Shown: in pieces, positions 1 through 44,265 of the stretch
Layout of the letters: the number at the start of each line of letters is the position of its first letter
Numbering within the stretch: position 1 is the stretch's first letter
Virus record (IMG/VR): IMGVR_UViG_2877973648_000002
Location: 1-44,265 of that record
Direction: 5' to 3' (one strand)
From: a virus
Lineage: Duplodnaviria; Heunggongvirae; Uroviricota; Caudoviricetes
DNA: 44,265 bases
Position numbers and translations under genes: made by a program
The notes under the pieces: generated by a model
The model's database searches: none
What the model was told of the DNA's origin: nothing
The model's input: the letters and a program-made list of their open reading frames with translations, nothing else

Positions 1-19
1 CTATTTGATAAATATTAAA

Positions 20-1315
20 TTAATTTTTCATTGCTTCGTTATGGGGCATGGTTGGGGCAAACTCGCTTAACTGTGTATTTAACAAAGCTACCTGTGCATT
101 ATTGTTTTCAGACATCCATTTTCCGTATACCTGAAATACCATTTGCGCATCTGCATGGCCCATCTGGTTTGCTATAAATGCCGGGTTAGCACCAGCTGTC
201 AGCGACCAGCAGGCATAAGTATGTCTCGACTGATATGATTTTCGATGGCGGAGTCCGGCACGTTTTATCGCTGCGTCCCACATCTGCCTTATTGAGTCAA
301 CGGTAAAATGGTCACCATAATTTTTTACTCTCGCTGACACTTCAGGTTGAAAAACAAAGGTGCATTTTTGTTTTTCTGTTCTGCCATACTCTCTGAGGTG
401 AACATCAATGATATGCTCTTTGCTCAGTCTCGTTAATGTCATCTGACTCCGGAGAGCGTCGATTGCTGGCTTAATAAGATGAATGACCCGATTGGTTCCC
501 GCCTGTGTTTTTGGTACCGTGAAACGGTCTTTTGCTAAATTTCTCCTGATCATCATTGTTCCATTTTTCAGATCTATGTCCTCCCATCCAAGTGCACACA
601 GCTCACCAGGGCGAACGCCAGTATAAACAGAAACACACCATAAATTTTTTGCTTGCTGATTTCTGCACGCATCGATAAGACGGATAAATTCCTCCCGCGA
701 AAGAGGATCCGGAATGGTTCTTGATTCCTTTAATGGCGAGATCCCCTTAAACGGATTATCTGCCAGGTAACCGTTATCAACACCAAACTGGAACACGGCG
801 TTAAGATTTGTTATGTAATTATTTACAGTTACAGCCGATCTCCCTGGTTGTGTAACAATATAGTTACTTTTGGGGATCTGGTATCCAGTCAGTAGCTCTT
901 TACGAACCTCCAGTAATTTTTCTTTATTAATCGATGAGGCAAGATTTTTTTCACCGATTATGCTCAGGATATTTTTGATGACGGCACGGTATGTGTTGAG
1001 TGATGTTTTGGCGACTTCAGTTTCTTTCAGTGCCAAAAATTTTTCAGCCAGTTCTTTTATGGTTAAATCTTGTCGGGCCTCACCAAATTTTTCCAGATTG
1101 CGTGAGGAGGGAAACTGTTTTGCATAGTCGAAAACACCAGTTTTTATTGCGTAACAAACAGAGGAGCGTAGTTCACCTGCAACGCGCCTGTTTTTTGATG
1201 TGTCAGGAACCCCCAGATTTTCCCTGACTCTTACGCCTTTATAAACAAACCAGATACGTAATTTCCCTCCATGGTTTTCCACGCCTGTCGGATATTTCAT
1301 TTCAACTTCTCTCAT
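20..1315 (-). CDS. int: Phage tyrosine integrase
   Basis: 431-aa ORF with C-terminal tyrosine-recombinase motifs (RHTYACW...GHADAQMVFQVYGKWM); at prophage edge next to an excisionase-like gene. Confidence 0.9.
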   Translation of the reverse strand: MREVEMKYPTGVENHGGKLRIWFVYKGVRVRENLGVPDTSKNRRVAGELRSSVCYAIKTGVFDYAKQFPSSRNLEKFGEARQDLTIKELAEKFLALKETEVAKTSLNTYRAVIKNILSIIGEKNLASSINKEKLLEVRKELLTGYQIPKSNYIVTQPGRSAVTVNNYITNLNAVFQFGVDNGYLADNPFKGISPLKESRTIPDPLSREEFIRLIDACRNQQAKNLWCVSVYTGVRPGELCALGWEDIDLKNGTMMIRRNLAKDRFTVPKTQAGTNRVIHLIKPAIDALRSQMTLTRLSKEHIIDVHLREYGRTEKQKCTFVFQPEVSARVKNYGDHFTVDSIRQMWDAAIKRAGLRHRKSYQSRHTYACWSLTAGANPAFIANQMGHADAQMVFQVYGKWMSENNNAQVALLNTQLSEFAPTMPHNEAMKN

Positions 1316-1334
1316 TAGTTAGTGTGGCTTTTAG

Positions 1335-1586
1335 TCAAGTAAGATGACGTCTTGGTCTCGCTGATGCCTGGCGCTCAATCCAGCGATCAATTTCTTCCAG
1401 GTTGTAAAAGCATGGACTGTTATCCCATGGCATACCGTCATGAGCGACATGCTTATATTCCCTTCCTTCCATAAACGATTTTTCCCGGGCCTTTTTTAAC
1501 GTACCTTTTTTTATTCCTTTCAGCGCAATTAACTGCTCTTCGGATACCCATTTGCCGGGAGAGACAATCATGATTACTTCGCTCAT
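1335..1586 (-). CDS. xis: Excisionase-like small protein
   Basis: 83-aa ORF immediately upstream of int on the same strand; small basic protein; assignment by position and recollection of Rac/Qin-type xis. Confidence 0.6.
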   Translation of the reverse strand: MSEVIMIVSPGKWVSEEQLIALKGIKKGTLKKAREKSFMEGREYKHVAHDGMPWDNSPCFYNLEEIDRWIERQASARPRRHLT

Positions 1587-1658
1587 CGATTTCTTTATCT
1601 CTTACATCAGACGAGCGCCGGTTGCAGAATACCAGTCACAACCGGCGACAGTTGAACA

Positions 1659-4130
1659 TTAAGAATCAGCCTGACTCGGGATCAGTTTTTGCCAGATAAC
1701 TGAAACGTATTTTGCCTGGTAACGGGCGTCATCAAGTGCATTATGGCGCTCACCTTCGAATGGAATAGCCGTTCTGGCATCGAAGTCTATGGCTTTCCCC
1801 AGCTCAACGATTGTGCGTACATCGCGATCGTTGTAGTAACGCCACGGGCAGGGGATCCCCTGCCGTTCGTATGAACGGCGCAAAATCGTGTTGTCGAAGT
1901 TGGCTCCATTTCCCCAAACCTGAACAAAAAATTCACCGGAGTTTTCGTCGATAAATTCCCGCAATTGTAACAGTGCATCATCTAACGGGATTTCATCGGT
2001 CATAATGGCAGATTGCGCTTCGCGTGATTGCTTAAGCCACCATTTAATGGTGTCCCGATCAATGACTCCGCCAGCAGTTTCCAGATCGATAGTCTTACTA
2101 AATTCCGGTCCCATATCTCCGGTTTGCGGATCGAAAAATATTGCACCTATTGAGATGATCGGGGCATCAGGATTTTTTCCCATGGTTTCAAGGTCGATCA
2201 TTAGATGGTCACACGTCCTGCTGGTGGATGTGATTTCGTGATGACCGTTCACCTTAATTGGGTGATCTGCCGTCTCGCCAGTTTCATTATCGCTATTGTG
2301 ATGCTGATTGCCGCCAGTGTTCTCCTTGTGTGGATGTTCAGCGCCTTCCATTTCCTCCGGATCATCTTCCTGAACTTCAACCTGATACTCTTCATCGAAT
2401 GTTTCTTGGTATGTTGCGTCGCCCATCACCGCGCCACAATCAGGGCAGTTGCCGCCGCCGGTCTGACCGCAGGCGGTGCAGGCTTTTTCCACTTCCTGTT
2501 GCGCCACTGGTTCAGGCTGTTTCGTTTCTGGCTCGTTTTGTAACGCATTTGGACTGTTTTGTTCCGCTTTTTGGTAGTTCCGTTCCGATTCATGCTGGTT
2601 CTGGTTCACAGAATCGCGGGTCTGGATCCCCTTAACCCATTTCGGATCATTCGGGTCACTAATCCCTTCAACAAATTCACCACGTGATGCAGCAAGCAAC
2701 TTATCGGCGTCAGGCTGGCTGATATTGGCTGCCTGCATAATTTTGTTTACTTCGTCAGCGGTAACTTTTATCGGCTCTGGTTGTTCTGAATCTTCAGCGG
2801 TATCTACATTTTGCGGTAAGCCCGTGTATGTGCCATTTTTTCGGGCAAAATATTCTTCTTTTGTGATTTCAGTGGCGCCAGCAGCCAGTGCCTTATCCAG
2901 ACCAGAAAGTTTGTTTGCGCGACCGTATTTTTCTCCGTCCTTATCTGCGAAGAGGAAATAGAACGGCCCCTCACGCTCTACAGATGGTTCAGCTTCCGGC
3001 GCGGTTTCATTTTTTGGGATATCAGATACCTCAGTTTCCACTGCATCAGTTTGTGTTTCTGATGACTGGAGAACAGCAACAGTGCCCAGGTCTGTTTCTT
3101 CATTCTCAAACACGCCCTTTGTCGTCAGGTATTCGCAGATATATTTGTTCAGTGCTACGGGATCTTTGTGAATGTCGATCGGACGCTCACGGACAAGGCC
3201 AAAAATAGTTTGGCGGTCGTAGCGAAGGGCATCAGGCTGTTTGCGTATTGATGCCGAGATACGCTTCCAGTCTTCGCGGTCGTTGTCGATAACTTCTTTT
3301 TTTGCCCAGCGATGGATGCTGCCGTCAATGTTTCCGGCATCCACATCACCAGGCCAGAGAGCGTAGGCCAGTTCGTCATCCAGTGTTTTCCATGTCTGCT
3401 TGTATTCGCGATGAATGGCAGCAATGACCGAGCTGATTTTTCCTGTTGAATTTTCAGTGTACTGTTGATTGGCTCTGGCGCGGGCGAGATCAACAACAGA
3501 CGTGTATTTTCCGGTTTCCTTGCGTTCACCTTCGCGACGTTTTTTCCAGATGCGCATCTCTGCCTGAATTTCGGGCCATTTAGCACCAGGAATACATTTA
3601 TGCTTAACCCACCCAATGGCGTGCAACTTAAGCTCCGGATACATGGCGTTAACTTCTGGCATTTTCATCAACGCTTCAACGATATGTCCGTCGAATGTTG
3701 CCATGTCTTCCTGCAACAATTCCTGTGCGCTAATAACCATATCAACGGTGATGTTTTCACATGTGTCGAACTTAACCATGACAGCGTTCTGTACTTCAGG
3801 GGCCAGCTTGTCAAAAGTGACGTTCATCGGATCGGATTCAGTCTCAACCGGGACAAAAGAAGCAGACTCCTCATCCCAGCGGTTTTCCTGCATATATTCA
3901 GCATCCCATGAATCGAGGGCAGGGCGGGGTATGCCAGGTTTATCCTCGCAGACAATAAATTTATAAGCGCAGTCCTGAGCAGCCGGATAATGTTCCAGGA
4001 ATTGCCAGTGAAATTTTGCTCGAGCACGGCGTTCGTCGCCAGCTTCAATGGCTGTGGCTACAGCCACAGCGCCTTCTTCCCTTGTTGCCAGTTCGTCAGG
4101 AATAGCGGCGCAAATAAAGACTTTACTCAT
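1659..4130 (-). CDS. RecE-like exonuclease (exodeoxyribonuclease VIII family) with C-terminal DnaQ-like 3'-5' exonuclease domain
   Basis: 823-aa ORF; internal segment DADKLLAASRGEFVEGISDPNDPKWVKGIQTRD recalled from Rac RecE; C-terminal DLETMG...FDNTIL...HNALDDA motifs typical of DEDDh exonucleases; CxxC...CxxC zinc-ribbon-like segment. Confidence 0.7.
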   Translation of the reverse strand: MSKVFICAAIPDELATREEGAVAVATAIEAGDERRARAKFHWQFLEHYPAAQDCAYKFIVCEDKPGIPRPALDSWDAEYMQENRWDEESASFVPVETESDPMNVTFDKLAPEVQNAVMVKFDTCENITVDMVISAQELLQEDMATFDGHIVEALMKMPEVNAMYPELKLHAIGWVKHKCIPGAKWPEIQAEMRIWKKRREGERKETGKYTSVVDLARARANQQYTENSTGKISSVIAAIHREYKQTWKTLDDELAYALWPGDVDAGNIDGSIHRWAKKEVIDNDREDWKRISASIRKQPDALRYDRQTIFGLVRERPIDIHKDPVALNKYICEYLTTKGVFENEETDLGTVAVLQSSETQTDAVETEVSDIPKNETAPEAEPSVEREGPFYFLFADKDGEKYGRANKLSGLDKALAAGATEITKEEYFARKNGTYTGLPQNVDTAEDSEQPEPIKVTADEVNKIMQAANISQPDADKLLAASRGEFVEGISDPNDPKWVKGIQTRDSVNQNQHESERNYQKAEQNSPNALQNEPETKQPEPVAQQEVEKACTACGQTGGGNCPDCGAVMGDATYQETFDEEYQVEVQEDDPEEMEGAEHPHKENTGGNQHHNSDNETGETADHPIKVNGHHEITSTSRTCDHLMIDLETMGKNPDAPIISIGAIFFDPQTGDMGPEFSKTIDLETAGGVIDRDTIKWWLKQSREAQSAIMTDEIPLDDALLQLREFIDENSGEFFVQVWGNGANFDNTILRRSYERQGIPCPWRYYNDRDVRTIVELGKAIDFDARTAIPFEGERHNALDDARYQAKYVSVIWQKLIPSQADS

Positions 4131-4223
4131 TTTGTTTTAACCTCATGACAGATTTAAGGATGAACAAATCCCTGCCATTGCTGGCATATAAGAATGAAAC
4201 CGGATATTTATTACGGAACTGTT

Positions 4224-4415
4224 TTAAAGACCTGCCGGGATTTCGATATTATCCTGGTGAATAACTTTATCGACCGGGTAACAGTTACCGGGAATTTTCT
4301 GTTCGGTTGCTGCAGTCATACACTCCTGCATTGTCCTGTGAACACTGACTGCAATATCAACTGGCACTCCGGAAACAAGAAAAACTGTCAGAACAAGCGC
4401 AAATGCTGAATTCAT
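4224..4415 (-). CDS. Hypothetical small protein with N-terminal hydrophobic signal-like segment
   Basis: ORF with AAGGA 9 nt upstream of the internal ATG at 4415; N-terminal AFALVLTVFLVSG. Confidence 0.4.
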   Translation of the reverse strand: MNSAFALVLTVFLVSGVPVDIAVSVHRTMQECMTAATEQKIPGNCYPVDKVIHQDNIEIPAGL

Positions 4416-4600
4416 TGTGCACATCCTTTTGGCATCAGACGTAAACGAGCCAGCATTGAAACAATGCATATTTTATTTAATAGCTCCCGTTCTTGTTTTC
4501 TCTTGTTAATGGCATCTTCAGTAAATACAGGGTTACTGATAGTGACACCAATTTCAAAACAACCTTCAGACGTATTAACGTTTGGTAATAACGTTTTCAT
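4412..4600 (-). CDS. Hypothetical small early-region protein
   Basis: ORF starting MKTLLPNVNTSEG with GAGGA upstream; translationally coupled to the next small gene. Confidence 0.4.
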   Translation of the reverse strand: MKTLLPNVNTSEGCFEIGVTISNPVFTEDAINKRKQERELLNKICIVSMLARLRLMPKGCAQ

Positions 4601-5086
4601 TATCGCGTCCTCAACAATGAATTTTGTGATGCAGTGCCTGGTGCCTCCAAGTGACGTTAACCAGTTAACAATTAACGTCGGATACAGAGAATCCACCCAT
4701 AACACTGTTTTTGGTTTTAACTGTTCCGCGTGCGCTTAGCCGCATTCACCGCATCACAAAATTCACTTTAAAAACGGCGGCAGAGCAGTCACGGAGTAAA
4801 ACTGATACCGCCAAACGTCACCAGAAAATTGATAACAGAGGGCGTTGCAGCGGGGTTGTCACTTAAGCGTATGGTCAACCTGACAACTCGGTGTCCTCAA
4901 CGGGGAAGGAATAACCCCGCCATACTTACCGCCGCGCCATTTTGCGGGTTGCCACAACCGGAAGCGCACGGTCGAATTAAATTTAACGACACCGTACAGT
5001 GAGACGAACTTCGCCGTGCGCTTTCGTGTTGTGTGCCTGCTTTTAACCACGTCAGGCGAGGTGGTATCCTTAAAATCACCACAGTT

Positions 5087-5662
5087 TTAAGGATTCATTA
5101 AGCAATGTCGCAACCACCAATAAATCCGCTTAAGAACATGAAAATTGATTACTGGTATAAAGCGCTTACAGTTGTTGGCGCTGCGTTGTTTGTCTTTAAT
5201 GGAACGTCTTTTTTTGACAGATATCCCGTTGTTCCATTGGGTTTTTTGTCCTCCGGCATCTTTTTTATTGGTTTGGGGGAGTGGATTAATCACCCTCTCA
5301 AAGTGAGATTTATTGGTCCTGGAGTTTGGACTCGTGGATATAATCGTTCTTCGTGCGCACTCGGTATCATCTTCGACATACTTGGTTGTTTCCTGATTGT
5401 TACAGGAGTCGTCAAGTTCTTCTGATGTAAAACCGCAAATGGGGCACGTAACGGGAATTTTGAAAAGCGTTTCTCCGGGTTCCAGAACAAAATTTTCTGC
5501 GGTCTGATTTTGCTTCTCATATTTGTGCTCCGCGTCATTGTGAGAGCACATTCTTATTCTGAGTGCCTGTTTAAACTCACTGAAGCTGAGAGCTTCTTCG
5601 CCTTCGGCAAGGCCTTCGAAGTATTCTTCGTAAGCCTTTTCCATGATTGTGTCGAAATCCAT
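5087..5662 (-). CDS. Hypothetical protein (YdaG-like N-terminus) overlapping the membrane-protein gene antisense
   Basis: ORF starting MDFDTIMEKAYEEYFEGL with AGGTGA RBS; N-terminal ~90 aa protein-like with a CPIC motif, C-terminal half low-complexity and basic; no in-frame stop until 5087. Confidence 0.3.
   Translation of the reverse strand: MDFDTIMEKAYEEYFEGLAEGEEALSFSEFKQALRIRMCSHNDAEHKYEKQNQTAENFVLEPGETLFKIPVTCPICGFTSEELDDSCNNQETTKYVEDDTECARRTIISTSPNSRTNKSHFERVINPLPQTNKKDAGGQKTQWNNGISVKKRRSIKDKQRSANNCKRFIPVINFHVLKRIYWWLRHCLMNP
5105..5425 (+). CDS. Small integral membrane protein (possible superinfection-exclusion type)
   Basis: 106-aa ORF with AAGGA RBS and 2-3 hydrophobic helices; lies where sieB sits in Rac-type prophages; fully overlaps a minus-strand ORF. 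Confidence 0.45.
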   Translation: MSQPPINPLKNMKIDYWYKALTVVGAALFVFNGTSFFDRYPVVPLGFLSSGIFFIGLGEWINHPLKVRFIGPGVWTRGYNRSSCALGIIFDILGCFLIVTGVVKFF

Positions 5663-5663
5663 A

Positions 5664-5819
5664 TCACTCACCTGAGTTTCTTTCCAGCCAGCGACGGGCA
5701 CCATTTTCGGTTTTAAACGTTTTGCTTTTGGTATACGTCATCGCGGTGAACGTGCCGTCCTGGTTGGGGAACACGCCACATACCAGAGATTCGCTGTTGC
5801 CAAGATCGATAGTATCCAT
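5664..5819 (-). CDS. Small protein, YdaF-like
   Basis: 51-aa ORF MDTIDLGNSESLVCGVFPNQDGTF... with GAGG RBS; recalled similarity to Rac YdaF. Confidence 0.5.
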   Translation of the reverse strand: MDTIDLGNSESLVCGVFPNQDGTFTAMTYTKSKTFKTENGARRWLERNSGE

Positions 5820-5932
5820 GCTGACCTCATTTCCCCTTAACGCCGGGGTAGCGGAACTGTTTGCTGAGAACACCGTGCGGTGTCTTGATGGAAAGTAATT
5901 TAGAATAACCTAACATAAGAGGCAAGTGTTTT

Positions 5933-5952
5933 TTGTTAGATTGGTCTAACAA
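5933..5952. promoter_or_regulatory. Palindromic operator-like site TTGTTAGA-n4-TCTAACAA downstream of the repressor gene
   Basis: Perfect 8-bp inverted repeat; same half-site as the palindrome at 6445-6462. Confidence 0.45.
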
Positions 5953-5987
5953 AAAGAGTGGGCGCAACTAATCACTTGAAAAGAATG

Positions 5988-6395
5988 TTATTTTATTGAT
6001 TTATTTTTACGCGCTTTAAGCATTTCTTCGAAGAGTTTGTTGAAGTTTTCTACTCTTGCGCGCATTTCAGACAGCAAGGCTTCCTGCTCGGAAGATGGAA
6101 GAGCATCGAATAATTCGATCAATTCTTTGTGGTTGGGAGTTAGCTCTGTTTCCACATGAAGTTCTTGTGCCGGCACTGGTGCCTTGTCTTCGTCACCAAA
6201 CATTAGCCATGTAGGTGAGCACTTCAGAGCATCCGCTAAAGCAAACAATCGTTTTCCGACTGGCTGGGTTTCGTCTCTTTCCCATTGTGAAATTGTGACG
6301 TGAGCAACCCCAGCGAGGCGCGCAGCTTCTCGTTGTGTTAAGCGTAATTCTTTTCGTCGCGCCAGAACTCGCTGGCCTAGGGTTCTTGTATCCAT
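5988..6395 (-). CDS. XRE-family HTH prophage repressor (CI/RacR-like)
   Basis: 135-aa ORF with N-terminal HTH (LTQREAARLAGVAHVTISQWERDETQP); divergent from a cro-like gene. Confidence 0.8.
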   Translation of the reverse strand: MDTRTLGQRVLARRKELRLTQREAARLAGVAHVTISQWERDETQPVGKRLFALADALKCSPTWLMFGDEDKAPVPAQELHVETELTPNHKELIELFDALPSSEQEALLSEMRARVENFNKLFEEMLKARKNKSIK

Positions 6396-6475
6396 AGTTA
6401 GGTAATTCTAATTTTTCTTGACTTAGGTATCCCGCGCACAATAATGTTAGAAAAGTCTAACAAGAGGAGGCTTTG
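6396..6475. promoter_or_regulatory. Divergent immunity promoter/operator region
   Basis: TTGACT (6418-6423), 17-bp spacer, ATAATG (6441-6446); palindrome TGTTAGAaaagTCTAACA at 6445-6462 overlaps the -10; AGAGGAGG RBS before the ATG at 6476. Confidence 0.55.
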
Positions 6476-6703
6476 ATGCTTAAAGCTGACGCAATTACTT
6501 TTTTTGGCAGCAAAACAAAGCTTGCCAATGCCGCAGGAGTGAGACTGGCAAGTGTTGCTGCTTGGGGGATACTGGTTCCTGAAGGTCGCGCGATGCGTCT
6601 ACAGGAGGCATCTGGCGGGGAGCTTCAGTATGATCCCAAAGTTTATGACGAATATCGTAAGACGAAGCGGGCGGGGCGGTTGAACAATGAAAATCACTCC
6701 TGA
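6476..6703 (+). CDS. Cro/YdaS-like small DNA-binding protein
   Basis: 75-aa ORF divergent from the repressor with strong RBS; N-terminus resembles Cro-like HTH proteins. Confidence 0.6.
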   Translation: MLKADAITFFGSKTKLANAAGVRLASVAAWGILVPEGRAMRLQEASGGELQYDPKVYDEYRKTKRAGRLNNENHS

Positions 6704-7208
6704 ACAGGCTCGTGAGGCTCTGGATGCCTGGATATGTCGACCAGGAATGACACAGGAGCAGGCGACGATATTAATCACTGAAGCATTCTGGGCTTTGAAA
6801 GAGCGCCCGAACATCGATGTTCAGCGTGTCACAGATGAAGGTGGCGCGGTTGATCAGCGAGCGCTTGGCGTTAATCGAGTGAAGATATTCGAACGCTGGA
6901 AGGCTATCGACACTAGGGATAAGCGTGAAAAGTTCACGGCGCTAGTGCCTGCAATTATGGAGGCTATCCGGATTAATGATTTCAGGTTGTATCGTGAAAT
7001 TAGTGACGGAAAAAGCATCACGTACATGATCGCCGGGTTAAACAAAGAATATGGCGATGTGGTGGAGTCCGGACTGCTTTTTGCTGATCCTGCCGTAGTG
7101 GATCGTGAAACTGACGAACTTATAGAAAAAGCAATTGCTTTCAAACTTGCGTATCGACAGCAATACCAACAAAAAGCTGGATGGAATTATGAGCCTTCTT
7201 TTTGCTGA
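6687..7208 (+). CDS. YdaT-like protein (CII-position gene)
   Basis: 173-aa ORF starting MKITPEQAREALDAWI, overlapping the preceding gene; recalled resemblance to Rac YdaT. Confidence 0.5.
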   Translation: MKITPEQAREALDAWICRPGMTQEQATILITEAFWALKERPNIDVQRVTDEGGAVDQRALGVNRVKIFERWKAIDTRDKREKFTALVPAIMEAIRINDFRLYREISDGKSITYMIAGLNKEYGDVVESGLLFADPAVVDRETDELIEKAIAFKLAYRQQYQQKAGWNYEPSFC

Positions 7209-8154
7209 ACGCCCACTGGTTATAAACACACAGCTTGCGATGAAGATTGGCTTAAATGAAGCCATTGTGTTGCAGCAGTTGCATTACTGGTTGAGAGATA
7301 CCAATTCCGGCATGGAATGTGATGGTGTTCGCTGGATTTACAACACAACGGAACAATGGCTGGAACAGTTCCCATTCTGGTCAGAGTCAACGTTAAAGCG
7401 CGCGTTTGCAAGTCTGAAAACGCTGGGGCTTTTGCGTTGTGAAAAGCTCAATAAATCAAAGCGCGATATGACCAATTTCTACACGATCAACTATGGGAGC
7501 GAGCTTTTAGATGGTGGCAAATTGAACGAATCCATCGGTTCAAAATGCGCCGCTCCATCAGGTCAAAATGACACGATGGAAGAGGTCAAAATGAAACGCT
7601 CCATTGGTTCAAAACGACCCAATGTCATCGGGTCAAAATGGCCTGATGATCTTACAGAGAATACAACAGAGATTACTACAGAGAATAAAAACACTTTTCG
7701 TCCGGAAGCTTCGCAACCGGACCCGCAGACCGCTGAACAGGATTTTTTAACCCGGAACCCCGACGCGGTTGTGTTTAGTGCGAAAAAACGCCAGTGGGGT
7801 AGCAGGGAGGATTTGGCGTGTGCGCAGTGGATTTGGGGGCGGATCGTGAACCTTTACGAACAGGCTGCCAGCGACGATGGAGAGATCATGCGACCAAAAG
7901 AGCCTAACTGGACAGCCTGGGCCAATGACGTGCGCACAATGCGGATGCTGGATGGCAGAAGCCACAGACAAATTTGCGAAATGTTTGGTCGGGTACAGCG
8001 AGATCCATTCTGGGTAAAAAACATCATGAGCCCGTCAAAACTCCGCGAAAAATGGGACGAACTGGTCATCCGCTTGGGACGTTCACCTGTACAGCGTTGT
8101 GTGAATCATATTTCTGAACCGGATACAGAAATTCCGCCTGGTTTCAGGGGATAA
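7189..8154 (+). CDS. Phage replication protein (replisome-organizer type)
   Basis: In-frame ATG at 7189 overlapping the stop of the upstream gene; internal triplicated motif SIGSK (likely iteron-like DNA repeats inside the gene, as in lambda O); conserved phage C-terminal region. Confidence 0.6.
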   Translation: MSLLFAERPLVINTQLAMKIGLNEAIVLQQLHYWLRDTNSGMECDGVRWIYNTTEQWLEQFPFWSESTLKRAFASLKTLGLLRCEKLNKSKRDMTNFYTINYGSELLDGGKLNESIGSKCAAPSGQNDTMEEVKMKRSIGSKRPNVIGSKWPDDLTENTTEITTENKNTFRPEASQPDPQTAEQDFLTRNPDAVVFSAKKRQWGSREDLACAQWIWGRIVNLYEQAASDDGEIMRPKEPNWTAWANDVRTMRMLDGRSHRQICEMFGRVQRDPFWVKNIMSPSKLREKWDELVIRLGRSPVQRCVNHISEPDTEIPPGFRG

Positions 8155-8194
8155 GTGTTGATTTCAGGTCATGAGGTAATTTTAAGGAGGACTT

Positions 8195-8617
8195 GTGGCA
8201 AAAGTTTTTACACAGGAAGAGCGGGAAAAAATTAAAGAGCAGGTGGTCGAACTTGTGCGCCAGAGCGGTCGCGAGACATTACGACAGTTGGAAGCTAAAA
8301 CAGGTGCGACAAGATATCTGATGAGCATTCTTGCCAGAGAGCTGGTTGCCAGTGGTTATGTATACAACTCCGGCTACGGGTTATTCCCGTCTGAACAGGC
8401 ACGAAAGGACTGGCAAAATGCCCGCAAAAAACTCTCTAGGGCGAAGGTGAAGAAACCCGCTGTGGTTGATCCGGACCTTATCTGGTCACTACCTGATGGA
8501 GAAATACGTCGCTACGACAGTCGTCTAAACATAATCTGTCGCGAGTGCCGGAAGAGCGAAGTTATGCAGCGCATATTGTCGTTTTATCAGGGAAATGTTC
8601 GGTATCTATTTAAGTGA
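8195..8617 (+). CDS. Hypothetical protein
   Basis: 140-aa ORF with GTG start 5 nt after AGGAGG; no recognisable motif. Confidence 0.5.
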   Translation: MAKVFTQEEREKIKEQVVELVRQSGRETLRQLEAKTGATRYLMSILARELVASGYVYNSGYGLFPSEQARKDWQNARKKLSRAKVKKPAVVDPDLIWSLPDGEIRRYDSRLNIICRECRKSEVMQRILSFYQGNVRYLFK

Positions 8618-8934
8618 CGAGATTAAAGTGCATTAGTTAAGATGTAAATTGACATTTTCATGGCATAGGGTAGAGGTAGCGTGGTTGTCTGCTTTGTGCC
8701 ATGAACTGATGTCGCTTGTGTGCGTGGCAATTAGTGTATAACGGATATCATCAGACTCCAGCAGTAGCATTGCTTGAGCATACTAACATATGAAATCTTT
8801 AGTTAACGTAAGATAAATTAGATTTAGTATTTTTTTGAGTATGAGCTCATAAATAATCAAAAAAACTTGATACGCCATATGACTTTGATTTATTTTGGAA
8901 AAACATAAAGGTAATGTAATGTAAAGAGGAAAAT

Positions 8935-10422
8935 GTGGACATTAGAGACTGGCTACCAGAATTTCAAGTTTCAGCAGAAACAGATCGGGACTTACAGACC
9001 TATTTTTTTAAGCTACCGGCGATAAAGGATATTATTGAAAGTAGGGCTTGGTTGGTTCTTGGAAGAAAAGGTACTGGTAAAACAGCCATTTATGAACACC
9101 TTAGAAGAGGAAAACCAGCCAATCTCAACGGGTTTTACTCAGTATGTCTAAATTTTAGTGACTATCCATGGCCAGCCCATCAACTTTACAAGGATGCAAT
9201 GGCTGGAGAACTTTCCGCTTATCAAAAAAGTTGGATGTATCTTTTTTATATTAAGGCATTATCTAAACTTATTGAAATAAAAAATGATGCTGGAGAGACT
9301 TTAAACAAAGATCTAACGTGGGCACATAATTATATCAAAACTATCTTTGGTAGTCCCGACCCAACTCTTAGGGAGGTTTTGTTTTCAAAAATAACCAGAT
9401 TAAAAACCATAAAAGGGCCCAGTGCTGGTCTTAATGAAGTATCATTGGACGCAGGTGAAATTTCGTTAGAGGAAGTTGCTGAGAATGCTCAGCTAAAGCA
9501 AAAGCTAAGAGCTAATGCTTTCACATTGCTTACGTATTTTGAAAAAATTTTTAAAGATAACATTGGTAATGAAAAAATAATTATCGCCCTTGACCAATTA
9601 GACGAAAACTGGCTAGAGGGGCAAATTGAAGAATATAGTAAGGTTTTAATAAATCTGCTAAATGTCTGTAGAAACATAGCATCTGATGAACGCCTCAATG
9701 ATAAATTAAAAGTCATTCCCTTCCTACGAACGGATATTTATCATTCTTTGAAATTCAATGATAAAAACAAATTATTGCAAGATAGTGCTATCATAATCTC
9801 ATGGAATGAAAATAATCTAAACGATATGTATTATGAGAGGATAAAGAAATACAAACCTAATGATCTCATATTAGATGACGAAAAGGACAGATCTGGGAAA
9901 GTATTTGAGGTTTCATTCGTTAGGCAGGGGACTCCTCCATTTAAATATATATGTCGCCGTTCTTTCTTTAGGCCTAGGGATATTATTGTCTACTTCAACA
10001 AAATTAGGGCATGTCATAAAAATAATGTCTCAGGTCTTTACACTTCCAATGAGCTTTATGAAGCTGACCGTGAAGCATCTATAAGTGTGTACAATGAGGT
10101 GATTGATGAATGGTCCAACCAATTCCCTGAAATTGAGAACTTACTAACTGTTCTTCAAACTATCCAAGTAGAAACATTCGATTTTAATGATTTTTCCGAG
10201 AAGTGCCGTAATGAATTTGCAGGTATTTCTGATGGGGTGATACGTCAATATATCAACTTCCTGTTTGATAACTCACTTATCGGACAAAAAAAACAAGGTA
10301 GATGGGAATACGTAAGTAGTTTGCCTAACTTAAAAATTAATCTACAAAATGAGTTTAGGACACATCATGCTTTAAAATACAGGTTGCATTTAATAGAAAG
10401 CAGACCGAGCCAAAATATTTAG
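8935..10422 (+). CDS. P-loop NTPase of unknown function (candidate anti-phage defence or abortive-infection gene)
   Basis: 495-aa ORF, GTG start after GAGGA; Walker A LVLGRKGTGKTA near residue 40; Walker B-like IIALDQLDE near residue 215; ~270-aa C-terminal region without recognisable motif; gene and flanks visibly A+T-rich relative to neighbours. Confidence 0.7.
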   Translation: MDIRDWLPEFQVSAETDRDLQTYFFKLPAIKDIIESRAWLVLGRKGTGKTAIYEHLRRGKPANLNGFYSVCLNFSDYPWPAHQLYKDAMAGELSAYQKSWMYLFYIKALSKLIEIKNDAGETLNKDLTWAHNYIKTIFGSPDPTLREVLFSKITRLKTIKGPSAGLNEVSLDAGEISLEEVAENAQLKQKLRANAFTLLTYFEKIFKDNIGNEKIIIALDQLDENWLEGQIEEYSKVLINLLNVCRNIASDERLNDKLKVIPFLRTDIYHSLKFNDKNKLLQDSAIIISWNENNLNDMYYERIKKYKPNDLILDDEKDRSGKVFEVSFVRQGTPPFKYICRRSFFRPRDIIVYFNKIRACHKNNVSGLYTSNELYEADREASISVYNEVIDEWSNQFPEIENLLTVLQTIQVETFDFNDFSEKCRNEFAGISDGVIRQYINFLFDNSLIGQKKQGRWEYVSSLPNLKINLQNEFRTHHALKYRLHLIESRPSQNI

Positions 10423-10499
10423 CTTACATCCATCTCCATTAAGAAATCTTGCTATTGTTCTTATGGATCGTCTTTCTGACTGATTTCATATTGGCGAGG

Positions 10500-10694
10500 T
10501 AACGGTAGTTAAGTAGAATGGCTGCGGGTGCTTGAGGCTATCTGCCTCGGGCATGAACACCAAGGGCAGATAGAGAAAAGCCCCAGTTAACATTACGCGT
10601 CCTGCAAGACGCTTAACATTAATCTGAGGCCAATTTCATGCTAGACACATGTAGGTTAGCCTCTTACGTGCCGAAAGGCAAGGAGAAGCAGGCT
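10500..10694. promoter_or_regulatory. hok/sok-type leader region (hok mRNA 5' UTR, mok overlap, antisense Sok target)
   Basis: Segments GCTTGAGGCTATCTGCCTC and TAGCCTCTTAC match recalled conserved elements of hok mRNA leaders; lies directly upstream of the hok start. Confidence 0.45.
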
Positions 10695-10781
10695 ATGAAG
10701 CAGCAAAAGGCGATGTTAATCGCCCTGATCGTCATCTGTTTAACCGTCATAGTGACGGCACTGGTAACGAGGAAAGACTGA
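10695..10781 (+). pseudogene. hokD: Hok-family type I toxin gene (HokD/RelF-like), truncated after codon 28 by IS3
   Basis: Translation MKQQKAMLIALIVICLTVIVTALVTRKD then TGA supplied by the first bases of IS3; matches recalled HokD/RelF N-terminus. Confidence 0.6.
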
Positions 10782-10808
10782 TCCTACCCACGTAATATGG
10801 ACACAGGC

Positions 10809-11675
10809 CTAAGCGAGGTTCTGGTTTTCAAATTGTTCCGGACTGAGGCCGCCACACCAACTGTGCCGCCGCCACCGATTGTAATCACATTCGATATAAT
10901 TAAATACCGTTGCCCGCATTATTTCCCGGCTGATAAAGTGTTCTCCATGGATACATTCCACTTTCAGCGAATGAAAGAAGCTTTCCACGCAGGCATTATC
11001 GTAGCAGCAACCTTTTGCGCTCATACTTCCACGCAGATTATGCCGCTTCAGTTGCGCCTGATAATCTGCTGAACAGTACTGGCCTCCACGGTCCGTGTGA
11101 ACGATAACGTTCCGGGGCCTCTTACGCCGCCACAGCGCCATCTGCAGGGCATCGCAGGCCAGTTGCGCCGTCATGCGTGGCGACATTGACCAGCCAATAA
11201 CGGCACGTGACCACAGGTCAATGACCACTGCCAGATACAGCCAGCCTTCATCTGTACGTAAGTACGTGATGTCTCCTGCCCACTTCTGGTTCGGGCCACT
11301 GGCGTAAAAATCCTGCTCCAACAGATTTTCTGACACAGGCAGGCCGTGTGCGCGGTAGCTGACCGGGCTGAACTTCCGGGAGGCCTTTGCCCTCAGTCCC
11401 TGACGGCGCAGGCTTGCCGCCACGGTTTTTACGTTAAAGGGGTAACCCTGAGCACGCAGTTCATCCGTCAGGCGTGGGGCACCGTAACGCTGTTTTGACC
11501 GGGTAAAAGCCGCGAGGACAACGCTGTCGCAGTGTTGGCGGAACTGCTGACGCGTGCTTATCCTTGTCCGCCGCTGACACCACGTATACCAGCCGCTGCG
11601 GGCCACCCGGAGCACGCGGCACATTGCTTTGATGCTGAACTCAGCCTGATGTTTTTCAATAAAGACATACTTCAT
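10809..11675 (-). CDS. insF: IS3 transposase OrfB (DDE integrase domain)
   Basis: 288-aa ORF matching recalled IS3 InsF ([32 protein letters not shown]...). Confidence 0.95.
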
Positions 11676-11971
11676 TTCAGGCGCTTCGCGAAGTATGTCG
11701 CGGCCTTTTGGAGGATAGCCAGCTCTTCATCCCGTTCTGCCAGCTGGCGTTTGAGACGTGCAATCTCGGTAGACATCTCCAGTTCACGTTCAGAAGACGT
11801 CTGCTGATTTTGCTGTTTACTGCGCCAGTTGTAGAGCTGTGATTCATACAGGCTGAGTTCACGGGCTGCGGCAGTAACACCGATGCGTTCAGCAAGCTTC
11901 AGGGCTTCACTGCGAAATTCAGGCGAATGCTGTTTACGGGGTTTTTTACTGGTTGATACTGTTTTTGTCAT
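11672..11971 (-). CDS. insE: IS3 transposase OrfA (HTH)
   Basis: [35 protein letters not shown]...; overlaps insF in ATGA fashion, consistent with the IS3 frameshift arrangement. Confidence 0.95.
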
Positions 11972-12036
11972 GTGAGTCACCTCTGACTGAGAGTTTACTC
12001 ACTTAGCCGCGTGTCCACTATTGCTGGGTAAGATCA

Positions 12037-12273
12037 CCTGCAATGACCCCGCTGATGCTGGACACATCCACCCGTAAGCTGGTTGCGTGGGATGGCACCA
12101 CCGACGGTGCTGCCGTTGGCATTCTTGCGGTTGCTGCTGACCAGACCAGCACCACACTGACGTTCTACAAGTCCGGCACGTTCCGTTATGAGGATGTGCT
12201 CTGGCCGGAGGCTGCCAGCGACGAGACGAAAAAACGGACCGCGTTTGCCGGAACGGCAATCAGCATCGTTTAA
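12037..12273 (+). pseudogene. D: Head decoration protein D, 3' fragment beginning at the IS3 junction
   Basis: Translation from the IS3 boundary [78 protein letters not shown] matches recalled C-terminus of lambda gpD. Confidence 0.85.
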
Positions 12274-12291
12274 CTTTACCCTTCATCACTA

Positions 12292-12317
12292 AAGGCCGCC
12301 TGTGCGGCTTTTTTTAC
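12292..12317 (+). terminator. Hairpin plus T-tract between D and E
   Basis: AGGCCGCctgtGCGGCT followed by TTTTTTT. Confidence 0.5.
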
Positions 12318-12328
12318 GGGATTTTTTT

Positions 12329-12604
12329 ATGTCGATGTACACAACCGCCCAGCTGCTGGCGGCAAATGAGCAGAAATTTAAGTTTGATCCGCTGTTTCTG
12401 CGTCTCTTTTTCCGTGAGAGCTATCCCTTCACTACGGAGAAAGTCTATCTCTCACAAATTCCGGGACTGGTAAACATGGCGCTGTACGTTTCGCCGATTG
12501 TTTCCGGTGAGGTTATCCGTTCCCGTGGCGGCTCCACCTCTGAATTTACGCCGGGATATGTCAAACCCAAGCACTTAGCATGGCTTTCTGAGGCTTTCGT
12601 GTAG
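12329..12604 (+). pseudogene. E: Major capsid protein E, 5' fragment interrupted by island insertion
   Basis: MSMYTTAQLLAANEQKFKFDPLFLRLFFRESYPF...GYVKPKH matches recalled lambda gpE N-terminus, then 9 unrelated codons (LAWLSEAFV) and stop. Confidence 0.85.
12564..12573. repeat. attL core (AACCCAAGCA) of the island, within E codons K-P-K-H
   Basis: Identical 10-mer at 23488-23497 at the other junction. Confidence 0.7.
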
Positions 12605-12736
12605 TTGCTGGTTTTTACACTTAATCTTTTGATAATAAAGAATAAGTTTATCTGGCGCTTTCACTGGATTTTCCTCGTTATCTGTGTGTTGCAATCATCT
12701 CTGTATTGCAGCTTGTATTGCTTTTTGGGGCTAAAA

Positions 12737-13972
12737 ATGGCTGGCGAGAACAAACTGAGCGACAAAGCACTTAAAGGATATCTGGGGAAACCCAGAGAAA
12801 AGCAGATCACCATTGCTGATGGAAAGGGGCTTTCTATTCGTGTGAGTACCAAGGGGGCTGTGAGCTTTGTTTTCTTCTACAGGTTAGCAGGTGGCCGGGC
12901 TGCTCCGGTCTGGCTAACGTTGGGTAAATATCCTGATATGTCACTCAAACAGGCAAGGGAAAAGCGCGACGAGTGCCGTGGTTGGTTGGCTGACAAACGT
13001 GATCCGCGTATCCAGATTAAGATTCAGGCTGAAGAACGCTTAAAGCCGGTCACAGTGGAGGATGCACTAAATTACTGGTATGAAAATTACTGTAAGGTGC
13101 GTCGTAAAACTCATGCTGTAACGCTTGGCAGATTTCGAAAGCATATCTTTCCCTATATCGGTCATTTGCCCGTAAATGACACTCACCTATATGAATGGCT
13201 GGACTGTTTTGACCGAATTAAACGTAATGCACCAGTTATGGCGGCGTATGTTTTTTCTGACACTAAATTAGCTCTTCGTTTTTGTCGGGTACGCCAGTAC
13301 GCGACGTGTGATGCTTTAAAGGATTTGCGCATGAGTGATGTGGGGCAGATTGCAGGTAAGCGGGATCGGGTTCTGGATGAAGCCGAACTGGGCCAGCTCT
13401 GGAAGGCAATTTTTGTCGAGCCTGATTTAAAACTAATGTCTGAATACACGCGAAAAATGTTTGTGCTTTGTACAGTATTTGGATGTCGAATGAGTGAAGC
13501 CCGATTATCTGAATGGAGCGAATGGGATCTCGAAAGTTGGGTTTGGACTGTACCAAAAGATCACTCAAAAACTGGTGTTGAAATCGTCAGACCAGTACCT
13601 GAAATTCTACGACAGTGGGTAACGGATGTTCACGAAGAGACAAAACATACTGGTTATGTGCTGGGAAGTCTGCGAATTAGAGAAAGCGTAAGCAAGATTG
13701 GGGGGAAAATCGGTAAACGTTTGGGCCATGAAAAACAATGGTCACTACACGACCTTAGAAGAACGCTATCTACTCATCTAAGTGATCTCGGTGTTGAATT
13801 TTATGTAGTAGAACAACTGTTAGGCCATGCGCTACCTGGCGTGGCAGGTGTTTACAACCGGAGTAAGTTTATGGCTAAAAAACTGGATGCTCTGGAACTC
13901 TGGACTACATATCTCAATAGCATCGCAGGTGCTGATTCAAAAGTGACAATCCTCAAACAAAAGGCTGGTTAA
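12737..13972 (+). CDS. int: P4-type tyrosine integrase of the island
   Basis: 411 aa from the ATG at 12737; catalytic-region motifs (HDLRRT, LGH, Y in GVYNRS); adjacent to attL; the upstream 44 codons of the ORF look non-coding. Confidence 0.85.
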   Translation: MAGENKLSDKALKGYLGKPREKQITIADGKGLSIRVSTKGAVSFVFFYRLAGGRAAPVWLTLGKYPDMSLKQAREKRDECRGWLADKRDPRIQIKIQAEERLKPVTVEDALNYWYENYCKVRRKTHAVTLGRFRKHIFPYIGHLPVNDTHLYEWLDCFDRIKRNAPVMAAYVFSDTKLALRFCRVRQYATCDALKDLRMSDVGQIAGKRDRVLDEAELGQLWKAIFVEPDLKLMSEYTRKMFVLCTVFGCRMSEARLSEWSEWDLESWVWTVPKDHSKTGVEIVRPVPEILRQWVTDVHEETKHTGYVLGSLRIRESVSKIGGKIGKRLGHEKQWSLHDLRRTLSTHLSDLGVEFYVVEQLLGHALPGVAGVYNRSKFMAKKLDALELWTTYLNSIAGADSKVTILKQKAG

Positions 13973-13973
13973 C

Positions 13974-14201
13974 ATGAAAAAAATGGCAATTGTTGATAAA
14001 AAGGGTCTGGAGTACATTCCTAACATCGATCGTATGATCCGTGAGAAAGAATGTCGGGAGCTAACCACTCTTGCAAACAGCACACGCTGGAAGCTGGAGA
14101 AGGAAGGAAAATTTCCTAAGCGGATCAAGATTGGTTCCACTGCTGTTGCATATCGTCTTTCAGAAGTGCAGGCATGGATTCGAGGTGAGTGGGTAGTTTA
14201 A
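13974..14201 (+). CDS. alpA: AlpA-family transcriptional regulator / excisionase-like protein
   Basis: 75-aa ORF starting 1 nt after the int stop; small HTH-like protein in the position AlpA/Vis occupies in P4-like and PICI elements. Confidence 0.65.
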   Translation: MKKMAIVDKKGLEYIPNIDRMIREKECRELTTLANSTRWKLEKEGKFPKRIKIGSTAVAYRLSEVQAWIRGEWVV

Positions 14202-14270
14202 ATTATCTCAGAATAAAATATTATGAATTACTGATTTGAGAATTTGTACTCAAATCAGTAATAACATTCT

Positions 14271-14807
14271 TTATAAGAGATTAAATCCAAATAAAGAGTA
14301 ATCATATACAGGGGTGCATTGCATCCCACTGAATATGCTGATGTTTTTTTCTGTTTCTATCCTTTTTTCAATAAGTTGTTGTATATTTTTACAGTACAAT
14401 TTGTGTGTGATGTTATTATCGTAAGCCTGATATAGCAACGTCAATGTTGACGCTAGGAAACATACAGATAAAATTAAAATAATATATGCAGTTTTTTTAT
14501 TTTTTGTCCATGATCTATTTGTTTGTGAAATATAAAGAATTCTGAGGTGGATAATGGTGAGAGACAATAGCAGGCCACTCAATAAAATAAGTATTGGGTT
14601 TGCGTATTTTATTAATGGTTGAGAGAAAAAAACTATTATAGCTCCTGTGACTGCGTATGAGAAAAAGGAGTGATTAAACTTCTTACTCCTTCTCTCAAGT
14701 ATTTTAATTTCATCTTGTGTGGGGGTTTTAGATGCCTCTAATATAAGTTTATTGAATGTTTCTGTTATCTTGTTTTTTGTGTTTGTGGCTATTTTTTTTA
14801 GATTCAT
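14271..14807 (-). CDS. Hypothetical integral membrane protein (A+T-rich cargo gene)
   Basis: 178-aa ORF with about three hydrophobic helices; strongly A+T-rich; convergent to int-alpA. Confidence 0.5.
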   Translation of the reverse strand: MNLKKIATNTKNKITETFNKLILEASKTPTQDEIKILERRSKKFNHSFFSYAVTGAIIVFFSQPLIKYANPILILLSGLLLSLTIIHLRILYISQTNRSWTKNKKTAYIILILSVCFLASTLTLLYQAYDNNITHKLYCKNIQQLIEKRIETEKNISIFSGMQCTPVYDYSLFGFNLL

Positions 14808-15157
14808 AGCATTCTAACTCCCTTAACTTATTTATTACTTTCTCTTTATGATAAGAGAGGGGAATGACTTGGTAAAGTGATTTGTCATTAATAATGATAA
14901 TCCTTGCGATAAATATTTCTGCAAGTTATTTATCTGTTTGTTGCTATCTTGTTAAGCGTTGGGTGTGGTTTATGTTTGGAGCGACTTTATTTAATCGTGA
15001 TTTTATGGATTTATATTTATATCCTGTAAGATAAGCGCATGTTAGTTCAGGAGTAGTGTCAGATAAAATTATTCGGAGTAGAACTACCTTTTCTGTTTAT
15101 TGCCAGTATTTACATAGCAATGCGCCGTAGTTACTCACATCACGGCGCTGATACTAA

Positions 15158-15460
15158 TTATTCAGATTCTTTGGCTTTACGCCGCTGGAGTTCTTCACGA
15201 GCGACGGCTACGAGTTGCCCGATTTCCTCCGCTGCCTTGATGCCGATTTGTTCGACCTTAGCTAAGGCATCCAGTGAAGACACGAGGGGATTTTCTCCGC
15301 TTCCTTCTGCCTGGCGGCGGGCGATCTCACCGCGCATGGCGGTTACTATGAATCCGGCGTTGCTTTCGCCGTCCAGTTTTACGGATTCCATGCCCTCCAT
15401 AACATCGTGGGGAACCCTGATCGTTGTCATTTGCGATTTTGCATTTTTGTATACAGACAT
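15158..15460 (-). CDS. Ribbon-helix-helix-type transcriptional regulator (probable island repressor)
   Basis: 100-aa ORF; segment MTTIRVPHDVMEGMESVKL consistent with an RHH beta-strand/helix; divergent from an operator-rich promoter region. Confidence 0.5.
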   Translation of the reverse strand: MSVYKNAKSQMTTIRVPHDVMEGMESVKLDGESNAGFIVTAMRGEIARRQAEGSGENPLVSSLDALAKVEQIGIKAAEEIGQLVAVAREELQRRKAKESE

Positions 15461-15480
15461 AGTTAATCACCAATTTGTTA

Positions 15481-15582
15481 TGTGTATATCACTATACACA
15501 AAAGTGAGATATAAAAACACTTGCAATGTATATCACCACAATATAATGTATATCTCACATTATGGTCGCTATGTATCTCACA
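15481..15582. promoter_or_regulatory. Operator array and promoter of the island
   Basis: Palindrome TGTGTATATCACTATACACA (15481-15500); repeated ATGTATATC/ATGTATCTC boxes; TTGCAA (15521-15526) and TATAAT (15542-15547). Confidence 0.5.
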
Positions 15583-15668
15583 ATGATCGATTCATAAAAA
15601 CGACGAAACCCGGCAGTGCGCGAACACTAACCGGGCTTCTAACCAAACCGTTAAACGAGGTAACGACT

Positions 15669-16034
15669 ATGGCTGGAACACAGCATACCCAAACTCACCC
15701 TAAATTTATATACATCTTTCTGGCGCTACATCGCGATCGCATAGCAGATGGAGCAACTACGGTACATGTAGCCGCTGACACGCTGGTTGATGCCCGCAAG
15801 ATGGTTAAGGAGATGGGCTATACTGCGGCTTTCTGGAAAGGGCGGGAAGAAAACACGCTGTTTATTCAGAAATGTGAAAACAATTTCATCTGGCGTTTTA
15901 TCGCCCTGAGTACGGCACAACCGCGCGTGATTACCATCGAGGCCACCAGCGAACAGGAAGCCCGCCAGCAATCCCCAACTGGCTGCGTGATGATATTCGC
16001 CGCCCGTATTCGTCAGGAGGTGTGCCATGAATGA
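15669..16034 (+). CDS. Hypothetical protein (first gene of island rightward operon)
   Basis: 121 aa from the ATG at 15669 with GAGG RBS; the annotated 304-aa ORF is over-extended across the operator region. Confidence 0.5.
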   Translation: MAGTQHTQTHPKFIYIFLALHRDRIADGATTVHVAADTLVDARKMVKEMGYTAAFWKGREENTLFIQKCENNFIWRFIALSTAQPRVITIEATSEQEARQQSPTGCVMIFAARIRQEVCHE

Positions 16035-16251
16035 TCTTTATTTTAAAGTGCTGACACATGCTGAAAACGCGCTCGTTTGTGGCAAAAATATGCGAGAAAT
16101 CTTATCAACCTGGCTTGATGGGACAACAAATGCGGAACACGATGAACGGGATGCTAATTTAGCTGGAGCGTTAATTACGTTACTTGATCCTGTCATCAAA
16201 GAGCTGGATGAAGCTATAAAAATACACGACCAGAGCTATACCGGAGAATAA
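16027..16251 (+). CDS. Hypothetical protein
   Basis: 74-aa ORF overlapping the previous stop; acidic. Confidence 0.45.
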   Translation: MNDLYFKVLTHAENALVCGKNMREILSTWLDGTTNAEHDERDANLAGALITLLDPVIKELDEAIKIHDQSYTGE

Positions 16252-16253
16252 AA

Positions 16254-16541
16254 ATGAAAAATAAATTTTCTGGCTTTATTGCCAGCGGTCAAACTCATTC
16301 AAAAATCAGCCTTGGGGATATTTTCAAAGATAGCTATGGCTATCGAGTAAAGATTATTTCGGTTGATGATCGCCGTGTCTCTTATTTGCGTGATGGTTAT
16401 GATTTTGAATGTGTTATGCCGCGTCAGCAGTTCGAAAGAGATTTCATTCTGGTAAAAAATTGCAAGACAGATAATCAGAGGCGTGCCGCAGGCTATATCC
16501 GCAAAATTCGGGCAATGTTAGTTGCCGGAGGTAACAAATGA
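16254..16541 (+). CDS. Hypothetical protein
   Basis: 95-aa ORF tightly packed between neighbours. Confidence 0.45.
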   Translation: MKNKFSGFIASGQTHSKISLGDIFKDSYGYRVKIISVDDRRVSYLRDGYDFECVMPRQQFERDFILVKNCKTDNQRRAAGYIRKIRAMLVAGGNK

Positions 16542-18358
16542 AACGTGCTCCGAACTTAAAATACCAACCGCGCGACAAAATGACAGAAGTCATCATTTTT
16601 GCTGGCAGTGATGCCTGGAGCCATGCAAAAGAATGGAATGAATGGGCGGGTAAGCATATTGCAGCAGATGATACACCACCAGTAATTCTGGGTACGGAAC
16701 AACTGGAAAACCTGGATGATATGCAAATTATCGATGAAGGCCGTCATTATGTGCGTGTTTATCGTGCCGGAAAGATCGCAGAGAAAAATCTGACGAAGGT
16801 TGCGACATTACTTGCTATTGCAGGCGTAAAGGAAGCACGTTGTTACCGTAGCTTTGTTGATCGAGAGCCTGAAGACTGGACTCCGCGCCTTGTCGGCCTA
16901 AAAGCTGAAGCGGAGCATGGGGAAAGTCTGGTGATTGAACTGCCAGTGAAGAAGGCAGAGCGCAAAAATGACGAGCGTGCTTCATCTTTGGCGTTGAATC
17001 AGATGGGGGCCAGCCAGCGCGGTGAAGTTCTCCTGGCACATTACGGCGGCGAACTGGCAATCAATGCCGACTCTGACACCGTTCATCATTACAACGGCGT
17101 TGTATGGGAGCCGGTTCAGGATAAAGAGTTACAGCGTGCTATGGCGCAGATTTTCATTGATGCGGAGATCAGCTATTCGCAGAACGCCATTAAATCGGCG
17201 GTAGATACCATGAAGTTAAGTTTGCCTGTAATGGGGAATACAGCCCGTAACCTGATTGGATTCAGTAACGGGGTATTTGATACCAGAACAGGTAATTTTC
17301 GGGAGCATAACAAAAACGACTGGTTGTTAATTGCCAGTGAATTACCTTTCAGCCCACCAGCAGAGGGGGAAACGCTGGCAACACATGCGCCGAATTTCTG
17401 GAAGTGGTTGCGCCGTTCGGTGGCTGAGAATGACCGCAAGGCAGATCGCGTACTGGCGGCATTATTCATGGTGCTGGCGAACCGGTACGACTGGCAGTTA
17501 TTCATTGAGGTAACAGGGCCGGGGGGAAGTGGTAAAAGCGTGATGGCGGAGATTTGCACCATGCTGGCGGGTAAGGCTAATACAGTATCAGCAAGCATGA
17601 AGGCGCTGGAAGATGCAAGGGAACGTGCGTTAGTGGTTGGCTTTTCGCTGATTATCATGCCGGATATGACCCGCTACGCTGGTGATGGGGCAGGGATTAA
17701 GGCCATTACAGGCGGTGACAAGGTGGCAATTGACCCGAAACACAAAGCCCCCTATTCAACGCGTATTCCGGCAGTAGTGCTGGCGGTTAACAATAACGCC
17801 ATGTCATTCAGTGACCGCAGCGGGGGGATCTCACGTCGTCGGGTGATATTCAATTTTTCGGAAGTTGTACCGGAGAACGAACGCGATTCGATGCTGGCGG
17901 AAAAAATAGAAGGTGAGCTGGCGGTAGTGATTCGTCATCTGCTTACACGGTTTGCTGATCAGGACGAAGCCAGACGCCTGTTATATGAGCAGCAGAAATC
18001 TGAAGAAGCACTGGCGATAAAGCGAGAGGGGGATTCGCTGGTGGACTTCTGCGGCTATCTCATGGCATCGGTAATGTGTGATGGCCTGTTAGTGGGTAAT
18101 GCTGAAATTGTGCCATTCAGCCCACGCAGGTATCTCTATCATGCCTATCTGGCTTATATGAGGGCACATGGGTTTGGTAAACCTGTAACACTGACGCGCT
18201 TCGGTAAAGATATGCCGGGGGCAATGGCGGAATATGGCAGGGAGTATATGAAACGGAAAACGAAGCACGGTTTGCGTTCAAACGTGACACTGACGGAGGA
18301 ATCAGAAGACTGGATGCCATCATGTGTATCGGTCACTAATGACGATAGCAAAAATTAA
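16538..18358 (+). CDS. Primase/helicase-type replication protein (D5/P4-alpha-like SF3 NTPase)
   Basis: 606-aa ORF; Walker A VTGPGGSGKS; Walker B-like LIIMPDMT; overall resemblance to phage/plasmid primase C-terminal helicase domains; followed by iterons. Confidence 0.75.
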   Translation: MKRAPNLKYQPRDKMTEVIIFAGSDAWSHAKEWNEWAGKHIAADDTPPVILGTEQLENLDDMQIIDEGRHYVRVYRAGKIAEKNLTKVATLLAIAGVKEARCYRSFVDREPEDWTPRLVGLKAEAEHGESLVIELPVKKAERKNDERASSLALNQMGASQRGEVLLAHYGGELAINADSDTVHHYNGVVWEPVQDKELQRAMAQIFIDAEISYSQNAIKSAVDTMKLSLPVMGNTARNLIGFSNGVFDTRTGNFREHNKNDWLLIASELPFSPPAEGETLATHAPNFWKWLRRSVAENDRKADRVLAALFMVLANRYDWQLFIEVTGPGGSGKSVMAEICTMLAGKANTVSASMKALEDARERALVVGFSLIIMPDMTRYAGDGAGIKAITGGDKVAIDPKHKAPYSTRIPAVVLAVNNNAMSFSDRSGGISRRRVIFNFSEVVPENERDSMLAEKIEGELAVVIRHLLTRFADQDEARRLLYEQQKSEEALAIKREGDSLVDFCGYLMASVMCDGLLVGNAEIVPFSPRRYLYHAYLAYMRAHGFGKPVTLTRFGKDMPGAMAEYGREYMKRKTKHGLRSNVTLTEESEDWMPSCVSVTNDDSKN

Positions 18359-18364
18359 ACTTAT

Positions 18365-18601
18365 GGAATAACTGTTCACCACTGTTCACCCTGTCATAAA
18401 TATCTTTTATATCAGTATATTATAGGGTGAACAGTTATTTATGAACTGTTCACCAAACTATTCACTGTTCACCTTTTTGATTGTTTATTGAGCTTCAAGG
18501 GTGAACAGTGGTGAACAGTTGGTGAATAGTTTTTGTGAAACTGTTCACCCATTAACATTATGAATTAAAAGAGAAAATATCAAAAGGTGAACAGGTGAAG
18601 G
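18365..18601. repeat. Iteron cluster / putative replication origin of the island
   Basis: About 10 copies of CTGTTCACC / GGTGAACAG in both orientations, including tandem pairs, flanking an A+T-rich spacer. Confidence 0.7.
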
Positions 18602-18645
18602 GTTAAAACGCAAAAATTTTAATTTACTGCTGTGAGATAAAGCCT

Positions 18646-18891
18646 ATGACAGCGAAGCACACAAAAAAATCACAATCGCACGCCCTTGATTTGACGGAAC
18701 ACTGGTTAAGGGTGTCGATAAAAATCATCGACCGCAACGCCGGGGAAGGATACGCGAAAGCACATCCCGAACTGATTAGCGCATTCATGACAACGGCGGC
18801 TGCAAACTTTGCCACTCTGACCGAACGGGAGATTGCTGAAGCGGAGGAAGTGACAACAATCAATATTAAGTCCGGAGAGCAGGCAGCATGA
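18646..18891 (+). CDS. Hypothetical protein
   Basis: 81-aa ORF overlapping the start of the SSB-like gene. Confidence 0.4.
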   Translation: MTAKHTKKSQSHALDLTEHWLRVSIKIIDRNAGEGYAKAHPELISAFMTTAAANFATLTEREIAEAEEVTTINIKSGEQAA

Positions 18892-19337
18892 CGGCGCAAA
18901 TATCAGTTTACGGGCGGTTGGTGGACGACCCGCAGACAAAACAGACCAGCAAGGGCACCCCCATGACGCTGGCGCGTATGGCGGTATCACTGCCCTGCAG
19001 TCAGTCGGATGACGGTCAGGCGACGATGTGGTTATCTGTCCTGGCGTTTGGCAGACAAGCCGACGCGCTGGCAAAGCATCACAAAGGCGAACTCCTGAGC
19101 GTGGCGGGTAACATGCAGATGAGCCAGTGGACTGGACAGAACGGCGAAACGCGGCAGGGCTGGCAGGTTATCGCAGACAGCGTAATCAGTGCGCGATCGG
19201 TGCGACCGGGCGGCAATAAAGGCCAACAGGGGCAGGCTACTGACGCACTGAACAGAGCAAAACAACAGGCAGATCAGCAAGGAAGCCAGCCACCAGTGGG
19301 AGATAATGAGCAATGGGGAGATGATATCCCGTTTTAA
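18888..19337 (+). CDS. ssb: Single-stranded DNA-binding protein (SSB-like)
   Basis: 149-aa ORF with OB-fold-like N-terminus, Gly/Gln-rich linker and C-terminal acidic tail ending DDIPF as in bacterial SSB. Confidence 0.7.
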   Translation: MTAQISVYGRLVDDPQTKQTSKGTPMTLARMAVSLPCSQSDDGQATMWLSVLAFGRQADALAKHHKGELLSVAGNMQMSQWTGQNGETRQGWQVIADSVISARSVRPGGNKGQQGQATDALNRAKQQADQQGSQPPVGDNEQWGDDIPF

Positions 19338-19355
19338 ATATTGCCAATAAAAAAA

Positions 19356-19380
19356 GGCCGGAAAAAATAAATTTTCCGGC
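19356..19380. terminator. Hairpin after ssb
   Basis: GGCCGGAAAA...TTTTCCGGC stem; A-tract upstream, so U-tract on the minus strand; no T-tract downstream on the plus strand. Confidence 0.35.
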
Positions 19381-19554
19381 ATGCTACATAAATCCCGACC
19401 AAAGGGAGTGAAGATATTAACACTAATTTTCCGCACTGAAGTTGTCACCCCAAAACTTTATACAACATTGCACTCGGTTGCATGTATTCGCATGACAAAT
19501 ATCGGTGATAGCATATATCCACAATTATTTTTAATGAATGCAAAGAGGATGCGT

Positions 19555-20595
19555 ATGGTTGATTTATATTCGCCTACTCAGCTTGTACAGGTGGTTAATG
19601 CTGTAGATGTACAAAAACAACTAAATGCGTTGTTTACCAGTTTGTTTTTTACTCGCTCGGTAATGTTTGAATCGCGCGATATTATTCTTGATACAATCGA
19701 CGATCCAAATATCCCAATTGCAGCGTTTTGTTCTCCTATGGTGGGTAGTAAAGTTTCACGTGACGAAGGGTACGAATCAAAAACAATTCGTCCAGGCTAT
19801 ATGAAGCCGAAAAGCAGCATTGATCCAAATAAGTTAGCTGTGCGCCCTGCTGGTGTATCACCTGAGCAATACAATGCTTTTGGGGCGCGTAATATTAAAG
19901 TTAAACAGGCGATTGTAAATCAAGCTAAAGCTATTCGTGCACGTATTGAATGGCTTGCTGTTCAGGCAATCACAACGGGGAAAAATATCATTGAGGGCGA
20001 TGGTATTGAACGTTATGAGCTGGACTGGAATATTAAACCACAAAATATCATCACTCAGTCTGGCGGTGCTGAGTGGTCAGGTAAGGATAAAGAAACTTTT
20101 GATCCAAATGATGATATTGAGAGCTACGCAGAATTTAGTGAGGGCGTCACTAATATTATCATTATGGGCGGTAATGTATGGAAGAAATACCGTTCATTCA
20201 GAGCGATAAAAGAGGCTCTGGATACCCGTCGTGGTTCTAATTCCGAACTGGAAACGGCCCTTAAAGACCTTGGTGATTCGGTGAGTTTTAAAGGGTATAT
20301 GGGCGATGTTGCGATTGTTGTTTACAGCGGGCGTTATACCGACGAGGACGGAACAGAAAAACATTTCCTTGATCCTGATTTGATGGTGCTTGGCAATACG
20401 GCTCTTCAGGGGATTGTCGCCTATGGCGGTATTCAGGATCCGGAGCTAATCCGAATGGGGCTGACTAAAGCCGAACTTGCACCGAAAAACTATATTGTGC
20501 CTGGTGATCCGGCTATTGAATATGTGCAGACACATTCAGCACCACAGCCAATACCGGCCCGCATCAATCGTTTTGTTACCGTTCGCATTGGCTAA
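19555..20595 (+). CDS. Major capsid protein, diverged lambda gpE homologue
   Basis: 347 aa from the ATG at 19555 (AGAGG RBS); alignable by eye along its length to lambda gpE (e.g. GYMKPKSSIDP vs GYVKPKHEVNP; RRGSNSELETALKDLG...GDVAIVVYSG nearly identical). Confidence 0.8.
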   Translation: MVDLYSPTQLVQVVNAVDVQKQLNALFTSLFFTRSVMFESRDIILDTIDDPNIPIAAFCSPMVGSKVSRDEGYESKTIRPGYMKPKSSIDPNKLAVRPAGVSPEQYNAFGARNIKVKQAIVNQAKAIRARIEWLAVQAITTGKNIIEGDGIERYELDWNIKPQNIITQSGGAEWSGKDKETFDPNDDIESYAEFSEGVTNIIIMGGNVWKKYRSFRAIKEALDTRRGSNSELETALKDLGDSVSFKGYMGDVAIVVYSGRYTDEDGTEKHFLDPDLMVLGNTALQGIVAYGGIQDPELIRMGLTKAELAPKNYIVPGDPAIEYVQTHSAPQPIPARINRFVTVRIG

Positions 20596-20604
20596 GGGGG
20601 AGCA

Positions 20605-20946
20605 ATGGCTACTCATTACACTGAACTCATGGCTGGCACTGAAGCACTGGTGACTACGCTGGGGATATTTTCAGCTAATAAAGGGGTAATTCCTGCATTT
20701 ACGCCACTGATGCAGGAAGATGCAACAGGTGCACTGGTAGTATGGGATGGTTCGAGCGTAGGTAAAGCGGTTTATGTTTCCGCTGTACAAATCGACACCG
20801 CGAAAAAAACACAGGCTCAGGTCTATAAGACAGGTGTCTTAAATGTTGATGCTCTGAACTGGCCTGAGTCTGTTAAAGAACTGTCAGTAAAGGTTGCAGC
20901 GTTTGTTGGCTCAGGTATTTCTGTTCAGCCGCTGGCTCGTGTGTAA
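20605..20946 (+). CDS. Head decoration protein, lambda gpD homologue
   Basis: 113-aa ORF; VVWDGSSVGKAVYVSA and C-terminal region parallel gpD ([18 protein letters not shown]). Confidence 0.7.
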   Translation: MATHYTELMAGTEALVTTLGIFSANKGVIPAFTPLMQEDATGALVVWDGSSVGKAVYVSAVQIDTAKKTQAQVYKTGVLNVDALNWPESVKELSVKVAAFVGSGISVQPLARV

Positions 20947-20957
20947 AGGGGGATACA

Positions 20958-21341
20958 ATGCAGAATGATTACAATGACCTTAAGCCAATTGCCGAAATGA
21001 TGTACCCGAATCAAGCTGTAGAGGAATTAAAAGCTATCGCTGACAAAATGTGTTTAAGCGAGCGCCTTGTTGATATGAATCAGGTGATGGAAATTACAAC
21101 CCTGAGTCGTCGTACACTGCTAAACCTTGAGGCTAGTGGAGAGTTCCCGGAGCGTGTGCAGGTTACGGAAGGGCGTAAGGCCTGGTATTTAAGTGAAGTG
21201 ATCGACTGGATAAATAATATTCCTCGCGCTTCTGAATATTGCCGCGTACCTGTCCCAAAAAAGCCAGATGCGGCGCTATGCCTCAAGATTGAGCGTGTAC
21301 GCCGCAATGCACGGGATGGTCGCTATAAGCTGATTGGTTGA
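20958..21341 (+). CDS. AlpA-like HTH protein (second copy)
   Basis: 127-aa ORF; central segment MNQVMEITTLSRRTLLNLEASGEFPERVQVTEGRKAWYLSEVIDWI resembles the AlpA/phage-regulator HTH. Confidence 0.5.
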   Translation: MQNDYNDLKPIAEMMYPNQAVEELKAIADKMCLSERLVDMNQVMEITTLSRRTLLNLEASGEFPERVQVTEGRKAWYLSEVIDWINNIPRASEYCRVPVPKKPDAALCLKIERVRRNARDGRYKLIG

Positions 21342-21583
21342 TGAAATTAGGGCCCGCTCTGGCTGGCGGGTCCTTTCCGGCGATCCAGAACGTTACGGGG
21401 CGTCAGGCGCGCAGATTCTTGCTATTTATGACAATTTTCTGCGATTTGCCGTTTCTGTTCTTCTTCGTTGTAACTATATGTTATTAATGGAAATGCCACC
21501 TAAAAAGAAAGGAAATGGTAAGCGCTATTTTGAGCTAAAAACAGCTTAACCGTTTCCTTTCTCCAAAATTTACTGAGGCGGCT

Positions 21584-22009
21584 ATGAATCCATGCGCAGA
21601 AGTCATGACAACTATCAAACTAAGCGGATCTTTAGCTTCTTTGTTCGCCAGAGAACATCAGCGCCTTATCGGTCCGACGCGTGAGGCATTAAGGGTATTA
21701 TCAGCCACTATTCCGGGATTTGAGAAATTCATGAACACTAGCAAGGCTTGAGGACTCACTTTCGCCGTGTTTGTGGATAAAAATAATGTCGCGCAGGATG
21801 ATCTCGATTTTCCAAATGGTGGTCGTACGATTCGAATTGTTCCGATCATTATGGGGAGTAAGCGTGCTGGTGTTCTGCAAACCATTCTTGGCGCTTTCTT
21901 GGTGGTTGGTGGTGTTCTGGGGGCAACGATAGGGCAAGCATGGAGCGGTGGTGTGTGGAGCGGCAAGTATTTTCTATTGGCAGAAGCCCATTCCGCCAAG
22001 ATAGGCTAG
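21584..22009 (+). pseudogene. Tail assembly protein I-like gene, interrupted by stop/frameshift
   Basis: 21584-21751 encodes MNPCAEVMTTIKLSGSLASLFAREHQRLIGPTREALRVLSATIPGF... (parallels the lambda gpI N-terminus) then stop; homology resumes in another frame at 21767-22009 (TIRIVPIIMGSKRAGVLQTILGAFLVVGG). Confidence 0.45.
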
Positions 22010-22104
22010 ACGTATAAGATCGGTTACAATCTATAAATCAGCTGTTGAATTATTGAATTTTAACCATATTTATCAGATGGACTTCATTCAAAAAGGTAAC
22101 TTTG

Positions 22105-22791
22105 ATGGCCGGACAATTAGACGAAGCAGCAAAACAGATTTTGGGTACCTTACTGGCAGATTTTACAGATCGAGGGTTAACTGCACAGGATTTAAAAAAT
22201 GGTTATGAAGGCCCGAACATCAATGCGCTAGCTACTGCAGTATGCAACGTCGCTGATTTTACATCTGTAGATTTTGAAGTTGCCTTTGGCGATCTCGAAA
22301 AAAGCAAACTAATCAAAACTGGCCCCATGAAAATGTTCGATAATGATCACAATAGCTCTGTGATCATTATTGCTTCTTATAGCCTACGTGAATATGTTTA
22401 TTTGACGGAGGCTGGATACAAGGAGTCCAGGAAAGTACCAAATCGCCCACAACGTGTTCAGCGTATAGTCAATAATCTAACGATCACCGGCGGACATTTC
22501 AGCAATACGCAATTAGGGCAGGGAGAGGTCGTTTCCCAAACCCAAAACATCACAAGCAGTTCCGATTCTGAAATAGTTGCTAAGCTGATTTCTATCATTG
22601 AAGAACAGGGGCAAGTAGTTAACAGCGATCAACGTTCTGATATTGAAGCAGCTGTGGCAGCCGCTAATGAAGGTGATGGTAAAGAAGCGAAATCATTGCT
22701 GTCTAAAGTATGCGGTCCTGTTTGGGAGTCTGTGCAACCAGTAATATGGCCGATCATTGGTGAGTTGGTTAAGAAAGGGCTCGGGATTTAA
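22105..22791 (+). CDS. Hypothetical protein (island cargo)
   Basis: 228 aa from the ATG at 22105 with AAGG RBS; no recognisable motif; A+T-rich. Confidence 0.5.
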   Translation: MAGQLDEAAKQILGTLLADFTDRGLTAQDLKNGYEGPNINALATAVCNVADFTSVDFEVAFGDLEKSKLIKTGPMKMFDNDHNSSVIIIASYSLREYVYLTEAGYKESRKVPNRPQRVQRIVNNLTITGGHFSNTQLGQGEVVSQTQNITSSSDSEIVAKLISIIEEQGQVVNSDQRSDIEAAVAAANEGDGKEAKSLLSKVCGPVWESVQPVIWPIIGELVKKGLGI

Positions 22792-22983
22792 TTTAATAAA
22801 TTCTAAAAGGGCTGTTTGGGTAGTATTTTTATGGGGCTCTTCAATTAAAAGGAGTCATAGGGTCAAACGATGTGCCTATGACTCCTGGATAAAGCCATCA
22901 GAGAATATTAGTGTTAACAATTTCTCTTCAGCCCTTGTTTATACGATGCCAGCTTCAGAACCGAATCAACGCTCATGCGATCT

Positions 22984-23271
22984 TTAGCATCTCGGTAATG
23001 ACAGTAAGTTATTATTCCATCGACCATCAGCATAAGTACGTATAAATTTCCGCCCTCCCCCTCCTGGATCAACGACACCTACATCAGCACGTTTGCCATA
23101 ACTATCAGTGACATAGAAAGTATGTAACTTGTTCTCAATTGAATTAACTACATCTGCCACAGTCCACTTACTTCCAGGGGGATTAAATTGAGGGCTTCCC
23201 ACATGAGTAATGTGTTCATGAAGGGCGTTCGAACTGGAGAGAGTAATACAAGTTAATCGTACATCAACCAT
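22984..23271 (-). CDS. Hypothetical small protein (island cargo)
   Basis: 95 aa from the ATG at 23271 with AAGGAG RBS; glycine-rich loop DPGGGGRK; convergent with the 228-aa gene. Confidence 0.45.
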   Translation of the reverse strand: MVDVRLTCITLSSSNALHEHITHVGSPQFNPPGSKWTVADVVNSIENKLHTFYVTDSYGKRADVGVVDPGGGGRKFIRTYADGRWNNNLLSLPRC

Positions 23272-23487
23272 CTTCAACTCCTTATTTACTGTGAAAAATC
23301 ATAAGATACAGCATGTATCGAAATACAGCAGGGTGAACAATTTCGATTTACGAGGACTTAGCAAAGTCTCTTTCTCTTAAACTGAGGGCTTGTATTGCAG
23401 GTTGTATTGCAACTGTAGCTAAGCAATATCAGTTGTAAGCTTTATTTCTTTTACAGTCAATCGTATAGCATCGTATTTGACTCATGT

Positions 23488-23497
23488 AACCCAAGCA
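23488..23497. repeat. attR core (AACCCAAGCA) of the island
   Basis: Identical to 12564-12573; E coding sequence continues immediately after. Confidence 0.7.
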
Positions 23498-24278
23498 TGA
23501 GGTGAATCCGCAGATGACCCTGCGTCGCCTGCCGGATGAAGATCCGCAGAATCTGGCGGACCCGGCTTACCGCCGCCGTCGCATCATCATGCAGAACATG
23601 CGTGACGAAGAGCTGGCCATTGCTCAGGTCGAAGAGATGCAGGCAGTTTCTGCCGTGCTCAAGGGCAAATACACCATGACCGGTGAAGCCTTCGATCCGG
23701 TTGAGGTGGATATGGGCCGCAGTGCGGCGAACAACATCACACAGTCCGGCGTCACGGAGTGGAGCAAGCGTGACAAGTCCACGTATGACCCGACCGACGA
23801 TATCGAAGCCTACGCGCTGAACGCCAGCGGTGTGGTGAATATCATCGTGTTTGACCCGAAAGGCTGGGCGCTGTTCCGTTCCTTCAAAGCCGTCAGGGAG
23901 AAGCTGGATACCCGTCGCGGCTCTCATTCCGAGCTGGAGACAGCGGTGAAAGACCTGGGCAAAGCGGTGTCCTATAAGGGAATGTATGGCGATGTGGCCA
24001 TCGTCGTGTATTCCGGACAGTACGTGGAAAACGGCGTCAAAAAGAACTTCCTGCCGGACAACACGATGGTGCTGGGGAACACTCAGGCTCGCGGTCTGCG
24101 CACCTATGGCTGCATTCAGGATGCGGATGCATTGAGTGAGGGTATTAATGCGTCTCCCCGTTATCCGAAAAACTGGAAGACATCCGGCGATCCGGCGCGA
24201 GAGTTCACCATGATTCAGTCAGCACCGCTGATGCTGCTGGCTGATCCTGATGAGTTCGTGTCCGTTCAACTGGCGTAA
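23490..24278 (+). pseudogene. E: Major capsid protein E, 3' fragment
   Basis: From the attR repeat the frame reads PKHEVNPQMTLRRLPDEDPQNLADPAYRRRRIIMQNMRDEELAIAQVEEMQ... to ...ADPDEFVSVQLA, matching recalled lambda gpE residues ~80-341; a stop lies immediately upstream in frame. Confidence 0.85.
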
Positions 24279-24319
24279 TCATGGCCCTTAGGGGCCATTT
24301 TCTCTCTGTGGAGGAGTCC

Positions 24320-24718
24320 ATGACGAAAGATGAACTGATTGCCCGTCTCCGGTCGCTGGGTGAGCAACTGAACCGTGATGTCAGTTTGACGGGAACGAAA
24401 GAAGAACTGGCGCTTCGTGTGGCAGAGCTGGAAGAAGAGCTTGATGACACGGATGAAACTGCCGGTCAGGACACCCCTCTCAGCCGGGAAAATGTGCTGA
24501 CTGGGCATGAAAATGAGGTGGTATCAGCGCAGCCGGATACCGTGATTCAGGATACGGCTGAACTGGTCACGGTCGTGGCACTGGTGACGCTGCATACTGA
24601 TGCACTTCACGCCACGCGGGATAAACCTGTGGCATTTGTGCTGCCGGGAACGGCGTTTCGTGTCTCTGCCGGTGTGGCAGCCGAAATGACAGAGCGCGGC
24701 CTGGCCAGAATGCAATAA
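24320..24718 (+). CDS. FI: DNA packaging protein FI
   Basis: MTKDELIARLRSLGEQLNRDVSLTGTKEELALRVAELEEELDDTDETAGQ... matches recalled lambda gpFI. Confidence 0.85.
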   Translation: MTKDELIARLRSLGEQLNRDVSLTGTKEELALRVAELEEELDDTDETAGQDTPLSRENVLTGHENEVVSAQPDTVIQDTAELVTVVALVTLHTDALHATRDKPVAFVLPGTAFRVSAGVAAEMTERGLARMQ

Positions 24719-24729
24719 CGGGAGGCGCT

Positions 24730-25083
24730 GTGGCTGATTTCGATAACCTGTTCGATGCTGCCATTGCCCGCGCCGATGAAACGATACGCGGGTACATGGG
24801 AACGTCAGCCACCATTACATCCGGTGAGCAGTCAGGTGCGGTGATACGTGGTGTTTTTGATGACCCTGAAAATATCAGCTATGCCGGACAGGGCGTGCGC
24901 GTTGAAGGCTCCAGCCCGTCCCTGTTTGTCCGGACTGATGATGCGCGGCAGCTGCGGCGTGGAGACACGCTGACCATCGGTGAGGAAAATTTCTGGGTAG
25001 ATCGGGTTTCGCCGGATGATGGCGGAAGTTGTCATCTCTGGCTTGGACGGGGCGTACCGCCTGCCGTTAACCGTCGCCGCTGA
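24730..25083 (+). CDS. FII: Head-tail connector protein FII
   Basis: 117-aa ORF MADFDNLFDAAIARADETIRGYMGTSATITSGEQSGAVIRGVFDDPENI... matches recalled lambda gpFII. Confidence 0.85.
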   Translation: MADFDNLFDAAIARADETIRGYMGTSATITSGEQSGAVIRGVFDDPENISYAGQGVRVEGSSPSLFVRTDDARQLRRGDTLTIGEENFWVDRVSPDDGGSCHLWLGRGVPPAVNRRR

Positions 25084-25094
25084 AAGGGGGATGT

Positions 25095-25673
25095 ATGGTC
25101 ATAAAAGGTCTTGAGCAGGCCGTTGAAAACCTCAGCCGTATCAGCAAAACGGCGGTGCCTGGTGCCGCCGCAATGGCCATTAACCGCGTTGCTTCATCCG
25201 CGATATCGCAGTCGGCGTCACAGGTTGCCCGTGAGACAAAGGTACGCCGGAAACTGGTAAAGGAAAGGGCCAGGCTGAAAAGGGCCACGGTCAAAAATCC
25301 GCAGGCCAGAATCAGGGTTAACCGGGGGGATTTGCCCGTAATAAAGCTGGGTAACGCGCGGATTGTCCTGTCCCGACGCAGGCGTCGTAAAAAGGGGCAG
25401 CGTTCAGCCCTGAAAGGTGGCGGCAGCGTGCTTGTGGTGGGAAACCGTCGTATTCCCGGCGCGTTTATTCAGCAACTGAAAAATGGCCGCTGGCATGTCA
25501 TGCAGCGTGTGGCCGGGAAAAACCGTTACCCCATTGATGTGGTGAAAATCCCGATGGCGGTGCCGCTGACCACGGCGTTTAAACAGAATATTGAACGGAT
25601 ACGGCGTGAACGTCTTCCGAAAGAGCTGGGCTATGCGCTGCAGCATCAACTGAGAATGGTAATAAAGCGATGA
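25095..25673 (+). CDS. Z: Minor tail protein Z
   Basis: 192-aa ORF matching recalled lambda gpZ. Confidence 0.85.
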   Translation: MVIKGLEQAVENLSRISKTAVPGAAAMAINRVASSAISQSASQVARETKVRRKLVKERARLKRATVKNPQARIRVNRGDLPVIKLGNARIVLSRRRRRKKGQRSALKGGGSVLVVGNRRIPGAFIQQLKNGRWHVMQRVAGKNRYPIDVVKIPMAVPLTTAFKQNIERIRRERLPKELGYALQHQLRMVIKR

Positions 25674-26065
25674 AACATACTGAACTCCGTGCAGCCGTAC
25701 TGGATGCACTGGAGAAGCATGACACCGGGGCGACGCTTTTTGATGGTCGCCCCGCTGTTTTTGATGAGGCGGATTTTCCGGCAATTGCCGTTTATCTCAC
25801 CGGCGCTGAATACACGGGCGAAGAGCTGGACAGCGATACCTGGCAGGCGGAGCTGCATATTGAAGTTTTCCTGCCTGCTCAGGTGCCGGATTCAGAGCTG
25901 GATTCGTGGATGGAGTCCCGGATTTATCCGGTGATGAGCGATATCCCGGCACTGTCAGATTTGATCACCAGTATGGTGGCCAGCGGCTATGACTACCGGC
26001 GCGACGATGATGCGGGCCTGTGGAGTTCAGCCGATCTGACTTATGTCATTACCTATGAAATGTGA
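25670..26065 (+). CDS. U: Tail terminator protein U
   Basis: 131-aa [46 protein letters not shown]... matches recalled lambda gpU. Confidence 0.85.
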
Positions 26066-26072
26066 GGACGAT

Positions 26073-26813
26073 ATGCCTGTACCAAATCCTGTAATGCCGG
26101 TGAAAGGTGCCGGGACCACCCTGTGGGTTTATAACGGGAGCGGCGACCCTTATGCGAACCCGCTTTCAGATGTTGACTGGTCGCGTCTGGCTAAAGTTAA
26201 AGACCTGACGCCCGGCGAACTGACCGCTGAGTCCTATGACGACAGTTATCTCGATGATGAAGATGCGGACTGGACCGCGACCGGGCAGGGGCAGAAATCC
26301 GCCGGAGATACCAGCTTCACGCTGGCGTGGATGCCCGGAGAGCAGGGGCAGCAGGCGCTGCTGGCGTGGTTTAATGAAGGTGATACCCGTGCCTATAAAA
26401 TCCGCTTCCCGAACGGCACGGTCGATGTGTTCCGTGGCTGGGTCAGCAGTATCGGTAAGGCGGTGACGGCGAAGGAAGTGATCACCCGTACGGTGAAGGT
26501 CACCAATGTGGGCCGTCCGTCAATGGCAGAAGATCGCAGTACGGTGACGGCGGCAACCGGTATGACTGTGACGCCTGCCAGCTCCTCGGTGGTGAAAGGG
26601 CAGAGCACCACGCTGACCGTGGCATTCCAGCCGGAGGGCGCAACTGACAAGAGCTTCCGTGCGGTGTCAGCGGATAAAACAAAAGCCACCGTGTCGGTCA
26701 GTGGTATGACCATCACCGTGAAAGGCGTTGCTGCAGGTAAGGTCAACATTCCGGTTGTATCCGGTAATGGTGAACTTGCTGCGGTTGCAGAAATCACTGT
26801 CACCGACAGTTAA
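26073..26813 (+). CDS. V: Major tail protein V
   Basis: From the internal ATG at 26073 (GAGGA RBS): [36 protein letters not shown]... matches recalled lambda gpV. Confidence 0.85.
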
Positions 26814-26828
26814 TCCGGAGAGTCAGCG

Positions 26829-27251
26829 ATGTTCCTGAAAACCGAATCATTTGAACATAACGGCGTGACCGTCACGCTTTCTGAACTGTCAGCCCTGCAG
26901 CGTATTGAGCATCTCGCCCTGATGAAACGGCAGGCAGAACAGGCGGAGTCAGACAGCAACCGGAAGTTTACTGTGGAAGACGCCATCAGAACCGGTGCTT
27001 TTGTGGTGGCTATGTCCCTGTGGCATAACCATCCGCAGAAGACAAAGCAGCCTTCCATGAATGAAGCCGTTAAACAGATTGAGCAGGAAGTGCTTACCAC
27101 CTGGCCCACAGAGGCAATTTCTCATGCTGAAAACGTGGTGTACCGGCTGTCCGGTATGTATGAGTTTGTGGTGAATAATACCCCTGAACAGACAGAGGAC
27201 GCCGGGCCTGCAGAGCCTGTTTCTGCGGGAAAGTGTTCGACGGTGAGCTGA
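26829..27251 (+). CDS. G: Tail assembly chaperone G
   Basis: 140-aa ORF MFLKTESFEHNGVTVTLSELSALQRIEHLALMKRQAEQ... matches recalled lambda gpG. Confidence 0.85.
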   Translation: MFLKTESFEHNGVTVTLSELSALQRIEHLALMKRQAEQAESDSNRKFTVEDAIRTGAFVVAMSLWHNHPQKTKQPSMNEAVKQIEQEVLTTWPTEAISHAENVVYRLSGMYEFVVNNTPEQTEDAGPAEPVSAGKCSTVS

Positions 27252-27667
27252 GTTTTGCCCTGAAACTGGCGCGTGAGATGGGGCGACCCGACTGGCGTGC
27301 CATGCTTGCCGGGATGTCATCCACGGAGTATGCCGACTGGCACCGCTTTTACAGTACCCATTATTTTCATGATGTTCTGCTGGATATGCACTTTTCCGGG
27401 CTGACGTACACCGTGCTCAGCCTGTTTTTCAGCGATCCGGATATGCATCCGCTGGATTTCAGTCTGCTGAACCGGCGTGAGGCTGACGAAGAGCCTGAAG
27501 ATGATGTGCTGATGCAGAAAGCGGCAGGGCTTGCCGGAGGCGTCCGCTTTGGCCCGGACGGGAATGAAGTTATCCCCGCTTCCCCGGATGTGGCGGACAT
27601 GACGGAGGATGACGTAATGCTGATGACAGTATCAGAAGGGATCGCAGGAGGAGTCCTGTATGGCTGA
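26829..27667 (+). CDS. T: Tail assembly chaperone G-T fusion made by programmed -1 frameshift
   Basis: Slippery heptamer G_GGA_AAG at 27227-27233 in the G frame; the -1 frame continues as the T ORF (27233-27667), as in lambda. Confidence 0.7.
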
Positions 27668-30239
27668 ACCGGTAGGCGATCTGGTCGTTGATTTAAGTCT
27701 GGATGCGGCCAGATTTGACGAGCAGATGGCCAGAGTCAGGCGTCATTTTTCCGGTACGGAAACTGATGCGAAAAAAACAGCGGCAGTCGTTGAACAGTCG
27801 CTGAGCCGACAGGCGCTGGCTGCACAGAAAGCGGGGATTTCCGTCGGGCAGTATAAAGCCGCCATGCGTATGCTGCCTGCACAGTTCACCGACGTGGCCA
27901 CGCAGCTTGCAGGCGGGCAAAGCCCGTGGCTGATCCTGCTGCAACAGGGGGGTCAGGTTAAGGACTCCTTCGGCGGGATGATCCCCATGTTCAGGGGGCT
28001 TGCCGGTGCGATCACCCTGCCGATGGTGGGGGCCACCTCGCTGGCGGTGGCGACCGGTGCGCTGGCGTATGCCTGGTATCAGGGCAACTCAACCCTGTCC
28101 GATTTCAACAAAACGCTGGTTCTTTCCGGCAATCAGGCGGGACTGACGGCAGATCGTATGCTGGTCCTGTCCAGAGCCGGGCAGGCGGCAGGGCTGACGT
28201 TTAACCAGACCAGCGAGTCACTGACGGCGCTGGTGAATGCCGGTGTGCGTGGTGGTGAGCAGTTTGAGGCGATCAGCCAGAGTGTGGCGCGTTTCTCCTC
28301 TGCATCCGGCGTGGAGGTGGACAAGGTCGCTGAAGCCTTCGGGAAGCTGACCACAGACCCGACGTCGGGACTGACAGCGATGGCACGTCAGTTCCATAAC
28401 GTGACGGCGGAGCAGATTGCGTATGTTGCTCAGTTGCAGCGTTCCGGAGATGAAGCCGGGGCATTGCAGGCGGCGAACGAGGCCGCAACGAAAGGGTTTG
28501 ATGACCAGACCCGCCGCCTGAAAGAGAACATGGGCACGCTGGAGACCTGGGCAGACAGGACAGCACGGGCATTCAAATCCATGTGGGATTCGGTGCTGGA
28601 TATTGGTCGCCCGGACACTGCCCAGGGAATGCTGGAGAAAGCAGAAAAGGCTTTTGATGAGGCGGACAAAAAATGGCAGTGGTATCAGAGCCGGAGCCAC
28701 CGGCGCGGTAAAACCTCAGCATTTCTTGCCAATCTCCGGGGAGCATGGGAGGACAGAGCGAATGCGCAACTTGGGCTTTCAGCCGCCACGTTGCAGGCCG
28801 ATCTTGAAAAGGCCAGAGAGATGGCAGCAAAGGACTGGGCCGAGTCTGAGGCATCACGGCTGAAATATACCGAAGAGGCGCAGAAGGCTTACGAACGGCT
28901 GCAGACGCCGCTGGAGAAATATACCGCCCGTCAGGAAGAACTGAACAAGGCACTGAAAGACGGGAAAATCCTGCAGGCAGATTACAACACGCTGATGGCG
29001 GCGGCGAAAAAGGATTATGAAGCGACGCTGAAAAAGCCGAAACAGTCCGGCGTGAAAGTGTCTGCGGGCGATCGTCAGGAAGACAGTGCTCATGCTGCCC
29101 TGCTGACGCTTCAGGCTGAACTCCGGACGCTGGAGAAGCATGCCGGAGCAAATGAGAAAATCAGCCAGCAGCGCCGGGATTTGTGGAAGGCGGAGAGTCA
29201 GTTCGCGGTACTGGAGGAGGCGGCGCAACGTCGCCAGCTGTCCGCACAGGAGAAATCCCTGCTGGCGCATAAAGATGAGACGCTGGAGTACAAACGCCAG
29301 CTGGCTGCACTTGGCGACAAGGTTACGTATCAGGAGCGCCTGAACGCGCTGGCGCAGCAGGCGGATAAGTTCGCACAGCAACAACGGGCAAAACGGGCAG
29401 CCATTGAGGCGAAAAACCGGGGGCTTACTGACCGGCAGGCAGCGCGGGAAGCCACAGAACAGCGCCTGAAGGAACAGTATGGCGATAATTCGCTGGCGCT
29501 GAATAACGTCATGTCAGAGCAGAAAAAGACCTGGGCGGCTGAAGACCAGCTTCGCGGGAGCTGGATGGCAGGCCTCAGGTCCGGCTGGAGTGAGTGGGAA
29601 GAGAGCGCCACGGACAGTATGTCGCAGGTTAAAAGTGCAGCCACGCAGACCTTTGATGGTATTACGCAGAATATGGCGGCGATGCTGACCGGCAGTGAGC
29701 AGAACTGGCGCAGCTTCACCCGTTCCGTGCTGTCCATGATGACAGAAATTCTGCTTAAGCAGGCAATGGTGGGGATTGTCGGGAGTATCGGTAGCGCCAT
29801 TGGCGGGGCTGTTGGTGGCGGCGCATCCGCATCAGGCGGTACAGCCATTCAGGCCGCTGCGGCGAAATTCCATTTTGCAACCGGAGGATTTACGGGAACC
29901 GGCGGCAAATATGAGCCAGCGGGGATTGTTCACCGTGGTGAATTTGTCTTCACGAAGGAGGCAACCAGCCGAATTGGTGTCGGCAACCTGTACCGCCTGA
30001 TGCGGGGCTATGCGGAAGGTGGTTATGTGGGCGGTGCCGGAAGTCCGGCGCAGATGCGGCGGGCTGAAGGCATTAATTTTAATCAGAACAATCACGTGGT
30101 GATTCAGAACGACGGTACGAATGGTCTGCCAGGTCCACAGATGATGAAGGCAGTGTATGACATGGCCCGCAAGGGTGCCCGTGATGAAATTCAGACACAG
30201 ATGCGTGATGGTGGCCTGTTCTCCGGAGGTGGACGATGA
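27660..30239 (+). CDS. H: Tail tape measure protein H
   Basis: 859-aa ORF starting MAEPVGDLVVDLSLDAARFDEQMARVRRHF; long helical middle; C-terminus matches recalled lambda gpH. Confidence 0.9.
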   Translation: MAEPVGDLVVDLSLDAARFDEQMARVRRHFSGTETDAKKTAAVVEQSLSRQALAAQKAGISVGQYKAAMRMLPAQFTDVATQLAGGQSPWLILLQQGGQVKDSFGGMIPMFRGLAGAITLPMVGATSLAVATGALAYAWYQGNSTLSDFNKTLVLSGNQAGLTADRMLVLSRAGQAAGLTFNQTSESLTALVNAGVRGGEQFEAISQSVARFSSASGVEVDKVAEAFGKLTTDPTSGLTAMARQFHNVTAEQIAYVAQLQRSGDEAGALQAANEAATKGFDDQTRRLKENMGTLETWADRTARAFKSMWDSVLDIGRPDTAQGMLEKAEKAFDEADKKWQWYQSRSHRRGKTSAFLANLRGAWEDRANAQLGLSAATLQADLEKAREMAAKDWAESEASRLKYTEEAQKAYERLQTPLEKYTARQEELNKALKDGKILQADYNTLMAAAKKDYEATLKKPKQSGVKVSAGDRQEDSAHAALLTLQAELRTLEKHAGANEKISQQRRDLWKAESQFAVLEEAAQRRQLSAQEKSLLAHKDETLEYKRQLAALGDKVTYQERLNALAQQADKFAQQQRAKRAAIEAKNRGLTDRQAAREATEQRLKEQYGDNSLALNNVMSEQKKTWAAEDQLRGSWMAGLRSGWSEWEESATDSMSQVKSAATQTFDGITQNMAAMLTGSEQNWRSFTRSVLSMMTEILLKQAMVGIVGSIGSAIGGAVGGGASASGGTAIQAAAAKFHFATGGFTGTGGKYEPAGIVHRGEFVFTKEATSRIGVGNLYRLMRGYAEGGYVGGAGSPAQMRRAEGINFNQNNHVVIQNDGTNGLPGPQMMKAVYDMARKGARDEIQTQMRDGGLFSGGGR

Positions 30240-30565
30240 AAACCTTCCGCTGGAAAGTGAAACCCGGTATGGATGTGGCTTCGGCCCCTTCCGTCAGGAA
30301 AGTGCGCTTTGGTGATGGCTATTCCCAGCGAGCGCCTGCCGGGCTGAATGCCGACCTGAAAACGTACAGCGTGACGCTTTCTGTTCCCCGTTGGGAGGCC
30401 ACGGCGCTGGAGTCGTTTCTGGCTGAGCACGGGGGCTGGAAAGCCTTTCTGTGGACGCCGCCTTATGAGTGGCGGCAGATAAAGGTGACCTGCGCAAAAT
30501 GGTCGTCGCGGGTCAGTATGCTGCGTGTTGAGTTCAGCGCAGAGTTTGAACAGGTGGTGAACTGA
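30236..30565 (+). CDS. M: Tail tip protein M
   Basis: 109-aa ORF MKTFRWKVKPGMDVASAPSVRKVRFGDGYSQRAPAGLNADLKTYSVTL... matches recalled lambda gpM. Confidence 0.85.
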   Translation: MKTFRWKVKPGMDVASAPSVRKVRFGDGYSQRAPAGLNADLKTYSVTLSVPRWEATALESFLAEHGGWKAFLWTPPYEWRQIKVTCAKWSSRVSMLRVEFSAEFEQVVN

Positions 30566-31263
30566 TGCAGGATATCCGGCAGGAAACACTGAATGAATGC
30601 ACCCGTGCGGAGCAGTCGGCCAGCGTGGTGCTCTGGGAAATCGACCTGACAGAGGTCGGTGGAGAACGTTATTTTTTCTGTAATGAGCAGAACGAAAAAG
30701 GTGAGCCGGTCACCTGGCAGGGGCGACAGTATCAGCCGTATCCCATTCAGGGGAGTGGTTTTGAACTGAATGGCAAAGGCACCAGTACGCGCCCCACACT
30801 GACGGTTTCTAACCTGTACGGTATGGTCACCGGGATGGCGGAAGATCTGCAGAGTCTGGTCGGTGGAACGGTGGTCCGGCGTAAGGTTTACGCCCGTTTT
30901 CTGGATGCGGTGAACTTCGTCAACGGAAACAGTGGCGCCGATCCGGAGCAGGAGGTGATCAGCCGCTGGCGCATTGAGCAGTGCAGCGAACTGAGCGCGG
31001 TGAGTGCCTCTTTTGTACTGTCCACGCCGACGGAAACGGATGGCGCTGTTTTTCCGGGACGTATCATGCTGGCCAACACCTGCACCTGGACCTATCGCGG
31101 TGACGAGTGCGGTTATAGCGGTCCGGCTGTCGCGGATGAATATGACCAGCCAACGTCCGATATCACGAAGGATAAATGCAGCAAATGCCTGAGCGGTTGT
31201 AAGTTCCGCAATAACGTCGGCAACTTTGGCGGCTTCCTTTCCATTAACAAACTTTCGCAGTAA
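30565..31263 (+). CDS. L: Tail tip protein L
   Basis: 232-aa ORF matching recalled lambda gpL, including the C-terminal cysteine cluster. Confidence 0.85.
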   Translation: MQDIRQETLNECTRAEQSASVVLWEIDLTEVGGERYFFCNEQNEKGEPVTWQGRQYQPYPIQGSGFELNGKGTSTRPTLTVSNLYGMVTGMAEDLQSLVGGTVVRRKVYARFLDAVNFVNGNSGADPEQEVISRWRIEQCSELSAVSASFVLSTPTETDGAVFPGRIMLANTCTWTYRGDECGYSGPAVADEYDQPTSDITKDKCSKCLSGCKFRNNVGNFGGFLSINKLSQ

Positions 31264-31268
31264 ATCCC

Positions 31269-32012
31269 ATGACACAGACAGAATCAGCGATTCTGGCGCA
31301 CGCCCGGCGATGTGCGCCAGCGGAGTCGTGCGGCTTCGTGGTAAGCACGCCGGAGGGGGAAAGATATTTCCCCTGCGTGAATATCTCCGGTGAGCCGGAG
31401 GCGTATTTCCGTATGTCGCCGGAAGACTGGCTGCAGGCAGAAATGCAGGGTGAGATTGTGGCGCTGGTCCACAGCCACCCCGGTGGTCTGCCCTGGCTGA
31501 GTGAGGCCGACCGGCGGCTGCAGGTGCAGAGTGATTTGCCGTGGTGGCTGGTCTGCCGGGGGACGATTCATAAGTTCCGCTGTGTGCCGCATCTCACCGG
31601 GCGGCGCTTTGAGCACGGTGTGACGGACTGTTACACACTGTTCCGGGATGCTTATCATCTGGCGGGGATTGAGATGCCGGACTTTCATCGTGAGGATGAC
31701 TGGTGGCGTAACGGCCAGAATCTCTATCTGGATAATCTGGAGGCGACGGGGCTGTATCAGGTGCCGTTGTCAGCGGCACAGCCGGGCGATGTGCTGCTGT
31801 GCTGTTTTGGTTCATCGGTGCCGAATCACGCCGCAATTTACTGCGGCGACGGCGAGCTGCTGCACCATATTCCTGAACAACTGAGCAAACGAGAGAGGTA
31901 CACCGACAAATGGCAGCGACGCACACACTCCCTCTGGCGTCACCGGGCATGGCGCGCATCTGCCTTTACGGGGATTTACAACGATTTGGTCGCCGCATCG
32001 ACCTTCGTGTGA
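31269..32012 (+). CDS. K: Tail tip assembly protein K (JAB/MPN plus NlpC/P60-like)
   Basis: Contains the HSHP...SEAD JAMM-like motif and downstream Cys/His; lambda K is usually annotated from the internal Met (MSPEDWLQ...), so the true start may be 31413. Confidence 0.75.
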   Translation: MTQTESAILAHARRCAPAESCGFVVSTPEGERYFPCVNISGEPEAYFRMSPEDWLQAEMQGEIVALVHSHPGGLPWLSEADRRLQVQSDLPWWLVCRGTIHKFRCVPHLTGRRFEHGVTDCYTLFRDAYHLAGIEMPDFHREDDWWRNGQNLYLDNLEATGLYQVPLSAAQPGDVLLCCFGSSVPNHAAIYCGDGELLHHIPEQLSKRERYTDKWQRRTHSLWRHRAWRASAFTGIYNDLVAASTFV

Positions 32013-32581
32013 AAACGGGGGCTGAAGCCATCCGGGCACTGGCCACACAGCTCCCGGCGTTTCGTCAGAAACTGAGCGACGGCTGGTATCAGGTACGGAT
32101 TGCCGGGCGGGACGTCAGCACGTCCGGGTTAACGGCGCAGTTACATGAGACTCTGCCTGATGGCGCTGTGATTCATATTGTTCCCAGAGTCGCCGGGGCC
32201 AAGTCAGGTGGCGTATTCCAGATTGTCCTGGGGGCTGCCGCCATTGCCGGATCATTCTTTACCGCCGGAGCCACCCTTGCAGCATGGGGGGCAGCCATTG
32301 GGGCCGGTGGTATGACCGGCATCCTGTTTTCTCTCGGTGCCAGTATGGTGCTCGGTGGTGTGGCGCAGATGCTGGCACCGAAAGCCAGAACTCCCCGTAC
32401 ACAGACAACGGATAACGGTAAGCAGAACACCTATTTCTCCTCACTGGATAACATGGTTGCCCAGGGCAATGTTCTGCCTGTTCTGTACGGGGAAATGCGC
32501 GTGGGGTCACGCGTGGTTTCTCAGGAGATCAGCACGGCAGACGAAGGGGGCGGTGGTCAGGTTGTGGTGATTGGTCGCTGA
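31910..32581 (+). CDS. I: Tail tip assembly protein I
   Basis: 223-aa ORF MAATHTLPLASPGMARICLYGDLQRFGRRIDLRVKTGAEAIRALATQL... matches recalled lambda gpI. Confidence 0.85.
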   Translation: MAATHTLPLASPGMARICLYGDLQRFGRRIDLRVKTGAEAIRALATQLPAFRQKLSDGWYQVRIAGRDVSTSGLTAQLHETLPDGAVIHIVPRVAGAKSGGVFQIVLGAAAIAGSFFTAGATLAAWGAAIGAGGMTGILFSLGASMVLGGVAQMLAPKARTPRTQTTDNGKQNTYFSSLDNMVAQGNVLPVLYGEMRVGSRVVSQEISTADEGGGGQVVVIGR

Positions 32582-32599
32582 TGCAAAATGTTTTATGTG

Positions 32600-32625
32600 A
32601 AACCGCCTGCGGGCGGTTTTGTCGT
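32600..32625 (+). terminator. Rho-independent terminator-like hairpin after I
   Basis: AAACCGCCtgcGGGCGGTTTT followed by a T-rich tract. Confidence 0.5.
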
Positions 32626-32641
32626 TTATGGAGCGTGAGGA

Positions 32642-35600
32642 ATGGGTAAAGGAAGCAGTAAGGGGCATACCCCGCGCGAAGCGAAGGACAACCTGAAGTC
32701 CACGCAGTTGCTGAGTGTGATTGATGCCATCAGTGAAGGGCCGATTGAAGGTCCGGTGGATGGATTAAAAAGCGTGCTGCTGAACAGTACGTCGGTGCTG
32801 GACAGTGATGGGAATACCAACATCGCCGGTGTCACGGTGGTGTTCCGGGCTGGTGAGCAGGAGCAGACTCCGCCGGAGGGATTTGAATCCTCCGGCTCCG
32901 AGACGGTGTTGGGTACGGAAGTGAAATACGACACGCCGATCACCCGCGCCATCACGTCGGCAAACATCGACCGACTGCGCTTTACCTTCGGTGTGCAGGC
33001 ACTGGTGGAAACCACCTCAAAGGGGGACCGGAATCCGTCGGAAGTTCGCCTGCTGGTTCAGATACAGCGTAATGGTGGCTGGGTGACGGAAAAAGACATC
33101 ACCATTAAGGGCAAAACCACCTCGCAGTATCTGGCCTCGGTGGTGGTGGATAACCTGCCGCCGCGCCCGTTTAATATCCGGATGCGCAGAATGACGCCGG
33201 ACAGCACCACAGACCAGCTGCAGAACAAAACGCTCTGGTCGTCATACACCGAAATCATCGATGTGAAACAGTGCTACCCGAACACGGCACTGGTCGGCGT
33301 GCAGGTGGACTCGGAACAGTTCGGCAGCCAGCAGGTGAGCCGTAATTATCATCTTCGCGGGCGCATTCTGCAGGTGCCGTCGAACTATAACCCGCAGACG
33401 CGGCAATACAGCGGTATCTGGGACGGAACGTTTAAGCCAGCATACAGCAACAACATGGCCTGGTGTCTGTGGGATATGCTGACCCATCCGCGCTACGGCA
33501 TGGGGAAGCGTCTCGGTGCGGCGGATGTGGACAAATGGGCGCTGTATGTCATCGGCCAGAATTGCGACCAGTCGGTGCCGGATGGCTTTGGTGGCACGGA
33601 GCCGCGCATCACCTGTAATGCCTACCTGACCACACAGCGCAAGGCGTGGGATGTTCTCAGTGATTTCTGCTCGGCGATGCGCTGTATGCCGGTATGGAAC
33701 GGGCAGACGCTGACGTTCGTGCAGGACCGACCGTCGGATAAGGTGTGGACCTATAACCGCAGTAATGTGGTGATGCCGGATGATGGCGCGCCGTTCCGCT
33801 ACAGCTTCAGTGCCCTGAAGGACCGTCATAATGCCGTTGAGGTGAACTGGATTGACCCGGATAACGGCTGGGAGACGGCGACAGAGCTTGTTGAAGATAC
33901 GCAGGCCATTCTCCGTTACGGTCGTAACGTCACGAAGATGGATGCCTTTGGCTGTACCAGCCGGGGGCAGGCGCACCGCGCCGGGCTGTGGCTGATTAAA
34001 ACAGAACTGCTGGAAACGCAGACCGTGGACTTCAGCGTGGGTGCGGAAGGGCTTCGCCATGTGCCGGGCGATGTCATTGAAATCTGCGATGATGACTATG
34101 CGGGGATCAGCACCGGCGGGCGCGTGCTGGCGGTGAACAGCCAGACCCGGACGCTGACGCTCGACCGTGAAATCACGCTGCCATCCTCCGGTACCACGCT
34201 GATAAGCCTGGTTGACGGAAGTGGCAATCCGGTCAGCGTGGAGGTCCAGTCCGTCACCGACGGCGTGAAGGTAAAAGTGAGCCGTGTTCCTGACGGCGTT
34301 GCCGGATACAGCGTATGGGGGCTGAAGCTGCCGACGCTGCGCCAGCGCCTGTTCCGCTGCGTGAGTATCCGTGAGAACGACGACGGCACGTATGCCATCA
34401 CCGCCGTGCAGCATGTACCGGAAAAAGAAGCTATCGTGGATAACGGGGCGCACTTTGACGGCGACCAGAGCGGCACGGTGAATGGTGTCACGCCGCCAGC
34501 AGTGCAGCACCTGACTGCCGAAGTCACCGCAGACAGCGGGGAGTATCAGGTACTGGCCCGCTGGGACACGCCGAAGGTGGTGAAGGGCGTGAGTTTCATG
34601 CTTCGCCTGACCGTGGCAGCGGATGACGGCAGTGAGCGGCTGGTCAGCACGGCCCGGACGACGGAAACCACTTACCGCTTCACACAACTGGCTCTGGGGA
34701 ACTACAGGCTGACAGTCCGGGCAGTAAATGCGTGGGGGCAGCAGGGCGATCCGGCGTCGGTATCGTTCCGGATTGCCGCACCGGCAGCGCCGTCGCGGAT
34801 TGAGCTGACGCCGGGCTATTTTCAGATAACCGCCACGCCGCATCTTGCGGTTTATGATCCGACGGTACAGTTTGAGTTCTGGTTCTCGGAAAAGCGGATT
34901 GCGGATATCAGGCAGGTTGAAACCACAGCACGCTATCTTGGCACGGCGTTGTACTGGATAGCCGCCAGTATCAATATCAGGCCGGGCCATAATTATTATT
35001 TTTACGTTCGCAGTGTGAACACCGTTGGCAAATCGGCATTCGTGGAGGCTGTTGGTCAGCCGAGTGATGACGCATCCGGCTATCTGGATTTTTTCAAAGG
35101 CGAGATAGGGAAAACCCATCTGGCTCAGGAGCTGTGGACGCAGATTGATAACGGTCAGCTTGCGCCTGACCTGGCTGAAATCAGGACATCCATTACGGAT
35201 GTCAGCAATGAAATCACACAGACCGTCAATAAGAAACTGGAAGACCAGAGTGCAGCGATCCAGCAGATACAGAAGGTTCAGGTTGATACAAATAATAATC
35301 TGAACAGCATGTGGGCTGTGAAGCTGCAGCAGATGCAGGACGGACGCCTTTATATCGCGGGTATCGGTGCCGGTATTGAGAACACCCCCGACGGCATGCA
35401 GAGTCAGGTGCTGCTGGCGGCAGACAGGATTGCGATGATTAATCCTGCAAATGGCAACACAAAACCGATGTTTGTTGGTCAGGGTGATCAGATATTCATG
35501 AATGAAGTGTTCCTGAAATATCTGACGGCTCCCACCATTACCAGCGGCGGTAATCCTCCGGCATTTTCCCTGACACCGGACGGAAAGTTGACCGCTAAAA

Positions 35601-36121
35601 ATGCAGATATCAGTGGCAGTGTGAATGCGAACTCCGGGACGCTCAACAACGTTACGATAAATGAGAACTGTCAGATTAAAGGGAAACTGTCAGCCAACCA
35701 GATTGAAGGCGATATTGTCAAAACAGTGGGTAAGGCTTTCCCGCGGGACTCCCGGGCACCGGAGCGGTGGCCATCAGGGACCATTACCGTCAGGATTTAT
35801 GACGATCAGCCTTTTGACAGGCAAATTGTTATTCCGGCGGTGGCATTCTGCGGCGCTAAACATGAGCGGGAGAATAACGATATTTATTCGTCATGCCGCC
35901 TGATAGTGAAGAAAAATGGTGCTGAAATTTATAACCGTACCGCGCTGGATAATACGCTGATTTACAGTGGTGTTATTGATATGCCAGCTGGTCACGGCCA
36001 CATGACGCTGGAGTTTTCGGTGTCAGCATGGCTGGTAAATGACTGGTATCCCACAGCAAGTATCAGCGATTTGCTGGTTGTGGTGATGAAGAAAGCCACC
36101 GCAGGCATCAGTATCAGCTGA
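32642..36121 (+). CDS. J: Tail tip / host specificity protein J
   Basis: 1159-aa ORF starting [42 protein letters not shown]; lambda J-like throughout by recollection. Confidence 0.9.
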
Positions 36122-36140
36122 ATTTTATAACCCATATACG

Positions 36141-36166
36141 GGCGCCAGAAATGGCGCCTTTTTTAT
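36141..36166 (+). terminator. Rho-independent terminator after J
   Basis: GGCGCCagaaatGGCGCC followed by TTTTTTA. Confidence 0.7.
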
Positions 36167-36188
36167 TGCAGAAAAGCGAGAGGTAATT

Positions 36189-36788
36189 ATGCGTAAAGTT
36201 TGTGCAGCCATTTTGTCCGCAGCCATCTGTCTGGCCGTATCCGGTGCGCCTGCATGGGCGTCTGAGCAGCAGGCCACACTGAGCGCAGGGTATCTTCATG
36301 CCCGTACGAACGCTCCCGGCAGCGATAATCTGAACGGGATTAACGTGAAATACCGTTATGAGTTTACGGACACGCTGGGGCTGATTACGTCATTCAGTTA
36401 TGCCAACGCTGAAGATGAGCAAAAAACGCATTACAGCGATACCCGCTGGCATGAAGATTCCGTGCGTAACCGCTGGTTCAGCGTGATGGCGGGGCCGTCT
36501 GTGCGCGTGAATGAATGGTTCAGCGCGTATGCGATGGCGGGTGTGGCTTACAGCCGTGTGTCGACTTTCTCCGGGGATTATCTGCAGGTGACCGACAATA
36601 CGGGGAAAACGCACGATGTGCTGATCGGAAGTAATGACGGTCGCCACAGCAACACGTCTCTGGCGTGGGGGGCTGGCGTGCAGTTTAACCCGACCGAATC
36701 CGTGGCCGTTGATGTCGCTTATGAAGGTTCCGGCAGTGGCGACTGGCGCACTGACGGTTTCATCGTGGGTGTCGGTTATAAATTCTGA
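36189..36788 (+). CDS. lom: Outer membrane protein Lom (Ail/Lom family)
   Basis: 199-aa ORF with signal peptide and C-terminal beta-barrel signature ...[26 protein letters not shown] as in lambda Lom. Confidence 0.85.
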
Positions 36789-36814
36789 TTAGCCAGGTAA
36801 CACAGTGTTATGAC

Positions 36815-36842
36815 AGCCCGCCGGTTCAGGCGGGCTTTTTTG
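36815..36842 (+). terminator. Rho-independent terminator after lom
   Basis: AGCCCGCCggttcAGGCGGGCT followed by TTTTTTG. Confidence 0.7.
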
Positions 36843-36852
36843 TGGGGTGAAT

Positions 36853-39800
36853 ATGGCAGTAAAGATTTCAGGTGTACTGAAAGACGGCACAGGAAAACCG
36901 GTACAGAACTGCACAATCCAGCTGAAAGCAAAACGTAACAGTACCACGGTGGTGGTGAACACGCTGGCCTCAGAAAATCCGGATGAAGCCGGGCGTTACA
37001 GCATGGACGTTGAGTACGGTCAGTACAGCGTTATTCTGTTGGTGGAAGGATTCCCGCCGTCACATGCCGGGACCATCACCGTGTATGAAGATTCCCGACC
37101 CGGTACGCTGAATGATTTTCTCGGTGCCATGACGGAGGATGATGCCCGTCCTGAGGCACTGCGCCGTTTTGAACTGATGGTGGAAGAGGTGGCGCGTAAC
37201 GCGTCCGCGGTGGCACAGAACACGGCAGCCGCGAAGAAGTCAGCCAGCGATGCCAGCACATCAGCCCGTGAGGCGGCAACCCATGCGACTGATGCTGCAG
37301 GCTCAGCACGCGCAGCCAGCACGTCAGCCGGACAGGCTGCTTCGTCGGCTCAGTCAGCGTCTTCCAGCGCAGGAACGGCATCAACAAAGGCCACTGAAGC
37401 ATTAAAAAGTGCTGCCGCTGCAGAGTCCTCAAAAAGCGCGGCGGCTACCAGTGCCGGTGCGGCGAAAACGTCAGAAACGAATGCGGCAGCGTCACAACAA
37501 TCAGCAGCCACTTCTGCATCCACCGCGACCACGAAAGCGTCAGAAGCAGCCACTTCAGCACGGGATGCGTCGGCTTCAAAAGAGGCGGCAAAATCATCAG
37601 AAACGAACGCATCATCAAGCGCCAGTAGTGCCGCTTCCTCGGCAACGGCGGCAGGAAATTCCGCGAAGGCGGCAAAAACGTCCGAGACGAACGCCAGGTC
37701 TTCTGAAACGGCAGCGGGACAGAGCGCCTCGGCTGCGGCAGGCTCAAAAACAGCGGCTGCATCATCTGCCAGCGCCGCGTCAACAAGTGCCGGGCAGGCC
37801 TCAGCCAGTGCCACCGCTGCCGGAAAGTCGGCAGAAAGTGCCGCATCGTCTGCTTCAACAGCCACAACGAAGGCTGGCGAAGCCACTGAGCAGGCCACGG
37901 CAGCAGCGAGGTCTGCTTCCGCAGCGAAGACATCCGAAACGAACGCAAAAGCGTCGGAAACCCGTGCAGAATCCTCAAAAACGGCAGCGGCATCGTCCGC
38001 CAGTTCGGCGGCGTCATCGGCATCATCGGCGTCTGCTTCAAAAGATGAGGCGACCAGACAGGCGTCAGCAGCGAAGGGCAGCGCCACGACGGCATCCACG
38101 AAGGCGACAGAGGCTGCTGGCAGTGCGACGGCAGCAGCTCAGAGCAAAAGTACGGCGGAATCTGCAGCAACGCGCGCTGAGACAGCGGCAAAACGGGCAG
38201 AGGATATTGCATCCGCCGTGGCGCTTGAGGATGCGAGCACGACGAAAAAGGGGATAGTACAGCTCAGTAGTGCGACTAACAGCACTTCCGAGTCACTGGC
38301 GGCAACACCAAAAGCCGTTAAGGCCGCGTATGACCTGGCTAACGGGAAATACACCGCACAGGATGCAACGACAGCACAGAAAGGGATAGTTCAGCTAAGC
38401 AGTGCGACCAACAGTACGTCTGAAACGCTGGCGGCAACGCCAAAGGCAGTAAAATCAGCCTATGACAATGCAGAGAAACGTCTGCAGAAAGACCAGAACG
38501 GCGCTGATATACCCGATAAGGGACGCTTCCTGAACAACATTAACGCGGTCAGTAAAACAGACTTTGCTGATAAGCGTGGTATGCGTTATGTGCGGGTTAA
38601 CGCTCCTGCAGGTGCAACATCTGGAAAATATTACCCTGTTGTTGTTATGCGTTCTGCTGGCTCAGTAAGCGAACTGGCATCAAGGGTCATTATCACCACG
38701 GCAACGCGAACCGCAGGCGATCCGATGAATAACTGCGAGTTTAACGGATTTGTTATGCCTGGCGGCTGGACTGACAGGGGGCGTTATGCTTATGGAATGT
38801 TCTGGCAATATCAAAACAATGAACGAGCCATCCACTCAATAATGATGAGTAATAAGGGCGATGATTTGCGCTCTGTGTTCTATGTTGATGGCGCAGCTTT
38901 CCCTGTTTTTGCGTTTATCGAAGATGGCCTGTCAATATCCGCACCTGGTGCTGATCTCGTTGTTAATGATACGACCTATAAGTTTGGGGCAACAAATCCG
39001 GCGACTGAATGTATCGCGGCGGACGTTATCCTTGATTTTAAGAGTGGGCGTGGTTTTTATGAGTCTAATTCGTTAATCGTTAACGATAACTTGTCGTGCA
39101 AAAAACTTTTTGCCACAGACGAAATTGTAGCGCGTGGTGGTAATCAGATTCGAATGATAGGTGGGGAGTATGGTGCATTATGGCGTAATGATGGCGCTAA
39201 AACTCACCTGCTGCTTACCAATCAAGGTGATGTTTATGGTGGCTGGAATACATTAAGACCGTTTTCTATTGATAACGCAACCGGCGAACTGGTTATTGGA
39301 ACCAAACTGTCCGCAAGTCTGAACGGTAATGCATTAACAGCAACAAAGCTGCAAACGCCAAGACGGGTTTCTGGTGTTGAGTTTGATGGTTCCAAAGATA
39401 TTACTTTAACCGCCGCGCATGTGGCTGCTTTTGCCAGAAGGGCAACGGATACATATGCCGATGCGGATGGTGGCGTTCCCTGGAATGCCGAATCAGGCGC
39501 TTACAATGTCACCCGCTCTGGCGACACCTATATTCTGGTTAACTTCTATACCGGAGTCGGAAGTTGCCGGACCTTGCAGATGAAGGCACATTACAGAAAT
39601 GGAGGTCTGTTCTACCGTTCCTCAAGAGATGGCTATGGTTTTGAGGAAGACTGGGCAGAAGTTTATACCTCGAAAAATCTTCCACCAGAAAGCTACCCAG
39701 TCGGCGCACCAATCCCGTGGCCATCAGATACCGTTCCGTCTGGTTATGCCCTGATGCAGGGGCAGGCTTTTGACAAATCTGCATACCCGAAACTTGCAGC

Positions 39801-40383
39801 GGCTTATCCGTCAGGCGTGATCCCTGATATGCGTGGCTGGACGATTAAGGGCAAACCTGCCAGTGGTCGGGCCGTATTGTCTCAGGAACAGGACGGCATT
39901 AAATCGCATACCCACAGCGCCAGCGCATCCAGTACGGATTTGGGGACGAAAACCACATCGTCGTTTGATTACGGCACTAAATCCACGAATAACACTGGTG
40001 CGCATACCCATAGTTTAAGTGGCAGCACGAATGCAGCTGGTAATCACAGCCATAGAGATGGCCGTCGATTTAACCCCAGTGTTTTTAAAGATACTTATCA
40101 ATATGGTTATACAAGCTCAGGTCAAAATACCTGGGATGTACAAGGCTCAGTAGGTATGTCTACGGGGTGGTTAGCTAATACCAGTACAGATGGTAATCAT
40201 AGCCACTCACTGTCCGGCACAGCAGCATCTGCAGGTGCACACGCGCATACTGTCGGTATTGGTGCTCATACGCACTCCGTTGCGATTGGTTCACATGGAC
40301 ACACCATCACCGTTAACGCTGCTGGTAACGCGGAAAACACCGTCAAAAACATCGCATTTAACTATATTGTGAGGCTTGCATAA
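36853..40383 (+). CDS. stf: Side tail fiber protein
   Basis: Starts [27 protein letters not shown] as recalled for StfR/StfQ; long Ala/Ser-rich degenerate repeats; two copies of [15 protein letters not shown](S/T)LAATPKAVK; His-rich C-terminus. Confidence 0.85.
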
Positions 40384-40958
40384 TGGCATTCAGAATGAGT
40401 GAACAACCACGGACCATAAAAATTTATAATCTGCTGGCCGGAACTAATGAATTTATTGGTGAAGGTGATGCATATATTCCGCCTCATACAGGTCTGCCAG
40501 CAAACAGTACCGATATTGCACCGCCAGATATTCCGGCAGGCTTCGTGGCTGTTTTCAACAGTGATGAGTCATCGTGGCATCTCGTTGAAGATCATCGGGG
40601 TAAAACGGTTTATGACGTGGCTTCCGGCGACGCGTTATTTATTTCTGAACTCGGTCCGTTACCGGAAAATGTTACCTGGTTATCGCCGGAAGGAGAGTTT
40701 CAGAAGTGGAACGGCACAGCCTGGGTGAAGGATACGGAAGCAGAAAAACTGTTCCGGATCCGGGAGGCGGAAGAAATAAAAAACAACCTGATGCAGGTAG
40801 CCAGTGAGCATATTGCGCCGCTTCAGGATGCTGCAGATCTGGAAATTGCAACGGAGGAAGAAATCTCGTTGCTGGAAGCATGGAAAAAGTATCGGGTATT
40901 GCTGAACCGTGTTGATACGTCAACTTCACAGGATATTGAATGGCCAGCACTGCCGTAG
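40383..40958 (+). CDS. tfa: Tail fiber assembly protein
   Basis: 191-aa [51 protein letters not shown]... matches recalled TfaR/TfaQ. Confidence 0.85.
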
Positions 40959-41055
40959 GGTAAAACATATAAATTCTATAATTAGATGTATCTTTCCATT
41001 TACGGCAAGGAAGGGGGCTTGGAAGACGTAAAGCATCTCACACCGAGATTATTTT

Positions 41056-41646
41056 TTATATGTCAGGTGTCTGAAGTTTTGCTTTGGCTCTTAAAATGGT
41101 TTGCCGCGAGGTTTTGAATTCCCGGGCAATGGCACTTATACTTACACCTGACTTAATTCGTTCGAATACCACCTGTTTCTGTTCTTCATTTAACACAGGT
41201 GGTCGACCAAAACGTTTCCCTGCGCCGCGGGCTCTTACTATCCCGGAATGAGTGCGTTCAAGTAAAAGGTCTCGTTCAAATTCAGCGACTGCTGAAATTA
41301 CTTGCATCATCATTTTTCCTGTTGGACTGGTCAGGTCAATGCCCCCCAATGCTAAGCAATGCACTCTGATACCTGTTTCGGTCAGTTGTTCCACTGTTTT
41401 CCTGATATCCATTGCATTACAACCAAGGCGATCCAGTTTTGTCACAATCAATTGATCACCACATTTCAGGCGAGCAAGCAACCGGTTAAAACCAGGACGC
41501 TCACTGGTTGCTGCTGAGCCGCTAATGTGTTCTTCGATTATTTGCTGAGGTTTGATTTTAAAACCTGCACTTTCGATTTCCCGGCGTTGATTTTCGGTGG
41601 TCTGATCCAGCGTTGATATCCGACAGTAAGCAAAAATTTGAGACAT
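41056..41646 (-). CDS. pin: Serine recombinase, Pin-type DNA invertase
   Basis: 196-aa [23 protein letters not shown]... with catalytic Ser in the N-terminal motif and C-terminal HTH; position after tfa as in Rac/Qin/e14. Confidence 0.85.
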
Positions 41647-41962
41647 AGTGAGACTCTATACGAAATTGGTGTTCATATCATAATGCATCTCAGAAAATAA
41701 TTATGATTATTTTTGTGCATATTTGTATGTACACGTTCGAAAATAAACGAATGCGTATGCAACCCCGTAATTTTGGTGAGACCCAAAATCGATTTTGTGA
41801 AAAATGGCTTTAACTCGGTTTGTTTTTCGAGTTCCGGGCGGACTCAAGGAAGAAGAATAGTGTTGCGTGTTATTTTAACCAGATTTCAAGTTGTTTGGTC
41901 GTGGAAAAGAGGAGCAAAATGTTGTTAAAGTGGAAAAATGATAAAAAAGTAAGTTTATTATA

Positions 41963-42196
41963 TTACATTTTACCATTTAAATTTTGGTTGTCTTTAAGAA
42001 CTGATATCGCTGTTTGTAATAATTCTTTGTTATCCAGCCATGATTTTTTCTTTATGTTTCCTTCAATGTAATCAAGCAATGTTCTGGTATTGATAGGTCT
42101 TCCCTGTTTTGCTACTTCCACTACAGCATCCCCTAGGATAATTCTTACTTCAGGAAGCTGCGCAGGGAACCACTTTAGGGTGTCTTTTGATTTCAT
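41963..42196 (-). CDS. ydfK: YdfK/YnaE-family small prophage protein
   Basis: 77 aa from the internal Met: MKSKDTLKWFPAQLPEVRIILGDAVVEVAKQGRPINTRTLLDYIEG... as recalled for YdfK/YnaE. Confidence 0.7.
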   Translation of the reverse strand: MKSKDTLKWFPAQLPEVRIILGDAVVEVAKQGRPINTRTLLDYIEGNIKKKSWLDNKELLQTAISVLKDNQNLNGKM

Positions 42197-42981
42197 GAAG
42201 ATATTCCTTAAAATATTATTGATTTTCATTGCGATATTGTATGTCTGATTCAGGATATGTTGACTTATACATCGGTTTTGTCTGGGTTATTGGATATGCC
42301 AATCCCTAATTTTATTAGGGCATGACTAAAAATGCTGAATATGATAAGGAGAGATGTGATTATCAGTATGCTGTTCATATAGCCTCGAATTAGTAATGTG
42401 TTATATATGATATAGTTGACAATTTTTATCTTGGGTGTTCTTAAAGTTCGTAGATAAACATTGTCGTTTCAGGTATACAGGAATGCTAACAGGTGGCAGC
42501 AAAAATCAGGCGGTTTATGGCGCAAGCTGAAGCGGCAACTGCAAACTATCTTATGCAGAGACTCTACACGGATTGGGTTTAAAAGTATACATAGATAACA
42601 GTTTTTATCTGAAAAAGAAAAATATCAAGGTGATATAGCCTATATGCCTTTGATGCGGAGGAATGAATGTGATGGGAGTGATGTATCTGAATAGTTGAAA
42701 AACCGCAGACACGCCTTATGCAAGAAGGTGCTGCGGTTGGCTGGTAAATTTTTCGATAGTGTGAGTATTGAATGATTTCCAGCCGTTCTTGATTTTACGC
42801 ATAAATCCATGAAAAAACTACTTATCTGTTGGGGAGTTTTTTTGGGGCATATATGGGACAGAAATAGGCCCCAGATAGACACAGAGATCGAACTTAGGAT
42901 GCTTTTTAAAAAATGCAACTATCTGAAAAAACCTAGAAAACGCCAAGGAAACCACAGGATGGGAAAAAACACCTGTGAATT

Positions 42982-44265
42982 ATGGATTTCCAGTTATATT
43001 CGCTCGGCGCAGCGTTAGTGTTTCATGAAATATTTTTTCCTGAATCATCAACGGCAATGGCGTTAATTCTGGCAATGGGAACCTACGGTGCAGGTTATGT
43101 GGCGCGTATTGTCGGAGCATTTATTTTCGGCAAAATGGGCGACAGAATAGGGCGTAAAAAAGTGCTCTTTATTACCATCACCATGATGGGGATCTGTACC
43201 ACCTTAATTGGTGTGTTACCGACCTATGCACAGATTGGTGTTTTTGCACCCATCTTGCTGGTGACGTTGCGTATTATTCAGGGGTTGGGTGCAGGTGCGG
43301 AAATTTCCGGTGCCGGTACGATGCTGGCGGAATATGCGCCAAAAGGTAAGCGCGGAATTATCTCCTCATTTGTGGCTATGGGAACTAACTGCGGAACCTT
43401 GAGCGCAACGGCAATCTGGGCCTTTATGTTCTTCATTCTCAGTAAAGAGGAACTGCTGGCGTGGGGATGGCGTATACCGTTCCTGGCGAGCGTTGTCGTG
43501 ATGGTCTTTGCTATCTGGTTGCGTATGAATCTGAAAGAAAGCCCGGTCTTTGAGAAGGTTAACGACAGTAACCAACCGACAGCAAAACCTGCACCTGCTG
43601 GTAGCATGTTCCAGAGCAAATCCTTCTGGCTGGCAACAGGGCTGCGTTTTGGTCAGGCGGGTAACTCCGGGTTAATTCAGACTTTCCTTGCAGGCTATTT
43701 AGTGCAGACGTTATTGTTTAACAAAGCAATTCCAACAGATGCATTGATGATCAGTTCGATTCTCGGCTTTATGACCATTCCGTTCCTTGGTTGGTTATCC
43801 GATAAAATTGGTCGCCGGATCCCGTATATTATTATGAATACCTCCGCGATTGTGCTGGCATGGCCAATGCTTTCTATCATTGTAGATAAAAGCTATGCCC
43901 CGAGCACCATTATGGTTGCACTGATTGTGATTCATAACTGTGCGGTGCTGGGATTATTTGCTCTGGAAAACATTACCATGGCAGAAATGTTCGGCTGTAA
44001 AAACCGCTTTACCCGGATGGCTATTTCTAAAGAAATTGGTGGTCTTATCGCTTCCGGTTTTGGTCCTATCCTGGCGGGTATTTTCTGCACCATGACGGAA
44101 TCCTGGTATCCGATCGCCATTATGATCATGGCATATTCAGTGATTGGTTTAATCTCTGCGCTGAAAATGCCAGAGGTGAAAGACCGTGATTTAAGTGCGC
44201 TGGAAGACGCTGCGGAAGATCAACCGCGTGTTGTAAGAGCTGCGCAACCTTCCAGAAGTCTGTAA
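42982..44265 (+). pseudogene. ydfJ: MFS (metabolite:H+ symporter-type) transporter gene, 3' portion lacking the first transmembrane helix; probable prophage insertion target
   Basis: ORF begins within the first conserved MFS segment (...FFPESS...GAFIFGKMGDRIGRKK), in-frame stop two codons upstream; runs to the window end; Qin disrupts ydfJ in K-12 by recollection. Confidence 0.6.

Follow-up and report, generated by a model that had tools for sequence, protein, structure and literature searches.

The window analysed here (the whole 44,265-nt stretch of caudoviricete DNA, IMG/VR record IMGVR_UViG_2877973648_000002) carries, within a Qin-like E. coli prophage, a 1.73-kb cassette of horizontally acquired mobile cargo whose single gene encodes a 495-residue P-loop ATPase. 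By its profile match this protein is a member of the named Sll1717 family (NCBIfam NF047389), and by alignment it is distantly related to DS-41, a single-gene anti-phage system of E. coli. The gene is most likely a putative phage-defence gene that adds no new kind of system, and from the comparisons below a defence function of its product seems likely; we lean toward the reading that it is prophage cargo that shields the lysogen from other phages, its one protein acting autonomously as in systems of the DS-41 type. This reading draws on the homology to DS-41, on the variable slots and hotspots in which the gene sits, on the sharing of the ORF alone, and on domain fusions in relatives.

A single-gene cassette between DUF977 and hok/sok

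As the initial annotation had claimed, a large single gene for a P-loop NTPase lies between the replication genes and hok/sok, its left neighbour being a DUF977 gene of the replication region; the ORF runs from a GTG start to a TAG stop (Table 1). A GAGG precedes the start by 5 nt, the PGAP annotation of a 100% identical record (NZ_CP123310.1) gives the same ORF coordinates, and the chance of a 495-codon open frame at the local base composition is ~1e-16. The edges of the cassette are sharp: in blastn comparisons with five sibling prophages homology ends at 8657-8713 on the left, and in four comparisons homology to other hok/sok loci restarts exactly at 10447 on the right, with the 3' end of the insert 24 bp past the stop codon. 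The cassette has 30-35% GC; the GC fraction of the window as a whole is 0.49, but the ORF has 0.35, the 317-bp spacer upstream of it 0.33, and the leader 0.30, in agreement with the earlier observation that its composition is unlike the surroundings. The first ~95 bp of the upstream spacer (8618-8713) are common to sibling prophages and therefore lie outside the insert, so that of the A+T-rich flanks of ~300 bp originally described the upstream one stands only in part and the downstream one shrinks to the short trailer. At the DNA level the copies in Klebsiella, Serratia, and Vibrio match 8932-10421 only, and the unit common to these different genera is the ORF alone.

We found the gene in 41 of 5,426 complete E. 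coli genomes, versus 3,992 with the flanking DUF977 gene, and its GC content was below that of the host in every lineage checked. Together with the sharp edges, these results bear out the separate acquisition that had been suggested from composition; the cassette is horizontally acquired mobile cargo. Two features of the locus were counted against a defence reading, namely that the host prophage is defective through an IS3 deletion (hokD, at 10695-10778, is interrupted by IS3 at 10779) and that a scan for promoters and terminators upstream of the ORF gave nothing above shuffled expectation. Rfam searches placed no family in the leader, the sole RNA match in the region being sok. A 45-aa antisense ORF (8633-8770) was rejected as not cassette-specific; it falls mostly within the segment common to other prophages.

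Table 1. Features of the cassette, its gene, and its flanks (positions in the window; residues of the 495-aa protein)
Feature	Position	Strand	Evidence
DUF977 gene, conserved left anchor of the variable slot, outside the insert	8195..8617	+	
Mobile cargo cassette: ~220-bp AT-rich leader, ORF, 24-bp trailer	8714..10446	+	blastn edges, GC
Shine-Dalgarno-like GAGG	8926..8929	+	read from sequence
Sll1717-family P-loop ATPase gene, 495 aa	8935..10422	+	ORF, family profile, annotation
Conserved N-terminal motif region, residues 1-38 (A14, D17, L20, F24); aligns with the DS-41 N-terminus	8935..9048	+	alignment
Walker A GRKGTGKT, residues 43-50; G43, K45, G46, G48, K49 invariant	9061..9084	+	alignment
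Large helical insert (residues 80-209) following strand 2, where Orc/Cdc6/STAND ATPases carry their ISM/HEH	9172..9561	+	model, alignment
Extended Walker B IIALDQLDE, residues 216-224, NACHT/STAND-like hhhhDxhDE; D220, D223 invariant	9580..9606	+	alignment
Invariant R265, end of strand 258-265 (FLRTDI), sensor-1-type arginine	9727..9729	+	alignment, model
R346-P347-R348-D349, start of lid helix, sensor-2-type motif; aligns with DS-41 SPRE	9970..9981	+	alignment, model
C-terminal winged helix, residues 396-495: three helices and beta wing	10120..10419	+	model, alignment
hok/sok locus, conserved right anchor of the slot; sok RNA 10526-10700	10447..10778	+	

Family assignment and predicted structure

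The initial annotation had been unable to name a family. The window protein scored 250.4 bits against the NCBIfam model NF047389, "P-loop ATPase, Sll1717 family" (cutoff 75), in a full-length match of residues 13-484 to model positions 5-454 of 454, and all 94 aligned relatives also matched this model. Other searches said less: Pfam gave nothing above threshold (only weak matches to AAA_16, ORC-CDC6-like, and nSTAND), and searching PDB sequences with either the protein itself or the family profile brought up matches confined to the P-loop. The protein was unmatched by the PADLOC models for Avs/AVAST, KAP, PARIS, Gabija, and other ATPases; its PADLOC match was a partial one to component C of the candidate PDC-M28 (residues 212-304, 4e-5), a component matched by 69 of the 94 relatives. 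Our literature searches returned nothing on Sll1717 and nothing pertinent on PDC-M28, and the accession WP_000354584 was found neither in the literature nor in the Rousset supplement and the part of the DefensePredictor supplement covered. An entry of the Rousset hotspot set, "MarR_2/AAA_16" (P-loop GRKGTGKS), was rejected as a homolog, as it aligns with the family over 26 P-loop columns only.

The Walker A had been noted near the N-terminus and the Walker B-like IIALDQLDE some 170 residues later, and both are where they were said to be: the segment LVLGRKGTGKTA (residues 40-51) holds the Walker A, and IIALDQLDE (residues 216-224) lies 176 residues further on, counted from residue 40. All 94 sequences share the Walker A, D220/D223, R265, R346-P-R348, and E392 without variation. 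An AlphaFold (AF2) model of the protein (pLDDT 89, pTM 0.87) predicts an AAA+ core of the Orc1/Cdc6/STAND type, to which a lid and a C-terminal winged helix are joined, and contains no effector domain. The C-terminal region, in which no recognisable motif had been seen initially, thus corresponds in the model to the AAA+ lid, with its invariant R-P-R, followed by the winged helix, in which H477 is nearly invariant and whose net charge is -1. The helical insert, a known feature of such ATPases (HEH; PMC12839542), is the most variable region and includes a disordered loop at ~155-178 as well as the invariant W100. We found no fused effector or C-terminal repeat sensor within the 495 residues; relatives are fused to Nuc_deoxyrib_tr-like (deoxyribosyltransferase-like), EAD7, cold-shock, and GT4-conflict (glycosyltransferase) domains, which we counted for a role of the core as a switch.

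The best Foldseek matches of the model were to Orc1/Cdc6 (E-values of 3e-6 to 8e-6), the best structural matches also including the archaeal "Arch_ATPase" proteins SSO1545 and PAB2304, and the fold further resembles DnaA, TnsC, and MuB; a search of viral folds in BFVD was uninformative, with no resembling structure. Orc1/Cdc6 and the window protein share the AAA+ core, a helical insert after strand 2, the lid, and the C-terminal winged helix, but the identity to Orc1/Cdc6/Arch_ATPase proteins is 11-16% and the insert is much larger (130 aa) in the window protein. The initial annotation had set a match to a replication ATPase against its own reading; such a match appeared in the fold comparison but not in sequence profiles, the protein failing the Orc1/Cdc6 profile TIGR02928 (11.2 bits, cutoff 181.3), and the likeness to these replication ATPases is at the fold level only.

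Relationship to DS-41 and to other defence ATPases

DS-41 ("AAA2", WP_033812887.1, 502 aa) was described in the 2026 DefensePredictor study as a single-gene E. coli anti-phage system, giving 1.4-5.3 logs of protection in MG1655 against T4, Bas1, Candy, Bas63, Bas3, Bas69, Bas19, and Bas25; its best HHpred template is the archaeal Cdc6/Orc1 2QBY_A over residues 8-488 (PMC13092281 and supplement). An hhalign comparison of our family profile with DS-41 residues 1-399 gave a probability of 96.9% and an E-value of 1.3e-10 over 319 collinear columns, and 80 of the 94 relatives matched the DS-41 model NF053860 ("DS41_1_antiphage") at E-values of 1e-5 or less (best 9e-20). BlastP between the window protein and DS-41 found 26% identity over 187 residues (E-value 0.001). 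On this sequence evidence the window protein is a distant relative of DS-41. Like it, DS-41 is a ~500-residue product of a stand-alone gene with an AAA+ domain and a winged helix resembling Cdc6/Orc1, and the two families share, in collinear order, an N-terminal AE..L.Y, the Walker A, a DxLDE Walker B (VLIDKLDE in DS-41 aligns with that of the window protein), FNxKxxI, W...L...RI, and (R/S)PR(D/E).

The differences are also clear. The Walker A of DS-41 is GQRGAGKS, unlike the GRKGTGKT of the window protein, conservation does not extend to the sensor-1 arginine region of DS-41, and the two belong to separate NCBIfam families. We counted against a defence reading that the identity to DS-41 is only 19-26% and that the window protein itself has no NF053860 match at an E-value of 1 or less, along with the weakness of its PADLOC match and the absence of WP_000354584 from the DefensePredictor tables covered. 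The anti-phage phenotype was measured for DS-41, whereas the window protein is known here from its sequence and model; the defence role proposed at the outset therefore gains a remote homolog with demonstrated activity (PMC13092281), and defence by the window protein itself is what we infer. IMG/VR contigs yielded no DS-41.

Defence NTPases of the bacterial STAND (NACHT/NB-ARC-like) class, Avs/AVAST among them, resemble the window protein in being NOD-type NTPases that combine an extended Walker B with a sensor-1 arginine and that have a helical domain as well as a winged helix. It could be, though we think it unlikely, that the protein is a classical STAND sensor that, on binding a conserved phage protein, swaps its ADP for ATP and then oligomerises, killing or arresting the cell by a route other than DNA binding, e.g., runaway ATP hydrolysis or a conserved host factor activated in trans. 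The NACHT-like Walker B (DxLDE), R265, and the MHD-like H477 would fit such a sensor, as would the relatives' N-terminal Nuc_deoxyrib_tr-like and EAD7 domains, which stand in typical STAND order (EAD7 being an effector recruiter; PMC7159879), and the acidic winged helix. Where STAND proteins have GxP, the equivalent helix start here carries RPRD (346-349), and H477 is a candidate for the ADP-contacting histidine of the winged helix. Orthologs from Vibrio to Bacteroidota are 62-72% identical, a conservation that fits recognition of a conserved phage fold but is unusually high for an arms-race sensor and so weighs against the defence reading. However, at ~500 residues (versus >1,000 for Avs/STAND proteins) the window protein lacks both an effector and a C-terminal TPR or other repeat sensor, effector domains of the STAND kind occurring at the N-terminus only in some relatives. 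Its invariant arginine-bearing sensor-2 motif is unlike STAND and more typical of AAA+/Orc proteins, its best fold matches are Orc/Cdc6 and DNA-filament AAA+ proteins, and the cold-shock fusions point to nucleic acid. Any partner would, moreover, have to be a core host factor, as DS-41 is active by itself in K-12. Defence ATPases of the ORC/Cdc6 clade or Arch_ATPase type are also known in BREX (BrxC/BrxD, BrxD also being a stand-alone ATPase module) and RADAR (RdrA), but these act alongside methyltransferase, PglZ, or deaminase partners in systems of several genes, whereas the window gene has no conserved partner.

Distribution and genomic neighbourhoods

The family comprises 1,373 clusters at 50% identity and occurs on 44 IMG/VR contigs, where the GC of the gene is always below that of its surroundings. 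Among homologs dN was 0.07-0.23 with dS saturated, values that point to strong purifying selection on the gene. The Serratia ortholog (81% identity) sits in a P2-like prophage between P2 gpA and ogr/portal, the P2 gpA-gpQ interval being a defence hotspot (PMC9122126), and the Klebsiella ortholog (89%) in a P2-like prophage between P2 gpU and tail-fibre genes; the Vibrio ortholog adjoins a Zot/Rep filamentous prophage, after zot, and the homolog in Lactococcus phage CAP follows the lysin. P2 old/tin and the cargo of P2/P4 hotspots (PMC9122126) share their niche with the Serratia ortholog, and the gene likewise shows moron-like behaviour in many phage types, but Old and Tin have no sequence or fold kinship to the window protein. 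That genes in the DUF977-hok slot are often defence genes, as the initial annotation had said of stand-alone NTPases in this position in lambdoid prophages, is borne out by sibling prophages, which hold DS-27 (a validated system; 298 of 299 identical), an AIPR abortive-infection protein, or an sce7726/beta pair, and by K-12, which has relBE. By contrast, hok loci are generally not enriched near known defence systems (10.1101/2025.08.07.668861), which we counted against the defence reading; the same preprint holds nothing on the window gene. No conserved neighbour was found in 72 diverse loci, the gene being solitary in all 72, and neither the 110 immediate neighbours nor clustering revealed a recurrent partner. 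This, with cross-genus homology confined to the ORF, was counted for autonomy.

Many chromosomal copies adjoin housekeeping genes, a point counted against defence that would suit, together with the high conservation, a lysogenic-conversion or regulatory ATPase acting on host physiology and unrelated to phages. The family is named after a cyanobacterial chromosomal gene, Synechocystis sll1717, which has reportedly been linked to the plastoquinone redox state. We regard this explanation as quite improbable given the patchy, HGT-like distribution and low GC in every host, the recurrence of the gene in phage accessory slots and hotspots, the fusions of relatives to conflict-system domains, and the homology to DS-41. 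Highly improbable, too, is an Orc/Cdc6-like replication initiator, helicase loader, or maintenance ATPase serving the prophage itself, to which the fold and the position directly after replication genes in E. coli and Serratia might point. The TIGR02928 score and the viral structure library speak against it, and while Orc1/Cdc6 is a core replication gene, the window gene is sporadic mobile cargo (41 of the ~3,990 genomes with the flanking replication-region gene). Nor is there stable linkage to a replication module or origin, the ORF lying elsewhere among tail genes, after the lysin, or in filamentous-phage contexts and being shared between hosts without an origin-like flank; and DS-41 is antiviral despite having the same template. 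We think it very unlikely that the gene is an orphan left without function from a multi-gene system such as PDC-M28, even with component C as its sole PADLOC match, a decaying host prophage, an IS3-split gene in two STEC genomes, and truncated copies common in databases (P0107, P0082). Its reading frame is unbroken and retains every invariant motif, it is under strong purifying selection and solitary at all 72 loci (PDC-M28A/B are absent from the top 25 PADLOC families listed for the 110 neighbours, so that any such partner would occur at most once), and it has in DS-41 a relative that functions as a single gene.

Possible mechanism and implications

For an autonomous defence protein of the DS-41 type we propose the following. 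In the uninfected cell the protein would rest as a nucleotide-bound monomer, and upon infection the variable helical insert, the winged helix, or both would sense a phage-derived cue. Sensing may then lead to ATP-dependent self-assembly, as in Orc/Cdc6, TnsC/MuB, and STAND proteins; we judge the chances of such ATP-gated oligomerisation to be about even. The cue would probably be nucleic acid or a replication intermediate and the assembly itself the effector, blocking phage DNA replication or packaging or arresting the cell, a combination that we put forward tentatively. A winged helix without basic character makes the DNA-binding step less convincing.

A more speculative extension, which we think doubtful, is that the effector-less, Orc1/Cdc6-like Sll1717 family and DS-41 defend by a distinct mechanism of their own, with the ATPase assembly as the weapon in the form of a rogue initiator or filament. 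The assembly would load onto phage DNA or replication intermediates and block replication or packaging, and in relatives the same core would be a switch into which deoxyribosyltransferase-like, glycosyltransferase, and EAD-recruited effectors are plugged. If true, this would link ORC-type DNA licensing machinery with STAND immune switches in one mobile gene, one that is spreading among P2-like, lambdoid, filamentous, and Gram-positive phages.

Current defence annotators miss the window gene, PADLOC 2.0 giving only a weak partial match. Because the protein has no effector domain, it would offer a compact model for how an Orc/Cdc6/STAND-type NTPase stops phage alone, the same question that DS-41 poses. 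A functional gene would make the interval between DUF977 and hokD in Qin/Rac-type prophages a defence hotspot comparable to the P2/P4 hotspots, and would bring a large and very widely transferred family into the one-gene anti-phage ATPases.

A single-gene insert in a defective prophage

The window spans a Qin-type lambdoid prophage whose integration site adjoins rspAB/ynfA, and it was 100% identical to E. coli AREA_C483 (NZ_CP123310.1). The initial annotation had described an A+T-rich single-gene insert here, and a windowed GC calculation agreed, with values of 0.35 for the ORF and 0.33 for the 317-bp upstream spacer relative to 0.49 for the window; both protein motifs it had quoted were also found, LVLGRKGTGKTA at residues 40-51 and IIALDQLDE at residues 216-224. 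The chance probability of an open frame this long at the ORF's composition is ~1e-16, and because dN among orthologs was 0.07-0.23 with synonymous sites saturated, we concluded that the ORF is a genuine gene on which purifying selection acts. In blastn comparisons, left homology to sibling E. coli Qin/Rac-type prophages with other cargo stopped at ~8701-8713, while right homology restarted exactly at 10447 in four comparisons; these borders therefore define the insert listed below, confirming a low-GC insertion of one gene.

Positions of the ATPase gene, its insert and other prophage features in the window
Feature	Position	Strand	Details
Immunity/replication region	~6687-7208 and upstream (compared locus L001, 9589-10809)		
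Insert	~8714-10446		220 bp leader + ORF + 24 bp trailer; blastn borders
495-codon ORF	8935-10422	+	GTG start; GAGG 5 nt before start
sok (RF01794)	10526-10700		hok/sok locus is right flank of insert
hokD	10695-10778		interrupted by IS3 after codon 28
IS3	10779-12036		1,258 bp
Head-decoration gene D, lambda-like	12031-12273		C-terminal fragment, on other side of IS3
Major capsid gene fragments	12329-12574 and 23490-24278		flank satellite-like element
Satellite-like element	12575-23489		~10.9 kb; inside major capsid gene of lambdoid prophage
Second strong low-GC dip	14271-14807	-	GC 0.29-0.35; inside satellite

Genes for Q, lysis, terminase and portal have apparently been lost, which leaves the prophage defective. 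The satellite-like element encodes a tyrosine integrase, an HTH regulator, an Icd-like gene, DUF4222, a DNA primase and SSB together with its own major capsid and head-decoration genes, and resembles a capsid-forming PICI-type satellite. Its low-GC dip corresponds to the 178-aa hypothetical protein WP_089617502.1, adjoining a YlcI/YnfO gene, which may be further accessory or defence cargo. The immunity/replication region (a YdaT-family toxin gene, dicB, ydfD and DicA/DicC-like regulators) has the gene set of K-12 Qin and is ordinary for this prophage type.

Family and predicted fold of the ATPase

The initial annotation could assign the protein to no named family, but it matched the curated NCBIfam model NF047389 ('P-loop ATPase, Sll1717 family') over its full length with 250 bits against a cutoff of 75, and RefSeq already uses this name for it. 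It also matched PHROG 13260 (function not known), and a Pfam search gave sub-threshold matches only, to AAA_16, ORC-CDC6-like and nSTAND. Clustered at 50% identity, this large family has 1,373 representatives, for the most part stand-alone proteins 470-520 aa long; 62-72%-identical orthologs occur in Vibrio, Shewanella, Nitrosomonas, Arcobacteraceae, Bdellovibrionaceae and Tenacibaculum. Invariant in a 94-sequence alignment were Walker A residues G43, K45, G46, G48 and K49, Walker B residues D220 and D223 (DxLDE form), and F24, W100, R265, R302, P347, R348 and E392, with H477 nearly so.

An AlphaFold2 model built from this alignment was confident (pLDDT 89.2, pTM 0.87) and has an AAA+ alpha/beta core, in which R265 ends a core strand, followed by a helical lid with R-P-R-D at a helix start and a C-terminal winged helix. 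After strand 2 is a 130-residue helical insert with a disordered loop inside, the most variable region of the protein. The best Foldseek matches were to Orc1/Cdc6 proteins (E-values 3e-6 to 8e-6) and the uncharacterised archaeal AAA+ ATPases SSO1545 and PAB2304; sequence searches of solved structures found no relative beyond the P-loop. Taken together, the motifs, model and fold matches predict an ORC/Cdc6-STAND-class NTPase module plus winged helix, with catalytic motifs intact and no effector domain.

Remote homology to a validated defence system

Profile and structure searches against defence families, which the initial annotation had proposed, found remote homology to the validated anti-phage system DS-41. 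In an NCBIfam scan NF053860 ('DS41_1_antiphage') was matched by 80 of 94 Sll1717-family members (best E-value 9e-20), and the window protein itself had no match to it at E<=1. DS-41 (WP_033812887.1; AAA2 in the laboratory) comes from an ECOR strain and consists of one gene for a 502-aa protein, for which HHpred ranked archaeal Cdc6 (2QBY_A, residues 8-488) as the top template; expressed in MG1655, DS-41 reduced plaquing by log10 values of 5.3 (T4), 5.0 (Bas1), 4.7 (Candy), 3.6 (Bas63), 2.7 (Bas3), 2.5 (Bas69), 2.3 (Bas19) and 1.4 (Bas25) (PMC13092281). Our family profile aligned to DS-41 residues 1-399 with 96.9% probability (E-value 1.3e-10, 319 collinear columns), with every signature motif in register. 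Pairwise BLASTP gave 26% identity over 187 aa. The window protein is remotely homologous to DS-41 and belongs to a sister family; it is not an ortholog. PADLOC 2.0 returned for it a weak partial match to candidate PDC-M28C and nothing else; this model was matched by 69 of 94 relatives, and among the top 25 PADLOC families listed for 110 neighbours no PDC-M28 partner genes recurred beside family loci.

Distribution and genomic locations

The ATPase gene was present in 41 of 5,426 complete E. coli genomes, and the left-flank DUF977 gene in 3,992. By blastn, DNA homology to Klebsiella, Serratia and Vibrio copies was limited to the ORF (8932-10421); the unit transferred is the ORF by itself. Its GC was below that of the surroundings in every host examined (0.35 vs 0.54 in Klebsiella and Serratia, 0.41 vs 0.69 in Pseudomonas) and likewise on all 44 IMG/VR viral contigs, where neighbours include integrases, HTH regulators, P2 tail genes, Mu-like head genes and terminases; this placement is moron-like behaviour.

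In sibling prophages the equivalent DUF977-hokD slot holds an AIPR (abortive-infection) protein, a SMEK-domain protein plus methyltransferase, a sce7726/beta pair, nin-like small genes or unknown genes, and in K-12 flxA-ydfV-relBE. The SMEK protein was identical at 298 of 299 residues (compared loci L090 and L092, 5176-6075 in each) to DS-27, an anti-phage protein validated by experiment (PMC13092281). In Qin/Rac-type prophages this interval has the look of a defence hotspot that has yet to be described.

Orthologs occupy other phage locations. That of Serratia (81% identity) occupies the interval from P2 gpA to ogr/portal Q, defined as a defence hotspot by Rousset et al. (PMC9122126), and that of Klebsiella (89%) is flanked by P2 gpU and tail-fibre genes. 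The V. cholerae ortholog (71%; locus L086, 8001-9485) immediately follows a filamentous prophage (Rep_trans ... Zot) and adjoins rtxA; another strain (L087) has this ortholog without the filamentous phage, and it may be part of an integrative element that uses dif sites. Lactococcus phage CAP has a 24%-identical homolog after the lysin, at the genome end.

As a separate observation, IS3 splits the ATPase gene itself in E. coli STEC313 and STEC367, and shortened versions are frequent in databases (protein clusters P0107 and P0082; a 331-aa form with 122 member sequences and a 365-aa Klebsiella form with 25). A fitness cost is one possible cause, breaks in the assemblies another.

Neighbours and domain fusions of relatives

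Across 72 diverse genomic loci no neighbour gene family recurred in more than five, and none held a fixed position; close (gap <60 bp), same-strand neighbours were upstream at 14 loci and downstream at eight. Immediate neighbours were a mixture of integrases, housekeeping genes and scattered defence genes (AbiH, PbeA, DRT reverse transcriptases, KwaA, and Type II/III/IV restriction-modification components). Some relatives are fused to a C-terminal 'GT4-conflict' glycosyltransferase (8e-128), others at the N-terminus to cold-shock domains or to EAD7, an adaptor of an effector-recruiting class (PMC7159879). A ~780-aa subfamily on IMG/VR contigs (L129, L131-L136 and L139) joins two N-terminal nucleoside-2-deoxyribosyltransferase/TIR-like domains, one nucleoside-2-deoxyribosyltransferase-like domain scoring above the Pfam cutoff, to an Sll1717-type ATPase, and is likely an effector-bearing version of the same NTPase switch. 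Conflict systems typically have such an 'effector plus NTPase switch' layout, of which the E. coli protein represents the core alone.

Possible function

The defence role raised by the initial annotation drew support from convergent, indirect evidence, including DS-41 homology, slot cargo and phage locations. The protein combines intact NTPase motifs, an Orc/Cdc6/STAND fold and single-gene autonomy, and the same core is the switch for diverse effectors in relatives. We infer an NTP-gated switch that would self-assemble on a phage cue, and in this effector-less form assembly itself would be the effector. We favour, tentatively for this step, a nucleic acid or replication intermediate as the cue, with phage DNA metabolism blocked as the outcome, because the fold is closest to that of DNA-loading AAA+ proteins (Cdc6/Orc1, TnsC, MuB), the helical insert occupies the DNA-contacting ISM/HEH position, and some relatives have added cold-shock domains. 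This step is weakened by the acidic winged helix and by the STAND-like DxLDE, sensor-1 arginine and conserved winged-helix histidine. The main rival is a STAND-type ATPase that would sense a phage protein. The gene is unlikely to serve prophage replication or maintenance, since it is sporadic and its positions vary between phages; a host-physiology role or a dead remnant is less likely still.

The gene is not categorically new, having a named family and remote homology to a validated single-gene defence ATPase. Defence annotators in current use largely miss it.

Follow-up and report, generated by a model that had tools for sequence, protein, structure and literature searches.

Deletion linked to an insertion sequence (IS) is an ordinary, well-known way of prophage decay. 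Qin of E. coli K-12 and the "grounded" lambdoid prophages, which lie at the same site as the prophage described here (rspB to ydfJ), have decayed by such IS-linked deletions; for Qin, the gene order used in this comparison is that known for K-12 and that annotated in its relatives. In the lambdoid prophages of E. coli O157, deletions of adjacent prophage DNA are linked to IS629, an IS3-family element, and an IS-excision enhancer is known. The chromosomal hok loci of E. coli K-12 were reportedly found by Pedersen and Gerdes in 1999 to be inactivated by insertion sequences, with the IS elements just downstream of hokA, hokC and hokE in that strain. The grounding of a lambdoid prophage by an IS-scarred deletion that also disables a chromosomal hok locus is an already known phenomenon.

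IS copies that lack a target duplication are explained either by adjacent deletion or by recombination between IS copies (PMC11708052). For IS150, a member of the IS3 family, all of the 14 associated deletions in the Lenski lines were insertions followed by adjacent deletion; they left an intact IS at the scar without a duplication, and they spanned tens of bp to tens of kb (PMC11708052). The helper-embedded satellites (HE-PICI) of the 11capE type are inserted in the capsid gene E of the helper and co-oriented with it, with a 10-bp identity block, an E homologue, AlpA and a primase, and such a satellite is modelled as relying on its helper both for late transcription and for packaging (PMC10111431).

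The window analysed here, the whole stretch of 44,265 nucleotides, contains a lambdoid prophage that has very likely lost about 15 kb of internal DNA, with one IS3 copy left at the scar. The chromosomes of E. coli AREA_C483 (human stool, USA) and 1218KP (human, Czech Republic) both match the window at 100% identity. The prophage is bounded by rspB, beside the integrase, and by a truncated ydfJ, which places it at the Qin site, as in XH988 and AH04. Its relatives share with Qin the set of hokD, rem, ydfU, Q, essD, rrrQ, rzpQ, cspI and gnsB around the same site, but the window prophage is complete only in its early region and its tail module, with the middle gone. Like the IS150 deletions, it carries an intact IS without a duplication at the scar; in contrast to them, the element is IS3 itself, the host is a natural isolate, and the two-step history is one that we infer rather than one that was observed. 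The hok locus is IS-disabled as in K-12, but here the IS3 interrupts the reading frame itself, at codon 28, and is tied to a large deletion. The IS629-linked deletions of O157 are comparable in that an IS3-family element in a lambdoid prophage goes with loss of adjacent prophage DNA, but the IS is a different one.

The extent of the element was defined by its two ends. The IRR-end sequence TGATCCTACCCACGTAATATGGACAC had a single match in the window, at 10779-10804 on the plus strand, and the IRL-end sequence TGATCTTACCCAGCAATAGTGGACAC also had a single match, at 12011-12036 on the minus strand, where none was expected by chance for either; both equal the known IS3 ends with zero mismatches. 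The complete IS3 thus delimited is 1258 bp long (10779..12036, minus strand, from the IRR end at the lower coordinate to the IRL end at the higher one), and the window has no further copy. It carries orfA (11672-11980, minus strand, Pfam HTH_Tnp_1) and orfB (10809-11675, minus strand, Pfam rve, rve_2 and HTH_21), and RefSeq labels it as IS3-like with a programmed frameshift. The terminal inverted repeats are imperfect, with 28 of 39 positions matching in an ungapped comparison, and ends of the IS3 class begin with TGATC. Compared with six other E. coli IS3 copies, the window copy showed 1-5 differences per 1258 positions, and only six sites varied among the seven copies, which is too few to show or exclude a chimera.

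The triplets that adjoin the window IS3 are GAC (left) and CCT (right), and a 3-bp target duplication is absent. The flanks of six further IS3 copies from related loci were read with the identical end definition. Four of the seven copies had a perfect 3-bp duplication and are simple insertions: QML220601 (CTC/CTC, inside hokD and 3 bp downstream of the window's site), XH988 (CTG/CTG), STS63-1-E (GTA/GTA) and O121 RM8352 (AGC/AGC, within the hok leader). The remaining three had no duplication and unrelated sequence on the two sides, namely the window copy, between truncated hokD and truncated D, the AH04 copy (15663-16920, TGT/CTC), between truncated exonuclease and lipocalin genes, and the ES2 copy (GGT/GTT), which has hok on the left only and a right side that is not hok. 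In the window and AH04 copies, both neighbouring genes are truncated. Since the same definition yielded perfect duplications at four other copies, the boundaries of the window IS3 are not misplaced, and shifting them to recover a duplication was ruled out on the same ground; the reading of GAC and CCT as unmatched flanks, made in the initial annotation, held on this re-examination. The missing duplication is a real signal of rearrangement around an element that is still IS3. The set serves as a worked example, in that among the seven IS3 copies examined a missing duplication always accompanied rearrangement.

Two short sequence similarities near the ends were considered and set aside. The motif GAAAG occurs 2 bp inside both breakpoints, in hok as GGAAAGAC directly before the break (window 10771-10778) and in D as GCGAAAGCG directly before the break (AH04 33692-33700), but other IS3 targets were without such a motif, and this microhomology is probably due to chance. 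A 7-bp extension of a BLAST match beside the AH04 IS3 was tried as a hok remnant and proved to be merely a mismatched extension.

At the left junction, the hok/sok regulatory leader is intact (10526..10700, plus strand) and matched Rfam RF01794 (sok) over the full model length, with 116.6 bits and an E value of 2.7e-27 (gathering score 59). The truncated hokD (10695..10781, plus strand) consists of 28 codons (10695-10778) followed by TGA at 10779-10781. IS3 begins directly after codon 28, the GAC that ends at 10778, and the TGA that stops the toxin is formed by the opening three bases of the IS3, just as had been claimed earlier. The 28-residue product covers positions 1-23 of the 42 positions of the HOK_GEF profile (PF01848, E 7.7e-8), and the intact allele at the same place in XH988 has 51 codons and covers positions 1-42; the window hokD thus lacks 23 codons together with its entire 3' region, and RefSeq annotates it as a pseudogene without a C-terminus. 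In R1 hok, premature-stop substitutions led to loss of function at 18 of the 20 codons where a single substitution could give a stop, and toxicity was also abolished by two 3'-UTR substitutions (PMC9841398). With 23 codons and the mRNA 3' end missing, comparison with these R1 hok mutants indicates a loss of toxicity, and the toxin encoded by the truncated hokD is very probably dead.

In the K-12-like prophage of TUM9868, a hok leader fragment adjoins ISEsa1 about 3 kb from hokD (18131-18321 and 21622-21791), and hokD itself is located behind relBE. Compared with TUM9868, the arrangement in the window, with the leader contiguous with hokD, looks like the less rearranged state. Just upstream of the window's hok leader, at 8935-10422, a 495-residue protein is encoded that RefSeq names "P-loop ATPase, Sll1717 family". 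It gave zero Pfam matches at E 0.001 and may be a defence or accessory gene of the prophage. The left arm with this ATPase is common to about 37 genomes.

At the right junction, IS3 abuts a head decoration gene of the lambda D type, of which the 3' part remains (12037..12273, plus strand), comprising codons 33-110 and the stop. From 12037, the window has 100% identity to AH04 gene D starting at nucleotide 97, that is codon 33 (AH04 33701-33937), and the match continues over 12037-12573 with 100% identity to AH04 and 99.8% identity to TUM9868. Relative to these two genomes, D is without its first 32 codons; the remnant covers positions 33-113 of the 116 positions of the Pfam HDPD profile, so that the full-length domain is absent, and RefSeq annotates it as a pseudogene without an N-terminus. 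The initial annotation had IS3 joined to the middle of gene D. Its contact with the 3' part of D was borne out, but the break lies at codon 33 of 110, about 29% into the gene. An in-frame ATG remains at 12043 in the remnant (12043-12273, 76 codons), from which a shortened decoration protein could be produced if the region is transcribed. The 5' part of a lambda-E-type major capsid gene follows (12329..12573, plus strand, about 81 codons, Pfam Phage_cap_E positions 1-77) and is colinear with AH04 gene E up to AH04 34237. According to the AH04 alignment and the annotation, the 3' part of gene E lies at 23488..24278 (plus strand), and FI, FII and the tail genes continue from there to the truncated ydfJ; over 23488-35138, the window was 98.3% identical to AH04 34228-45879.

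The deleted segment was mapped by comparison with relatives. Positions 1-10778 of the window are colinear with the same-site prophage of XH988 up to the exact IS3 boundary, where XH988 runs on into intact hokD, and AH04 is likewise colinear from the other IS3 end. In TUM9868, both breakpoints were found 15,404 bp apart within one co-oriented prophage at the Qin site. The interval between them begins with the hokD 3' end, rem, a hypothetical gene, ydfU, Q, blc, ybgA and an HTH gene, continues with essD, ydfR, rrrQ, rzpQ, cspI, ymcF, ynfR, ynfN, gnsB, ydfO and ynfO, and ends with nohA, the large terminase, a W-like gene, the portal, the S49 protease and codons 1-32 of D. This content agrees with the earlier prediction of a deletion that removed the hok 3' end, the nin/Q/lysis region, terminase, portal, protease and the 5' end of D, and hok was never naturally beside D in the related prophages. 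The figure of 15.4 kb is an estimate taken from a mosaic relative, because no intact relative pairs this left arm with a lambda-type head. The window's right end (tail fibre, pin, ydfK and truncated ydfJ) matches XH988, and together with the layout from rspB to ydfJ this match shows that both arms of the window prophage are native to the Qin site. The nearest match for the truncated D and E with the satellite junction, in strain 980-2, was set aside, its prophage being at the DLP12 site instead.

Neither AREA_C483 nor 1218KP was among the best 60 matches to the segment from portal through protease to the D 5' end, all of which had at least 98.5% identity, and the truncated D and E occur at one place each in the two genomes. 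These best 60 matches and the single place of the truncated genes suggest that the segment was lost and not relocated.

An intact relative with the window's left arm and a lambda-type head was found neither in the chimeric-query search nor among the six left-arm relatives inspected. The query was 11.8 kb long and consisted of the window left arm and the TUM9868 interval up to the terminase; zero records covered both of its ends, and no genome in this search had the Sll1717-ATPase left arm joined to lambda-type nohA and terminase. In all six relatives, the head module was of another kind, with a fusion of ClpP-protease and capsid. This lack of a matching pair is what would be seen if the prophage were a hybrid made through IS3 from an XH988-like resident with IS3 in hokD and a lambda-head prophage with IS3 in D, in tandem or imported, with more than 15 kb lost. 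Such an origin is improbable in our judgement, for it demands two IS3 insertions as well as a tandem or imported prophage, and an ordinary mosaic ancestor is easy to obtain, since the lambda-type and the ClpP-fusion heads are both found at the Qin site and the middle region from hokD to gnsB is common to both. Ordinary lambdoid mosaicism accounts more simply for the unmatched left arm and head.

BLAST with the junction queries found both IS3 junctions together in 2 of 5,426 complete E. coli genomes, AREA_C483 and 1218KP, where they are base-identical. IS copies are classic misassembly sites, and a collapse of the assembly over several IS3 copies could in principle create such a junction, as a simple insertion with a mutated duplication could imitate the missing repeat. 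We attach next to no probability to these trivial readings: two complete assemblies, made from isolates of different countries, are the same at every base here, and the two flanks are parts of genes between which relatives have 15 kb of DNA. Because two independent assemblies have the same structure, it is evidently no assembly artefact, and the distribution is that of a single event inherited within a small lineage.

For the deletion itself, we infer an order of events and a transposase-driven mechanism in two steps. IS3 would have landed in hokD at ...AAAGAC, with its IRR end facing the hok 5' end. The IS3 transposase would then have used codon 33 of D, within the same DNA molecule, as a target for the IRL end, in an adjacent deletion that would drop everything between the points in hokD and D and leave IS3 intact. 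The GAC flank would be retained on one side and an unrelated CCT flank gained on the other, which would leave no target duplication. This route is plausible, and we hold it with middling confidence. It was favoured because one insertion is needed where recombination needs two and because hokD is a recurrent IS3 target in the same orientation; the repeated targeting weakly favours hok as the first insertion site. The preference is a weak one, since the parental states were unseen, Qin-site prophages often carry several IS3 copies and the IS3 sequences are too uniform to reveal a chimera.

The parental states were sought in several ways. A parent would share one junction with the window, so BLAST was run with each of the two actual junctions, and full matches came only from the two deleted genomes, AREA_C483 and 1218KP. 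IS3 in hokD at GAC with the hok 3' end kept was absent in the 5,426 complete E. coli genomes, and so was IS3 in D at the CCT site. Exact patterns were scanned in the form of an IS3 end followed by 0-3 bases and CTCTGCGAGGT, and of GAAAGCRCCT followed by an IS3 end; both parental patterns gave zero matches in the metagenome, viral and species-representative collections. A parent with IS3 in hokD and an uncut hok 3' end would contain GGGTAAGATCAGACCTCTGCGAGG, and one with IS3 in D and an uncut D 5' end would contain GAAAGCGCCTTGATCCTACCC. An inversion or translocation would instead have left a second IS3 between ...GCGCCT, from the D 5' end, and GACCTCTGC, from the hok 3' end.

Alternatively, one prophage could have had two directly repeated IS3 copies, the first in hokD between duplicated GAC triplets and the second in D between duplicated CCT triplets. 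RecA-dependent recombination between them would have looped out 15 kb together with one IS3, and it predicts exactly the hybrid GAC/CCT flanks that are observed. It is a standard cause of duplication-less IS copies (PMC11708052), and its substrates are common: AREA_C483 carries about nine IS3 copies, and Qin-site prophages elsewhere often have two or three. We nevertheless consider it a minority possibility, as it requires two independent insertions in one prophage beforehand and neither single-insertion state occurred in the genomes or in the viral and metagenome scans. An absence of intermediates is also what would be left by a single step in which IS3 was captured into the break of an unrelated deletion during repair, without a staggered transposase cut; such a capture, proposed as a hypothesis in PMC11708052, would likewise give no duplication. 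It was, however, proposed there for IS5 and IS481 and not shown for IS3, and both IS3 ends are base-exact in the window, like transposase-made junctions, which makes single-step capture very improbable here. Our results thus support the part of the original claim that saw a deletion scarred by IS3, while its term "IS3-mediated" covers at least two mechanisms that these data do not separate. The case adds nothing new to the known mechanisms.

The locus is of modest interest for two features, the repeated strikes of IS3 on hokD in independent lineages and the disabling of the helper of an embedded satellite by the deletion. The hokD locus has received four independent IS3 insertions, which fall in a stretch of about 150 bp and share one orientation, the IRR end facing the 5' end of hok: in the leader in O121, at codon 28/29 in the window, at codon 29/30 in QML220601 and at about codon 41 in ES2. 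The coordinates of the element in the other three cases are 2649-3906 (locus L008), 6273-7530 (locus L002) and 2619-3876 (locus L007, ES2). It is conceivable, though in our view unlikely, that hokD is a preferred, orientation-specific landing site of IS3, through a DNA or RNA structure that attracts the element or through selection for silencing of the toxin, and that such insertions seed large deletions which ground Qin-site prophages and have here stranded a satellite.

With Q and late-gene control, the holin, lysozyme and spanin, both terminase subunits, the portal and the protease gone, the prophage is predicted from its gene content to be capable of neither host lysis nor DNA packaging. 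A single deletion scarred by IS3 accounts for the presence of early genes and a complete tail module without lysis and packaging genes.

The head module has a second break, caused by a helper-embedded satellite of the HE-PICI 11capE type (12574..23487, plus strand, 10.9 kb) inserted in gene E; this insertion is separate from the IS3 event. The satellite splits E at codon 82 and is co-oriented with it, and a 10-bp identity block, AACCCAAGCA, occurs on either side of it (12564-12573 and 23488-23497). Its genes encode an integrase of the P4 type, AlpA and a primase of the D5 type, and it has homologues of E and D of its own, with 42% and 38% identity to those of the helper. The E/satellite junction was present in 173 of the 5,426 E. 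coli genomes. In its place and orientation within E, the identity block, the E homologue, AlpA and the primase, the element agrees with the 11capE satellites described above (PMC10111431), but its helper here is without Q, terminase, portal and protease. The satellite would therefore be stranded in a dead helper, the IS3 deletion having taken the helper's late transcription and packaging. The satellite copy in 1218KP carries an additional IS5.

Parallel IS-scarred deletions were seen at the same site in two other prophages. In AH04, the IS3 copy without a duplication joins the truncated exonuclease gene to truncated blc, and in KW21, an IS1 (8752-9449) joins rrrQ to a truncated capsid gene. 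The KW21 IS1 lies between this lysozyme gene and the capsid remnant, at the place where the spanin, terminase and portal genes of the relatives are absent.

Follow-up and report, generated by a model that had tools for sequence, protein, structure and literature searches.

Satellite-type islands seated inside a prophage gene were published in 2023 as helper-embedded PICIs (HE-PICIs; Tommasini, Mageeney & Williams, NAR Genom Bioinform 5:lqad036, PMC10111431). The prototype, Eco567.11capE, belongs to the E:Phage_cap_E:80 group, with 201 instances at the E site, and its helper is a full prophage at icd (PMC10111431). Mitomycin C leads first to excision and replication of the helper-satellite composite and then to precise excision of the satellite, which restores E; qPCR and deep sequencing showed this last step (PMC10111431). 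The supplement gives ‘aacccaagca’ as the identity block for Eco567.11.E_Phage_cap_E_80, and a doubled TGTATTGC motif specific to HE-PICIs has published spacings of 81 ± 2 bp and 132 ± 2 bp (PMC10111431). The authors note that many HE-PICI helpers look truncated, propose a reduced helper yield and could not recover virions (PMC10111431). No one has yet demonstrated helper-dependent packaging or transfer within the family (PMC10111431), so the label ‘satellite’ is drawn from gene content and from the parallel with EcCICFT073.

The window analysed here, a 44,265-nt stretch of viral DNA, carries a 10,924-bp insert (12574-23497) within a lambda-type major capsid gene E, in the same orientation as the late operon. 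This insert is very probably an HE-PICI of the E:Phage_cap_E:80 group and a near-identical relative of Eco567.11capE. Its entry into E was by tyrosine-integrase recombination, the crossover lying in a 10-bp core within codons 79-82. The split gene and its junctions comprise the following features.

12329..12573, + strand: 5′ part of the helper prophage’s gene E for the major capsid protein (codons 1-82), ending ...GYVKPKH
12564..12573, + strand: attL core or identity block AACCCAAGCA, listed for Eco567.11.E_Phage_cap_E_80 in the PMC10111431 supplement
12700..12721, + strand: TGTATTGC doublet, presumably an arm-type site, beginning 132 bp downstream of the core centre
23389..23411, + strand: doubled TGTATTGC motif, ending ~81 bp upstream of the core centre
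23488..23497, + strand: attR core or identity block AACCCAAGCA, with attR text as for Eco4801.11 in the PMC10111431 supplement
23498..24278, + strand: remaining 3′ part of the helper E gene, beginning at the third position of codon 82 and including the stop

The gene is interrupted at 12573/23498, its 3′ part picking up at the second 10-mer (23488-23497), and an identical RefSeq record annotates 12329..12573 as a partial major capsid protein. Deletion of 12574-23497 in silico (12329-12573 plus 23498-24278) gave 1026 nt in frame, that is, 341 codons and a stop. The joined gene equals the intact E of phage PhiR63_1 in length and differs from it by 12 nt and 2 aa, with no indel at the joint; intact E contains AACCCAAGCA once, at nt 236-245 (codons 79-82). 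The preliminary description had reported a cleanly split E that precise excision would make whole, and the alignment to an intact lambda-like E bears this out: excision at the cores would restore E exactly. The identical 10-mer that it placed at both junctions is likewise there, at 12564 and 23488 and nowhere else in the window, against a chance expectation of 0.14 matches. GC content is 32-52% in the insert and 53-59% in flanking E. The attL and attR alignments in the PMC10111431 supplement read the same as the window, and the TGTATTGC doublets keep the published spacing from the core centre (81 bp on the upstream side, 132 bp on the downstream side).

Uninterrupted sites are abundant. Among phage records matching the query, both flanks mapped as two pieces in 80 of 81, and in the 29 such records listed the flanks span 575-577 contiguous bp, compared with the 577 bp expected from two flanks plus one copy of the 10-mer. 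Left-flank homology in >3,000 E. coli genomes ends at the last base of the 10-mer (query 105, window 12573), right-flank homology in E. coli genomes begins at the 10-mer or within 4 nt of it, and E is uninterrupted in >3,000 of 5,426 complete E. coli genomes. A search of other genomes for the island and its insertion sites, as the preliminary description had proposed, found int in 175 of these 5,426 and the same attL junction in 173; the site specificity of the island is high. Strains GF131 and AST215 carry this island variant (99.7-99.8% identity, Int protein identical) in E of prophages that have a full late region and adjoin appY/ompT, the DLP12 position in K-12. Helper loci thus differ among the icd site of the prototype, the ydfJ site of the window and appY/ompT in GF131 and AST215.

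The left and central parts of the island encode integration, regulation and replication functions.

12737..13972, + strand: tyrosine integrase, 411 aa, with a P4-type arm-binding domain (Pfam Arm-DNA-bind_3, Phage_int_SAM_3, Phage_integrase)
13974..14201, + strand: AlpA, excisionase/transcriptional regulator family (Pfam Phage_AlpA, E = 2.8e-15)
14271..14807, − strand: predicted membrane protein, 178 aa, in a patch of ~32% GC
15158..15460, − strand: YlcI/YnfO-family small regulator (NCBIfam YlcI_YnfO_N, E = 8.5e-20; phrog_6522)
15483..15581, unstranded: between the divergent genes, ~5 operator-like copies of (A)TGTATATC(T)CAC including an inverted one (direct inspection of the sequence)
15669..16034, + strand: Icd-like protein, first gene of the rightward operon (NCBIfam phage_ICD_like, E = 2.8e-23)
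16027..16541, + strand: two small genes, for a 74-aa phrog_2196 protein and a 95-aa DUF4222 protein (Pfam/PHROG)
16538..18358, + strand: primase/helicase (D5_N, DUF5906, Pox_D5; P4-family primase C-terminal region)
18372..18594, unstranded: replication origin of nine GGTGAACAG iterons on both strands (repeat search)
18646..19337, + strand: 81-aa phrog_1231 protein and SSB, 149 aa (Pfam/PHROG)

The P4-type integrase that had been noted just inside the left junction is identical at 410/411 positions to the 11capE integrase of NRG857c, and the remainder of the gene set named with it (AlpA, a regulator with operator-like repeats, primase/helicase, iterons and SSB) was also recovered. The YlcI/YnfO-family regulator is a candidate island repressor, for which a PDB search gave no sequence match; the Icd-like protein also matches PHROG ‘transcriptional repressor’ families. 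Neither a Bro-N domain protein nor a C4/isrK-type RNA was detected in the regulatory zone, and the product of 14271..14807 matched no significant family in Pfam, PHROG, PADLOC or NCBIfam. The nine GGTGAACAG iterons at 18372-18594 compare with 0.37 copies expected across the whole window.

The right part encodes capsid-protein homologues, a packaging site and a variable cargo slot; the E-like and D-like genes and the cos site were absent from the preliminary description.

19555..20595, + strand: the island’s own major capsid protein E′, 346 aa (Pfam Phage_cap_E, E = 1.4e-41)
20605..20946, + strand: the island’s own head decoration protein D′, 113 aa (Pfam HDPD, E = 4.5e-15)
20958..21341, + strand: second AlpA-like winged-helix protein, 127 aa, directly upstream of cos (Pfam Phage_AlpA, phrog_2790)
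21366..21575, + strand: cos site with cosQ-side block, cosN core and R3/R2/R1-like cosB elements (aligned with cos sites)
21584..22009, + strand: gpI-like tail assembly gene with one in-frame stop, both halves matching phrog_32 and phrog_4946
22105..22791, + strand: cargo, 228-aa protein, phrog_28570 (profile searches)
22984..23271, − strand: cargo, DUF3892 protein, 95 aa (domain search)

E′ is 41% identical to helper-type E, its closest match in any phage record being ≤42%, and D′ is 38% identical to phage D. The top PDB match of the second AlpA-like protein is the AlpA-family protein 8c3t, with no Rpp homologue recognized by sequence. The cos site was identified by alignment to lambda cos, two helper cos sites and the prototype island. 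Its 12-nt cosN core, GGGCGTCAGGCG at 21398-21409, has 5 mismatches to lambda and to two natural helpers, and the R-elements are conserved amid diverged surrounding sequence; cutting by a lambda-type terminase is assumed. The gpI-like gene, with its single stop codon confirmed, is a pseudogene at the start of the cargo slot.

Identity to the NRG857c island is 98.7% over 12300-15785 and 98.9% over 15853-21517, about 9.2 kb in all. Eco567.11capE and the window island share the E target codon, the 10-bp block, the TGTATTGC doublet spacing, all but one residue of Int and the gene order int-alpA, regulator, primase-ori-SSB, E′-D′-cos. They differ in cargo (DUF262 + HEPN in the prototype; the gpI-like pseudogene, the 228-aa unknown protein and DUF3892 in the window), by a change of roughly 70 bp in the Icd-like gene, and in the helper, which is full and at icd in the prototype, whereas that of the window, at ydfJ (Qin), is truncated by an IS3-associated deletion. 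An att site within a phage capsid gene had been thought undescribed; because HE-PICIs with the same 10-bp crossover site were published in 2023 (PMC10111431), the satellite-in-capsid-gene arrangement is real but not new. The window’s attR itself was already in that data set, where it is identical to Eco4801.11.

The surrounding helper is a lambda-like prophage at the ydfJ/Qin site, interrupted upstream of E by an insertion sequence.

10781..12038, − strand: IS3 element of 1258 bp between a hokD fragment and helper gene D, which resumes at codon ~34

IS3 is flanked by gac and cct, the 3-bp target duplication being absent, and marks a deletion of the helper Q-lysis-cos-terminase-portal-protease genes. 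From the early region to D, neither annotation nor search revealed a Q, lysis, Nu1, A, W, B or C gene, and cos and the 5′ part of D, adjoining IS3, are also missing. These losses make heads impossible with or without E, so restoring E would not rescue this phage, and the earlier proposal that it builds capsids only after the island leaves fails here. A simple lock on capsid production is also complicated by E′ and D′, which make a capsid-protein homologue available before excision. Lacking Q, cos, terminase, portal and protease, the resident helper supplies neither read-through activation nor packaging. The window copy therefore appears intact but stranded and would need a superinfecting or co-resident lambdoid helper. 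On this account, which probably holds, the element is structurally intact but currently immobile, has no present effect on capsid production, and persists as a passenger or for its cargo. It agrees with the IS3 junction, the missing late genes and the truncated helpers reported as common among HE-PICIs (PMC10111431), and refines rather than contradicts the HE-PICI explanation. Less in keeping with it are the island ORFs, all intact relative to the prototype, the perfect att cores, the retained cos R-elements and the near-identical islands that other strains carry in helpers that appear complete; trans-acting help could also come from incoming phages or from further lambdoid prophages of the same genome.

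Other explanations fare less well. An island kept for disabling or delaying the helper capsid and for anti-phage cargo, rather than for satellite spread, would suit the loss of E until excision, the TIR, DUF262 + HEPN, Abi and DUF2971 genes in the right-end slot of other copies, and the proposed lower helper yield and unrecovered virions of the published system (PMC10111431). We consider this unlikely, as the cargo of the window copy gives no PADLOC match, the apparently conserved cos, origin, primase, and capsid and decoration genes serve mobility, and the same variant occupies prophages at different chromosomal loci. Classification as a P4-like satellite or as a capsid-forming PICI (cf-PICI), rather than as a classical PICI-type element, is very improbable: the island’s P4-type integrase arm domain, P4-family primase C-terminal region and own major capsid and decoration genes point that way, but psu, sid, delta and epsilon families are absent from all island ORFs, no portal, protease, head-tail connector or terminase gene is present in the island, and the primase match to TIGR01613 (95.1 bits) lies below the curated cut-off (108.7). 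Although the 10-mer is short on its own, with two copies reached in 2 of 100 shuffles of the window, an ordinary contiguous phage segment, moron block or assembly artefact is refuted by the seamless E join, the thousands of empty sites in phages and E. coli, and the identical junctions in 173 independent complete genomes, and is at odds with the published excision (PMC10111431). Integrase-mediated, site-specific insertion of a satellite-type island within E is confirmed.

For an HE-PICI with a competent helper, Q-dependent late transcription would run from the head genes into int-alpA, and such read-through would put excision in the late phase. Consensus promoter and terminator scans gave results like those for shuffled sequence and so neither support nor exclude read-through. 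The YlcI/YnfO-type regulator and its operators may control the rightward Icd-primase operon, and the excised circle would be amplified by the D5-type primase/helicase, iteron origin and SSB. Through the lambda-like cos, island DNA could be packaged by helper terminase, probably in multimeric form, filling either phage-sized heads or shells that include E′/D′. On entering a new cell, Int would target the E gene of a resident lambdoid prophage.

The island resembles EcCICFT073, the model Gram-negative PICI, in size (~11 kb), int-alpA-primase architecture, possession of capsid and head-decoration homologues (c1499/c1500 in EcCICFT073), lack of terS and, by inference for the island, cos-type packaging by lambdoid helpers (PMC6092414, PMC6739421). 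EcCICFT073 differs in occupying a chromosomal site and in redirecting helper TerS, by means of Rpp, to a PICI-specific cosB (PMC6092414, PMC6739421), whereas in the window island sequence comparison recognized no Rpp homologue in the gene beside cos, and the island combines lambda-type cosB R elements with an altered cosN core. Satellite phage P4 shares the integrase arm-binding domain, the P4/D5-type primase/helicase and the need for helper structural genes. Unlike P4, the island lacks psu, sid, delta and epsilon, has E-like and D-like genes and a lambda-type cos, depends on a lambdoid rather than a P2-like helper, and targets a phage gene instead of a tRNA gene. According to a preprint abstract (10.1101/2022.09.08.507074), cf-PICIs likewise carry their own major capsid gene but encode every protein for their own capsids, whereas the island has only capsid and decoration homologues. 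Regulated gene integrity, exemplified by prophage-like elements interrupting sigK (PMC3442830), also involves a split gene restored by timed, precise excision. The gene split by the island, by contrast, is that of a different mobile element, a prophage, and its timed restoration is taken to benefit the inserted satellite rather than the cell (PMC10111431).

The lambda-type major capsid gene E of the prophage is split at 12573/23498 by an insert of 10,924 bp (12574-23497, hereafter the island), with the two parts of E lying as the preliminary description had placed them.

Features of the island, the E fragments and the upstream insertion sequence, left to right. All core island genes lie on the + strand, co-oriented with E, FI, FII and the tail genes; E′ and D′ are the capsid and decoration genes of the island itself.
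10781-12038, IS3, 1258 bp, between the early region and the head genes
12329-12573, +, 5′ part of E, ending ...GYVKPKH; its frame reaches a stop at 12604 within foreign sequence
12702-12721, doubled motif TGTATTGCAGnTTGTATTGC, co-oriented with the second copy
12737-13972, tyrosine integrase with a P4-type arm-binding domain
13974-14201, AlpA
next, leftward, 178-aa membrane protein in a low-GC patch
15158-15460, leftward, YlcI/YnfO-family regulator
divergent intergenic region faced by this regulator, about five (A)TGTATATC(T)CAC repeats
next, Icd-like gene followed by two small genes
16538-18358, D5/P4-type primase-helicase
18372-18594, nine GGTGAACAG iterons, against 0.37 expected in the whole window
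between the iterons and E′, a small gene, then SSB
19555-20595, E′, a Phage_cap_E protein
20605-20946, D′, a lambda-D-type decoration protein
20958-21341, second AlpA-like protein, 127 aa
21366-21575, cos site, with the cosN core at 21398-21409
21584-22009, cargo slot, gpI-like tail-assembly gene with one in-frame stop
within the cargo pair at 22105-23271, cargo slot, 228-aa protein (phrog_28570)
within the same cargo pair, leftward, DUF3892 protein, convergent with the 228-aa gene
23391-23410, doubled motif TGTATTGCAGnTTGTATTGC, co-oriented with the first copy
23488-24278, +, 3′ part of E, its frame picked up at 23488-23497 and running to the normal stop at 24278

Both junctions carry the same 10-mer, AACCCAAGCA, as had been claimed, and these are its only two places in the window, where 0.14 matches are expected by chance (two copies in 2 of 100 shuffles). 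The seamless join of E is a stronger test of insertion than this count. Deletion of 12574-23497 in silico yields a 1026-nt in-frame E ORF equal in length to the intact E of phage PhiR63_1, from which it differs by 12 nt and 2 aa without any indel; in PhiR63_1 the 10-mer is single and occupies nt 236-245 (codons 79-82). GC content is 32-52% in the insert versus 53-59% in flanking E. Empty sites are abundant: 80 of the 81 phage records that match the query do so in two pieces, one per flank, and in the 29 such records listed the pair spans 575-577 contiguous bp, compared with 577 expected. In >3,000 complete E. coli genomes the left-flank match extends to the final base of the 10-mer and no further, and the right-flank match in E. 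coli genomes starts at the 10-mer or within 4 nt of it. Since the joined E is continuous and intact sites are plentiful in relatives, two objections to an insertion (fragments that fail to form one E, and relatives that lack an empty site) are both answered, and integrase-mediated insertion with excision restoring E, as proposed in the preliminary description, is mechanistically right. The insertion is site-specific at a 10-bp core and E is exactly restorable. Perfect att cores together with intact int and alpA give this copy the sequence prerequisites for precise excision, and the recombination, replication and cos modules of the island are intact.

The same description had taken the arrangement to be undescribed; it is, however, already known. 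The family, the site with its 10-bp block and effectively the variant too are covered by a 2023 paper on helper-embedded phage-inducible chromosomal islands (HE-PICIs) (PMC10111431). The prototype of the E:Phage_cap_E:80 group, Eco567.11capE of E. coli NRG857c (11capE), is an 11-kb PICI-like island inside a lambda-type E, co-oriented with it, with a 10-bp identity block and a capsid gene of its own; after mitomycin C, the helper-satellite composite excises precisely and replicates, and the satellite then excises precisely, as followed by qPCR and deep sequencing (PMC10111431). Members of the group have the AACCCAAGCA identity block at about codon 80 of E and an attP without replacement sequence. 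In the supplement, ‘aacccaagca’ is the block listed for Eco567.11.E_Phage_cap_E_80, the attL and attR alignments of this element agree with those of the window, and the exact right end of the window is already listed there as Eco4801.11. The integrase is identical to that of 11capE at 410 of 411 aa, a near-identity that places it in the 11capE clade, and the island matches that of NRG857c at 98.7% over 12300-15785 and 98.9% over 15853-21517, the difference between the two being confined to the last ~2 kb of cargo. In HE-PICIs the attP centre is flanked by doubled TGTATTGC motifs, one 81 ± 2 bp upstream of it and the other 132 ± 2 bp downstream (PMC10111431); in the window the corresponding distances from the core centre are ~81.5 and ~131.5 bp, matching the published spacing. 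On the identity block, the integrase, the 98.7-98.9% identity and the motif spacing, the element therefore belongs to the described group and is no new arrangement.

Gene order may also reflect HE-PICI zoning, in which Integration (int, AlpA), Bro/regulatory, Replication (primase, SSB, ori) and Late (captured late genes) zones succeed one another; the island reads int-alpA, YlcI/YnfO regulator and Icd-like gene, primase-ori-SSB, and E′-D′-cos-gpI fragment. All genes listed in the preliminary description are present; E′, D′ and cos went unmentioned there. In the second, regulatory zone, however, no Bro-N domain was detected. C4/isrK-type immunity RNAs are reported in some HE-PICIs; an Rfam search of 12000-24000 (E <= 1) for P4 CI/C4/isrK-type RNAs returned none, only a sub-threshold symR match and a spurious miRNA. 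The former, at 15602-15674 on the minus strand, resembles the SymR antitoxin RNA (33.6 bits against a gathering threshold of 61, E = 0.003) and overlaps a GC-rich hairpin immediately upstream of the Icd-like gene. At the start of that gene ~70 bp (15785-15853) do not align with 11capE; the gene is annotated at 366 nt here versus 291 nt in NRG857c and is a partial pseudogene in strain GF131. A PDB sequence search with the YlcI/YnfO regulator, for which ribbon-helix-helix is a putative label from the preliminary description, found nothing.

In the proposed cycle, read-through of helper late transcription would switch on int-alpA, a YlcI/YnfO-type regulator would govern the rightward operon, the island would replicate autonomously from its iteron origin, helper terminase would package it at the island cos, and the island would re-integrate into E of a resident prophage. 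Counts from a promoter and terminator consensus scan of the island equalled those in shuffled sequence and are uninformative on late-operon read-through. Such an element is a parasite lodged inside the capsid gene of its virus, so that its excision gates capsid production and its replication, and probably its transcription, comes passively with that of the helper; this biological interest was already realised by the 2023 paper (PMC10111431), and the addition made by the window is modest.

That gating, which had been claimed for this prophage, is inapplicable to it. The window spans the whole prophage, from an integrase (20-1315) to a ydfJ fragment (42982-44265), its site being ydfJ (Qin-site), and none of Q, the lysis genes, cos, Nu1, A, W, B and C is left in the helper. 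IS3 joins a truncated hokD straight to about codon 34 of the head-decoration gene D; its ends, for which an inverted-repeat search returned nothing at the chosen threshold, were taken by direct reading of the sequence, and its flanks (gac / cct) show no 3-bp target duplication. The hokD-D joining and the missing duplication are the signature of an IS-associated deletion, and IS3 marks the deletion of the Q, lysis, cos, terminase, portal and protease genes. Because these genes are absent, restoring E would not let the prophage build capsids, and no late-promoter read-through can enter the island from this helper. Truncation is apparent in many HE-PICI helpers, and the islands in them have been called potentially abandoned (PMC10111431, discussion); the window offers a clear case of an HE-PICI that is itself structurally intact but stranded, its helper having been gutted by an IS3-associated deletion. 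We note that the prophage early region also encodes, in a 32-37% GC patch at 8935-10422, a 495-aa P-loop ATPase annotated to the Sll1717 family, with a weak PADLOC match to the candidate system protein PDC-M28C (E = 4e-5); this could be a defence gene carried by the prophage.

Among 5,426 complete E. coli genomes, the integrase gene (>= 80% coverage) is found in 175, the E-island attL junction in 173, the cargo variant of the window in 16 and the attR junction of that variant in 15. Site fidelity is very high, and the cargo variant lies within this island in 16/16 copies. In NC_011750.1 (E. coli IAI39), the island at 534166-544707 is missing the attL junction as well as 324 nt from the start of int and shows just two capsid-gene annotations; this copy is either truncated or off-target. 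Strains GF131 and AST215 carry the same variant in a prophage E, 99.7-99.8% identical and with an identical Int protein, in prophages whose Q-lysis-terminase-portal-protease-D region is complete and which adjoin appY/ompT, the DLP12 position in K-12. The host prophage of the prototype is an icd-site prophage (PMC10111431). In other copies the right-end slot is occupied by TIR, DUF262+HEPN, Abi or DUF2971 (+ terS) genes, which makes the 228-aa and DUF3892 pair a candidate defence or accessory module. The 228-aa protein has no PDB, Pfam or PADLOC match, and PADLOC run on the cargo and other unassigned ORFs gave no match inside the island. The whole cargo segment is >= 99.9% identical across all 16 carrier genomes; in the gpI-like gene at 21584-22009 (phrog_32), the lone in-frame stop follows codon 55.

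The island cos was located via homology of its flanks and aligned with the cos sites of lambda, 50icd (the NRG857c helper), the GF131 helper and the prototype island; a search with the lambda cosN 12-mer (<=2 mismatches) gave chance-level matches only. Conservation extends over the cosQ-side block and the R3, R2 and R1-like cosB elements, whereas the 12-nt cosN core is GGGCGTCAGGCG in the island versus GGGCGGCGACCT in lambda and in the NRG857c and GF131 helpers, differing at 5 of 12 positions. This core is unchanged among copies with differing cos flanks. An exact 21-mer containing GGGCGTCAGGCG occurs in 36 IMG/VR contigs, directly downstream of the 127-aa AlpA-like gene in 36/36 and beside a phage terminase in 0/36. 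Identity of E′ to helper-type E is 41%, and none of 50,697 phage records comes closer to it than 42%. The E′-D′ pair, over at least 80% of its length, is present in ~395 E. coli genomes, mostly at >= 95% nucleotide identity, more than twice as many as carry the integrase (~395 versus 175), so the pair must also reside in other islands. By sequence comparison, E′/D′ are a lineage of their own, specific to satellites. The variant cosN and E′/D′ together could mean that satellite DNA is told apart from helper DNA by cohesive ends that are altered, by a shell that is partly self-made, or by both, a mechanism that to our knowledge is undescribed for PICIs. The details of cosN, of a cosB without a cos-adjacent Rpp (the PICI protein that retargets the helper small terminase) and of E′/D′ suggest, without establishing, a possible satellite-specific packaging identity; that the capE HE-PICI family as a whole has its own, independent of Rpp, we regard as rather improbable.

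Placed among known satellites, the element has the gene content of a Gram-negative PICI, for which ~10-15 kb, int, alpA, primase/rep and an adjacent ori without lysis or tail-structure genes are the criterion: it is 10.9 kb long, has the required domains and iterons, and the gpI-like gene with its internal stop is its sole tail-related sequence. Helper-dependent transfer is undemonstrated for any HE-PICI member, and virions of the prototype could not be recovered (PMC10111431). Assignment to P4-like satellites fails, no psu, sid, delta or epsilon Pfam or PHROG family being found in any island ORF. A capsid-forming PICI (cf-PICI) has a portal, protease/scaffold, head-tail connectors and terminase small subunit as well as a major capsid protein; by Pfam and PHROG the island holds only Phage_cap_E and HDPD homologues, and the complete capsid module is absent. 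The Rpp subclass does not fit either. Rpp of EcCICFT073-type PICIs has solved structures (PMC6739421), yet the 127-aa gene beside cos matches an AlpA-family structure, that gene giving no PDB sequence match to an Rpp chain (E <= 1), and the island cosB keeps lambda-type R3/R2/R1, in contrast to the non-lambda cosB of EcCICFT073-type PICIs. Homologues of capsid and decoration proteins occur in EcCICFT073 too; interference was not relieved when they were deleted, and this PICI is packaged into heads of phage size (PMC6092414). Set against the 2023 paper, the satellite-specific cosN core, the lambda-type cosB without a cos-adjacent Rpp and the satellite-specific E′/D′ lineage are unreported there; what interest remains attaches to the cosN and E′/D′ details and to the uncharacterised cargo, and the cosN, cosB and E′/D′ details could guide packaging experiments on such elements.

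What the first reader, a model, noticed from the sequence alone, without database searches (positions are those of the whole stretch)
14271..14807. Strongly A+T-rich membrane-protein gene between island int-alpA and the regulator
A 178-aa protein with about three predicted helices and a Lys/Asn-rich N-terminus is encoded on the opposite strand between alpA and the RHH regulator. Its composition differs sharply from the island core. Small membrane proteins in this position often act in superinfection exclusion or as abortive-infection effectors.
Basis: inference. Interest (0 to 1): 0.45.

Follow-up and report, generated by a model that had tools for sequence, protein, structure and literature searches.

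The report
Orphan membrane-protein cargo gene in satellite
A real, A+T-rich gene for a three-helix inner-membrane protein of unknown family fills a swappable cargo slot of a phage satellite lodged inside a prophage capsid gene; related satellites carry known anti-phage genes in that slot, so it is a good but untested candidate for a phage-exclusion protein.

Summary
Positions 14271-14807 (-) encode a 178-aa protein with three hydrophobic helices. The gene has 30% G+C against 44% for the island.

- **Host element.** It is a ~10.9-kb helper-embedded PICI satellite of the published E:Phage_cap_E:80 type, inserted at codon ~80 of a lambda-E-like capsid gene.
- **Variable slot.** The gene lies between alpA and an RHH (YlcI/YnfO-like) regulator. 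Islands with >=96-99% identical flanks carry a putAbiC protein, a CAP12-type TIR protein (PADLOC PDC-S35) or DUF2971+SWIM there instead.
- **Family.** The protein matches no Pfam, PHROG, PADLOC, NCBIfam, PDB or BFVD entry. An exhaustive search of 1.84 billion representatives found 11. These relatives share 24-38% identity, three helices, a QPLxKxxNP loop and two invariant cysteines in the C-terminal tail.
- **Where relatives occur.** They are solitary, mostly A+T-rich genes. Six of the nine contexts are prophages, mobile-element remnants or this satellite, one is an Abi-rich defence island, and two are ordinary Pseudomonas chromosome.
- **Topology.** The positive-inside rule gives N-in/C-out, which puts the best-conserved parts in the periplasm.

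Best reading: a prophage-state, single-gene exclusion protein acting at the inner membrane. It is analogous to P22 SieA but not homologous to it. The function is inferred, not shown. It is a new candidate family in a known kind of locus, of moderate interest.

The parts
14271..14807 (-). CDS of the 178-aa three-helix membrane protein (the finding). RefSeq annotates it as a hypothetical protein, WP_089617502.1.
   Evidence: ORF and translation. RefSeq annotation. Beyond chance. Distant homologues.
14818..14824 (-). Shine-Dalgarno AAGGGAG, 10 nt upstream of the ATG.
   Evidence: Read directly from the sequence.
14848..14876 (-). Sigma-70-like promoter candidate TTTACC-17-TATCAT, about 40 nt upstream of the ATG. 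This is a consensus match only.
   Evidence: 9 of 12 matches. The number of such sites in the region is not above shuffles, so the site is inferred.
14227..14262 (.). Perfect 14-bp inverted repeat with an 8-nt loop, lying between the converging stops of alpA and the ORF. It is a candidate bidirectional terminator.
   Evidence: I2, 100% complementary.
14199..15118 (.). The A+T-rich cargo unit ('moron') proper: terminator hairpin, ORF and a ~310-bp upstream region.
   Evidence: Homology to sister islands stops at 14192-14198. Homology of other PICIs to the ylcI module starts at about 15117-15119 (rows H42-H66). G+C is 31%.
15122..15148 (-). Stem-loop GCGCCGT-N13-ACGGCGC just after the regulator's stop codon. 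It is a weak terminator candidate separating the regulator from the ORF.
   Evidence: Read from the sequence. The pattern scan did not call it.
15158..15460 (-). YlcI/YnfO-family RHH regulator (100 aa), upstream of and co-oriented with the ORF. It is swapped together with the cargo in sister islands.
   Evidence: phrog_6522, 1.7e-61; annotation; about 30% identity to the regulators of the other cassettes.
13974..14201 (+). alpA, the left conserved border of the slot.
   Evidence: (Phage_AlpA 2.8e-15).
12737..13972 (+). Satellite tyrosine integrase.
12564..12573 (+). attL core AACCCAAGCA inside the lambda-E-like capsid gene, at codon ~80 (...GYVKPKH|).
   Evidence: The site name E:Phage_cap_E:80 comes from PMC10111431.
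23488..23497 (+). attR core AACCCAAGCA. The capsid gene resumes here (KPKHEVNPQMTLRR...). The island is about 10.9 kb.

Best explanation
The gene is an independently acquired accessory gene (a 'moron'). It occupies the variable slot between alpA and the RHH regulator of an 11-kb helper-embedded PICI satellite.

**The protein.** It is a small inner-membrane protein with three transmembrane helices.
- The N-terminal ~46 residues and the basic loop 96-107 face the cytoplasm.
- The short QPLIKYANP loop and the ~48-residue C-terminal tail, which carries two invariant cysteines (probably a disulfide), face the periplasm.

**Proposed mechanism (inferred).**
- The gene is expressed in the quiescent satellite state. 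It lies in the regulator's transcription direction, probably with its own promoter.
- It acts alone.
- It excludes superinfecting phages at the cell envelope. The most likely route is interference, from the periplasmic face of the inner membrane, with the phage genome-delivery conduit or with the host membrane component that conduit uses. P22 SieA, T4 Imm and HK97 gp15 work this way.

**Shown:** gene reality, architecture, family conservation, slot variability and mobile or defence contexts.

**Inferred:** topology, the disulfide, timing of expression and the anti-phage activity itself.
For: 1. **Real protein family under constraint.** Relatives at 24-38% identity keep three hydrophobic helices. 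Invariant residues are P64/P71/G78/C139/Q143/F159/C164. Shared motifs are QPLxK(Y/F)xNP and C..(L/I)Q...EK(N/A)(S/A).(I/A)F..(M/L).C. These hold even in 50% G+C Pseudomonas genes. Two E. coli alleles differ by a patch containing a compensated -1/+1 indel pair that restores the frame.
2. **The slot is a cargo hotspot.**
 - The flanks stay 97.7-99.3% identical (int-alpA side) and 92.9-98.7% identical (icd-primase side) while the interval changes.
 - Alternative contents are putAbiC (Pfam 2.8e-16), a CAP12/Pycsar-type TIR protein (Pfam 1.2e-33; PADLOC PDC-S35 6.9e-67) and DUF2971+SWIM.
 - All of these are A+T-rich, at 30-37% G+C.
 - Census in 5426 E. coli genomes: this int-alpA occurs in 176-179, the three-helix cassette in 67-68, TIR in 37, DUF2971+SWIM in 33 and putAbiC in 11.
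 - PICIs are reported to carry immune systems at their 5' or 3' ends (PMC11364771).
3. **Homologues are solitary genes with no conserved neighbour.** Their contexts are:
 - an opposite-strand moron in an Enterobacter lambdoid late operon;
 - upstream of the lysis cassette of a Citrobacter P22-like prophage;
 - the int-proximal accessory region of an Edwardsiella prophage;
 - prophage or integrase remnants;
 - a defence island between AbiJ (1.7e-21), DUF2971 and AbiP (3.2e-13).
4. **Topology and conservation.** Loop 2 is net positive with no acidic residue in 11 of the 12 family members. The N-terminus is basic in the window's protein (+11/-5) and in most, but not all, members. The C-tail is about neutral and holds the two family-conserved Cys in every member. 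The most conserved regions are loop 1 (0.65), TM1 (0.50) and the C-tail (0.49). The N-terminus (0.30) and loop 2 (0.30) are least conserved. The constrained surface is therefore periplasmic.
5. **Analogy with P22 SieA.** SieA is 162-164 aa, has three predicted transmembrane helices, is an inner-membrane protein, is sufficient alone and blocks DNA injection (PMC10883804). Its gene has 33.7% G+C and lies downstream of, and co-oriented with, the RHH repressor mnt, with its own promoter. That layout matches this one.
Against: - There is no experimental datum.
- The other occupants of the slot and the neighbours of homologue P0019 are abortive-infection-type genes, not entry blockers. Guilt by association therefore points as much to Abi as to exclusion.
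- Topology rests on hydropathy and the positive-inside rule only, and TM1 is marginal (1.65).
- The promoter is a consensus match of no statistical weight.
- Two Pseudomonas homologues lie in ordinary-looking chromosomal contexts.
- Among E. coli alleles the variable patch is in TM2, the cytoplasmic loop and TM3, not in the periplasmic parts. There is thus no sign of an arms race on the proposed interaction surface.
Confidence: 0.4

Rival explanations
1. Abortive-infection effector. The membrane protein senses infection, through its cytoplasmic N-terminal amphipathic helix or through membrane stress. It then permeabilises or depolarises the inner membrane and kills the infected cell before phage release.
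For: - Alternative cargo in the same slot is Abi-type: putAbiC, CAP12-like TIR and DUF2971.
- Homologue P0019 lies between AbiJ, DUF2971 and AbiP genes.
- There are weak, sub-threshold matches of the window protein to 2TM effector domains: DUF4231 at 0.012 and Saf_2TM at 0.038.
Against: - The 2TM-effector matches are far below the gathering scores and occur in only 1 of 12 family members, so they are probably compositional.
- No sensor domain and no conserved partner gene were found.
- The cytoplasmic parts are the least conserved, whereas the periplasmic loop and the Cys-containing tail are the most conserved.
Confidence: 0.2
2. Orphan immunity protein or another lysogenic-conversion function. 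It would be an inner-membrane immunity factor against a membrane-targeting toxin (pore-forming bacteriocin, T6SS or CDI effector), or an envelope or stress-tolerance factor, carried as cargo.
For: - Size, three to four helices and A+T-richness resemble pore-forming-colicin immunity proteins (established knowledge).
- Pseudomonas homologue P0020 lies about 3.4 kb from a pyocin-S/immunity pair.
- Homologue P0010 lies near an Imm42 gene.
Against: - No cognate toxin is adjacent in any of the nine contexts examined.
- No member matches any immunity family in Pfam or NCBIfam.
- The slot's alternative contents are anti-phage types.
Confidence: 0.15
3. A satellite life-cycle function. The membrane protein would tune lysis timing or interfere with the helper, as the membrane protein LidI of the Vibrio PLE satellite does.
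For: - Satellites are known to encode small membrane proteins that alter helper lysis (established knowledge: PLE LidI).
- The Citrobacter homologue lies just upstream of a holin-endolysin cassette.
Against: - The gene is absent from about 60% of islands with the same integrase and replication modules. It is therefore dispensable for the satellite cycle.
- It points away from the alpA-to-late direction.
- Homologues occur outside satellites and away from lysis genes.
- There is no holin or antiholin family match.
Confidence: 0.08
4. Decaying or functionless horizontally acquired DNA. The ORF would be kept only by hitch-hiking and silenced (for example by H-NS) because of its A+T-richness.
For: - G+C is 30%.
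- About 3% of database copies are frameshifted at A7 tracts.
- No function is known.
Against: - Full-length 178-aa copies are recorded on more than 1500 contigs.
- An open frame of this length is about 8e-7 likely by chance.
- Distant homologues keep their motifs, including the invariant cysteines.
- A compensated indel restores the frame.
Confidence: 0.04

Closest known systems
P22 SieA (superinfection exclusion A; inner-membrane blocker of DNA injection)
   Same: - Similar size (162-164 aa against 178 aa) and three predicted transmembrane helices.
- SieA is a single gene that is sufficient on its own.
- The gene is A+T-rich relative to its element: 33.7% against about 47% (established value for P22) in P22, and 30% against 44% here.
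- It lies downstream of, and co-oriented with, an RHH regulator (mnt in P22, YlcI-like here), with its own promoter.
   Different: - There is no detectable homology (hhalign probability 0.16%).
- SieA's conserved motif FxRYPxEAxxFNK is predicted to be cytoplasmic. Here the conserved motifs and the Cys pair are predicted to be periplasmic.
- The host element is a satellite, not a phage.
- Function here is untested.
Phage 'morons' that encode envelope exclusion proteins (HK97 gp15, T4 Imm, lactococcal Sie2009, S. thermophilus Ltp)
   Same: - It is an independent unit of deviant composition with a terminator hairpin and a promoter-like site.
- It shows presence/absence polymorphism between otherwise near-identical elements.
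- It is a small envelope protein.
- It lies in the lysogeny-side module near int and the regulator. Ltp resides within the lysogeny module (PMC3952083). Sie2009 lies between repressor and integrase (own knowledge).
   Different: - It is unrelated in sequence to all of these.
- It is larger and has more helices than gp15 or Imm, and it is not a lipoprotein like Ltp.
Defence or accessory hotspots of phage satellites (PICI 5'/3' ends; the P4 hotspot of Rousset et al. 2022)
   Same: Conserved core genes flank an interval with mutually exclusive, A+T-rich cassettes. These include recognised defence candidates: PDC-S35 TIR and AbiC/AbiP-like (PMC11364771; PMC9122126).
   Different: - Here the slot lies in a helper-embedded PICI of the E:Phage_cap_E:80 type.
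- Its describing paper calls this interval the dynamic 'Bro zone' and does not discuss defence or membrane cargo (PMC10111431).
- In sister islands of the same integrase type the regulator is exchanged together with the cargo.

Membership tests
P22 SieA family | Sequence homology, including the conserved motif FxRYPxEAxxFNK | tested here: not met
   hhalign of family profile A1 against P22 SieA gave probability 0.16% and E 0.38. The motif is absent from the sequence. Motif taken from PMC10883804.
P22 SieA family | Inner-membrane protein of about 160 aa with three transmembrane helices | tested here: met
   Hydropathy gives three segments in the window protein and in all relatives. AF2 gives an all-helical model with pLDDT 83.6. 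Localisation itself was not testable.
P22 SieA family | Blocks DNA injection; sufficient alone | not testable with these tools
   Needs phage plating and DNA-entry or K+-efflux assays.
Moron (independent accessory transcription unit in a phage or satellite) | Nucleotide composition different from the surrounding element | tested here: met
   The gene has 30.2% G+C against 44.4% for the island, and is the lowest of all island genes. The same trend holds in 7 of 8 homologue loci.
Moron (independent accessory transcription unit in a phage or satellite) | Present or absent between otherwise near-identical elements, with sharp boundaries | tested here: met
   Boundaries lie at 14192-14198 and at about 15117 or 15616-15633.
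Moron (independent accessory transcription unit in a phage or satellite) | Own promoter and terminator | tested here: inconclusive
   There is a perfect 14-bp hairpin after the stop codon. The promoter-like site matches 9 of 12 positions, but such sites are not enriched over shuffles. No transcript data exist.
Satellite (PICI) defence-hotspot cargo | Located in an interval of variable content flanked by conserved core genes | tested here: met
   Four alternative cassettes lie between alpA and the icd/primase module. Census.
Satellite (PICI) defence-hotspot cargo | Other occupants of the interval are recognised defence genes | tested here: met
   TIR cassette: PADLOC PDC-S35 6.9e-67 and Pfam CAP12-PCTIR_TIR 1.2e-33. 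putAbiC: Pfam 2.8e-16. The DUF2971 and SWIM matches to PADLOC are only weak.
Satellite (PICI) defence-hotspot cargo | The gene itself confers phage resistance | not testable with these tools
   No PADLOC model matches it. An experiment is required.
2TM / SLATT-type abortive-infection effectors | Match to the domain models (DUF4231/SLATT, Saf_2TM) | tested here: not met
   E 0.012 and 0.038, with 14-16 bits against cut-offs of 24.7-29.5. Only 1 of 12 family members matches.
Other membrane exclusion, immunity or lysis families (SieB, RexB, T4 Imm, colicin immunity, holins) | Match to the Pfam, NCBIfam or PHROG model | tested here: not met
   Whole-library scans of the protein and of all 12 family members gave only sub-threshold compositional hits.
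Helper-embedded PICI, site E:Phage_cap_E:80 (the host element, not the gene) | int-alpA at the left end, primase/SSB replication zone, captured late genes, and insertion co-oriented within codon ~80 of a lambda-E cognate with a duplicated core | tested here: met
   Gene order. E is split after ...KPKH and resumes KPKHEVNPQ..., with core AACCCAAGCA at both ends. Definition from PMC10111431.

The most novel reading that the evidence does not exclude
The protein founds a previously unrecognised single-gene anti-phage family, absent from PADLOC, Pfam and PHROGs. Its members would be three-helix inner-membrane proteins that use a disulfide-stapled periplasmic helical tail to stop genome entry of (probably lambdoid) phages.

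On this reading the alpA|RHH-regulator interval of helper-embedded PICIs is an undescribed defence hotspot. The cargo and the satellite's regulator are exchanged together as one cassette.
Probability: 0.35. Interest if true: 0.55.

Novelty: new member of a known kind. Interest (0 to 1): 0.42.

Why it matters
**If the protein does exclude phages.**
- It adds a compact, single-gene envelope-level defence family. It occurs in 68 of the 5426 complete E. coli genomes searched (about 1.3%) and in prophages of Enterobacter, Citrobacter, Edwardsiella and Yersinia. No current defence-annotation tool recognises it.
- It also shows that helper-embedded satellites, which sit inside their helper's capsid gene, use the alpA-proximal slot to carry immunity cargo. 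That would benefit both satellite and helper.
- The conserved periplasmic Cys-pair tail offers a tractable handle on how inner-membrane proteins block phage DNA delivery. This is still poorly understood even for P22 SieA.

**If it does not.** It remains an ordinary orphan cargo gene.

Tried and rejected
- **Family libraries.** Pfam, PHROGs, PADLOC and NCBIfam were scanned with the protein and all 12 family members. Only sub-threshold compositional transmembrane hits came back. The DUF4231/SLATT and Saf_2TM hints were rejected because they occur in 1 of 12 members and lie far below the cut-offs.
- **PDB by sequence.** Nothing was found.
- **Homology to P22 SieA.** Rejected.
- **Sequenced phages.** tblastn of the protein and of the prophage homologue P0022 against 50,697 phage genomes gave no match.
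- **A conserved partner gene.** Upstream neighbours in the Pseudomonas loci and the defence-island locus are unrelated to each other, so this is a single-gene system.
- **Type II toxin-antitoxin pair (RHH antitoxin plus membrane toxin).** Judged unlikely. A ~350-bp gap with a hairpin separates the two genes. The same regulator type occurs in other PICIs without this ORF. Homologues of the ORF occur without any RHH neighbour.
- **Regulatory RNA in the 350-bp spacer.** Rfam found none. The only hit in the neighbourhood is a sub-threshold symR-like match elsewhere.
- **Other dead ends.** The search for related loci on genome contigs failed because no stretch was conserved enough. A literature search for the protein accessions found nothing.
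- **dN/dS between alleles.** Uninformative outside the recombinant patch because there are too few changes.

Full report
**1. The observation**

The ORF at 14271..14807 (- strand) exists exactly as described (178 aa).

It is not a chance ORF.
- The 956-bp A+T-rich stretch 14202-15157 has a stop probability of 0.076 per codon on that strand.
- This gives P of about 8e-7 for 178 open codons.
- None of 2000 shuffles reached 178 (mean 67, maximum 145).

A good Shine-Dalgarno (AAGGGAG) lies 10 nt upstream of the ATG.

G+C is 30.2%, flat across codon positions. The island has 44.4%, and its other genes range from 40 to 58%.

Kyte-Doolittle analysis gives three hydrophobic segments: about 47-66 (peak 1.65), 70-94 (2.24) and 106-128 (2.37). 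The N-terminal 46 residues are basic (K+R 11, D+E 5; 9 K, 5 N).

Two AlphaFold2 models are all-helical. The second was built on a 19-sequence alignment and has mean pLDDT 83.6. Its helices are 3-26, 31-61, 63-68, 71-94, 100-147 and 152-161.

**2. What the surroundings are**

The window is 100% identical to E. coli AREA_C483.

The gene belongs to a ~10.9-kb phage satellite with this gene order:
- int (12737-13972) and alpA (13974-14201);
- the ORF;
- a YlcI/YnfO-type RHH regulator (15158-15460, - strand);
- an icd-like gene, a DUF4222 gene, a D5-type primase and SSB;
- its own major capsid and decoration genes, an HTH gene and a few accessory genes.

The satellite is inserted inside a lambda-E-like major capsid gene.
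- E is cut after ...GYVKPKH and resumes with KPKHEVNPQMTLRR...
- The core AACCCAAGCA is present at both junctions, at 12564-12573 and 23488-23497.

This is the 'helper-embedded PICI' of Tommasini, Mageeney and Williams 2023, site E:Phage_cap_E:80, whose prototype is called 11capE (PMC10111431). That paper calls the interval after alpA a dynamic 'Bro zone'. It does not discuss defence or membrane cargo.

**3. The slot is a cargo hotspot**

Sister islands keep the flanks and replace the interval.
- The left flank (int-alpA, up to 14192-14198) is 97.7-99.3% identical.
- The right flank (icd-primase, from 15616-15633 or 15879) is 92.9-98.7% identical.

The alternative contents are:
- a putAbiC protein (Pfam PF16872, 2.8e-16);
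- a CAP12/Pycsar-type TIR protein (Pfam 1.2e-33; PADLOC PDC-S35, 6.9e-67);
- DUF2971 plus a SWIM protein.

Each cassette comes with its own diverged RHH regulator, about 30% identical to this one. All of the alternative cargo genes are A+T-rich, at 30-37% G+C.

| Feature | Genomes (of 5426 complete E. coli genomes) |
|---|---|
| This int-alpA | 176-179 |
| Three-helix cassette | 67-68 |
| TIR cassette | 37 |
| DUF2971+SWIM cassette | 33 |
| putAbiC cassette | 11 |

Adjacency to this integrase was verified only in the exemplars.

Two further observations separate the ORF from its neighbours.
- Islands L006 and L013 keep int-alpA-ORF-regulator but have a different replication module.
- Other PICIs share only the regulator module, starting at about window 15117-15119 just after a hairpin, and have other small genes between alpA and the regulator.

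The ORF's own unit is therefore about 14199-15118. It contains:
- a perfect 14-bp hairpin shared with the converging alpA (14227-14262);
- the ORF;
- about 310 bp of upstream DNA with a sigma-70-like site TTTACC-17-TATCAT (14876-14848). This is a consensus match only.

PICIs are already known to carry immune systems at their 5' or 3' ends (stated in PMC11364771).

**4. The protein family**

Nothing matches in Pfam, PHROGs, PADLOC, NCBIfam or PDB sequences.

A word-indexed search of 5.8 billion proteins found only copies that are at least 82% identical. All named members in the cluster look-up are E. coli, apart from a few Klebsiella entries.

An exhaustive HMMER pass over 1.84 billion representatives found 11 proteins with E < 1e-3. 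The distant ones are 148-175 aa and 24-38% identical. A third search added a subfamily in Yersinia, Edwardsiella and Citrobacter.

Alignments show:
- invariant P64, P71, G78, C139, Q143, F159 and C164;
- a QPLxK(Y/F)xNP motif between helices 1 and 2;
- a C-terminal motif HDxYCxxLQ...EKNSxIFxxMxCR.

All members checked have three hydrophobic segments.

Charge and cysteine pattern:
- The loop between helices 2 and 3 is net positive with no acidic residue in 11 of the 12 members.
- The N-terminus is basic in the window's protein and in most, but not all, members.
- The C-tail is about neutral and holds the two family-conserved cysteines in every member.

The positive-inside rule therefore gives N-in/C-out. 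This places the conserved loop and the Cys-pair tail in the periplasm, where a disulfide can form (inference).

| Region | Mean column conservation |
|---|---|
| Loop 1 | 0.65 |
| TM1 | 0.50 |
| C-tail | 0.49 |
| TM2 | 0.47 |
| TM3 | 0.33 |
| N-terminus | 0.30 |
| Loop 2 | 0.30 |

Structure searches returned nothing specific.

**5. Where the relatives live**

| Homologue | Organism | Context |
|---|---|---|
| P0022 | Enterobacter | Opposite-strand gene inside a lambdoid late operon, next to a Mu-F-like head gene |
| P0080 | Citrobacter | P22-like prophage, between the nin-type region and the holin-lysozyme cassette |
| P0078 | Edwardsiella | Prophage accessory region near HigBA, xis and int |
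| P0073 | Yersinia | Next to prophage remnants |
| P0010 | metagenome | Next to an integrase fragment and umuDC |
| P0019 | unknown | Defence island between AbiJ (1.7e-21), DUF2971 and AbiP (3.2e-13), plus a methylase |
| P0020, P0018 | Pseudomonas | Ordinary chromosomal surroundings |

The gene is lower in G+C than its locus in 7 of 8 cases. No neighbour is conserved. This is the distribution of a self-sufficient moron.

**6. Evolution within E. coli**

Alleles are nearly identical except for one patch at nt 234-357 (codons 78-119: end of TM2, cytoplasmic loop, start of TM3).
- The patch is about 30% divergent.
- It contains a -1/+1 indel pair that restores the frame after 10 codons.
- This looks like a recombination tract in the least constrained part of the protein, with reading-frame maintenance.

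Full-length 178-aa copies are recorded on more than 1500 contigs.

A minority of copies are frameshifted at the A7 tracts (nt 310-316 and 458-464). They give 110-, 130-, 168- and 183-aa products. The cause could be sequencing error or slippage.

**7. Mechanism**

The closest functional analogue is P22 SieA.
- It is 162-164 aa, with three predicted transmembrane helices, and is exclusively an inner-membrane protein.
- Its gene is also A+T-rich (33.7%).
- It lies downstream of, and co-oriented with, the RHH repressor mnt, with its own promoter.

The two proteins are not homologous (hhalign probability 0.16%).

*Most likely reading (confidence 0.4).* It is a prophage-state, single-protein exclusion factor acting from the periplasmic face of the inner membrane. 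The reasons are:
- The constrained surface of this family is periplasmic.
- The protein needs no partner.
- It lies on the regulator (maintenance) side of the satellite.
- Relatives are classic morons.

*Main rival (0.2).* An Abi-type membrane effector is favoured by the company the gene keeps. It is disfavoured by the lack of a sensor or partner and by the poorly conserved cytoplasmic parts.

*Less likely.* Orphan toxin immunity or other lysogenic conversion (0.15), a satellite lysis or interference role (0.08), and junk DNA (0.04).

**8. Verdict**

The host element and the idea of satellite hotspots are already known. The protein family is uncharacterised and unrecognised by defence-annotation resources. 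I rate it a new member of a known kind (candidate exclusion or defence moron), with interest about 0.42.

Noticed in passing
window 12564-23497: The whole island is a helper-embedded PICI inserted at codon ~80 of a lambda-E-like capsid gene, with core AACCCAAGCA at both ends. It carries its own major capsid (19555-20595) and decoration (20605-20946) genes. It matches the published E:Phage_cap_E:80 / '11capE' type.
   Followed up: yes
window 8935-12604: The helper prophage is degraded. An IS3 element (10809-11980) abuts a truncated hokD and a head-decoration gene that lacks its N-terminus. No portal or terminase genes precede the split capsid gene, unlike loci L003-L005. The satellite therefore looks stranded in a defective helper in this strain.
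   Followed up: partly
window 8935-10422 (+): A second strongly A+T-rich gene (32-37% G+C) lies in the prophage. It encodes a 495-aa 'P-loop ATPase, Sll1717 family' protein, matching phrog_13260 (7.6e-34) and, weakly, PADLOC PDC-M28C (4e-5). It is possibly another defence moron.
   Followed up: partly
window 21334-23271; L002 19739-20881: The 3' end of the island is a second variable region. Here it holds four small genes (71, 80 and 228 aa, and a DUF3892 gene on the - strand), none with a PADLOC hit. In E. coli IAI39 the same position holds a 380-aa TIR-domain protein.
   Followed up: partly
window 15602-15674 (-): There is a sub-threshold Rfam match to the SymR antisense RNA (33.6 bits against a gathering score of 61; E 6.8e-4). 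It lies antisense to the start of the icd-like gene (15669-16034). It may be an antisense regulator, as in the P1/P4 immunity systems, or it may be chance.
   Followed up: no
window 15466-15561: The regulator/icd divergent intergenic region holds direct and inverted repeats. These are ATCACCA..TATATCAC twice, AATGTATATC twice, AAAGTGAGATATA/TATATCTCACAT and TTATGTGTATA/TATACACAAAA. They are candidate operator sites for the RHH regulator.
   Followed up: no
window 14271-14807, ORF nt 310-316 and 458-464 (A7 tracts); also an A8 tract at nt 9-16: Database variants of 110, 130, 168 and 183 aa are frameshifts exactly at these homopolymer tracts, in about 3% of contigs. They could be homopolymer sequencing errors or slipped-strand on/off switching.
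   Followed up: partly
ORF nt 234-357 (codons 78-119), window vs L006/L013: A ~120-nt mosaic patch is about 30% divergent inside an otherwise >99% identical gene. It contains a compensated -1/+1 indel pair. It looks like a gene-conversion tract from an unsampled, more distant allele.
   Followed up: yes
L003-L005 vs window 14199-15633: In sister islands of the same integrase type, the RHH regulator (59-64 aa there, 100 aa with a C-terminal extension here) is exchanged together with the cargo gene. This suggests that regulator specificity and cargo travel as one cassette.
   Followed up: partly
L014 (phage P22) 2337-3771: P22 sieA lies downstream of the RHH repressor mnt on the same strand with its own promoter. 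This is the same layout as the YlcI-like regulator followed by the three-helix ORF here.
   Followed up: yes

Follow-up and report, generated by a model that had tools for sequence, protein, structure and literature searches.

What is the function of a dense array of short repeats that starts directly behind a putative primase/helicase gene in a phage-like island of Escherichia coli, and which protein is likely to act on it? We addressed this question in a 44,265-nt stretch of DNA (hereafter the window, to which all coordinates refer unless stated otherwise) that is classified as Caudoviricetes (IMG/VR record IMGVR_UViG_2877973648_000002) and is 100% identical to the chromosome of E. coli AREA_C483. 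A preliminary description of this DNA had read the array as a Rep-binding origin. Based on sequence comparisons, we estimate a probability of approx. 85% that the array represents the replication origin of a phage satellite of ~10.9 kb, i.e., a helper-embedded PICI of the 11capE type.

Architecture of the iteron array

The 9-mer CTGTTCACC occurs in ten exact copies in the window, nine of which are located within the 223 bp from position 18372 to position 18594 (five on the + strand and four on the - strand). As dinucleotide-preserving shuffles yielded a mean of 0.34 and a maximum of 3 copies per window, a chance origin of the repeat cluster could be ruled out. Lone copies of TGTTCACC, the 8-bp core of the iteron, at positions 397, 23332, 29927, 34132 and 36954 are within the chance level for this shorter sequence (1.5 per window). 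A tenth iteron in the array, CTATTCACC (18521-18529, - strand), carries one mismatch, and the approximately ten copies in both orientations that had been reported for this segment are thus recovered as nine exact copies and one near-exact copy. Two further iterons (18459-18466, + strand, and 18594-18601, - strand) are degenerate, with two mismatches each as compared to the 8-bp core, and good copies are found at these places in close relatives; the array in total comprises 12 iterons, nine of which are perfect. Neighboring iterons on the same strand are spaced 10-11 bp apart, i.e., about one helical turn, at 18373/18383 and at 18500/18510/18521, in agreement with the tandem copies described previously. 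The first iteron starts 13 nt past the stop codon (18356-18358) of the open reading frame at 16538-18358, which is also consistent with the earlier statement that the array lies immediately downstream of this gene.

The array is composed of two inverted copies of one module of ~100 bp, which are joined at their three-iteron ends and show 70% identity after one of them is reverse-complemented. The left module (18373-18473, + strand) includes the iterons at 18373-18380 (+), 18383-18390 (+), 18426-18433 (-), 18447-18454 (+), 18459-18466 (+, degenerate) and 18466-18473 (+), while the right module (18500-18601, + strand) includes those at 18500-18507 (-), 18510-18517 (-), 18521-18528 (-, one mismatch), 18542-18549 (+), 18586-18593 (-) and 18594-18601 (-, degenerate). 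Each module contains an A+T-rich spacer that is bracketed by convergent iterons and represents a candidate unwinding element, i.e., spacer A in the left module (18391-18425; 35 bp, 80% A+T) and spacer B in the right module (18550-18585; 36 bp, 83% A+T). Judged by nearest-neighbor free energy, both spacers fall into the 0.3-0.6% of 30-mers with the lowest stability in the window (0.4-0.6% for the 30-mers of spacer A). A central spacer of 26 bp (18474-18499), which is poorly conserved in relatives, separates the two modules. The A+T-richness noted in the preliminary description is therefore real, but the single core proposed there has to be replaced by two A+T-rich spacers and the central spacer between the modules.

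No open reading frame of at least 40 amino acids (aa) was found inside the array, no DnaA box, IHF consensus or GATC sequence was found in the array region, and no sigma-70 promoter or terminator was found between positions 18200 and 18800. Taken together, these negative results fit a self-contained, initiator-driven origin. A DnaA- or IHF-dependent origin was rejected as the respective boxes are missing, a role as promoter or terminator was rejected on the basis of the search of positions 18200 to 18800, and a structured RNA was rejected because Rfam gave no match in the island.

As neither a terminator nor a promoter separates the primase/helicase gene (pri) from the genes downstream, the array is probably crossed by transcription of the pri operon. 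Such read-through would also suit iterons that mainly serve control, either by titration or handcuffing of the initiator (copy number control) or as a roadblock or operator acting on read-through into the genes for the single-strand DNA-binding protein (SSB) and the capsid; the two inverted modules could pair with each other, and some genomes carry up to six copies of the array. However, iterons flanking an easily melted spacer represent the architecture of origins that are sufficient in phage P4 and in PICIs, and we regard a predominantly regulatory array as quite improbable. Moreover, control and initiation do not exclude each other, so that control would be a function added to the origin rather than an alternative to it.

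The island and its host prophage

The array is located in an island of ~10.9 kb between att cores at 12564 and 23497. This island lies inside a lambdoid prophage and divides its major capsid gene into two fragments (12329-12574 and 23490-24278, both on the + strand). The attL core (12564-12573, + strand), located inside the interrupted capsid gene, and the attR core (23488-23497, + strand) are identical over 10 bp (AACCCAAGCA). With a split capsid gene and AACCCAAGCA at both junctions, the island shows the features of a helper-embedded PICI at site E:Phage_cap_E:80 (11capE type).

Annotation places an integrase gene (12737-13972, + strand) and a gene for an AlpA-family regulator (13974-14201, + strand; Pfam Phage_AlpA, E = 2.8e-15) at the left end of the island. 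These are followed by small genes, a DUF4222 gene, the gene for a 606-aa "DNA primase family protein", the array, an 81-aa open reading frame and ssb, past which lie a lambda-type major capsid gene, a head-decoration gene, an AlpA-family HTH gene and then cargo; int, alpA, pri, ssb and the capsid and decoration genes are all on the + strand. The 81-aa protein encoded directly after the array (18646-18891, + strand; phrog_1231, E = 2e-48) is conserved but of unknown function, and a gene in the same position is present in EcCICFT073 and 11capE. The island SSB is encoded at 18888-19337 (+ strand; Pfam SSB, E = 1.7e-16). The AlpA-family HTH protein encoded directly after the capsid and decoration genes (20958-21341; 127 aa; PDB 8C3T, E = 2e-9; phrog_2790, 'excisionase and transcriptional regulator') is the second of this family in the island.

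The host prophage, which occupies the Qin/ydfJ site (dicB, ydfA-D, pinQ, ydfK; positions 20-42400 of the window, especially 10695-12574), is defective. Truncated forms of hokD and of a head-decoration gene border an IS3 element (10809-11971). The genes for lysis, terminase, portal and protease are missing from the surrounding prophage, where only tail genes are found downstream of the split capsid gene. As its host prophage is defective, this copy of the satellite is without a complete helper in cis. Among 5426 complete E. coli genomes, 594 contain the 301-bp array region at ≥90% identity, at up to six places per genome, and several islands with the same origin specificity can thus coexist in one genome while integrated.

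PICIs of the 11capE type carry cos sites downstream of their replication module (PMC10111431), and a packaging (cos) site, or a recombination site, was therefore also considered for the array. No lambda cosN-like sequence was found in or near it, though, the att core lies elsewhere, and the repeated motif is that of a replication initiator; a packaging or recombination function hence appears extremely improbable.

Comparison with known PICI and SaPI origins

In Eco567.11capE of E. coli NRG857c (Tommasini, Mageeney & Williams 2023, PMC10111431), the genes are ordered as in the window island and the primase has the identical accession (WP_000817023.1), and the two arrays are identical at 295 of 296 positions over 18355-18650. 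Both elements also interrupt a capsid gene of the lambda-E type, with an att core of 10 bp (reported as a 10-bp identity block in PMC10111431). They differ in their hosts, i.e., a 50-kb icd prophage in NRG857c as compared to the defective Qin/ydfJ prophage in the window, as well as, in spite of their near-identity elsewhere, in the cargo at the right end, where 11capE of NRG857c (28279-30253 of that element's record) contains HEPN and DUF262 genes (defence-like) and the window (21334-23271) contains other genes. The window cargo includes genes for a 228-aa protein of unknown function (22105-22791; phrog_28570) and an 80-aa tail-assembly-like fragment (21767-22009) as well as a DUF3892 gene (22984-23271, - strand).

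When 11capE is induced, the whole prophage-satellite composite excises and replicates, followed by excision of the satellite, and the reported attP:attB ratio reached 1.6-1.9 in one of three repeats and stayed near 1 in the other two (PMC10111431). With ratios of ~1 in two of the three repeats, autonomous replication after excision is not clearly seen for this allele, and passive replication within the prophage was stressed by the authors of that study (PMC10111431). This scarce or absent amplification after excision, along with the defective state of the surrounding prophage (IS3; no lysis, terminase or portal genes), would be expected if the origin were a relic here, with an array that no longer fires and an island that is copied only passively with the prophage or the chromosome. 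On the other hand, the initiator reading frame is intact, nine of the 12 iterons are perfect, and the array is 90-100% conserved in the 594 E. coli genomes mentioned above. In addition, conservation of the iterons across genera and their covariation with the binding domain (see below) require ongoing selection, which counts against a relic, and we consider this explanation improbable.

The origin of EcCICFT073 (Fillol-Salom et al. 2018, PMC6092414), an island with the gene order of the window island, likewise adjoins the 3' end of pri and precedes a small open reading frame and ssb. An A+T-rich region is again bordered by two sets of iterons, about 10-12 over about 225 bp, whose orientations follow the pattern of the window array. 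EcCICFT073 nevertheless represents a different allele, with T(G/A/C)TCTACC rather than TGTTCACC as the iteron and with a second spacer that is not A+T-rich. A pri-ori plasmid of EcCICFT073 was kept at the restrictive temperature, deletion of either pri or ori impaired its maintenance, and over-expression of AlpA made the excised island replicate in a manner that depended on pri and int (PMC6092414). Two features that characterize Gram-negative PICI origins are found in the window, i.e., the array is located downstream of pri in an island with int, alpA and pri in one direction, and iterons flank an A+T-rich region in each of the two modules. The SaPIbov1 and SaPI1 origins, which are served by Pri-Rep, are also located directly 3' of the gene for a self-loading SF3 helicase and also show iterons flanking an A+T-rich region (PMC6092414); their iteron sequences are unrelated to those in the window, however, the proteins are distant, and SaPIs are Gram-positive elements with a divergent regulatory layout.

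The adjacent 606-aa protein

The gene directly upstream of the array (16538-18358, + strand) encodes a putative initiator of 606 aa that resembles Pri-Rep and P4 alpha and comprises a D5_N region, an SF3 helicase domain and a C-terminal origin-binding domain. Pfam matches were found for D5_N (residues 163-292), DUF5906 (SF3 helicase; residues 326-434) and Pox_D5 (residues 497-592). Residues 149-596, i.e., the helicase and the C-terminus, show 50.6% identity over 448 aa to residues ~323-771 of P4 alpha, while the helicase core matches the staphylococcal protein 7OLA (E = 2.6e-10) and the protein is 44% identical to EcCICFT073 Pri.

Residues 498-594 (18029-18319, + strand) match the C-terminal domain of P4 alpha (PDB 1KA8, chain residues 2-99; phmmer, E = 1.9e-24) and are predicted to form a winged-helix origin-binding domain. 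From the topology of winged-helix domains, residues K572-L585 (KRKTKHGLRSNVTL; 18251-18292, + strand) should represent the beta-hairpin wing, and this segment, which varies with the iteron, is a putative determinant of specificity. An AlphaFold single-sequence model of residues 487-606 had a pLDDT of 38.

The N-terminal 148 residues (16538-16981) show no homology to the DnaG-type primase domain of P4 alpha, as homology to alpha starts at residue 149, and no Pfam match was found for residues 1-160 even at E ≤ 10; matches were found to PHROG 864 ('DNA primase', E = 3e-16) and PHROG 2850 (unknown function). As this N-terminus is unrelated to the P4 primase domain and without a Pfam match, self-priming by the 606-aa protein is hypothetical. 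In the label primase/helicase given to this protein in the preliminary description, the helicase is borne out by the SF3 domain, while the primase derives from annotation and from the PHROG match. The N-terminal domain is also the most variable part of the protein among relatives, with 40-52% identity where the helicase domain shows 91-97%.

Relationship to the origin and crr of phage P4

For P4, we relied on the annotation of GenBank X51522, on PDB 1KA8 and on PMC2777425. The 8-bp sequence TGTTCACC is the "ori type 1 repeat" of the P4 record X51522, in which six copies are located in the annotated origin (9310-9413) and ten in crr, which directly follows the alpha gene on its 3' side and is labeled "cis required region for replication" (GenBank X51522). 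The right module is colinear with P4 ori1 and shows 70% identity over 111 nt, a value equal to the similarity between the two halves of the window array, and the reverse complement of the left module is colinear with ori1 as well (63% identity over 111 nt). As compared to the crr units, identity was 57-59% for the right module and ranged from 48 to 59% overall. The start positions of the iterons, relative to the first, are 0/10/21/42/86/94 in the right module and 0/10/21/43/86/96 in P4 ori1. The window modules thus share with ori1 an identical type I iteron of 8 bp and the arrangement of six iterons as three, one inverted, an A+T-rich stretch of ~35 bp and two more. Ziegelin et al. are said to have found in 1993 that alpha binds the type I iterons of both ori and crr, and Tocchetti et al. 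reportedly narrowed ori1 down in 1999 to a segment of about 123 bp that contains six iterons and an A+T-rich stretch of 35 bp.

Within spacer B, the motif TAAC..ATGAAT (18553-18566) is kept in relatives across seven genera and is partly common to P4 ori1 (9364-9377 of the P4 record) and to the crr spacers; it might be a start site for priming or melting.

The window island and P4 also show clear differences. P4 has a single ori1 unit 4.5 kb from alpha and a separate crr, whereas two inverted units abut the initiator gene in the window, and the distant partner cluster of a P4-style bipartite origin is absent from the island. The SF3 helicase and the winged-helix origin-binding domain of the window initiator are homologous to those of alpha, but the N-terminal domains of the two proteins are unrelated. 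Furthermore, the body of the island is of the PICI type, as no sid, psu, delta or epsilon is annotated, unlike in P4, and lambda-type capsid and decoration genes are present instead.

The array resembles P4 crr in that it is located immediately 3' of the initiator gene, with type I iterons that flank a similar A+T-rich spacer. As the array in this position is crr and not the initiation site in P4, and as spacer B resembles the P4 crr spacer (gaaattaaaagagaaaa), the window array might be a crr-like cis-acting enhancer of replication, with initiation elsewhere in the island. P4 crr, however, is built from a pair of direct repeats of ~120 bp, each of which has five type I iterons, in the order 1 + 3 + spacer + 2, whereas the window units are inverted, ~100 bp long and of the ori1 type in the order and spacing of their iterons, and they are closer to ori1 (63-70%) than to crr (48-59%). 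Initiation elsewhere is also difficult to reconcile with the lack of a second iteron cluster in the ~10.9-kb island, and in EcCICFT073 deletion of the equivalently placed array impaired a pri-ori plasmid that was free of other island DNA (PMC6092414). Overall, a crr-like enhancer appears unlikely, and these comparisons favor an origin composed of two ori1-type units.

Conservation of the array and covariation with the wing segment

A scan of one genome per species identified 72 loci that encode relatives of the 606-aa protein. In relatives from seven other genera, including Raoultella, Pluralibacter, Kluyvera, Citrobacter and Klebsiella, the same TGTTCACC array is located right after the gene, and it is also kept after the initiator gene of the induced element vB_KppS-Ant. 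Among seven aligned sequences, 68 of 95 iteron columns were invariant as compared to 48 of 146 columns in spacers and other positions (P = 4e-9; Fisher's exact test), with some bias from the definition of iteron columns on the window sequence.

Escherichia phage vB_KppS-Ant (LR881103.1, 9938-11949) encodes an initiator with 74% identity followed by the same TGTTCACC double-module array; this induced element of 16.5 kb brings its own genes for terminase, portal and capsid and resembles a capsid-forming PICI. The same replicon is therefore used by at least three satellite body plans, i.e., P4-like, PICI or helper-embedded PICI, and capsid-forming PICI.

Other relatives retain the position of the array and the orientation pattern ++-+++--+-- while the 8-mer differs. 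The iteron is TGTCTACC in E. ruysiae, K. georgiana, E. hormaechei and EcCICFT073, TGTCCGCC or TGTCCACC in Serratia, TGTGCACC in Proteus, TCTCTACC in Symbiopectobacterium and TATACA(C/T)C (TATACAYC) in Xenorhabdus and Photorhabdus. Across these classes, the three bases at the center vary and the outer positions T-T---CC are largely retained. In the closest group, residues 572-585 are rewritten, including a 5-aa insertion (KRKTKHG-LRSNVTL to RAKCTKGPDKGRVITNVLL), where TGTTCACC gives way to TGTCTACC, while the helicase domain is still 92-97% identical. Each iteron class was found with its own version of the 572-585 segment, and EcCICFT073 and Symbiopectobacterium have both KGVTQTN and the TCTACC core in common.

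Three Proteus loci with P4-alpha-like genes showed, in the short flanks examined, a single ori1-type unit (++-+++) with the iteron TGTGCACC about 30-150 nt past the gene. With a single unit in place of a double unit or a crr-type repeat, these loci indicate that the number and arrangement of units vary across the family, and some elements may manage with one unit.

Discussion

The interpretation of the array as a Rep-binding origin, put forward in the preliminary description, is strengthened by several independent lines of evidence, i.e., identity of the iteron to that of P4, colinearity with ori1, homology of the adjacent protein to 1KA8, covariation of the iteron with the binding domain, and a position and layout as in EcCICFT073. 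While the anatomy of the array, its homologies, its conservation and this covariation are direct observations, binding, melting, helicase loading, the identity of the priming enzyme and the division of labor between the two modules are proposed by homology with P4. In such a model, the 606-aa protein would bind the TGTTCACC iterons via its C-terminal winged-helix domain, and the helically phased iterons beside each A+T-rich spacer of 35-36 bp would concentrate the initiator, upon which the spacer would melt and the SF3 helicase domain of the initiator would assemble on the opened DNA. The island SSB, encoded ~290 bp downstream of the array, would coat and stabilize the single strands. Priming, followed by synthesis by the host polymerase, would then result in theta replication of the excised circle and in concatemers for cos packaging. 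Each of the two modules may load one helicase, allowing for bidirectional replication; alternatively, the paired modules may combine at a single site the functions that in P4 are divided between ori1 and the distant crr.

An origin of this kind is already known. Gram-negative PICI origins located 3' of pri have been described, the element itself has been published as 11capE, and the iteron was described decades ago for P4; an origin at the position of the array will not surprise a specialist. Full-text searching with the bare motif yielded nothing but primer sequences of no relevance to the array. In the accessible part of the literature on P4 and PICI satellites, we found no statement of a PICI allele with the exact P4 iteron and ori1 geometry (which may already appear in Figure 2 of PMC6092414), of the array as a head-to-head pair of ori1 units, or of a correspondence between iteron class and a short stretch within the C-terminal domain. 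Fillol-Salom et al. considered PICI Pri-Rep only distantly related to alpha (PMC6092414), and de Sousa et al. suggested that satellite replicases are "analogs instead of homologs" (PMC10085698). For the window allele, the alignments point to a helicase, origin-binding parts and an origin that are plainly homologous to those of P4. We consider this link to P4 and the covariation of wing and iteron to be modest additions.

The window PICI allele and P4-like satellites share the iteron, the geometry of the module and the wing motif KR(K/H)TK(H/Q)G(I/L)(R/Q)(S/T)N, and cross-binding of initiators between the two families is therefore possible. We tentatively raise the idea, which we hold with some doubt, that one origin specificity is common to this PICI allele and P4-like satellites, so that, in an E. 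coli cell with both satellites, the initiator of either family could bind to the origin of its counterpart and might even fire or titrate it. The replicon would then represent a cassette of helicase, swappable wing and matching iterons that moves between satellite families.

If the array functions as proposed, the present data would name the DNA and the protein domain behind the replication of a widespread satellite, found in 594 of 5426 complete E. coli genomes, and the replicon of this satellite would be a P4 replicon in the body of another satellite. The matched variants of wing and iteron provide a natural series from which origin specificity may be read out or re-engineered, and the compact pri-ori cassette defined here may be of use for PICI-based delivery vectors. 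For the biology of these elements, cross-talk or incompatibility may be expected between P4-like satellites and PICIs on account of the shared origin.

Follow-up and report, generated by a model that had tools for sequence, protein, structure and literature searches.

The window (the whole 44,265-nucleotide stretch of DNA that was analysed) holds a lambdoid prophage whose major capsid gene is split by a smaller island, and within that island, at 19555–22009, lie a capsid gene and a decoration gene of its own. Why should an element that interrupts its helper's capsid gene carry a diverged version of the same gene? The answer depends on what the island is, on how old its capsid genes are, and on what their products may do.

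Identity of the island and its place in helper gene E

The island spans 12574–23497 (10,924 bp) and is inserted in a defective lambdoid prophage at the Qin locus, where it breaks gene E in codon 82. Rac was considered as the host prophage and rejected, as the flanking genes are rspB and ydfJ and both dicB and pinQ lie inside. The helper fragments and attachment-site elements are as follows:

12031–12273, + strand: 3′ fragment of helper decoration gene D, its 5′ side cut by IS3; 96% identical to lambda gpD residues 31–110
12329–12573, + strand: 5′ fragment of helper E, codons 1–81 and two bases of codon 82; Pfam Phage_cap_E profile positions 1–78
12564–12573: attL copy of the 10-bp identity block AACCCAAGCA, the crossover region, read directly from the sequence
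12702–12721, + strand: doubled arm motif TGTATTGCagctTGTATTGC, downstream arm of attP, repeat family D4; starts 133.5 bp from the core centre
23391–23410, + strand: doubled arm motif TGTATTGCaggtTGTATTGC, upstream arm of attP; ends 82.5 bp from the core centre
23488–23497: attR copy of AACCCAAGCA, read directly from the sequence
23498–24278, + strand: 3′ fragment of helper E; Pfam Phage_cap_E profile positions 94–328

Joining the two E fragments gives a 341-residue protein that is 97% identical to lambda E, which bears out the claim of the first-pass annotation that the island disrupts the capsid gene of the prophage. The configuration is not new: the prototype, Eco567.11capE, is a phage-inducible chromosomal island (PICI) of the helper-embedded kind (HE-PICI) in E. 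coli NRG857c, where it occupies site E:Phage_cap_E:80 (Tommasini, Mageeney & Williams, NAR Genom Bioinform 2023, PMC10111431). An 11capE-type satellite with its own capsid genes has therefore already been published, and the present find is a rediscovery.

The likeness to the prototype is close. NRG857c is 98.3% identical to the query at the nucleotide level over 83% of the query, and the two elements share the insertion point in a lambda-type E, the 10-bp core, the doubled arm motifs, the gene order and near-identical integrase and D-like proteins. The RefSeq accessions of the capsid protein, primase and AlpA are the same in NRG857c as in a genome 100% identical to this part of the window. The insertion lies at about codon 80, is bounded by the 10-bp attL/attR block that PMC10111431 gives for 11capE, and brings in no replacement sequence; equivalent E junctions were found in loci L009 and L010, and the split-E arrangement recurs in Cedecea and Kosakonia islands. 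A doubled TGTATTGC motif has been published at 81 ± 2 bp upstream and 132 ± 2 bp downstream of the attP centre (PMC10111431). Doubled arm motifs were found in the helper-embedded loci and were missing from the non-embedded PICIs (L006–L008). Judged by its position beside alpA at the upstream end of a locus 98.3% identical to the prototype, the integrase is of the HE-PICI kind. Two differences separate the elements: the accessory slot of Eco567.11capE holds DUF262 and HEPN genes whereas here it holds a gpI-like remnant, a phrog_28570 protein and a DUF3892 protein, and the helper there is integrated at icd and largely complete whereas here it is a truncated prophage at Qin (rspB/ydfJ).

The island also has the traits listed for Gram-negative PICIs (Fillol-Salom 2018), namely an integrase, AlpA, a pri/rep gene with a 3′ origin, a length of about 10–15 kb, rightward core genes and no lysis or tail genes. 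The one trait that it lacks is a chromosomal att site never used by prophages; its att site lies inside a prophage gene, which is the defining feature of the helper-embedded subclass. Taken together, these comparisons make it very probable that the island, 10.9 kb long, is an HE-PICI of the 11capE / E:Phage_cap_E:80 family already in the literature, with 19555–22009 as its late zone.

When the prototype is induced, the prophage–satellite composite excises and replicates, and the satellite then leaves exactly at the 10-bp core, restoring helper E; its authors were unable to recover virions from NRG857c (PMC10111431). The prophage around the present island lacks Q, lysis, terminase, portal and protease/scaffold genes as well as the 5′ part of D (the identical genome has 12031–12273 labelled as a partial head decoration protein), and this copy should therefore be mobilisable only by another lambdoid helper.

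The island's capsid and decoration genes

Genes of the island lie on the + strand (the DUF3892 gene is on the − strand), co-oriented with the prophage tail genes and with the disrupted E. They run in the order integrase, AlpA, small regulatory region, primase and iteron origin, SSB, E-like gene and D-like gene, followed by a second AlpA-like regulator, cos, the gpI-like remnant and accessory cargo:

12737–13972, + strand: satellite tyrosine integrase; Pfam Arm-DNA-bind_3 and Phage_integrase, PGAP coordinates
13974–14201, + strand: AlpA regulator/excisionase; Pfam Phage_AlpA 2.8e-15, WP_000737991.1, also in NRG857c
16538–18358, + strand: primase/replicase; Pfam D5_N, DUF5906 and Pox_D5, WP_000817023.1, also in 11capE of NRG857c
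18361–18549: iteron cluster of GGTGAACAGT-type repeats; repeat families D1, D2, D5 and D16
18888–19337, + strand: single-strand DNA-binding protein; Pfam SSB 1.7e-16
19555–20595, + strand: satellite-lineage major capsid protein, lambda E family; Pfam, PHROG and PDB matches, WP_000228111.1, the accession of the 11capE prototype capsid protein
20605–20946, + strand: satellite-lineage head decoration protein, lambda D / phage 21 SHP family; Pfam HDPD, phrog_49, PDB 1TD0
20958–21341, + strand: second AlpA-family HTH regulator; Pfam Phage_AlpA 7.5e-09, phrog_2790 3.2e-49
21368–21563, + strand: predicted satellite cos site; blastn and alignments with lambda 1–200 and a helper cos
21584–22009, + strand: decayed gpI-like tail-assembly gene; in-frame TGA at 21749–21751, homology lost after about 21905
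22102–23277: variable accessory slot; phrog_28570, Pfam DUF3892
22102–22791, + strand: 229-residue protein of phrog_28570, function unassigned
22984–23277, − strand: DUF3892 protein

Of the four zones that follow one another in HE-PICIs (integration, Bro, replication, late), the integration, replication and late zones are clearly visible; the segment at 14.2–16.3 kb has Icd-like and YlcI/YnfO genes and small ORFs, among which Pfam scans gave no match to a Bro-N domain. The integrase is 83–89% identical to those of the embedded islands of Cedecea and Kosakonia. Lying directly 3′ of the primase gene, the iteron cluster is probably the satellite replication origin, a position that fits the origin rule for PICIs (PMC6092414). 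The second AlpA-like gene is kept after D in L007–L010, and its product is unlike the protein at the equivalent position in OI-51-type PICIs.

The E-like ORF is intact, encodes 346 residues and is preceded by a good Shine-Dalgarno sequence (AGAGGA). It matches Pfam Phage_cap_E (PF03864) over profile positions 4–327 of 329 (E = 2.4e-41) and phrog_29, 'major head protein' (3.4e-89), and among solved structures it matches 3BQW (E = 2.6e-121) and the cryo-EM structure of lambda gpE, 7VI9 (2.3e-76). The protein is colinear with lambda gpE over its full length at 42% identity, with no large insertion or deletion, and the blocks RRGSNSELETA(L/V)KDLG and GDVAIVVYSG are kept between the two. On the strength of these full-length profile and structure matches, we assign it to the lambda E family of major capsid proteins, with the HK97 fold. 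The D-like protein (113 residues) matches Pfam HDPD (PF02924, 4.5e-15), phrog_49 'head decoration' (1.3e-25), PDB 1TD0 (4.7e-16) and lambda gpD, 7VII_H (1e-11), and is 38% identical to lambda gpD. NCBIfam gave no match for the E-like, D-like or I-like protein. A full-length but diverged E homologue with two conserved blocks, a gpD-like gene after it, and a capsid fold to be checked by profile and structure searches were what the first-pass annotation had put forward, and on all of these it stands. Like gpE and gpD, the two island proteins belong to the same Pfam families and are encoded by adjacent genes; in the island, however, E precedes D whereas in lambda D precedes E, and the island pair has no accompanying portal, protease or scaffold genes.

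Could the pair simply have arisen by recent duplication or capture of the E, D and I genes of the resident prophage, or do the island genes amount to functionless, decaying relics? The late zones of PICIs do take up helper late genes, relatives of the island have captured a cos–Nu1 segment 95% identical to lambda, and the island's gpI-like gene has decayed. Island E, however, is only 41% identical to helper E, which rules out recent capture from this prophage, as had been proposed from the divergence; among 50,697 phage genomes no record was more than 42% identical to it. For island D and the surviving fragment of helper D the figure is about 40%, and for the I-like sequence and helper gpI it is 30%. 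The E proteins of the helpers around embedded copies range from about 59–66% to 100% identity to lambda E, whereas each island E is at 42–43%. Nor do E and D look like relics: both are intact, island E is 80–87% identical across four genera, and dN/dS between genera is 0.02–0.07 for E and 0.05–0.12 for D, with dS saturated. These values (0.02–0.12) indicate strong purifying selection on the pair. For E and D the duplication or relic explanation is thus refuted; it applies solely to the I-like remnant, which is a relic rather than a recent copy.

The same E/D pair occurs in an OI-51-type island between roxA and phoQ (L006) and in a Kluyvera island beside mug and rpoD (L007); island E and D are 55.6% and 51.8% identical, respectively, to the pair of the OI-51/EcCICFT073-type PICI. 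From these sequence comparisons we conclude that the pair is an old satellite lineage, common to non-embedded PICIs, rather than a recent copy.

The cos site, the gpI-like remnant and related satellites

Downstream of the second AlpA-like gene, the predicted cos site combines sequence that resembles lambda to the left of cosN, a 12-nt cohesive-end segment of variant sequence, GGGCGTCAGGCG (21398–21409), and R3-like and R1-like cosB elements; a cos at the equivalent position has been described in 11capE (PMC10111431). A search for the exact lambda cohesive end returned nothing meaningful, and the site was located by alignment only. Since GGGCGTCAGGCG differs from the lambda cohesive end at 5 of 12 positions, cleavage of the satellite cos by a lambda-type terminase is assumed. 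Helper late transcription would read through the co-oriented island, and island DNA would be packaged from its own cos by such a terminase into phage-sized heads, most simply as a tetramer (4 × 10.9 = 43.7 kb, or 90% of the lambda length).

The gpI-like gene had been described as interrupted by a stop and a frame change. The gene is indeed broken, but no frame change was found: 21584–21751 and 21767–22009 lie in one frame, and the only interruption is a TGA in that frame, at a position where arginine is encoded in intact relatives. This TGA is not a sequencing error, because 21540–22100 is found with 100% identity in 16 complete E. coli genomes. Read through, the sequence is 76% identical over 116 residues to an intact gpI-like protein, 199 residues long, from a cf-PICI; to the gpI of the prophage itself it is 30% identical. 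The segment 21767–22009 matches phrog_32 at positions 66–122 (1.9e-12), so that within the gpI family (PF06805 / phrog_32) the gene is incomplete, with the TGA inside it and the profile covered only to about position 122 of 203; the intact relative in L007 (12062–12661) covers positions 2–201 of 203. Homology to intact relatives stops near 21905, and the conserved C-terminal half is therefore missing. By these alignments the gpI-like gene, intact in relatives, survives here only as a dead remnant.

Two other identities for this gene were considered. Relatives are annotated 'terminase small subunit' at this position, but the possibility that 21584–22009 is an rpp/terS remnant was rejected, the sequence being gpI-like; in relatives that slot may instead be filled by a Nu1-like gene. 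A tie to the PICI tail-assembly-interference function 'Tai' was dropped, as the Tai paper gives no hint of gpI homology. In relatives the accessory slot carries TIR, DUF262 and HEPN, Abi, DUF2971 or Nu1-like genes.

A related late zone is found in EcCICFT073 / O-island 51, a Gram-negative cos PICI in which c1499 is the capsid homologue (PDB 3BQW) and c1500 the decoration homologue, and which has Rpp (Fillol-Salom et al. 2018, 2019). That E. coli PICIs encode such homologues has been known since 2018, and 3BQW is a crystal structure of one of them. The two late modules are alike, with a capsid homologue, a decoration homologue, a small regulator, cos and a packaging or late gene; the SSB proteins are 69% identical and cos is equally placed. 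EcCICFT073/OI-51, in contrast, is chromosomal, between roxA and phoQ, whereas the present island lies inside a prophage gene; it has a RepA helicase as its replicase, which differs from that of the present island; it has Rpp where the present island has the gpI-like remnant; and its cohesive end, GGGCGGCGACCT, is identical to that of lambda where the present island has GGGCGTCAGGCG. The integrases showed no similarity, but the query used was one base out of frame, which makes this comparison unreliable.

Possible roles of the E/D pair

The first-pass annotation placed a satellite with its own capsid and decoration genes outside known PICI mechanisms. This did not survive comparison, since SaPIbov5 Ccm and the cf-PICIs already use satellite capsid proteins. 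Ccm is cited in PMC6092414 as a capsid homologue that makes small capsids, and both it and the cf-PICI capsid protein are, like island E, HK97-fold proteins encoded by the satellite itself. A cf-PICI at fis also holds the intact relative of the island's gpI-like gene. The cf-PICIs, however, encode a full module of capsid, protease, portal, connectors, HNH, TerS and TerL (as in L005), whereas among the ORFs of the present island only the capsid and decoration genes of such a head and packaging module were found; the island has no portal, protease or scaffold gene of its own. The island ORFs scanned (a few small ones were left out) gave no Pfam or PHROG match to Sid or Psu.

We favour, tentatively and at somewhat less than even odds, the reading that E and D serve as functional shell and cement proteins, which would use portal, protease and scaffold supplied by the helper, assemble alone or mixed with helper E, and provide the satellite with a capsid protein independent of the interrupted helper gene. 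Weighing against this are the lack of those partner genes in the island and published results for EcCICFT073, in which deletion of c1499 or c1500 altered neither lambda interference nor island transfer by the resident helper, and which uses phage-sized capsids (PMC6092414, PMC6739421).

A stronger version, in which the capsid is swapped outright, appears unlikely. For as long as helper E is interrupted, late transcription of the helper would supply no E or D but those of the satellite; the two would build shells, perhaps of altered size or stability, on the portal, protease and scaffold of the helper, and the variant cos of the satellite would fill these shells preferentially. If this were true, insertion into E and possession of a private E/D pair would be two halves of one hijacking mechanism. 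The negative deletion results for EcCICFT073 come from a non-embedded relative and one set of helpers.

A back-up copy that specifically replaces the disrupted helper E was suggested by the authors of PMC10111431, and an island inside E that has an intact, co-oriented E, and hence lies within the helper late operon, has the arrangement that such a copy needs. We consider it improbable. The pair is also present in the non-embedded PICIs at roxA/phoQ and mug/rpoD and is therefore not specifically tied to disruption of helper E; exact excision restores helper E anyway, and at 41% identity to it, working with helper partners is not assured.

Redirection of capsid size, which the first-pass annotation suggested as an alternative to capsid substitution, has Ccm as its precedent; satellite E (with D) would force small capsids with room for one or two copies of the island but not for the helper genome. 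The strong conservation of E and D, found in satellites only, and the island length of 10.9 kb, about a quarter of lambda, are also in keeping with it. EcCICFT073, however, has the orthologous pair and is packaged in phage-sized capsids (PMC6092414, PMC6739421), so that Ccm-type small capsids are unseen for this relative, and its interference remains when c1499 or c1500 is deleted. Four island copies at 90% of the lambda length would be accommodated by full-sized heads, and island E carries no large indel relative to lambda E. These observations leave size redirection with little probability.

A non-structural or antagonistic role, with E and D acting as a dominant-negative poison of helper heads, or as decoys or alternatives that escape capsid-sensing host defences, is quite unlikely. 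Satellites often interfere with their helpers, selection maintains the pair even though transfer in the laboratory does without it, and the adjoining slot in the island family carries defence-type cargo (TIR, HEPN, Abi). Deletion of c1499 or c1500 did not, however, bring back lambda plaques on EcCICFT073 strains, and a decoration protein fits poorly in a decoy or poison model.

We found no later functional work on HE-PICIs, or on PICI capsid and decoration genes, beyond the 2018, 2019 and 2023 papers. The E/D pair is confined to satellites, old and strongly selected, yet the only deletion tests, those in EcCICFT073, were without phenotype. What these two proteins do bears on the question of whether a lambdoid satellite makes, or alters, its own shell.

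The surrounding prophage and the insert in its capsid gene

A complete, though defective, lambdoid prophage of the Qin locus fills the window, as read from the annotation of a genome with 100% identity to positions 12000–24300.

Features of the helper prophage (all rows except D and E are from the annotation of the identical genome)
20–1315, minus strand: prophage integrase, adjoining rspB
After the integrase: excisionase, exonuclease, dicB, ydfD and repressor/cro genes
12031–12273: 3′ fragment of helper D
12329–12573: first 81 codons of helper E (Pfam Phage_cap_E profile 1–78)
23498–24278: remainder of helper E (profile 94–328), 10.9 kb beyond the 5′ piece
Running to ydfJ: tail genes Z to J, lom, tail fibre genes and pinQ
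42982–44265: truncated ydfJ

When joined, the two pieces of helper E form an open 341-codon gene that is 97% identical to lambda E, and the 10,924 bp insert between them (12574–23497) is a satellite. In the window annotation the prophage has no Q, lysis genes, Nu1, A, W, B, C/Nu3 or 5′ part of D, and head-making and DNA packaging are beyond its capacity. The region that would hold Q and the lysis, terminase, portal and protease genes is occupied at 8935–12010 by a gene for an Sll1717-family P-loop ATPase (of low GC, 0.35), a hokD fragment and an IS3 element directly adjoining the truncated D gene; the deletion by which the helper became defective was probably mediated by IS3.

Features of the island, in gene order
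12564–12573 and 23488–23497: 10-base identity block AACCCAAGCA, the same at both junctions
Within 12574–23497: tyrosine integrase and AlpA
A few small regulatory ORFs (Icd-like, YlcI/YnfO, DUF4222)
D5-type primase, then an iteron cluster
SSB
19555–20595: E-like gene
20605–20946: D-like gene
After the D-like gene: second AlpA-family regulator
21368–21563: cos site, by alignment with the lambda cos region
21584–22009: gpI-like remnant
Last: two accessory genes

The iterons, of the GGTGAACAGT type, lie immediately 3′ of the primase gene at 18361–18549 and include a 29-nt palindromic unit, GGTGAACAGTTATTTATGAACTGTTCACC; an extra copy is found near attR (23330–23341). Between alpA and the regulatory ORFs, and oriented against the core genes of the island, a very AT-rich stretch (14271–14807, minus strand; GC 0.33) encodes a predicted 178-aa membrane protein that has no family assignment and is kept in the prototype island described below. 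The stretch from cos to attR (22102–23277) is a variable cargo slot, holding here a 229-aa phrog_28570 protein and, on the opposite strand, a DUF3892 protein; in relatives (including L012, at 11234–12950) it holds TIR, DUF262+HEPN, 'abortive infection family', DUF2971 or Nu1-like genes.

Identity with published helper-embedded islands

Published work already covers both the element and its defining oddity. Tommasini, Mageeney and Williams (2023), looking for islands with a homologue of their own insertion-target gene, named the configuration helper-embedded PICI (HE-PICI), and reported 201 instances at a site that they termed E:Phage_cap_E:80; truncation of the kind seen in this helper occurs, by their account, in many helpers (PMC10111431). 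In their description a doubled TGTATTGC motif flanks the attP centre, lying 81 ± 2 bp upstream and 132 ± 2 bp downstream of it (PMC10111431). In the window this doubled motif is at 23391–23410 and 12702–12721, 82.5 and 133.5 bp from the core; it is present in embedded relatives and missing from non-embedded ones.

The island of NRG857c, prototype strain of their 11capE family, matches with 98.3% identity over 83% of the query, and its capsid (WP_000228111.1), primase and AlpA have the same RefSeq accessions as those in the genome identical to this stretch. The two differ in the accessory slot, which carries DUF262+HEPN in NRG857c, and in the helper, which is an icd-integrated prophage in that strain. 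The E/D pair is found at no less than 95% nucleotide identity in about 360–395 of 5,426 complete E. coli genomes, and the split-E arrangement with the same island type occurs also in Cedecea and Kosakonia.

The island E/D pair, gpI remnant and cos region

The first-pass annotation read 19555–20595 as a full-length, diverged relative of gpE followed by a gpD-like gene, and both assignments held. The E-like product matches Pfam at 2.4e-41 (positions 4–327 of 329) and phrog_29 at 3.4e-89, shares 42% identity with lambda E along its entire length and contains the conserved blocks that had been quoted; on sequence grounds it belongs, as a full-length member, to the lambda E family. Its sequence also matches, at E=2.6e-121, a crystal structure titled 'putative capsid protein of prophage' (3BQW) and, at 2.3e-76, the cryo-EM chains of lambda gpE (7VI9 and others). 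A product lacking the capsid fold, which the first-pass annotation had named as a refuting outcome, is thereby ruled out. The D-like product (Pfam HDPD, 4.5e-15; phrog_49, 1.3e-25; 38% identity to lambda D) matches the structures of phage 21 SHP (1TD0) and lambda gpD, and is a member of the gpD/SHP family.

Island E and the helper E that it interrupts share 41% identity, and among the 437 matching records from 50,697 phage genomes none exceeded 42% identity to island E. Recent capture from the resident prophage is excluded, in agreement with the first-pass annotation, whose inference of an old divergence is correct. Judged by sequence similarity, its nearest kin, and those of island D, are genes of other satellites. 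Capsid and decoration genes are arranged alike in the OI-51/EcCICFT073-type PICI, located between roxA and phoQ; their products are 55.6% and 51.8% identical to the pair described here, and 3BQW is the capsid homologue of this PICI. That the pair serves as a dedicated back-up for the disrupted gene of the helper is possible but less supported, and its presence in non-embedded PICIs weakens this reading.

Across Kluyvera, Superficieibacter, Cedecea and Kosakonia, island E and D are 80–87% and 69–77% identical to those of the window, with dN/dS of 0.02–0.07 for E and 0.05–0.12 for D (synonymous sites are saturated), indicating that both are functional and conserved. Around embedded copies, the identity of helper E to lambda E ranges from about 59–66% (Cedecea) to 100% (E. 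coli), whereas that of island E stays at 42–43% in all cases; island E does not track the E of its helper.

The first-pass annotation also described an I-like gene broken by a stop and a frame change. Its gpI identity and the stop were confirmed: a Kluyvera PICI has an intact relative of 199 aa whose match to phrog_32 'tail assembly protein' runs from end to end (1.1e-76), the read-through translation has 76% identity over 116 aa to the intact relative that ends a cf-PICI at fis, and one in-frame TGA (21749–21751) replaces an Arg of the relatives. The frame change was wrong: 21584–22009 contains no frameshift. Homology ends near 21905, with loss of the conserved C-terminal half; the stretch is identical in 16 complete genomes and therefore does not need resequencing. 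The intact homologues (L007, the Kluyvera PICI by mug and rpoD, 12062–12661; L005, the cf-PICI at fis of E. coli FDAARGOS_1283, 5926–6525), each of 199 aa, come last among the late genes of their satellites, which differ in kind and both lack tail genes; the L005 protein is ~29% identical to the gpI of the window's prophage. We found no published function for any satellite gpI homologue.

Within the cos region, GGGCGTCAGGCG (21398–21409) aligns with the 12-nt cohesive end of lambda and differs at 5 of 12 positions from GGGCGGCGACCT, which is common to lambda, the E. coli helper, the OI-51-type PICI and the Kluyvera PICI. The flanks and the R3- and R1-like elements around this variant are conserved; it recurs in the E. 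coli 95-3322 island (L002), and a third version, GGGCGGCAGACT, is found in the Kosakonia island. A Nu1-family small terminase gene is present in some islands of the 11capE type; in L002 (21552–22103) it takes the slot of the gpI remnant. The cos-Nu1 segment that carries this gene has 95% identity to lambda bases 13–528. The first 100 residues of the product are 98% identical to lambda Nu1, and its C-terminal part has only 41% identity to Nu1 and likewise to the PICI protein Rpp. A recent capture of helper cos-Nu1, in which the terminase-binding tail was replaced, appears to account for this. According to the prototype paper 11capE has no terS (PMC10111431).

Proposed life cycle and role of the E/D pair

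After mitomycin C treatment of the prototype the prophage-satellite composite excises and replicates, and precise excision of the satellite follows (PMC10111431). An intact helper E would result from excision at the core, and the island has replication genes and iterons of its own. The co-oriented island may be transcribed by read-through of helper late transcription and packaged by a lambda-type terminase. An island tetramer measures 43.7 kb, 90% of lambda length, consistent with the phage-sized capsids used by EcCICFT073 (PMC6092414, PMC6739421). Since the surrounding prophage is devoid of head and packaging functions, the island is stranded unless another lambdoid phage provides these.

Deletion of either c1499 or c1500, the capsid and decoration homologues of EcCICFT073, leaves interference and transfer unaffected (PMC6092414, PMC6739421). 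This negative evidence from the nearest studied relative argues against the capsid substitution or size redirection hypothesised in the first-pass annotation; size redirection of the kind associated with Ccm, the SaPIbov5 capsid homologue, is possible with less support, as is an antagonistic or decoy function. Together with the lack of portal, protease and scaffold genes in the island, it also counts against a structural role for the pair. However, binding of lambda gpD is restricted to the assembled, expanded E lattice, and E and D are jointly conserved in three satellite lineages. For these reasons we consider it possible, if somewhat short of probable, that the two are real shell and cement proteins, which would be assembled on the portal, protease and scaffold of a helper.

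Follow-up and report, generated by a model that had tools for sequence, protein, structure and literature searches.

Two convergent genes in the variable 3' slot of a helper-embedded PICI as separately mobile defence candidates

The DNA analysed here, which we call the window, is a stretch of 44,265 nucleotides (IMG/VR record IMGVR_UViG_2877973648_000002) carrying a lambdoid prophage whose lambda-E-like capsid gene is interrupted at about codon 80 by an island, as can be seen both in the window and in the annotation of GF131, where the island is identical. A 10-bp direct repeat, AACCCAAGCA, is present at both capsid/island junctions. At the attR end of the island, where the first-pass annotation had located them, lie the two genes under study, gene A and gene B, which converge across a 192-bp spacer. 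The coordinates of these and the other features are collected in Table 1.

Table 1. Features of the island, its cargo slot and its flanks (positions in the window)
Feature	Position	Strand	Remarks
sok RNA, hok/sok type	10526-10700		left of 12037
IS3-family transposase	10809-11675	-	rve domains; left of 12037
Capsid gene, 5' fragment	12330-12575		split by the island
attL core, AACCCAAGCA	12566-12575	+	read from sequence; 5' capsid fragment stops here; arrangement identical in GF131
TGTATTGCAGGTTGTATTGC, copy near attL	12702-12721		repeat family D3
AlpA-family gene	20958-21341	+	Pfam Phage_AlpA, E 7.5e-9; last fully conserved gene left of the cargo slot
Strain-specific accessory (cargo) segment	21527-23473		bounded by blastn comparison with six sister islands
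Decayed, truncated lambda gpI-like (tail assembly protein I) gene	21584-22009	+	in-frame TGA at 21749-21751
Gene A	22105-22791	+	ATG, 228 aa; ORF listing and RefSeq
Hairpin, 12-bp stem	22850-22886		between A and B; T-run after it on the minus strand
Gene B	23271-22984	-	ATG, 95 aa; ORF listing and RefSeq
Arm upstream of B, attR-proximal	23272-23488		35.5% GC
TGTATTGCAGGTTGTATTGC	23391-23410		repeat family D3
attR core, AACCCAAGCA	23489-23498	+	read from sequence; capsid reading frame restarts at about 23499
Capsid gene, 3' fragment	23502-24278		ORF listing

Our sequence comparisons confirm that A and B are both real genes. The pair of convergent reading frames originally described is borne out by the ORF listing and by the RefSeq annotation of the identical GF131 segment, which names the product of A a 'hypothetical protein' and that of B a 'DUF3892 domain-containing protein'; a literature search found no mention of WP_000918608 or WP_021540094. 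Full-length homologues form 157 clusters for A and 96 for B, with identities down to about 45-55%, and relative to homologues in other elements both genes have dN/dS values of 0.09-0.14 at saturated synonymous sites, indicating purifying selection. The two genes had also been called A+T-rich. With GC contents of 43.1% (A) and 41.7% (B) they do lie well below the flanking prophage at 57.1%, but the difference from the conserved part of the island, at 44.7%, is modest.

The hairpin in the spacer folds with calculated energies of -22.3 kcal/mol on the plus strand and -21.1 kcal/mol on the minus strand (ViennaRNA), and we predict it to be the probable terminator of gene B. A simple terminator scan left it unflagged, a consensus scan for promoters and terminators gave fewer matches than expected from shuffled sequence, and an Rfam search of the whole window returned no match in the A/B region. 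A further inverted repeat lies inside the coding sequence of A at 22338-22372 (14-bp stem, 13 Watson-Crick pairs and one G-T pair, dG -16.5 kcal/mol); conservation of this repeat is partial in the Klebsiella homologues and absent from the P2-like and Oxalobacter ones, and it is probably a chance occurrence.

Comparison with sister islands delimits the slot in which the two genes reside. Blastn similarity to six such islands ends at 21431-21526 and, in the five that share the att site, is found again from 23474-23477 onward, roughly 12 bp short of the att core. The strain-specific segment therefore spans about 1.95 kb rather than the roughly 1.4 kb first assigned to this end of the island, and it holds a gpI-like remnant in addition to A and B. 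Six kinds of content were found in this slot among 11 sampled islands. The window and GF131 have the gpI remnant with A and B, which carried no PADLOC/Pfam entry in this survey of alleles. HY220605 and 14EC020 have a 64-aa ORF with HEPN and DUF262 genes (NsnA, 6e-59; PD-T4-2_A, 2e-38; PD-T4-2_B, 2e-4), while AHB30, PK8275 and K56-43-un have a Nu1-like gene, a 91-aa ORF and an Abi_C protein (AbiJ, 2e-21). A TIR-DUF3298 protein occupies the slot in IAI39 (Aga-type TIR, 1.6e-17) and a 438-aa protein with no PADLOC or Pfam match does so in OW968288; in NDM4, F374 and FDAARGOS_1262, whose islands sit at other att sites, only a Nu1-like gene and a small ORF are present in an otherwise empty slot. 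Near-identical islands thus differ precisely here, and other alleles are defence genes that PADLOC recognises, in keeping with the original proposal of variable cargo at the attR-proximal end. The comparison among strains that had been suggested as a check has in this way returned differing rather than invariant slot content. In complete E. coli genomes the module of decoration and AlpA genes occurs in 419 of 5426, and the A+B segment in 16 of 5426, all copies being at least 99.8% identical.

Since the slot varies between conserved flanks and has alleles recognised by PADLOC, we consider it, as judged by these alignments, to be a variable defence hotspot of the PICI 3' end. According to He et al. 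(PMC11364771), the immune systems of PICIs are encoded at either the 5' or the 3' end. In the anti-phage hotspots of PICIs and of P4 and P2 elements, in so far as they are represented by Fillol-Salom 2022, as cited in PMC11364771, and by Rousset 2022 (PMC9122126), a short locus of high turnover lies between anchors. The same is seen here, with the AlpA/late module and attR as anchors and recognised defence systems as the other alleles. Unlike the systems of those hotspots, A and B match no described system. The P2 hotspot of Rousset et al. (PMC9122126) is adjacent to cos, whereas in P2-like prophages gene A occupies the interval between gpD and ogr.

The remnant that precedes gene A was resolved with the gpI encoded in the window itself (31910-32581) as tblastn query. 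A single frame, read through the stop, aligns with residues 14-133 of that gpI (E 2e-8) at about 30% identity, and the remnant is truncated after residue 133 or so. The two small ORFs 5' of gene A are thus pieces of a single gpI-like gene, which also matches the tail assembly protein phrog_32 (E 1.9e-12) and has the look of a late gene that was captured into the PICI late zone and has since decayed. On the other side of the slot, the stretch 23383-23497, which lies 5' of B and runs into the att core, is 72% identical to a stretch upstream of a Salmonella DUF3892-FRG operon (contigs L015-L019, about 5774-5915), and this operon adjoins a Nu1-like gene. The similarity suggests either that B travelled with the right-end arm of a PICI or that the Salmonella locus is itself a PICI remnant.

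The island as a whole belongs to a known kind. In GF131, whose island is identical, RefSeq annotates an integrase, AlpA, a dynamic zone, DUF4222, primase and SSB; the island further encodes a lambda-E-like capsid protein of its own, a decoration protein and a second AlpA, and from this sequence we classify it as a helper-embedded PICI of type E:Phage_cap_E:80. The helper-embedded PICIs of Tommasini, Mageeney & Williams 2023 (PMC10111431) share its layout of integrase, AlpA, dynamic zone, primase-SSB and a late zone with cap_E and decoration genes, and likewise its insertion in, and co-orientation with, a lambda-E cognate at about codon 80. That paper does not discuss 3' defence cargo, which is present here, and, unlike the helpers it describes, the one in the window is truncated left of 12037. 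The first-pass annotation had spoken of P4-like satellites as well as of PICIs; the latter term stands, with the island embedded in its helper, while the former does not, since the psu-delta-sid module (Psu, Delta, Sid) is absent from the annotation of the identical GF131 island, which has its own cap_E-type capsid and decoration genes instead. The match between the window and the intact GF131 helper prophage begins only at 12037, so that in this helper terminase, portal and protease are missing, as is the greater part of the decoration gene. The satellite would then be stranded in a defective prophage.

Gene B scores 52.4 bits with the profile of Pfam family PF13031 (DUF3892), for which the gathering cut-off is 22.3 (E 7.7e-14; profile positions 3-71 of 71), and 94 of its 96 homologues are precomputed as PF13031. 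Its AF2 model has a pLDDT of 88.4 and is mostly beta with one helix. No significantly similar structure was found for it among solved and viral predicted structures, and a single-sequence PDB search gave nothing meaningful. Searched as a profile against PDB, B retrieved designed Kelch-repeat proteins only, with no single stretch passing, and we take this to be a repeat artefact. The original statement that neither gene has a recognisable motif thus fails for B and holds for A, which by sequence matches nothing in Pfam, PADLOC or PDB; put differently, the homology and structure searches that were then recommended have yielded a Pfam family for B, a winged-helix fold for the N-terminal domain of A and no meaningful PDB sequence match for either gene. 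The invariant residues of B are C8, H23, G25, G65, D82 and C95, to which may be added an HEHITHVG motif, and the Cys/His set can reasonably be regarded as a putative metal or redox site. The glycine loop DPGGGGRK, singled out at the beginning as a feature of this gene, is indeed present at residues 68-75 but proves to be a non-conserved turn, reading DPGNGRRK, RPNDGR.P and otherwise in homologues; on account of this variation we rejected a P-loop reading of the GGGG.

B-like DNA is found in 55 complete E. coli genomes, comprising the 16 A+B segments and 39 plasmids, mostly of about 95-100 kb. Without A, it occurs on P1-like plasmids; in Salmonella upstream of an FRG protein (PADLOC PDC-S15); accompanied by NA37 and a 475-aa gene, in a lambdoid moron region; at the head of small operons that lie opposite a small-ORF(HTH)/M78-peptidase module and adjoin Wadjet or type I R-M; and next to AIPR. 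A common partner for B was sought and rejected, the downstream neighbours in five contexts being mutually unrelated. DUF3892 was predicted to be an immune-system component by Burroughs & Aravind 2020, as relayed in bioRxiv 10.1101/2022.04.27.489752, the preprint that also describes operons of DUF3892 proteins only, under CapH/CapP regulators; fusions of DUF3892 to Min-Wnt effectors have been reported, with a dsRBD/HPF-like fold proposed (bioRxiv 10.1101/2025.01.14.632903). As to a role of DUF3892 in defence, the literature holds predictions only. B fits the family model over its full length and has homologues in defence neighbourhoods, including the HTH/M78-peptidase operons. It differs from other DUF3892 proteins in that it stands alone here, with neither a co-directional partner nor a fused effector.

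The AlphaFold2 model of A (mean pLDDT 72) has three parts. The N-terminal domain (residues 1-110 or thereabouts) is alpha/beta with a pLDDT of 75-87 and shows a winged-helix fold. A Gly-rich linker, ISGGxF...QLGxGE, follows at about residues 117-151; it is modelled with low confidence and is conserved in sequence, with I127, G129, G130, F132, Q136, G140 and Q145 invariant. The C-terminal module (residues 153-225) consists of three helices, the last of which carries the conserved motif FG..AWG(V/I)(L/I)TAII.K..G(L/M); a transmembrane anchor at this end was rejected, the hydropathy being too low. While the fold is that of MarR-type winged-helix regulators, no Pfam HTH family, MarR included, was matched by any of 42 A-family members, for which Pfam gave noise only, and DNA binding by A is only putative. 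Single-sequence and profile searches of PDB likewise gave no sequence match. The UniRef label 'AbiTii domain-containing' on one homologue (P0079) was not reproduced, and a PADLOC search linked A to none of the Abi models, AbiJ and AbiT included.

An exhaustive profile search extends the A family to 176 representative clusters. In some of these the N-terminal domain is kept and the remainder is swapped, for GGDEF (P0295), for TIR (P0296) or for cytidine deaminase (P0300, P0288), and in P0287 the A-type domain is joined to an N-terminal DUF4062/PDC-S60-like part. The TIR fusion is PDC-S66/ThsB-like and adjoins a 1074-aa SIR2-pAgo gene. Among complete E. coli genomes 17 have A-like DNA, namely the 16 A+B segments and one P2-like prophage. 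Apart from B, the gene is found in P2-like prophages between gpD and ogr; as the last gene both of a capsid-forming PICI in Yersinia and of a cap_E-type PICI in Klebsiella, the latter beside mug-rpoD; beside rpoD in Oxalobacter; and in E. fergusonii within an integrase islet, where it faces a bSEFIR-like TIR gene in convergent orientation. Contigs of this last type (L051-L053, 6001-7776) have a 57%-identical A in a convergent geometry like that of A and B, with the bSEFIR-like TIR gene as a different partner. A, or satellites carrying it, recurs beside mug-rpoD-dnaG in Klebsiella, Yersinia and Oxalobacter (L020-L024, L046, L048, L009-L012), and an E. coli sister PICI without A lies at tRNA-Ile, in the same place as the mug-rpoD-dnaG site, which points to this neighbourhood as a widely used satellite attachment site.

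Searches against defence collections returned nothing for either gene. PADLOC-DB v2.0.0 (5027 models) was searched with A, B and the two small ORFs that precede A, and none of the four had a match at E ≤ 1; distant members of the A family had no PADLOC match either. By tblastn, neither A nor B had a match at E ≤ 1e-3 in 50,697 INPHARED phage records, where the presence of phi80 was unconfirmed, so that A is not a detectable Tai homologue. The Tai systems (He et al. 2024, PMC11364771) are nevertheless a useful comparison, being single genes that Enterobacterales, Pectobacterium among them, carry in the hotspots of PICIs, P4 and prophage morons, a setting like the present one; moreover, at discovery they were absent from PADLOC and DefenseFinder, as A and B are from PADLOC. 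The differences are that these searches related neither A nor B to the Tai genes borne by phages, phi80 orf63 (TaiEcA) for instance, or to TaiPect, and that Tai genes in PICIs adjoin pri, whereas A and B lie at the 3' end. A resembles more generally the single-protein sensor-effector genes of the Abi type, in which a wHTH or other sensor is joined to TIR or deaminase: its relatives combine the winged helix with TIR, cytidine deaminase or GGDEF, and A too is a one-gene cassette in mobile-element hotspots. What sets it apart from those defence genes is the small helical module in the effector position.

How should two such genes, side by side, be understood? The first-pass annotation had treated them as a pair, and one could imagine a single two-gene system, a toxin-antitoxin or a sensor plus effector, that works only when both are present. 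All 16 E. coli genomes with this allele have them side by side in this slot, but the near identity of the 16 copies implies a single event. One further A-like and 39 further B-like genes in complete E. coli genomes lack the partner, in ten other contexts across genera A and B are never neighbours, and the two converge on a strong hairpin. The co-occurrence and co-orientation across lineages expected of a two-gene operon or TA-like system is thus found neither in the E. coli genomes nor in the ten other contexts, and we give this alternative very little credence. The contexts show instead that A and B arrived independently, as separate cassettes. The genes might also serve the life cycle of the satellite, through helper interference or control of late genes or packaging, with A, for example, a DNA-binding regulator of late promoters in helper or island and B a modulator of virion assembly. 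Their place in what PMC10111431 calls the 'Late zone' of the PICI, beside a captured gpI-like fragment, the DNA-binding-type fold of A, and its position directly 3' of packaging genes (Nu1-like, TerL) in Klebsiella and Yersinia are all consistent with such a role. We nonetheless consider it unlikely: both genes are missing from most sister islands with the same core and att site; A has further homes in myovirus prophages of the P2 type, in a cf-PICI whose capsid is of HK97 type and in a non-phage islet with an integrase; B is also found on P1-like plasmids and in defence islands; and these settings have no one helper machinery in common.

Another possibility is that A, B or both act against immunity, B for instance as a small inhibitor or sponge. 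Phage-plasmids, morons and satellites are typical homes of anti-defence genes, and the 95-aa B stands alone on P1-like phage-plasmids, in lambdoid moron regions and in satellites. However, DUF3892 genes head chromosomal defence-island operons under CapH/CapP-like HTH/M78 regulators (bioRxiv 10.1101/2022.04.27.489752) and are reported to be fused to Min-Wnt effector domains (10.1101/2025.01.14.632903), a pattern that an immune component fits better than an inhibitor does, while the N-terminal domain of A is fused to TIR and deaminase effectors. A counter-defence role therefore appears doubtful to us. Finally, the genes could have no part in phage conflict and be morons with a host-adaptive or regulatory role, or they could be selfish cargo that confers no phenotype. 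Neither protein has a visible catalytic motif, and hotspots also carry non-defence genes; against this, both genes are under strong purifying selection across genera and recur at hotspot positions beside recognised defence genes, and we regard such a role, too, as rather improbable. To the reading of A and B as two independent defence genes in a satellite hotspot we would assign about an even chance, with a defence function likely by association. For A the argument by association comes from the pattern of one module with many effectors, taken together with the hotspot positions.

Under the reading of A and B as separate defence candidates, this allele of the PICI 3' hotspot consists of a decayed captured gpI-like gene and two unrelated single-gene cassettes, transcribed separately toward a shared hairpin, and A and B would be expressed from the integrated satellite and so protect the lysogen. 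Most likely A would be a one-protein conflict factor, directed against phages or against mobile elements, that is both sensor and effector. Its winged-helix N-terminal domain would bind a nucleic-acid or protein cue, and the response would be delivered by the Gly-rich linker and the helical C-terminal module of about 80 aa, where relatives carry TIR, cytidine deaminase or GGDEF, perhaps via oligomerisation or via the weakly hydrophobic terminal helix. B would work by itself, whether as a small sensor, a small effector or a modulator, its family having earlier been predicted to sense RNA or ribosomes in immune operons.

What might be new in this? The hotspot and the island are of known kinds and B belongs to a catalogued family, while A represents an unnamed family with no Pfam model. 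More tentatively, and with the odds in our judgement somewhat against it, A may found a new family of single-protein immune sensors, in which a winged-helix sensor module is coupled to interchangeable effectors (in A the small helical module, which would kill or block) and which P2-like prophages and satellites of at least three kinds have disseminated, with B a self-sufficient, bare DUF3892 protein (Cys/His metal site) acting as an immune or counter-immune factor. Satellite hotspots have proved to be a source of new anti-phage systems, and this one offers two compact, easily cloned candidates, which should be treated singly and not as one system. A is the more valuable of the two, as a phenotype, if found, would define a new sensor module and a new small effector; B, if active, would provide the first functional handle on DUF3892.

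Some minor features of the window may be added. Within the island, direct and inverted repeats bearing AACTGTTCACC cluster at 18361-18549, just 3' of the primase gene, and are probably a candidate satellite replication origin (iterons). The 5' accessory slot, which follows int-AlpA, contains a 178-aa ORF at 14271-14807 on the minus strand, in a patch of 33% GC. This ORF has no PADLOC match and only weak Pfam matches, to membrane-protein families; in sister islands the 5' slot holds an AbiC/AbiP-like protein or a PDC-S35 TIR protein, and we regard the ORF as a candidate for a third piece of cargo. The early/nin area of the prophage contains a 495-aa ORF (8935-10422, plus strand, 34.5% GC) with no Pfam match and a weak PADLOC match to PDC-M28C (4e-5), which may be a prophage moron. 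Rfam matches to DicF RNA and IS009 RNA lie at 4775-4826 on the minus strand and 40726-40924 on the plus strand; these RNAs are typical of defective lambdoid prophage regions of the Qin/DLP12 type.
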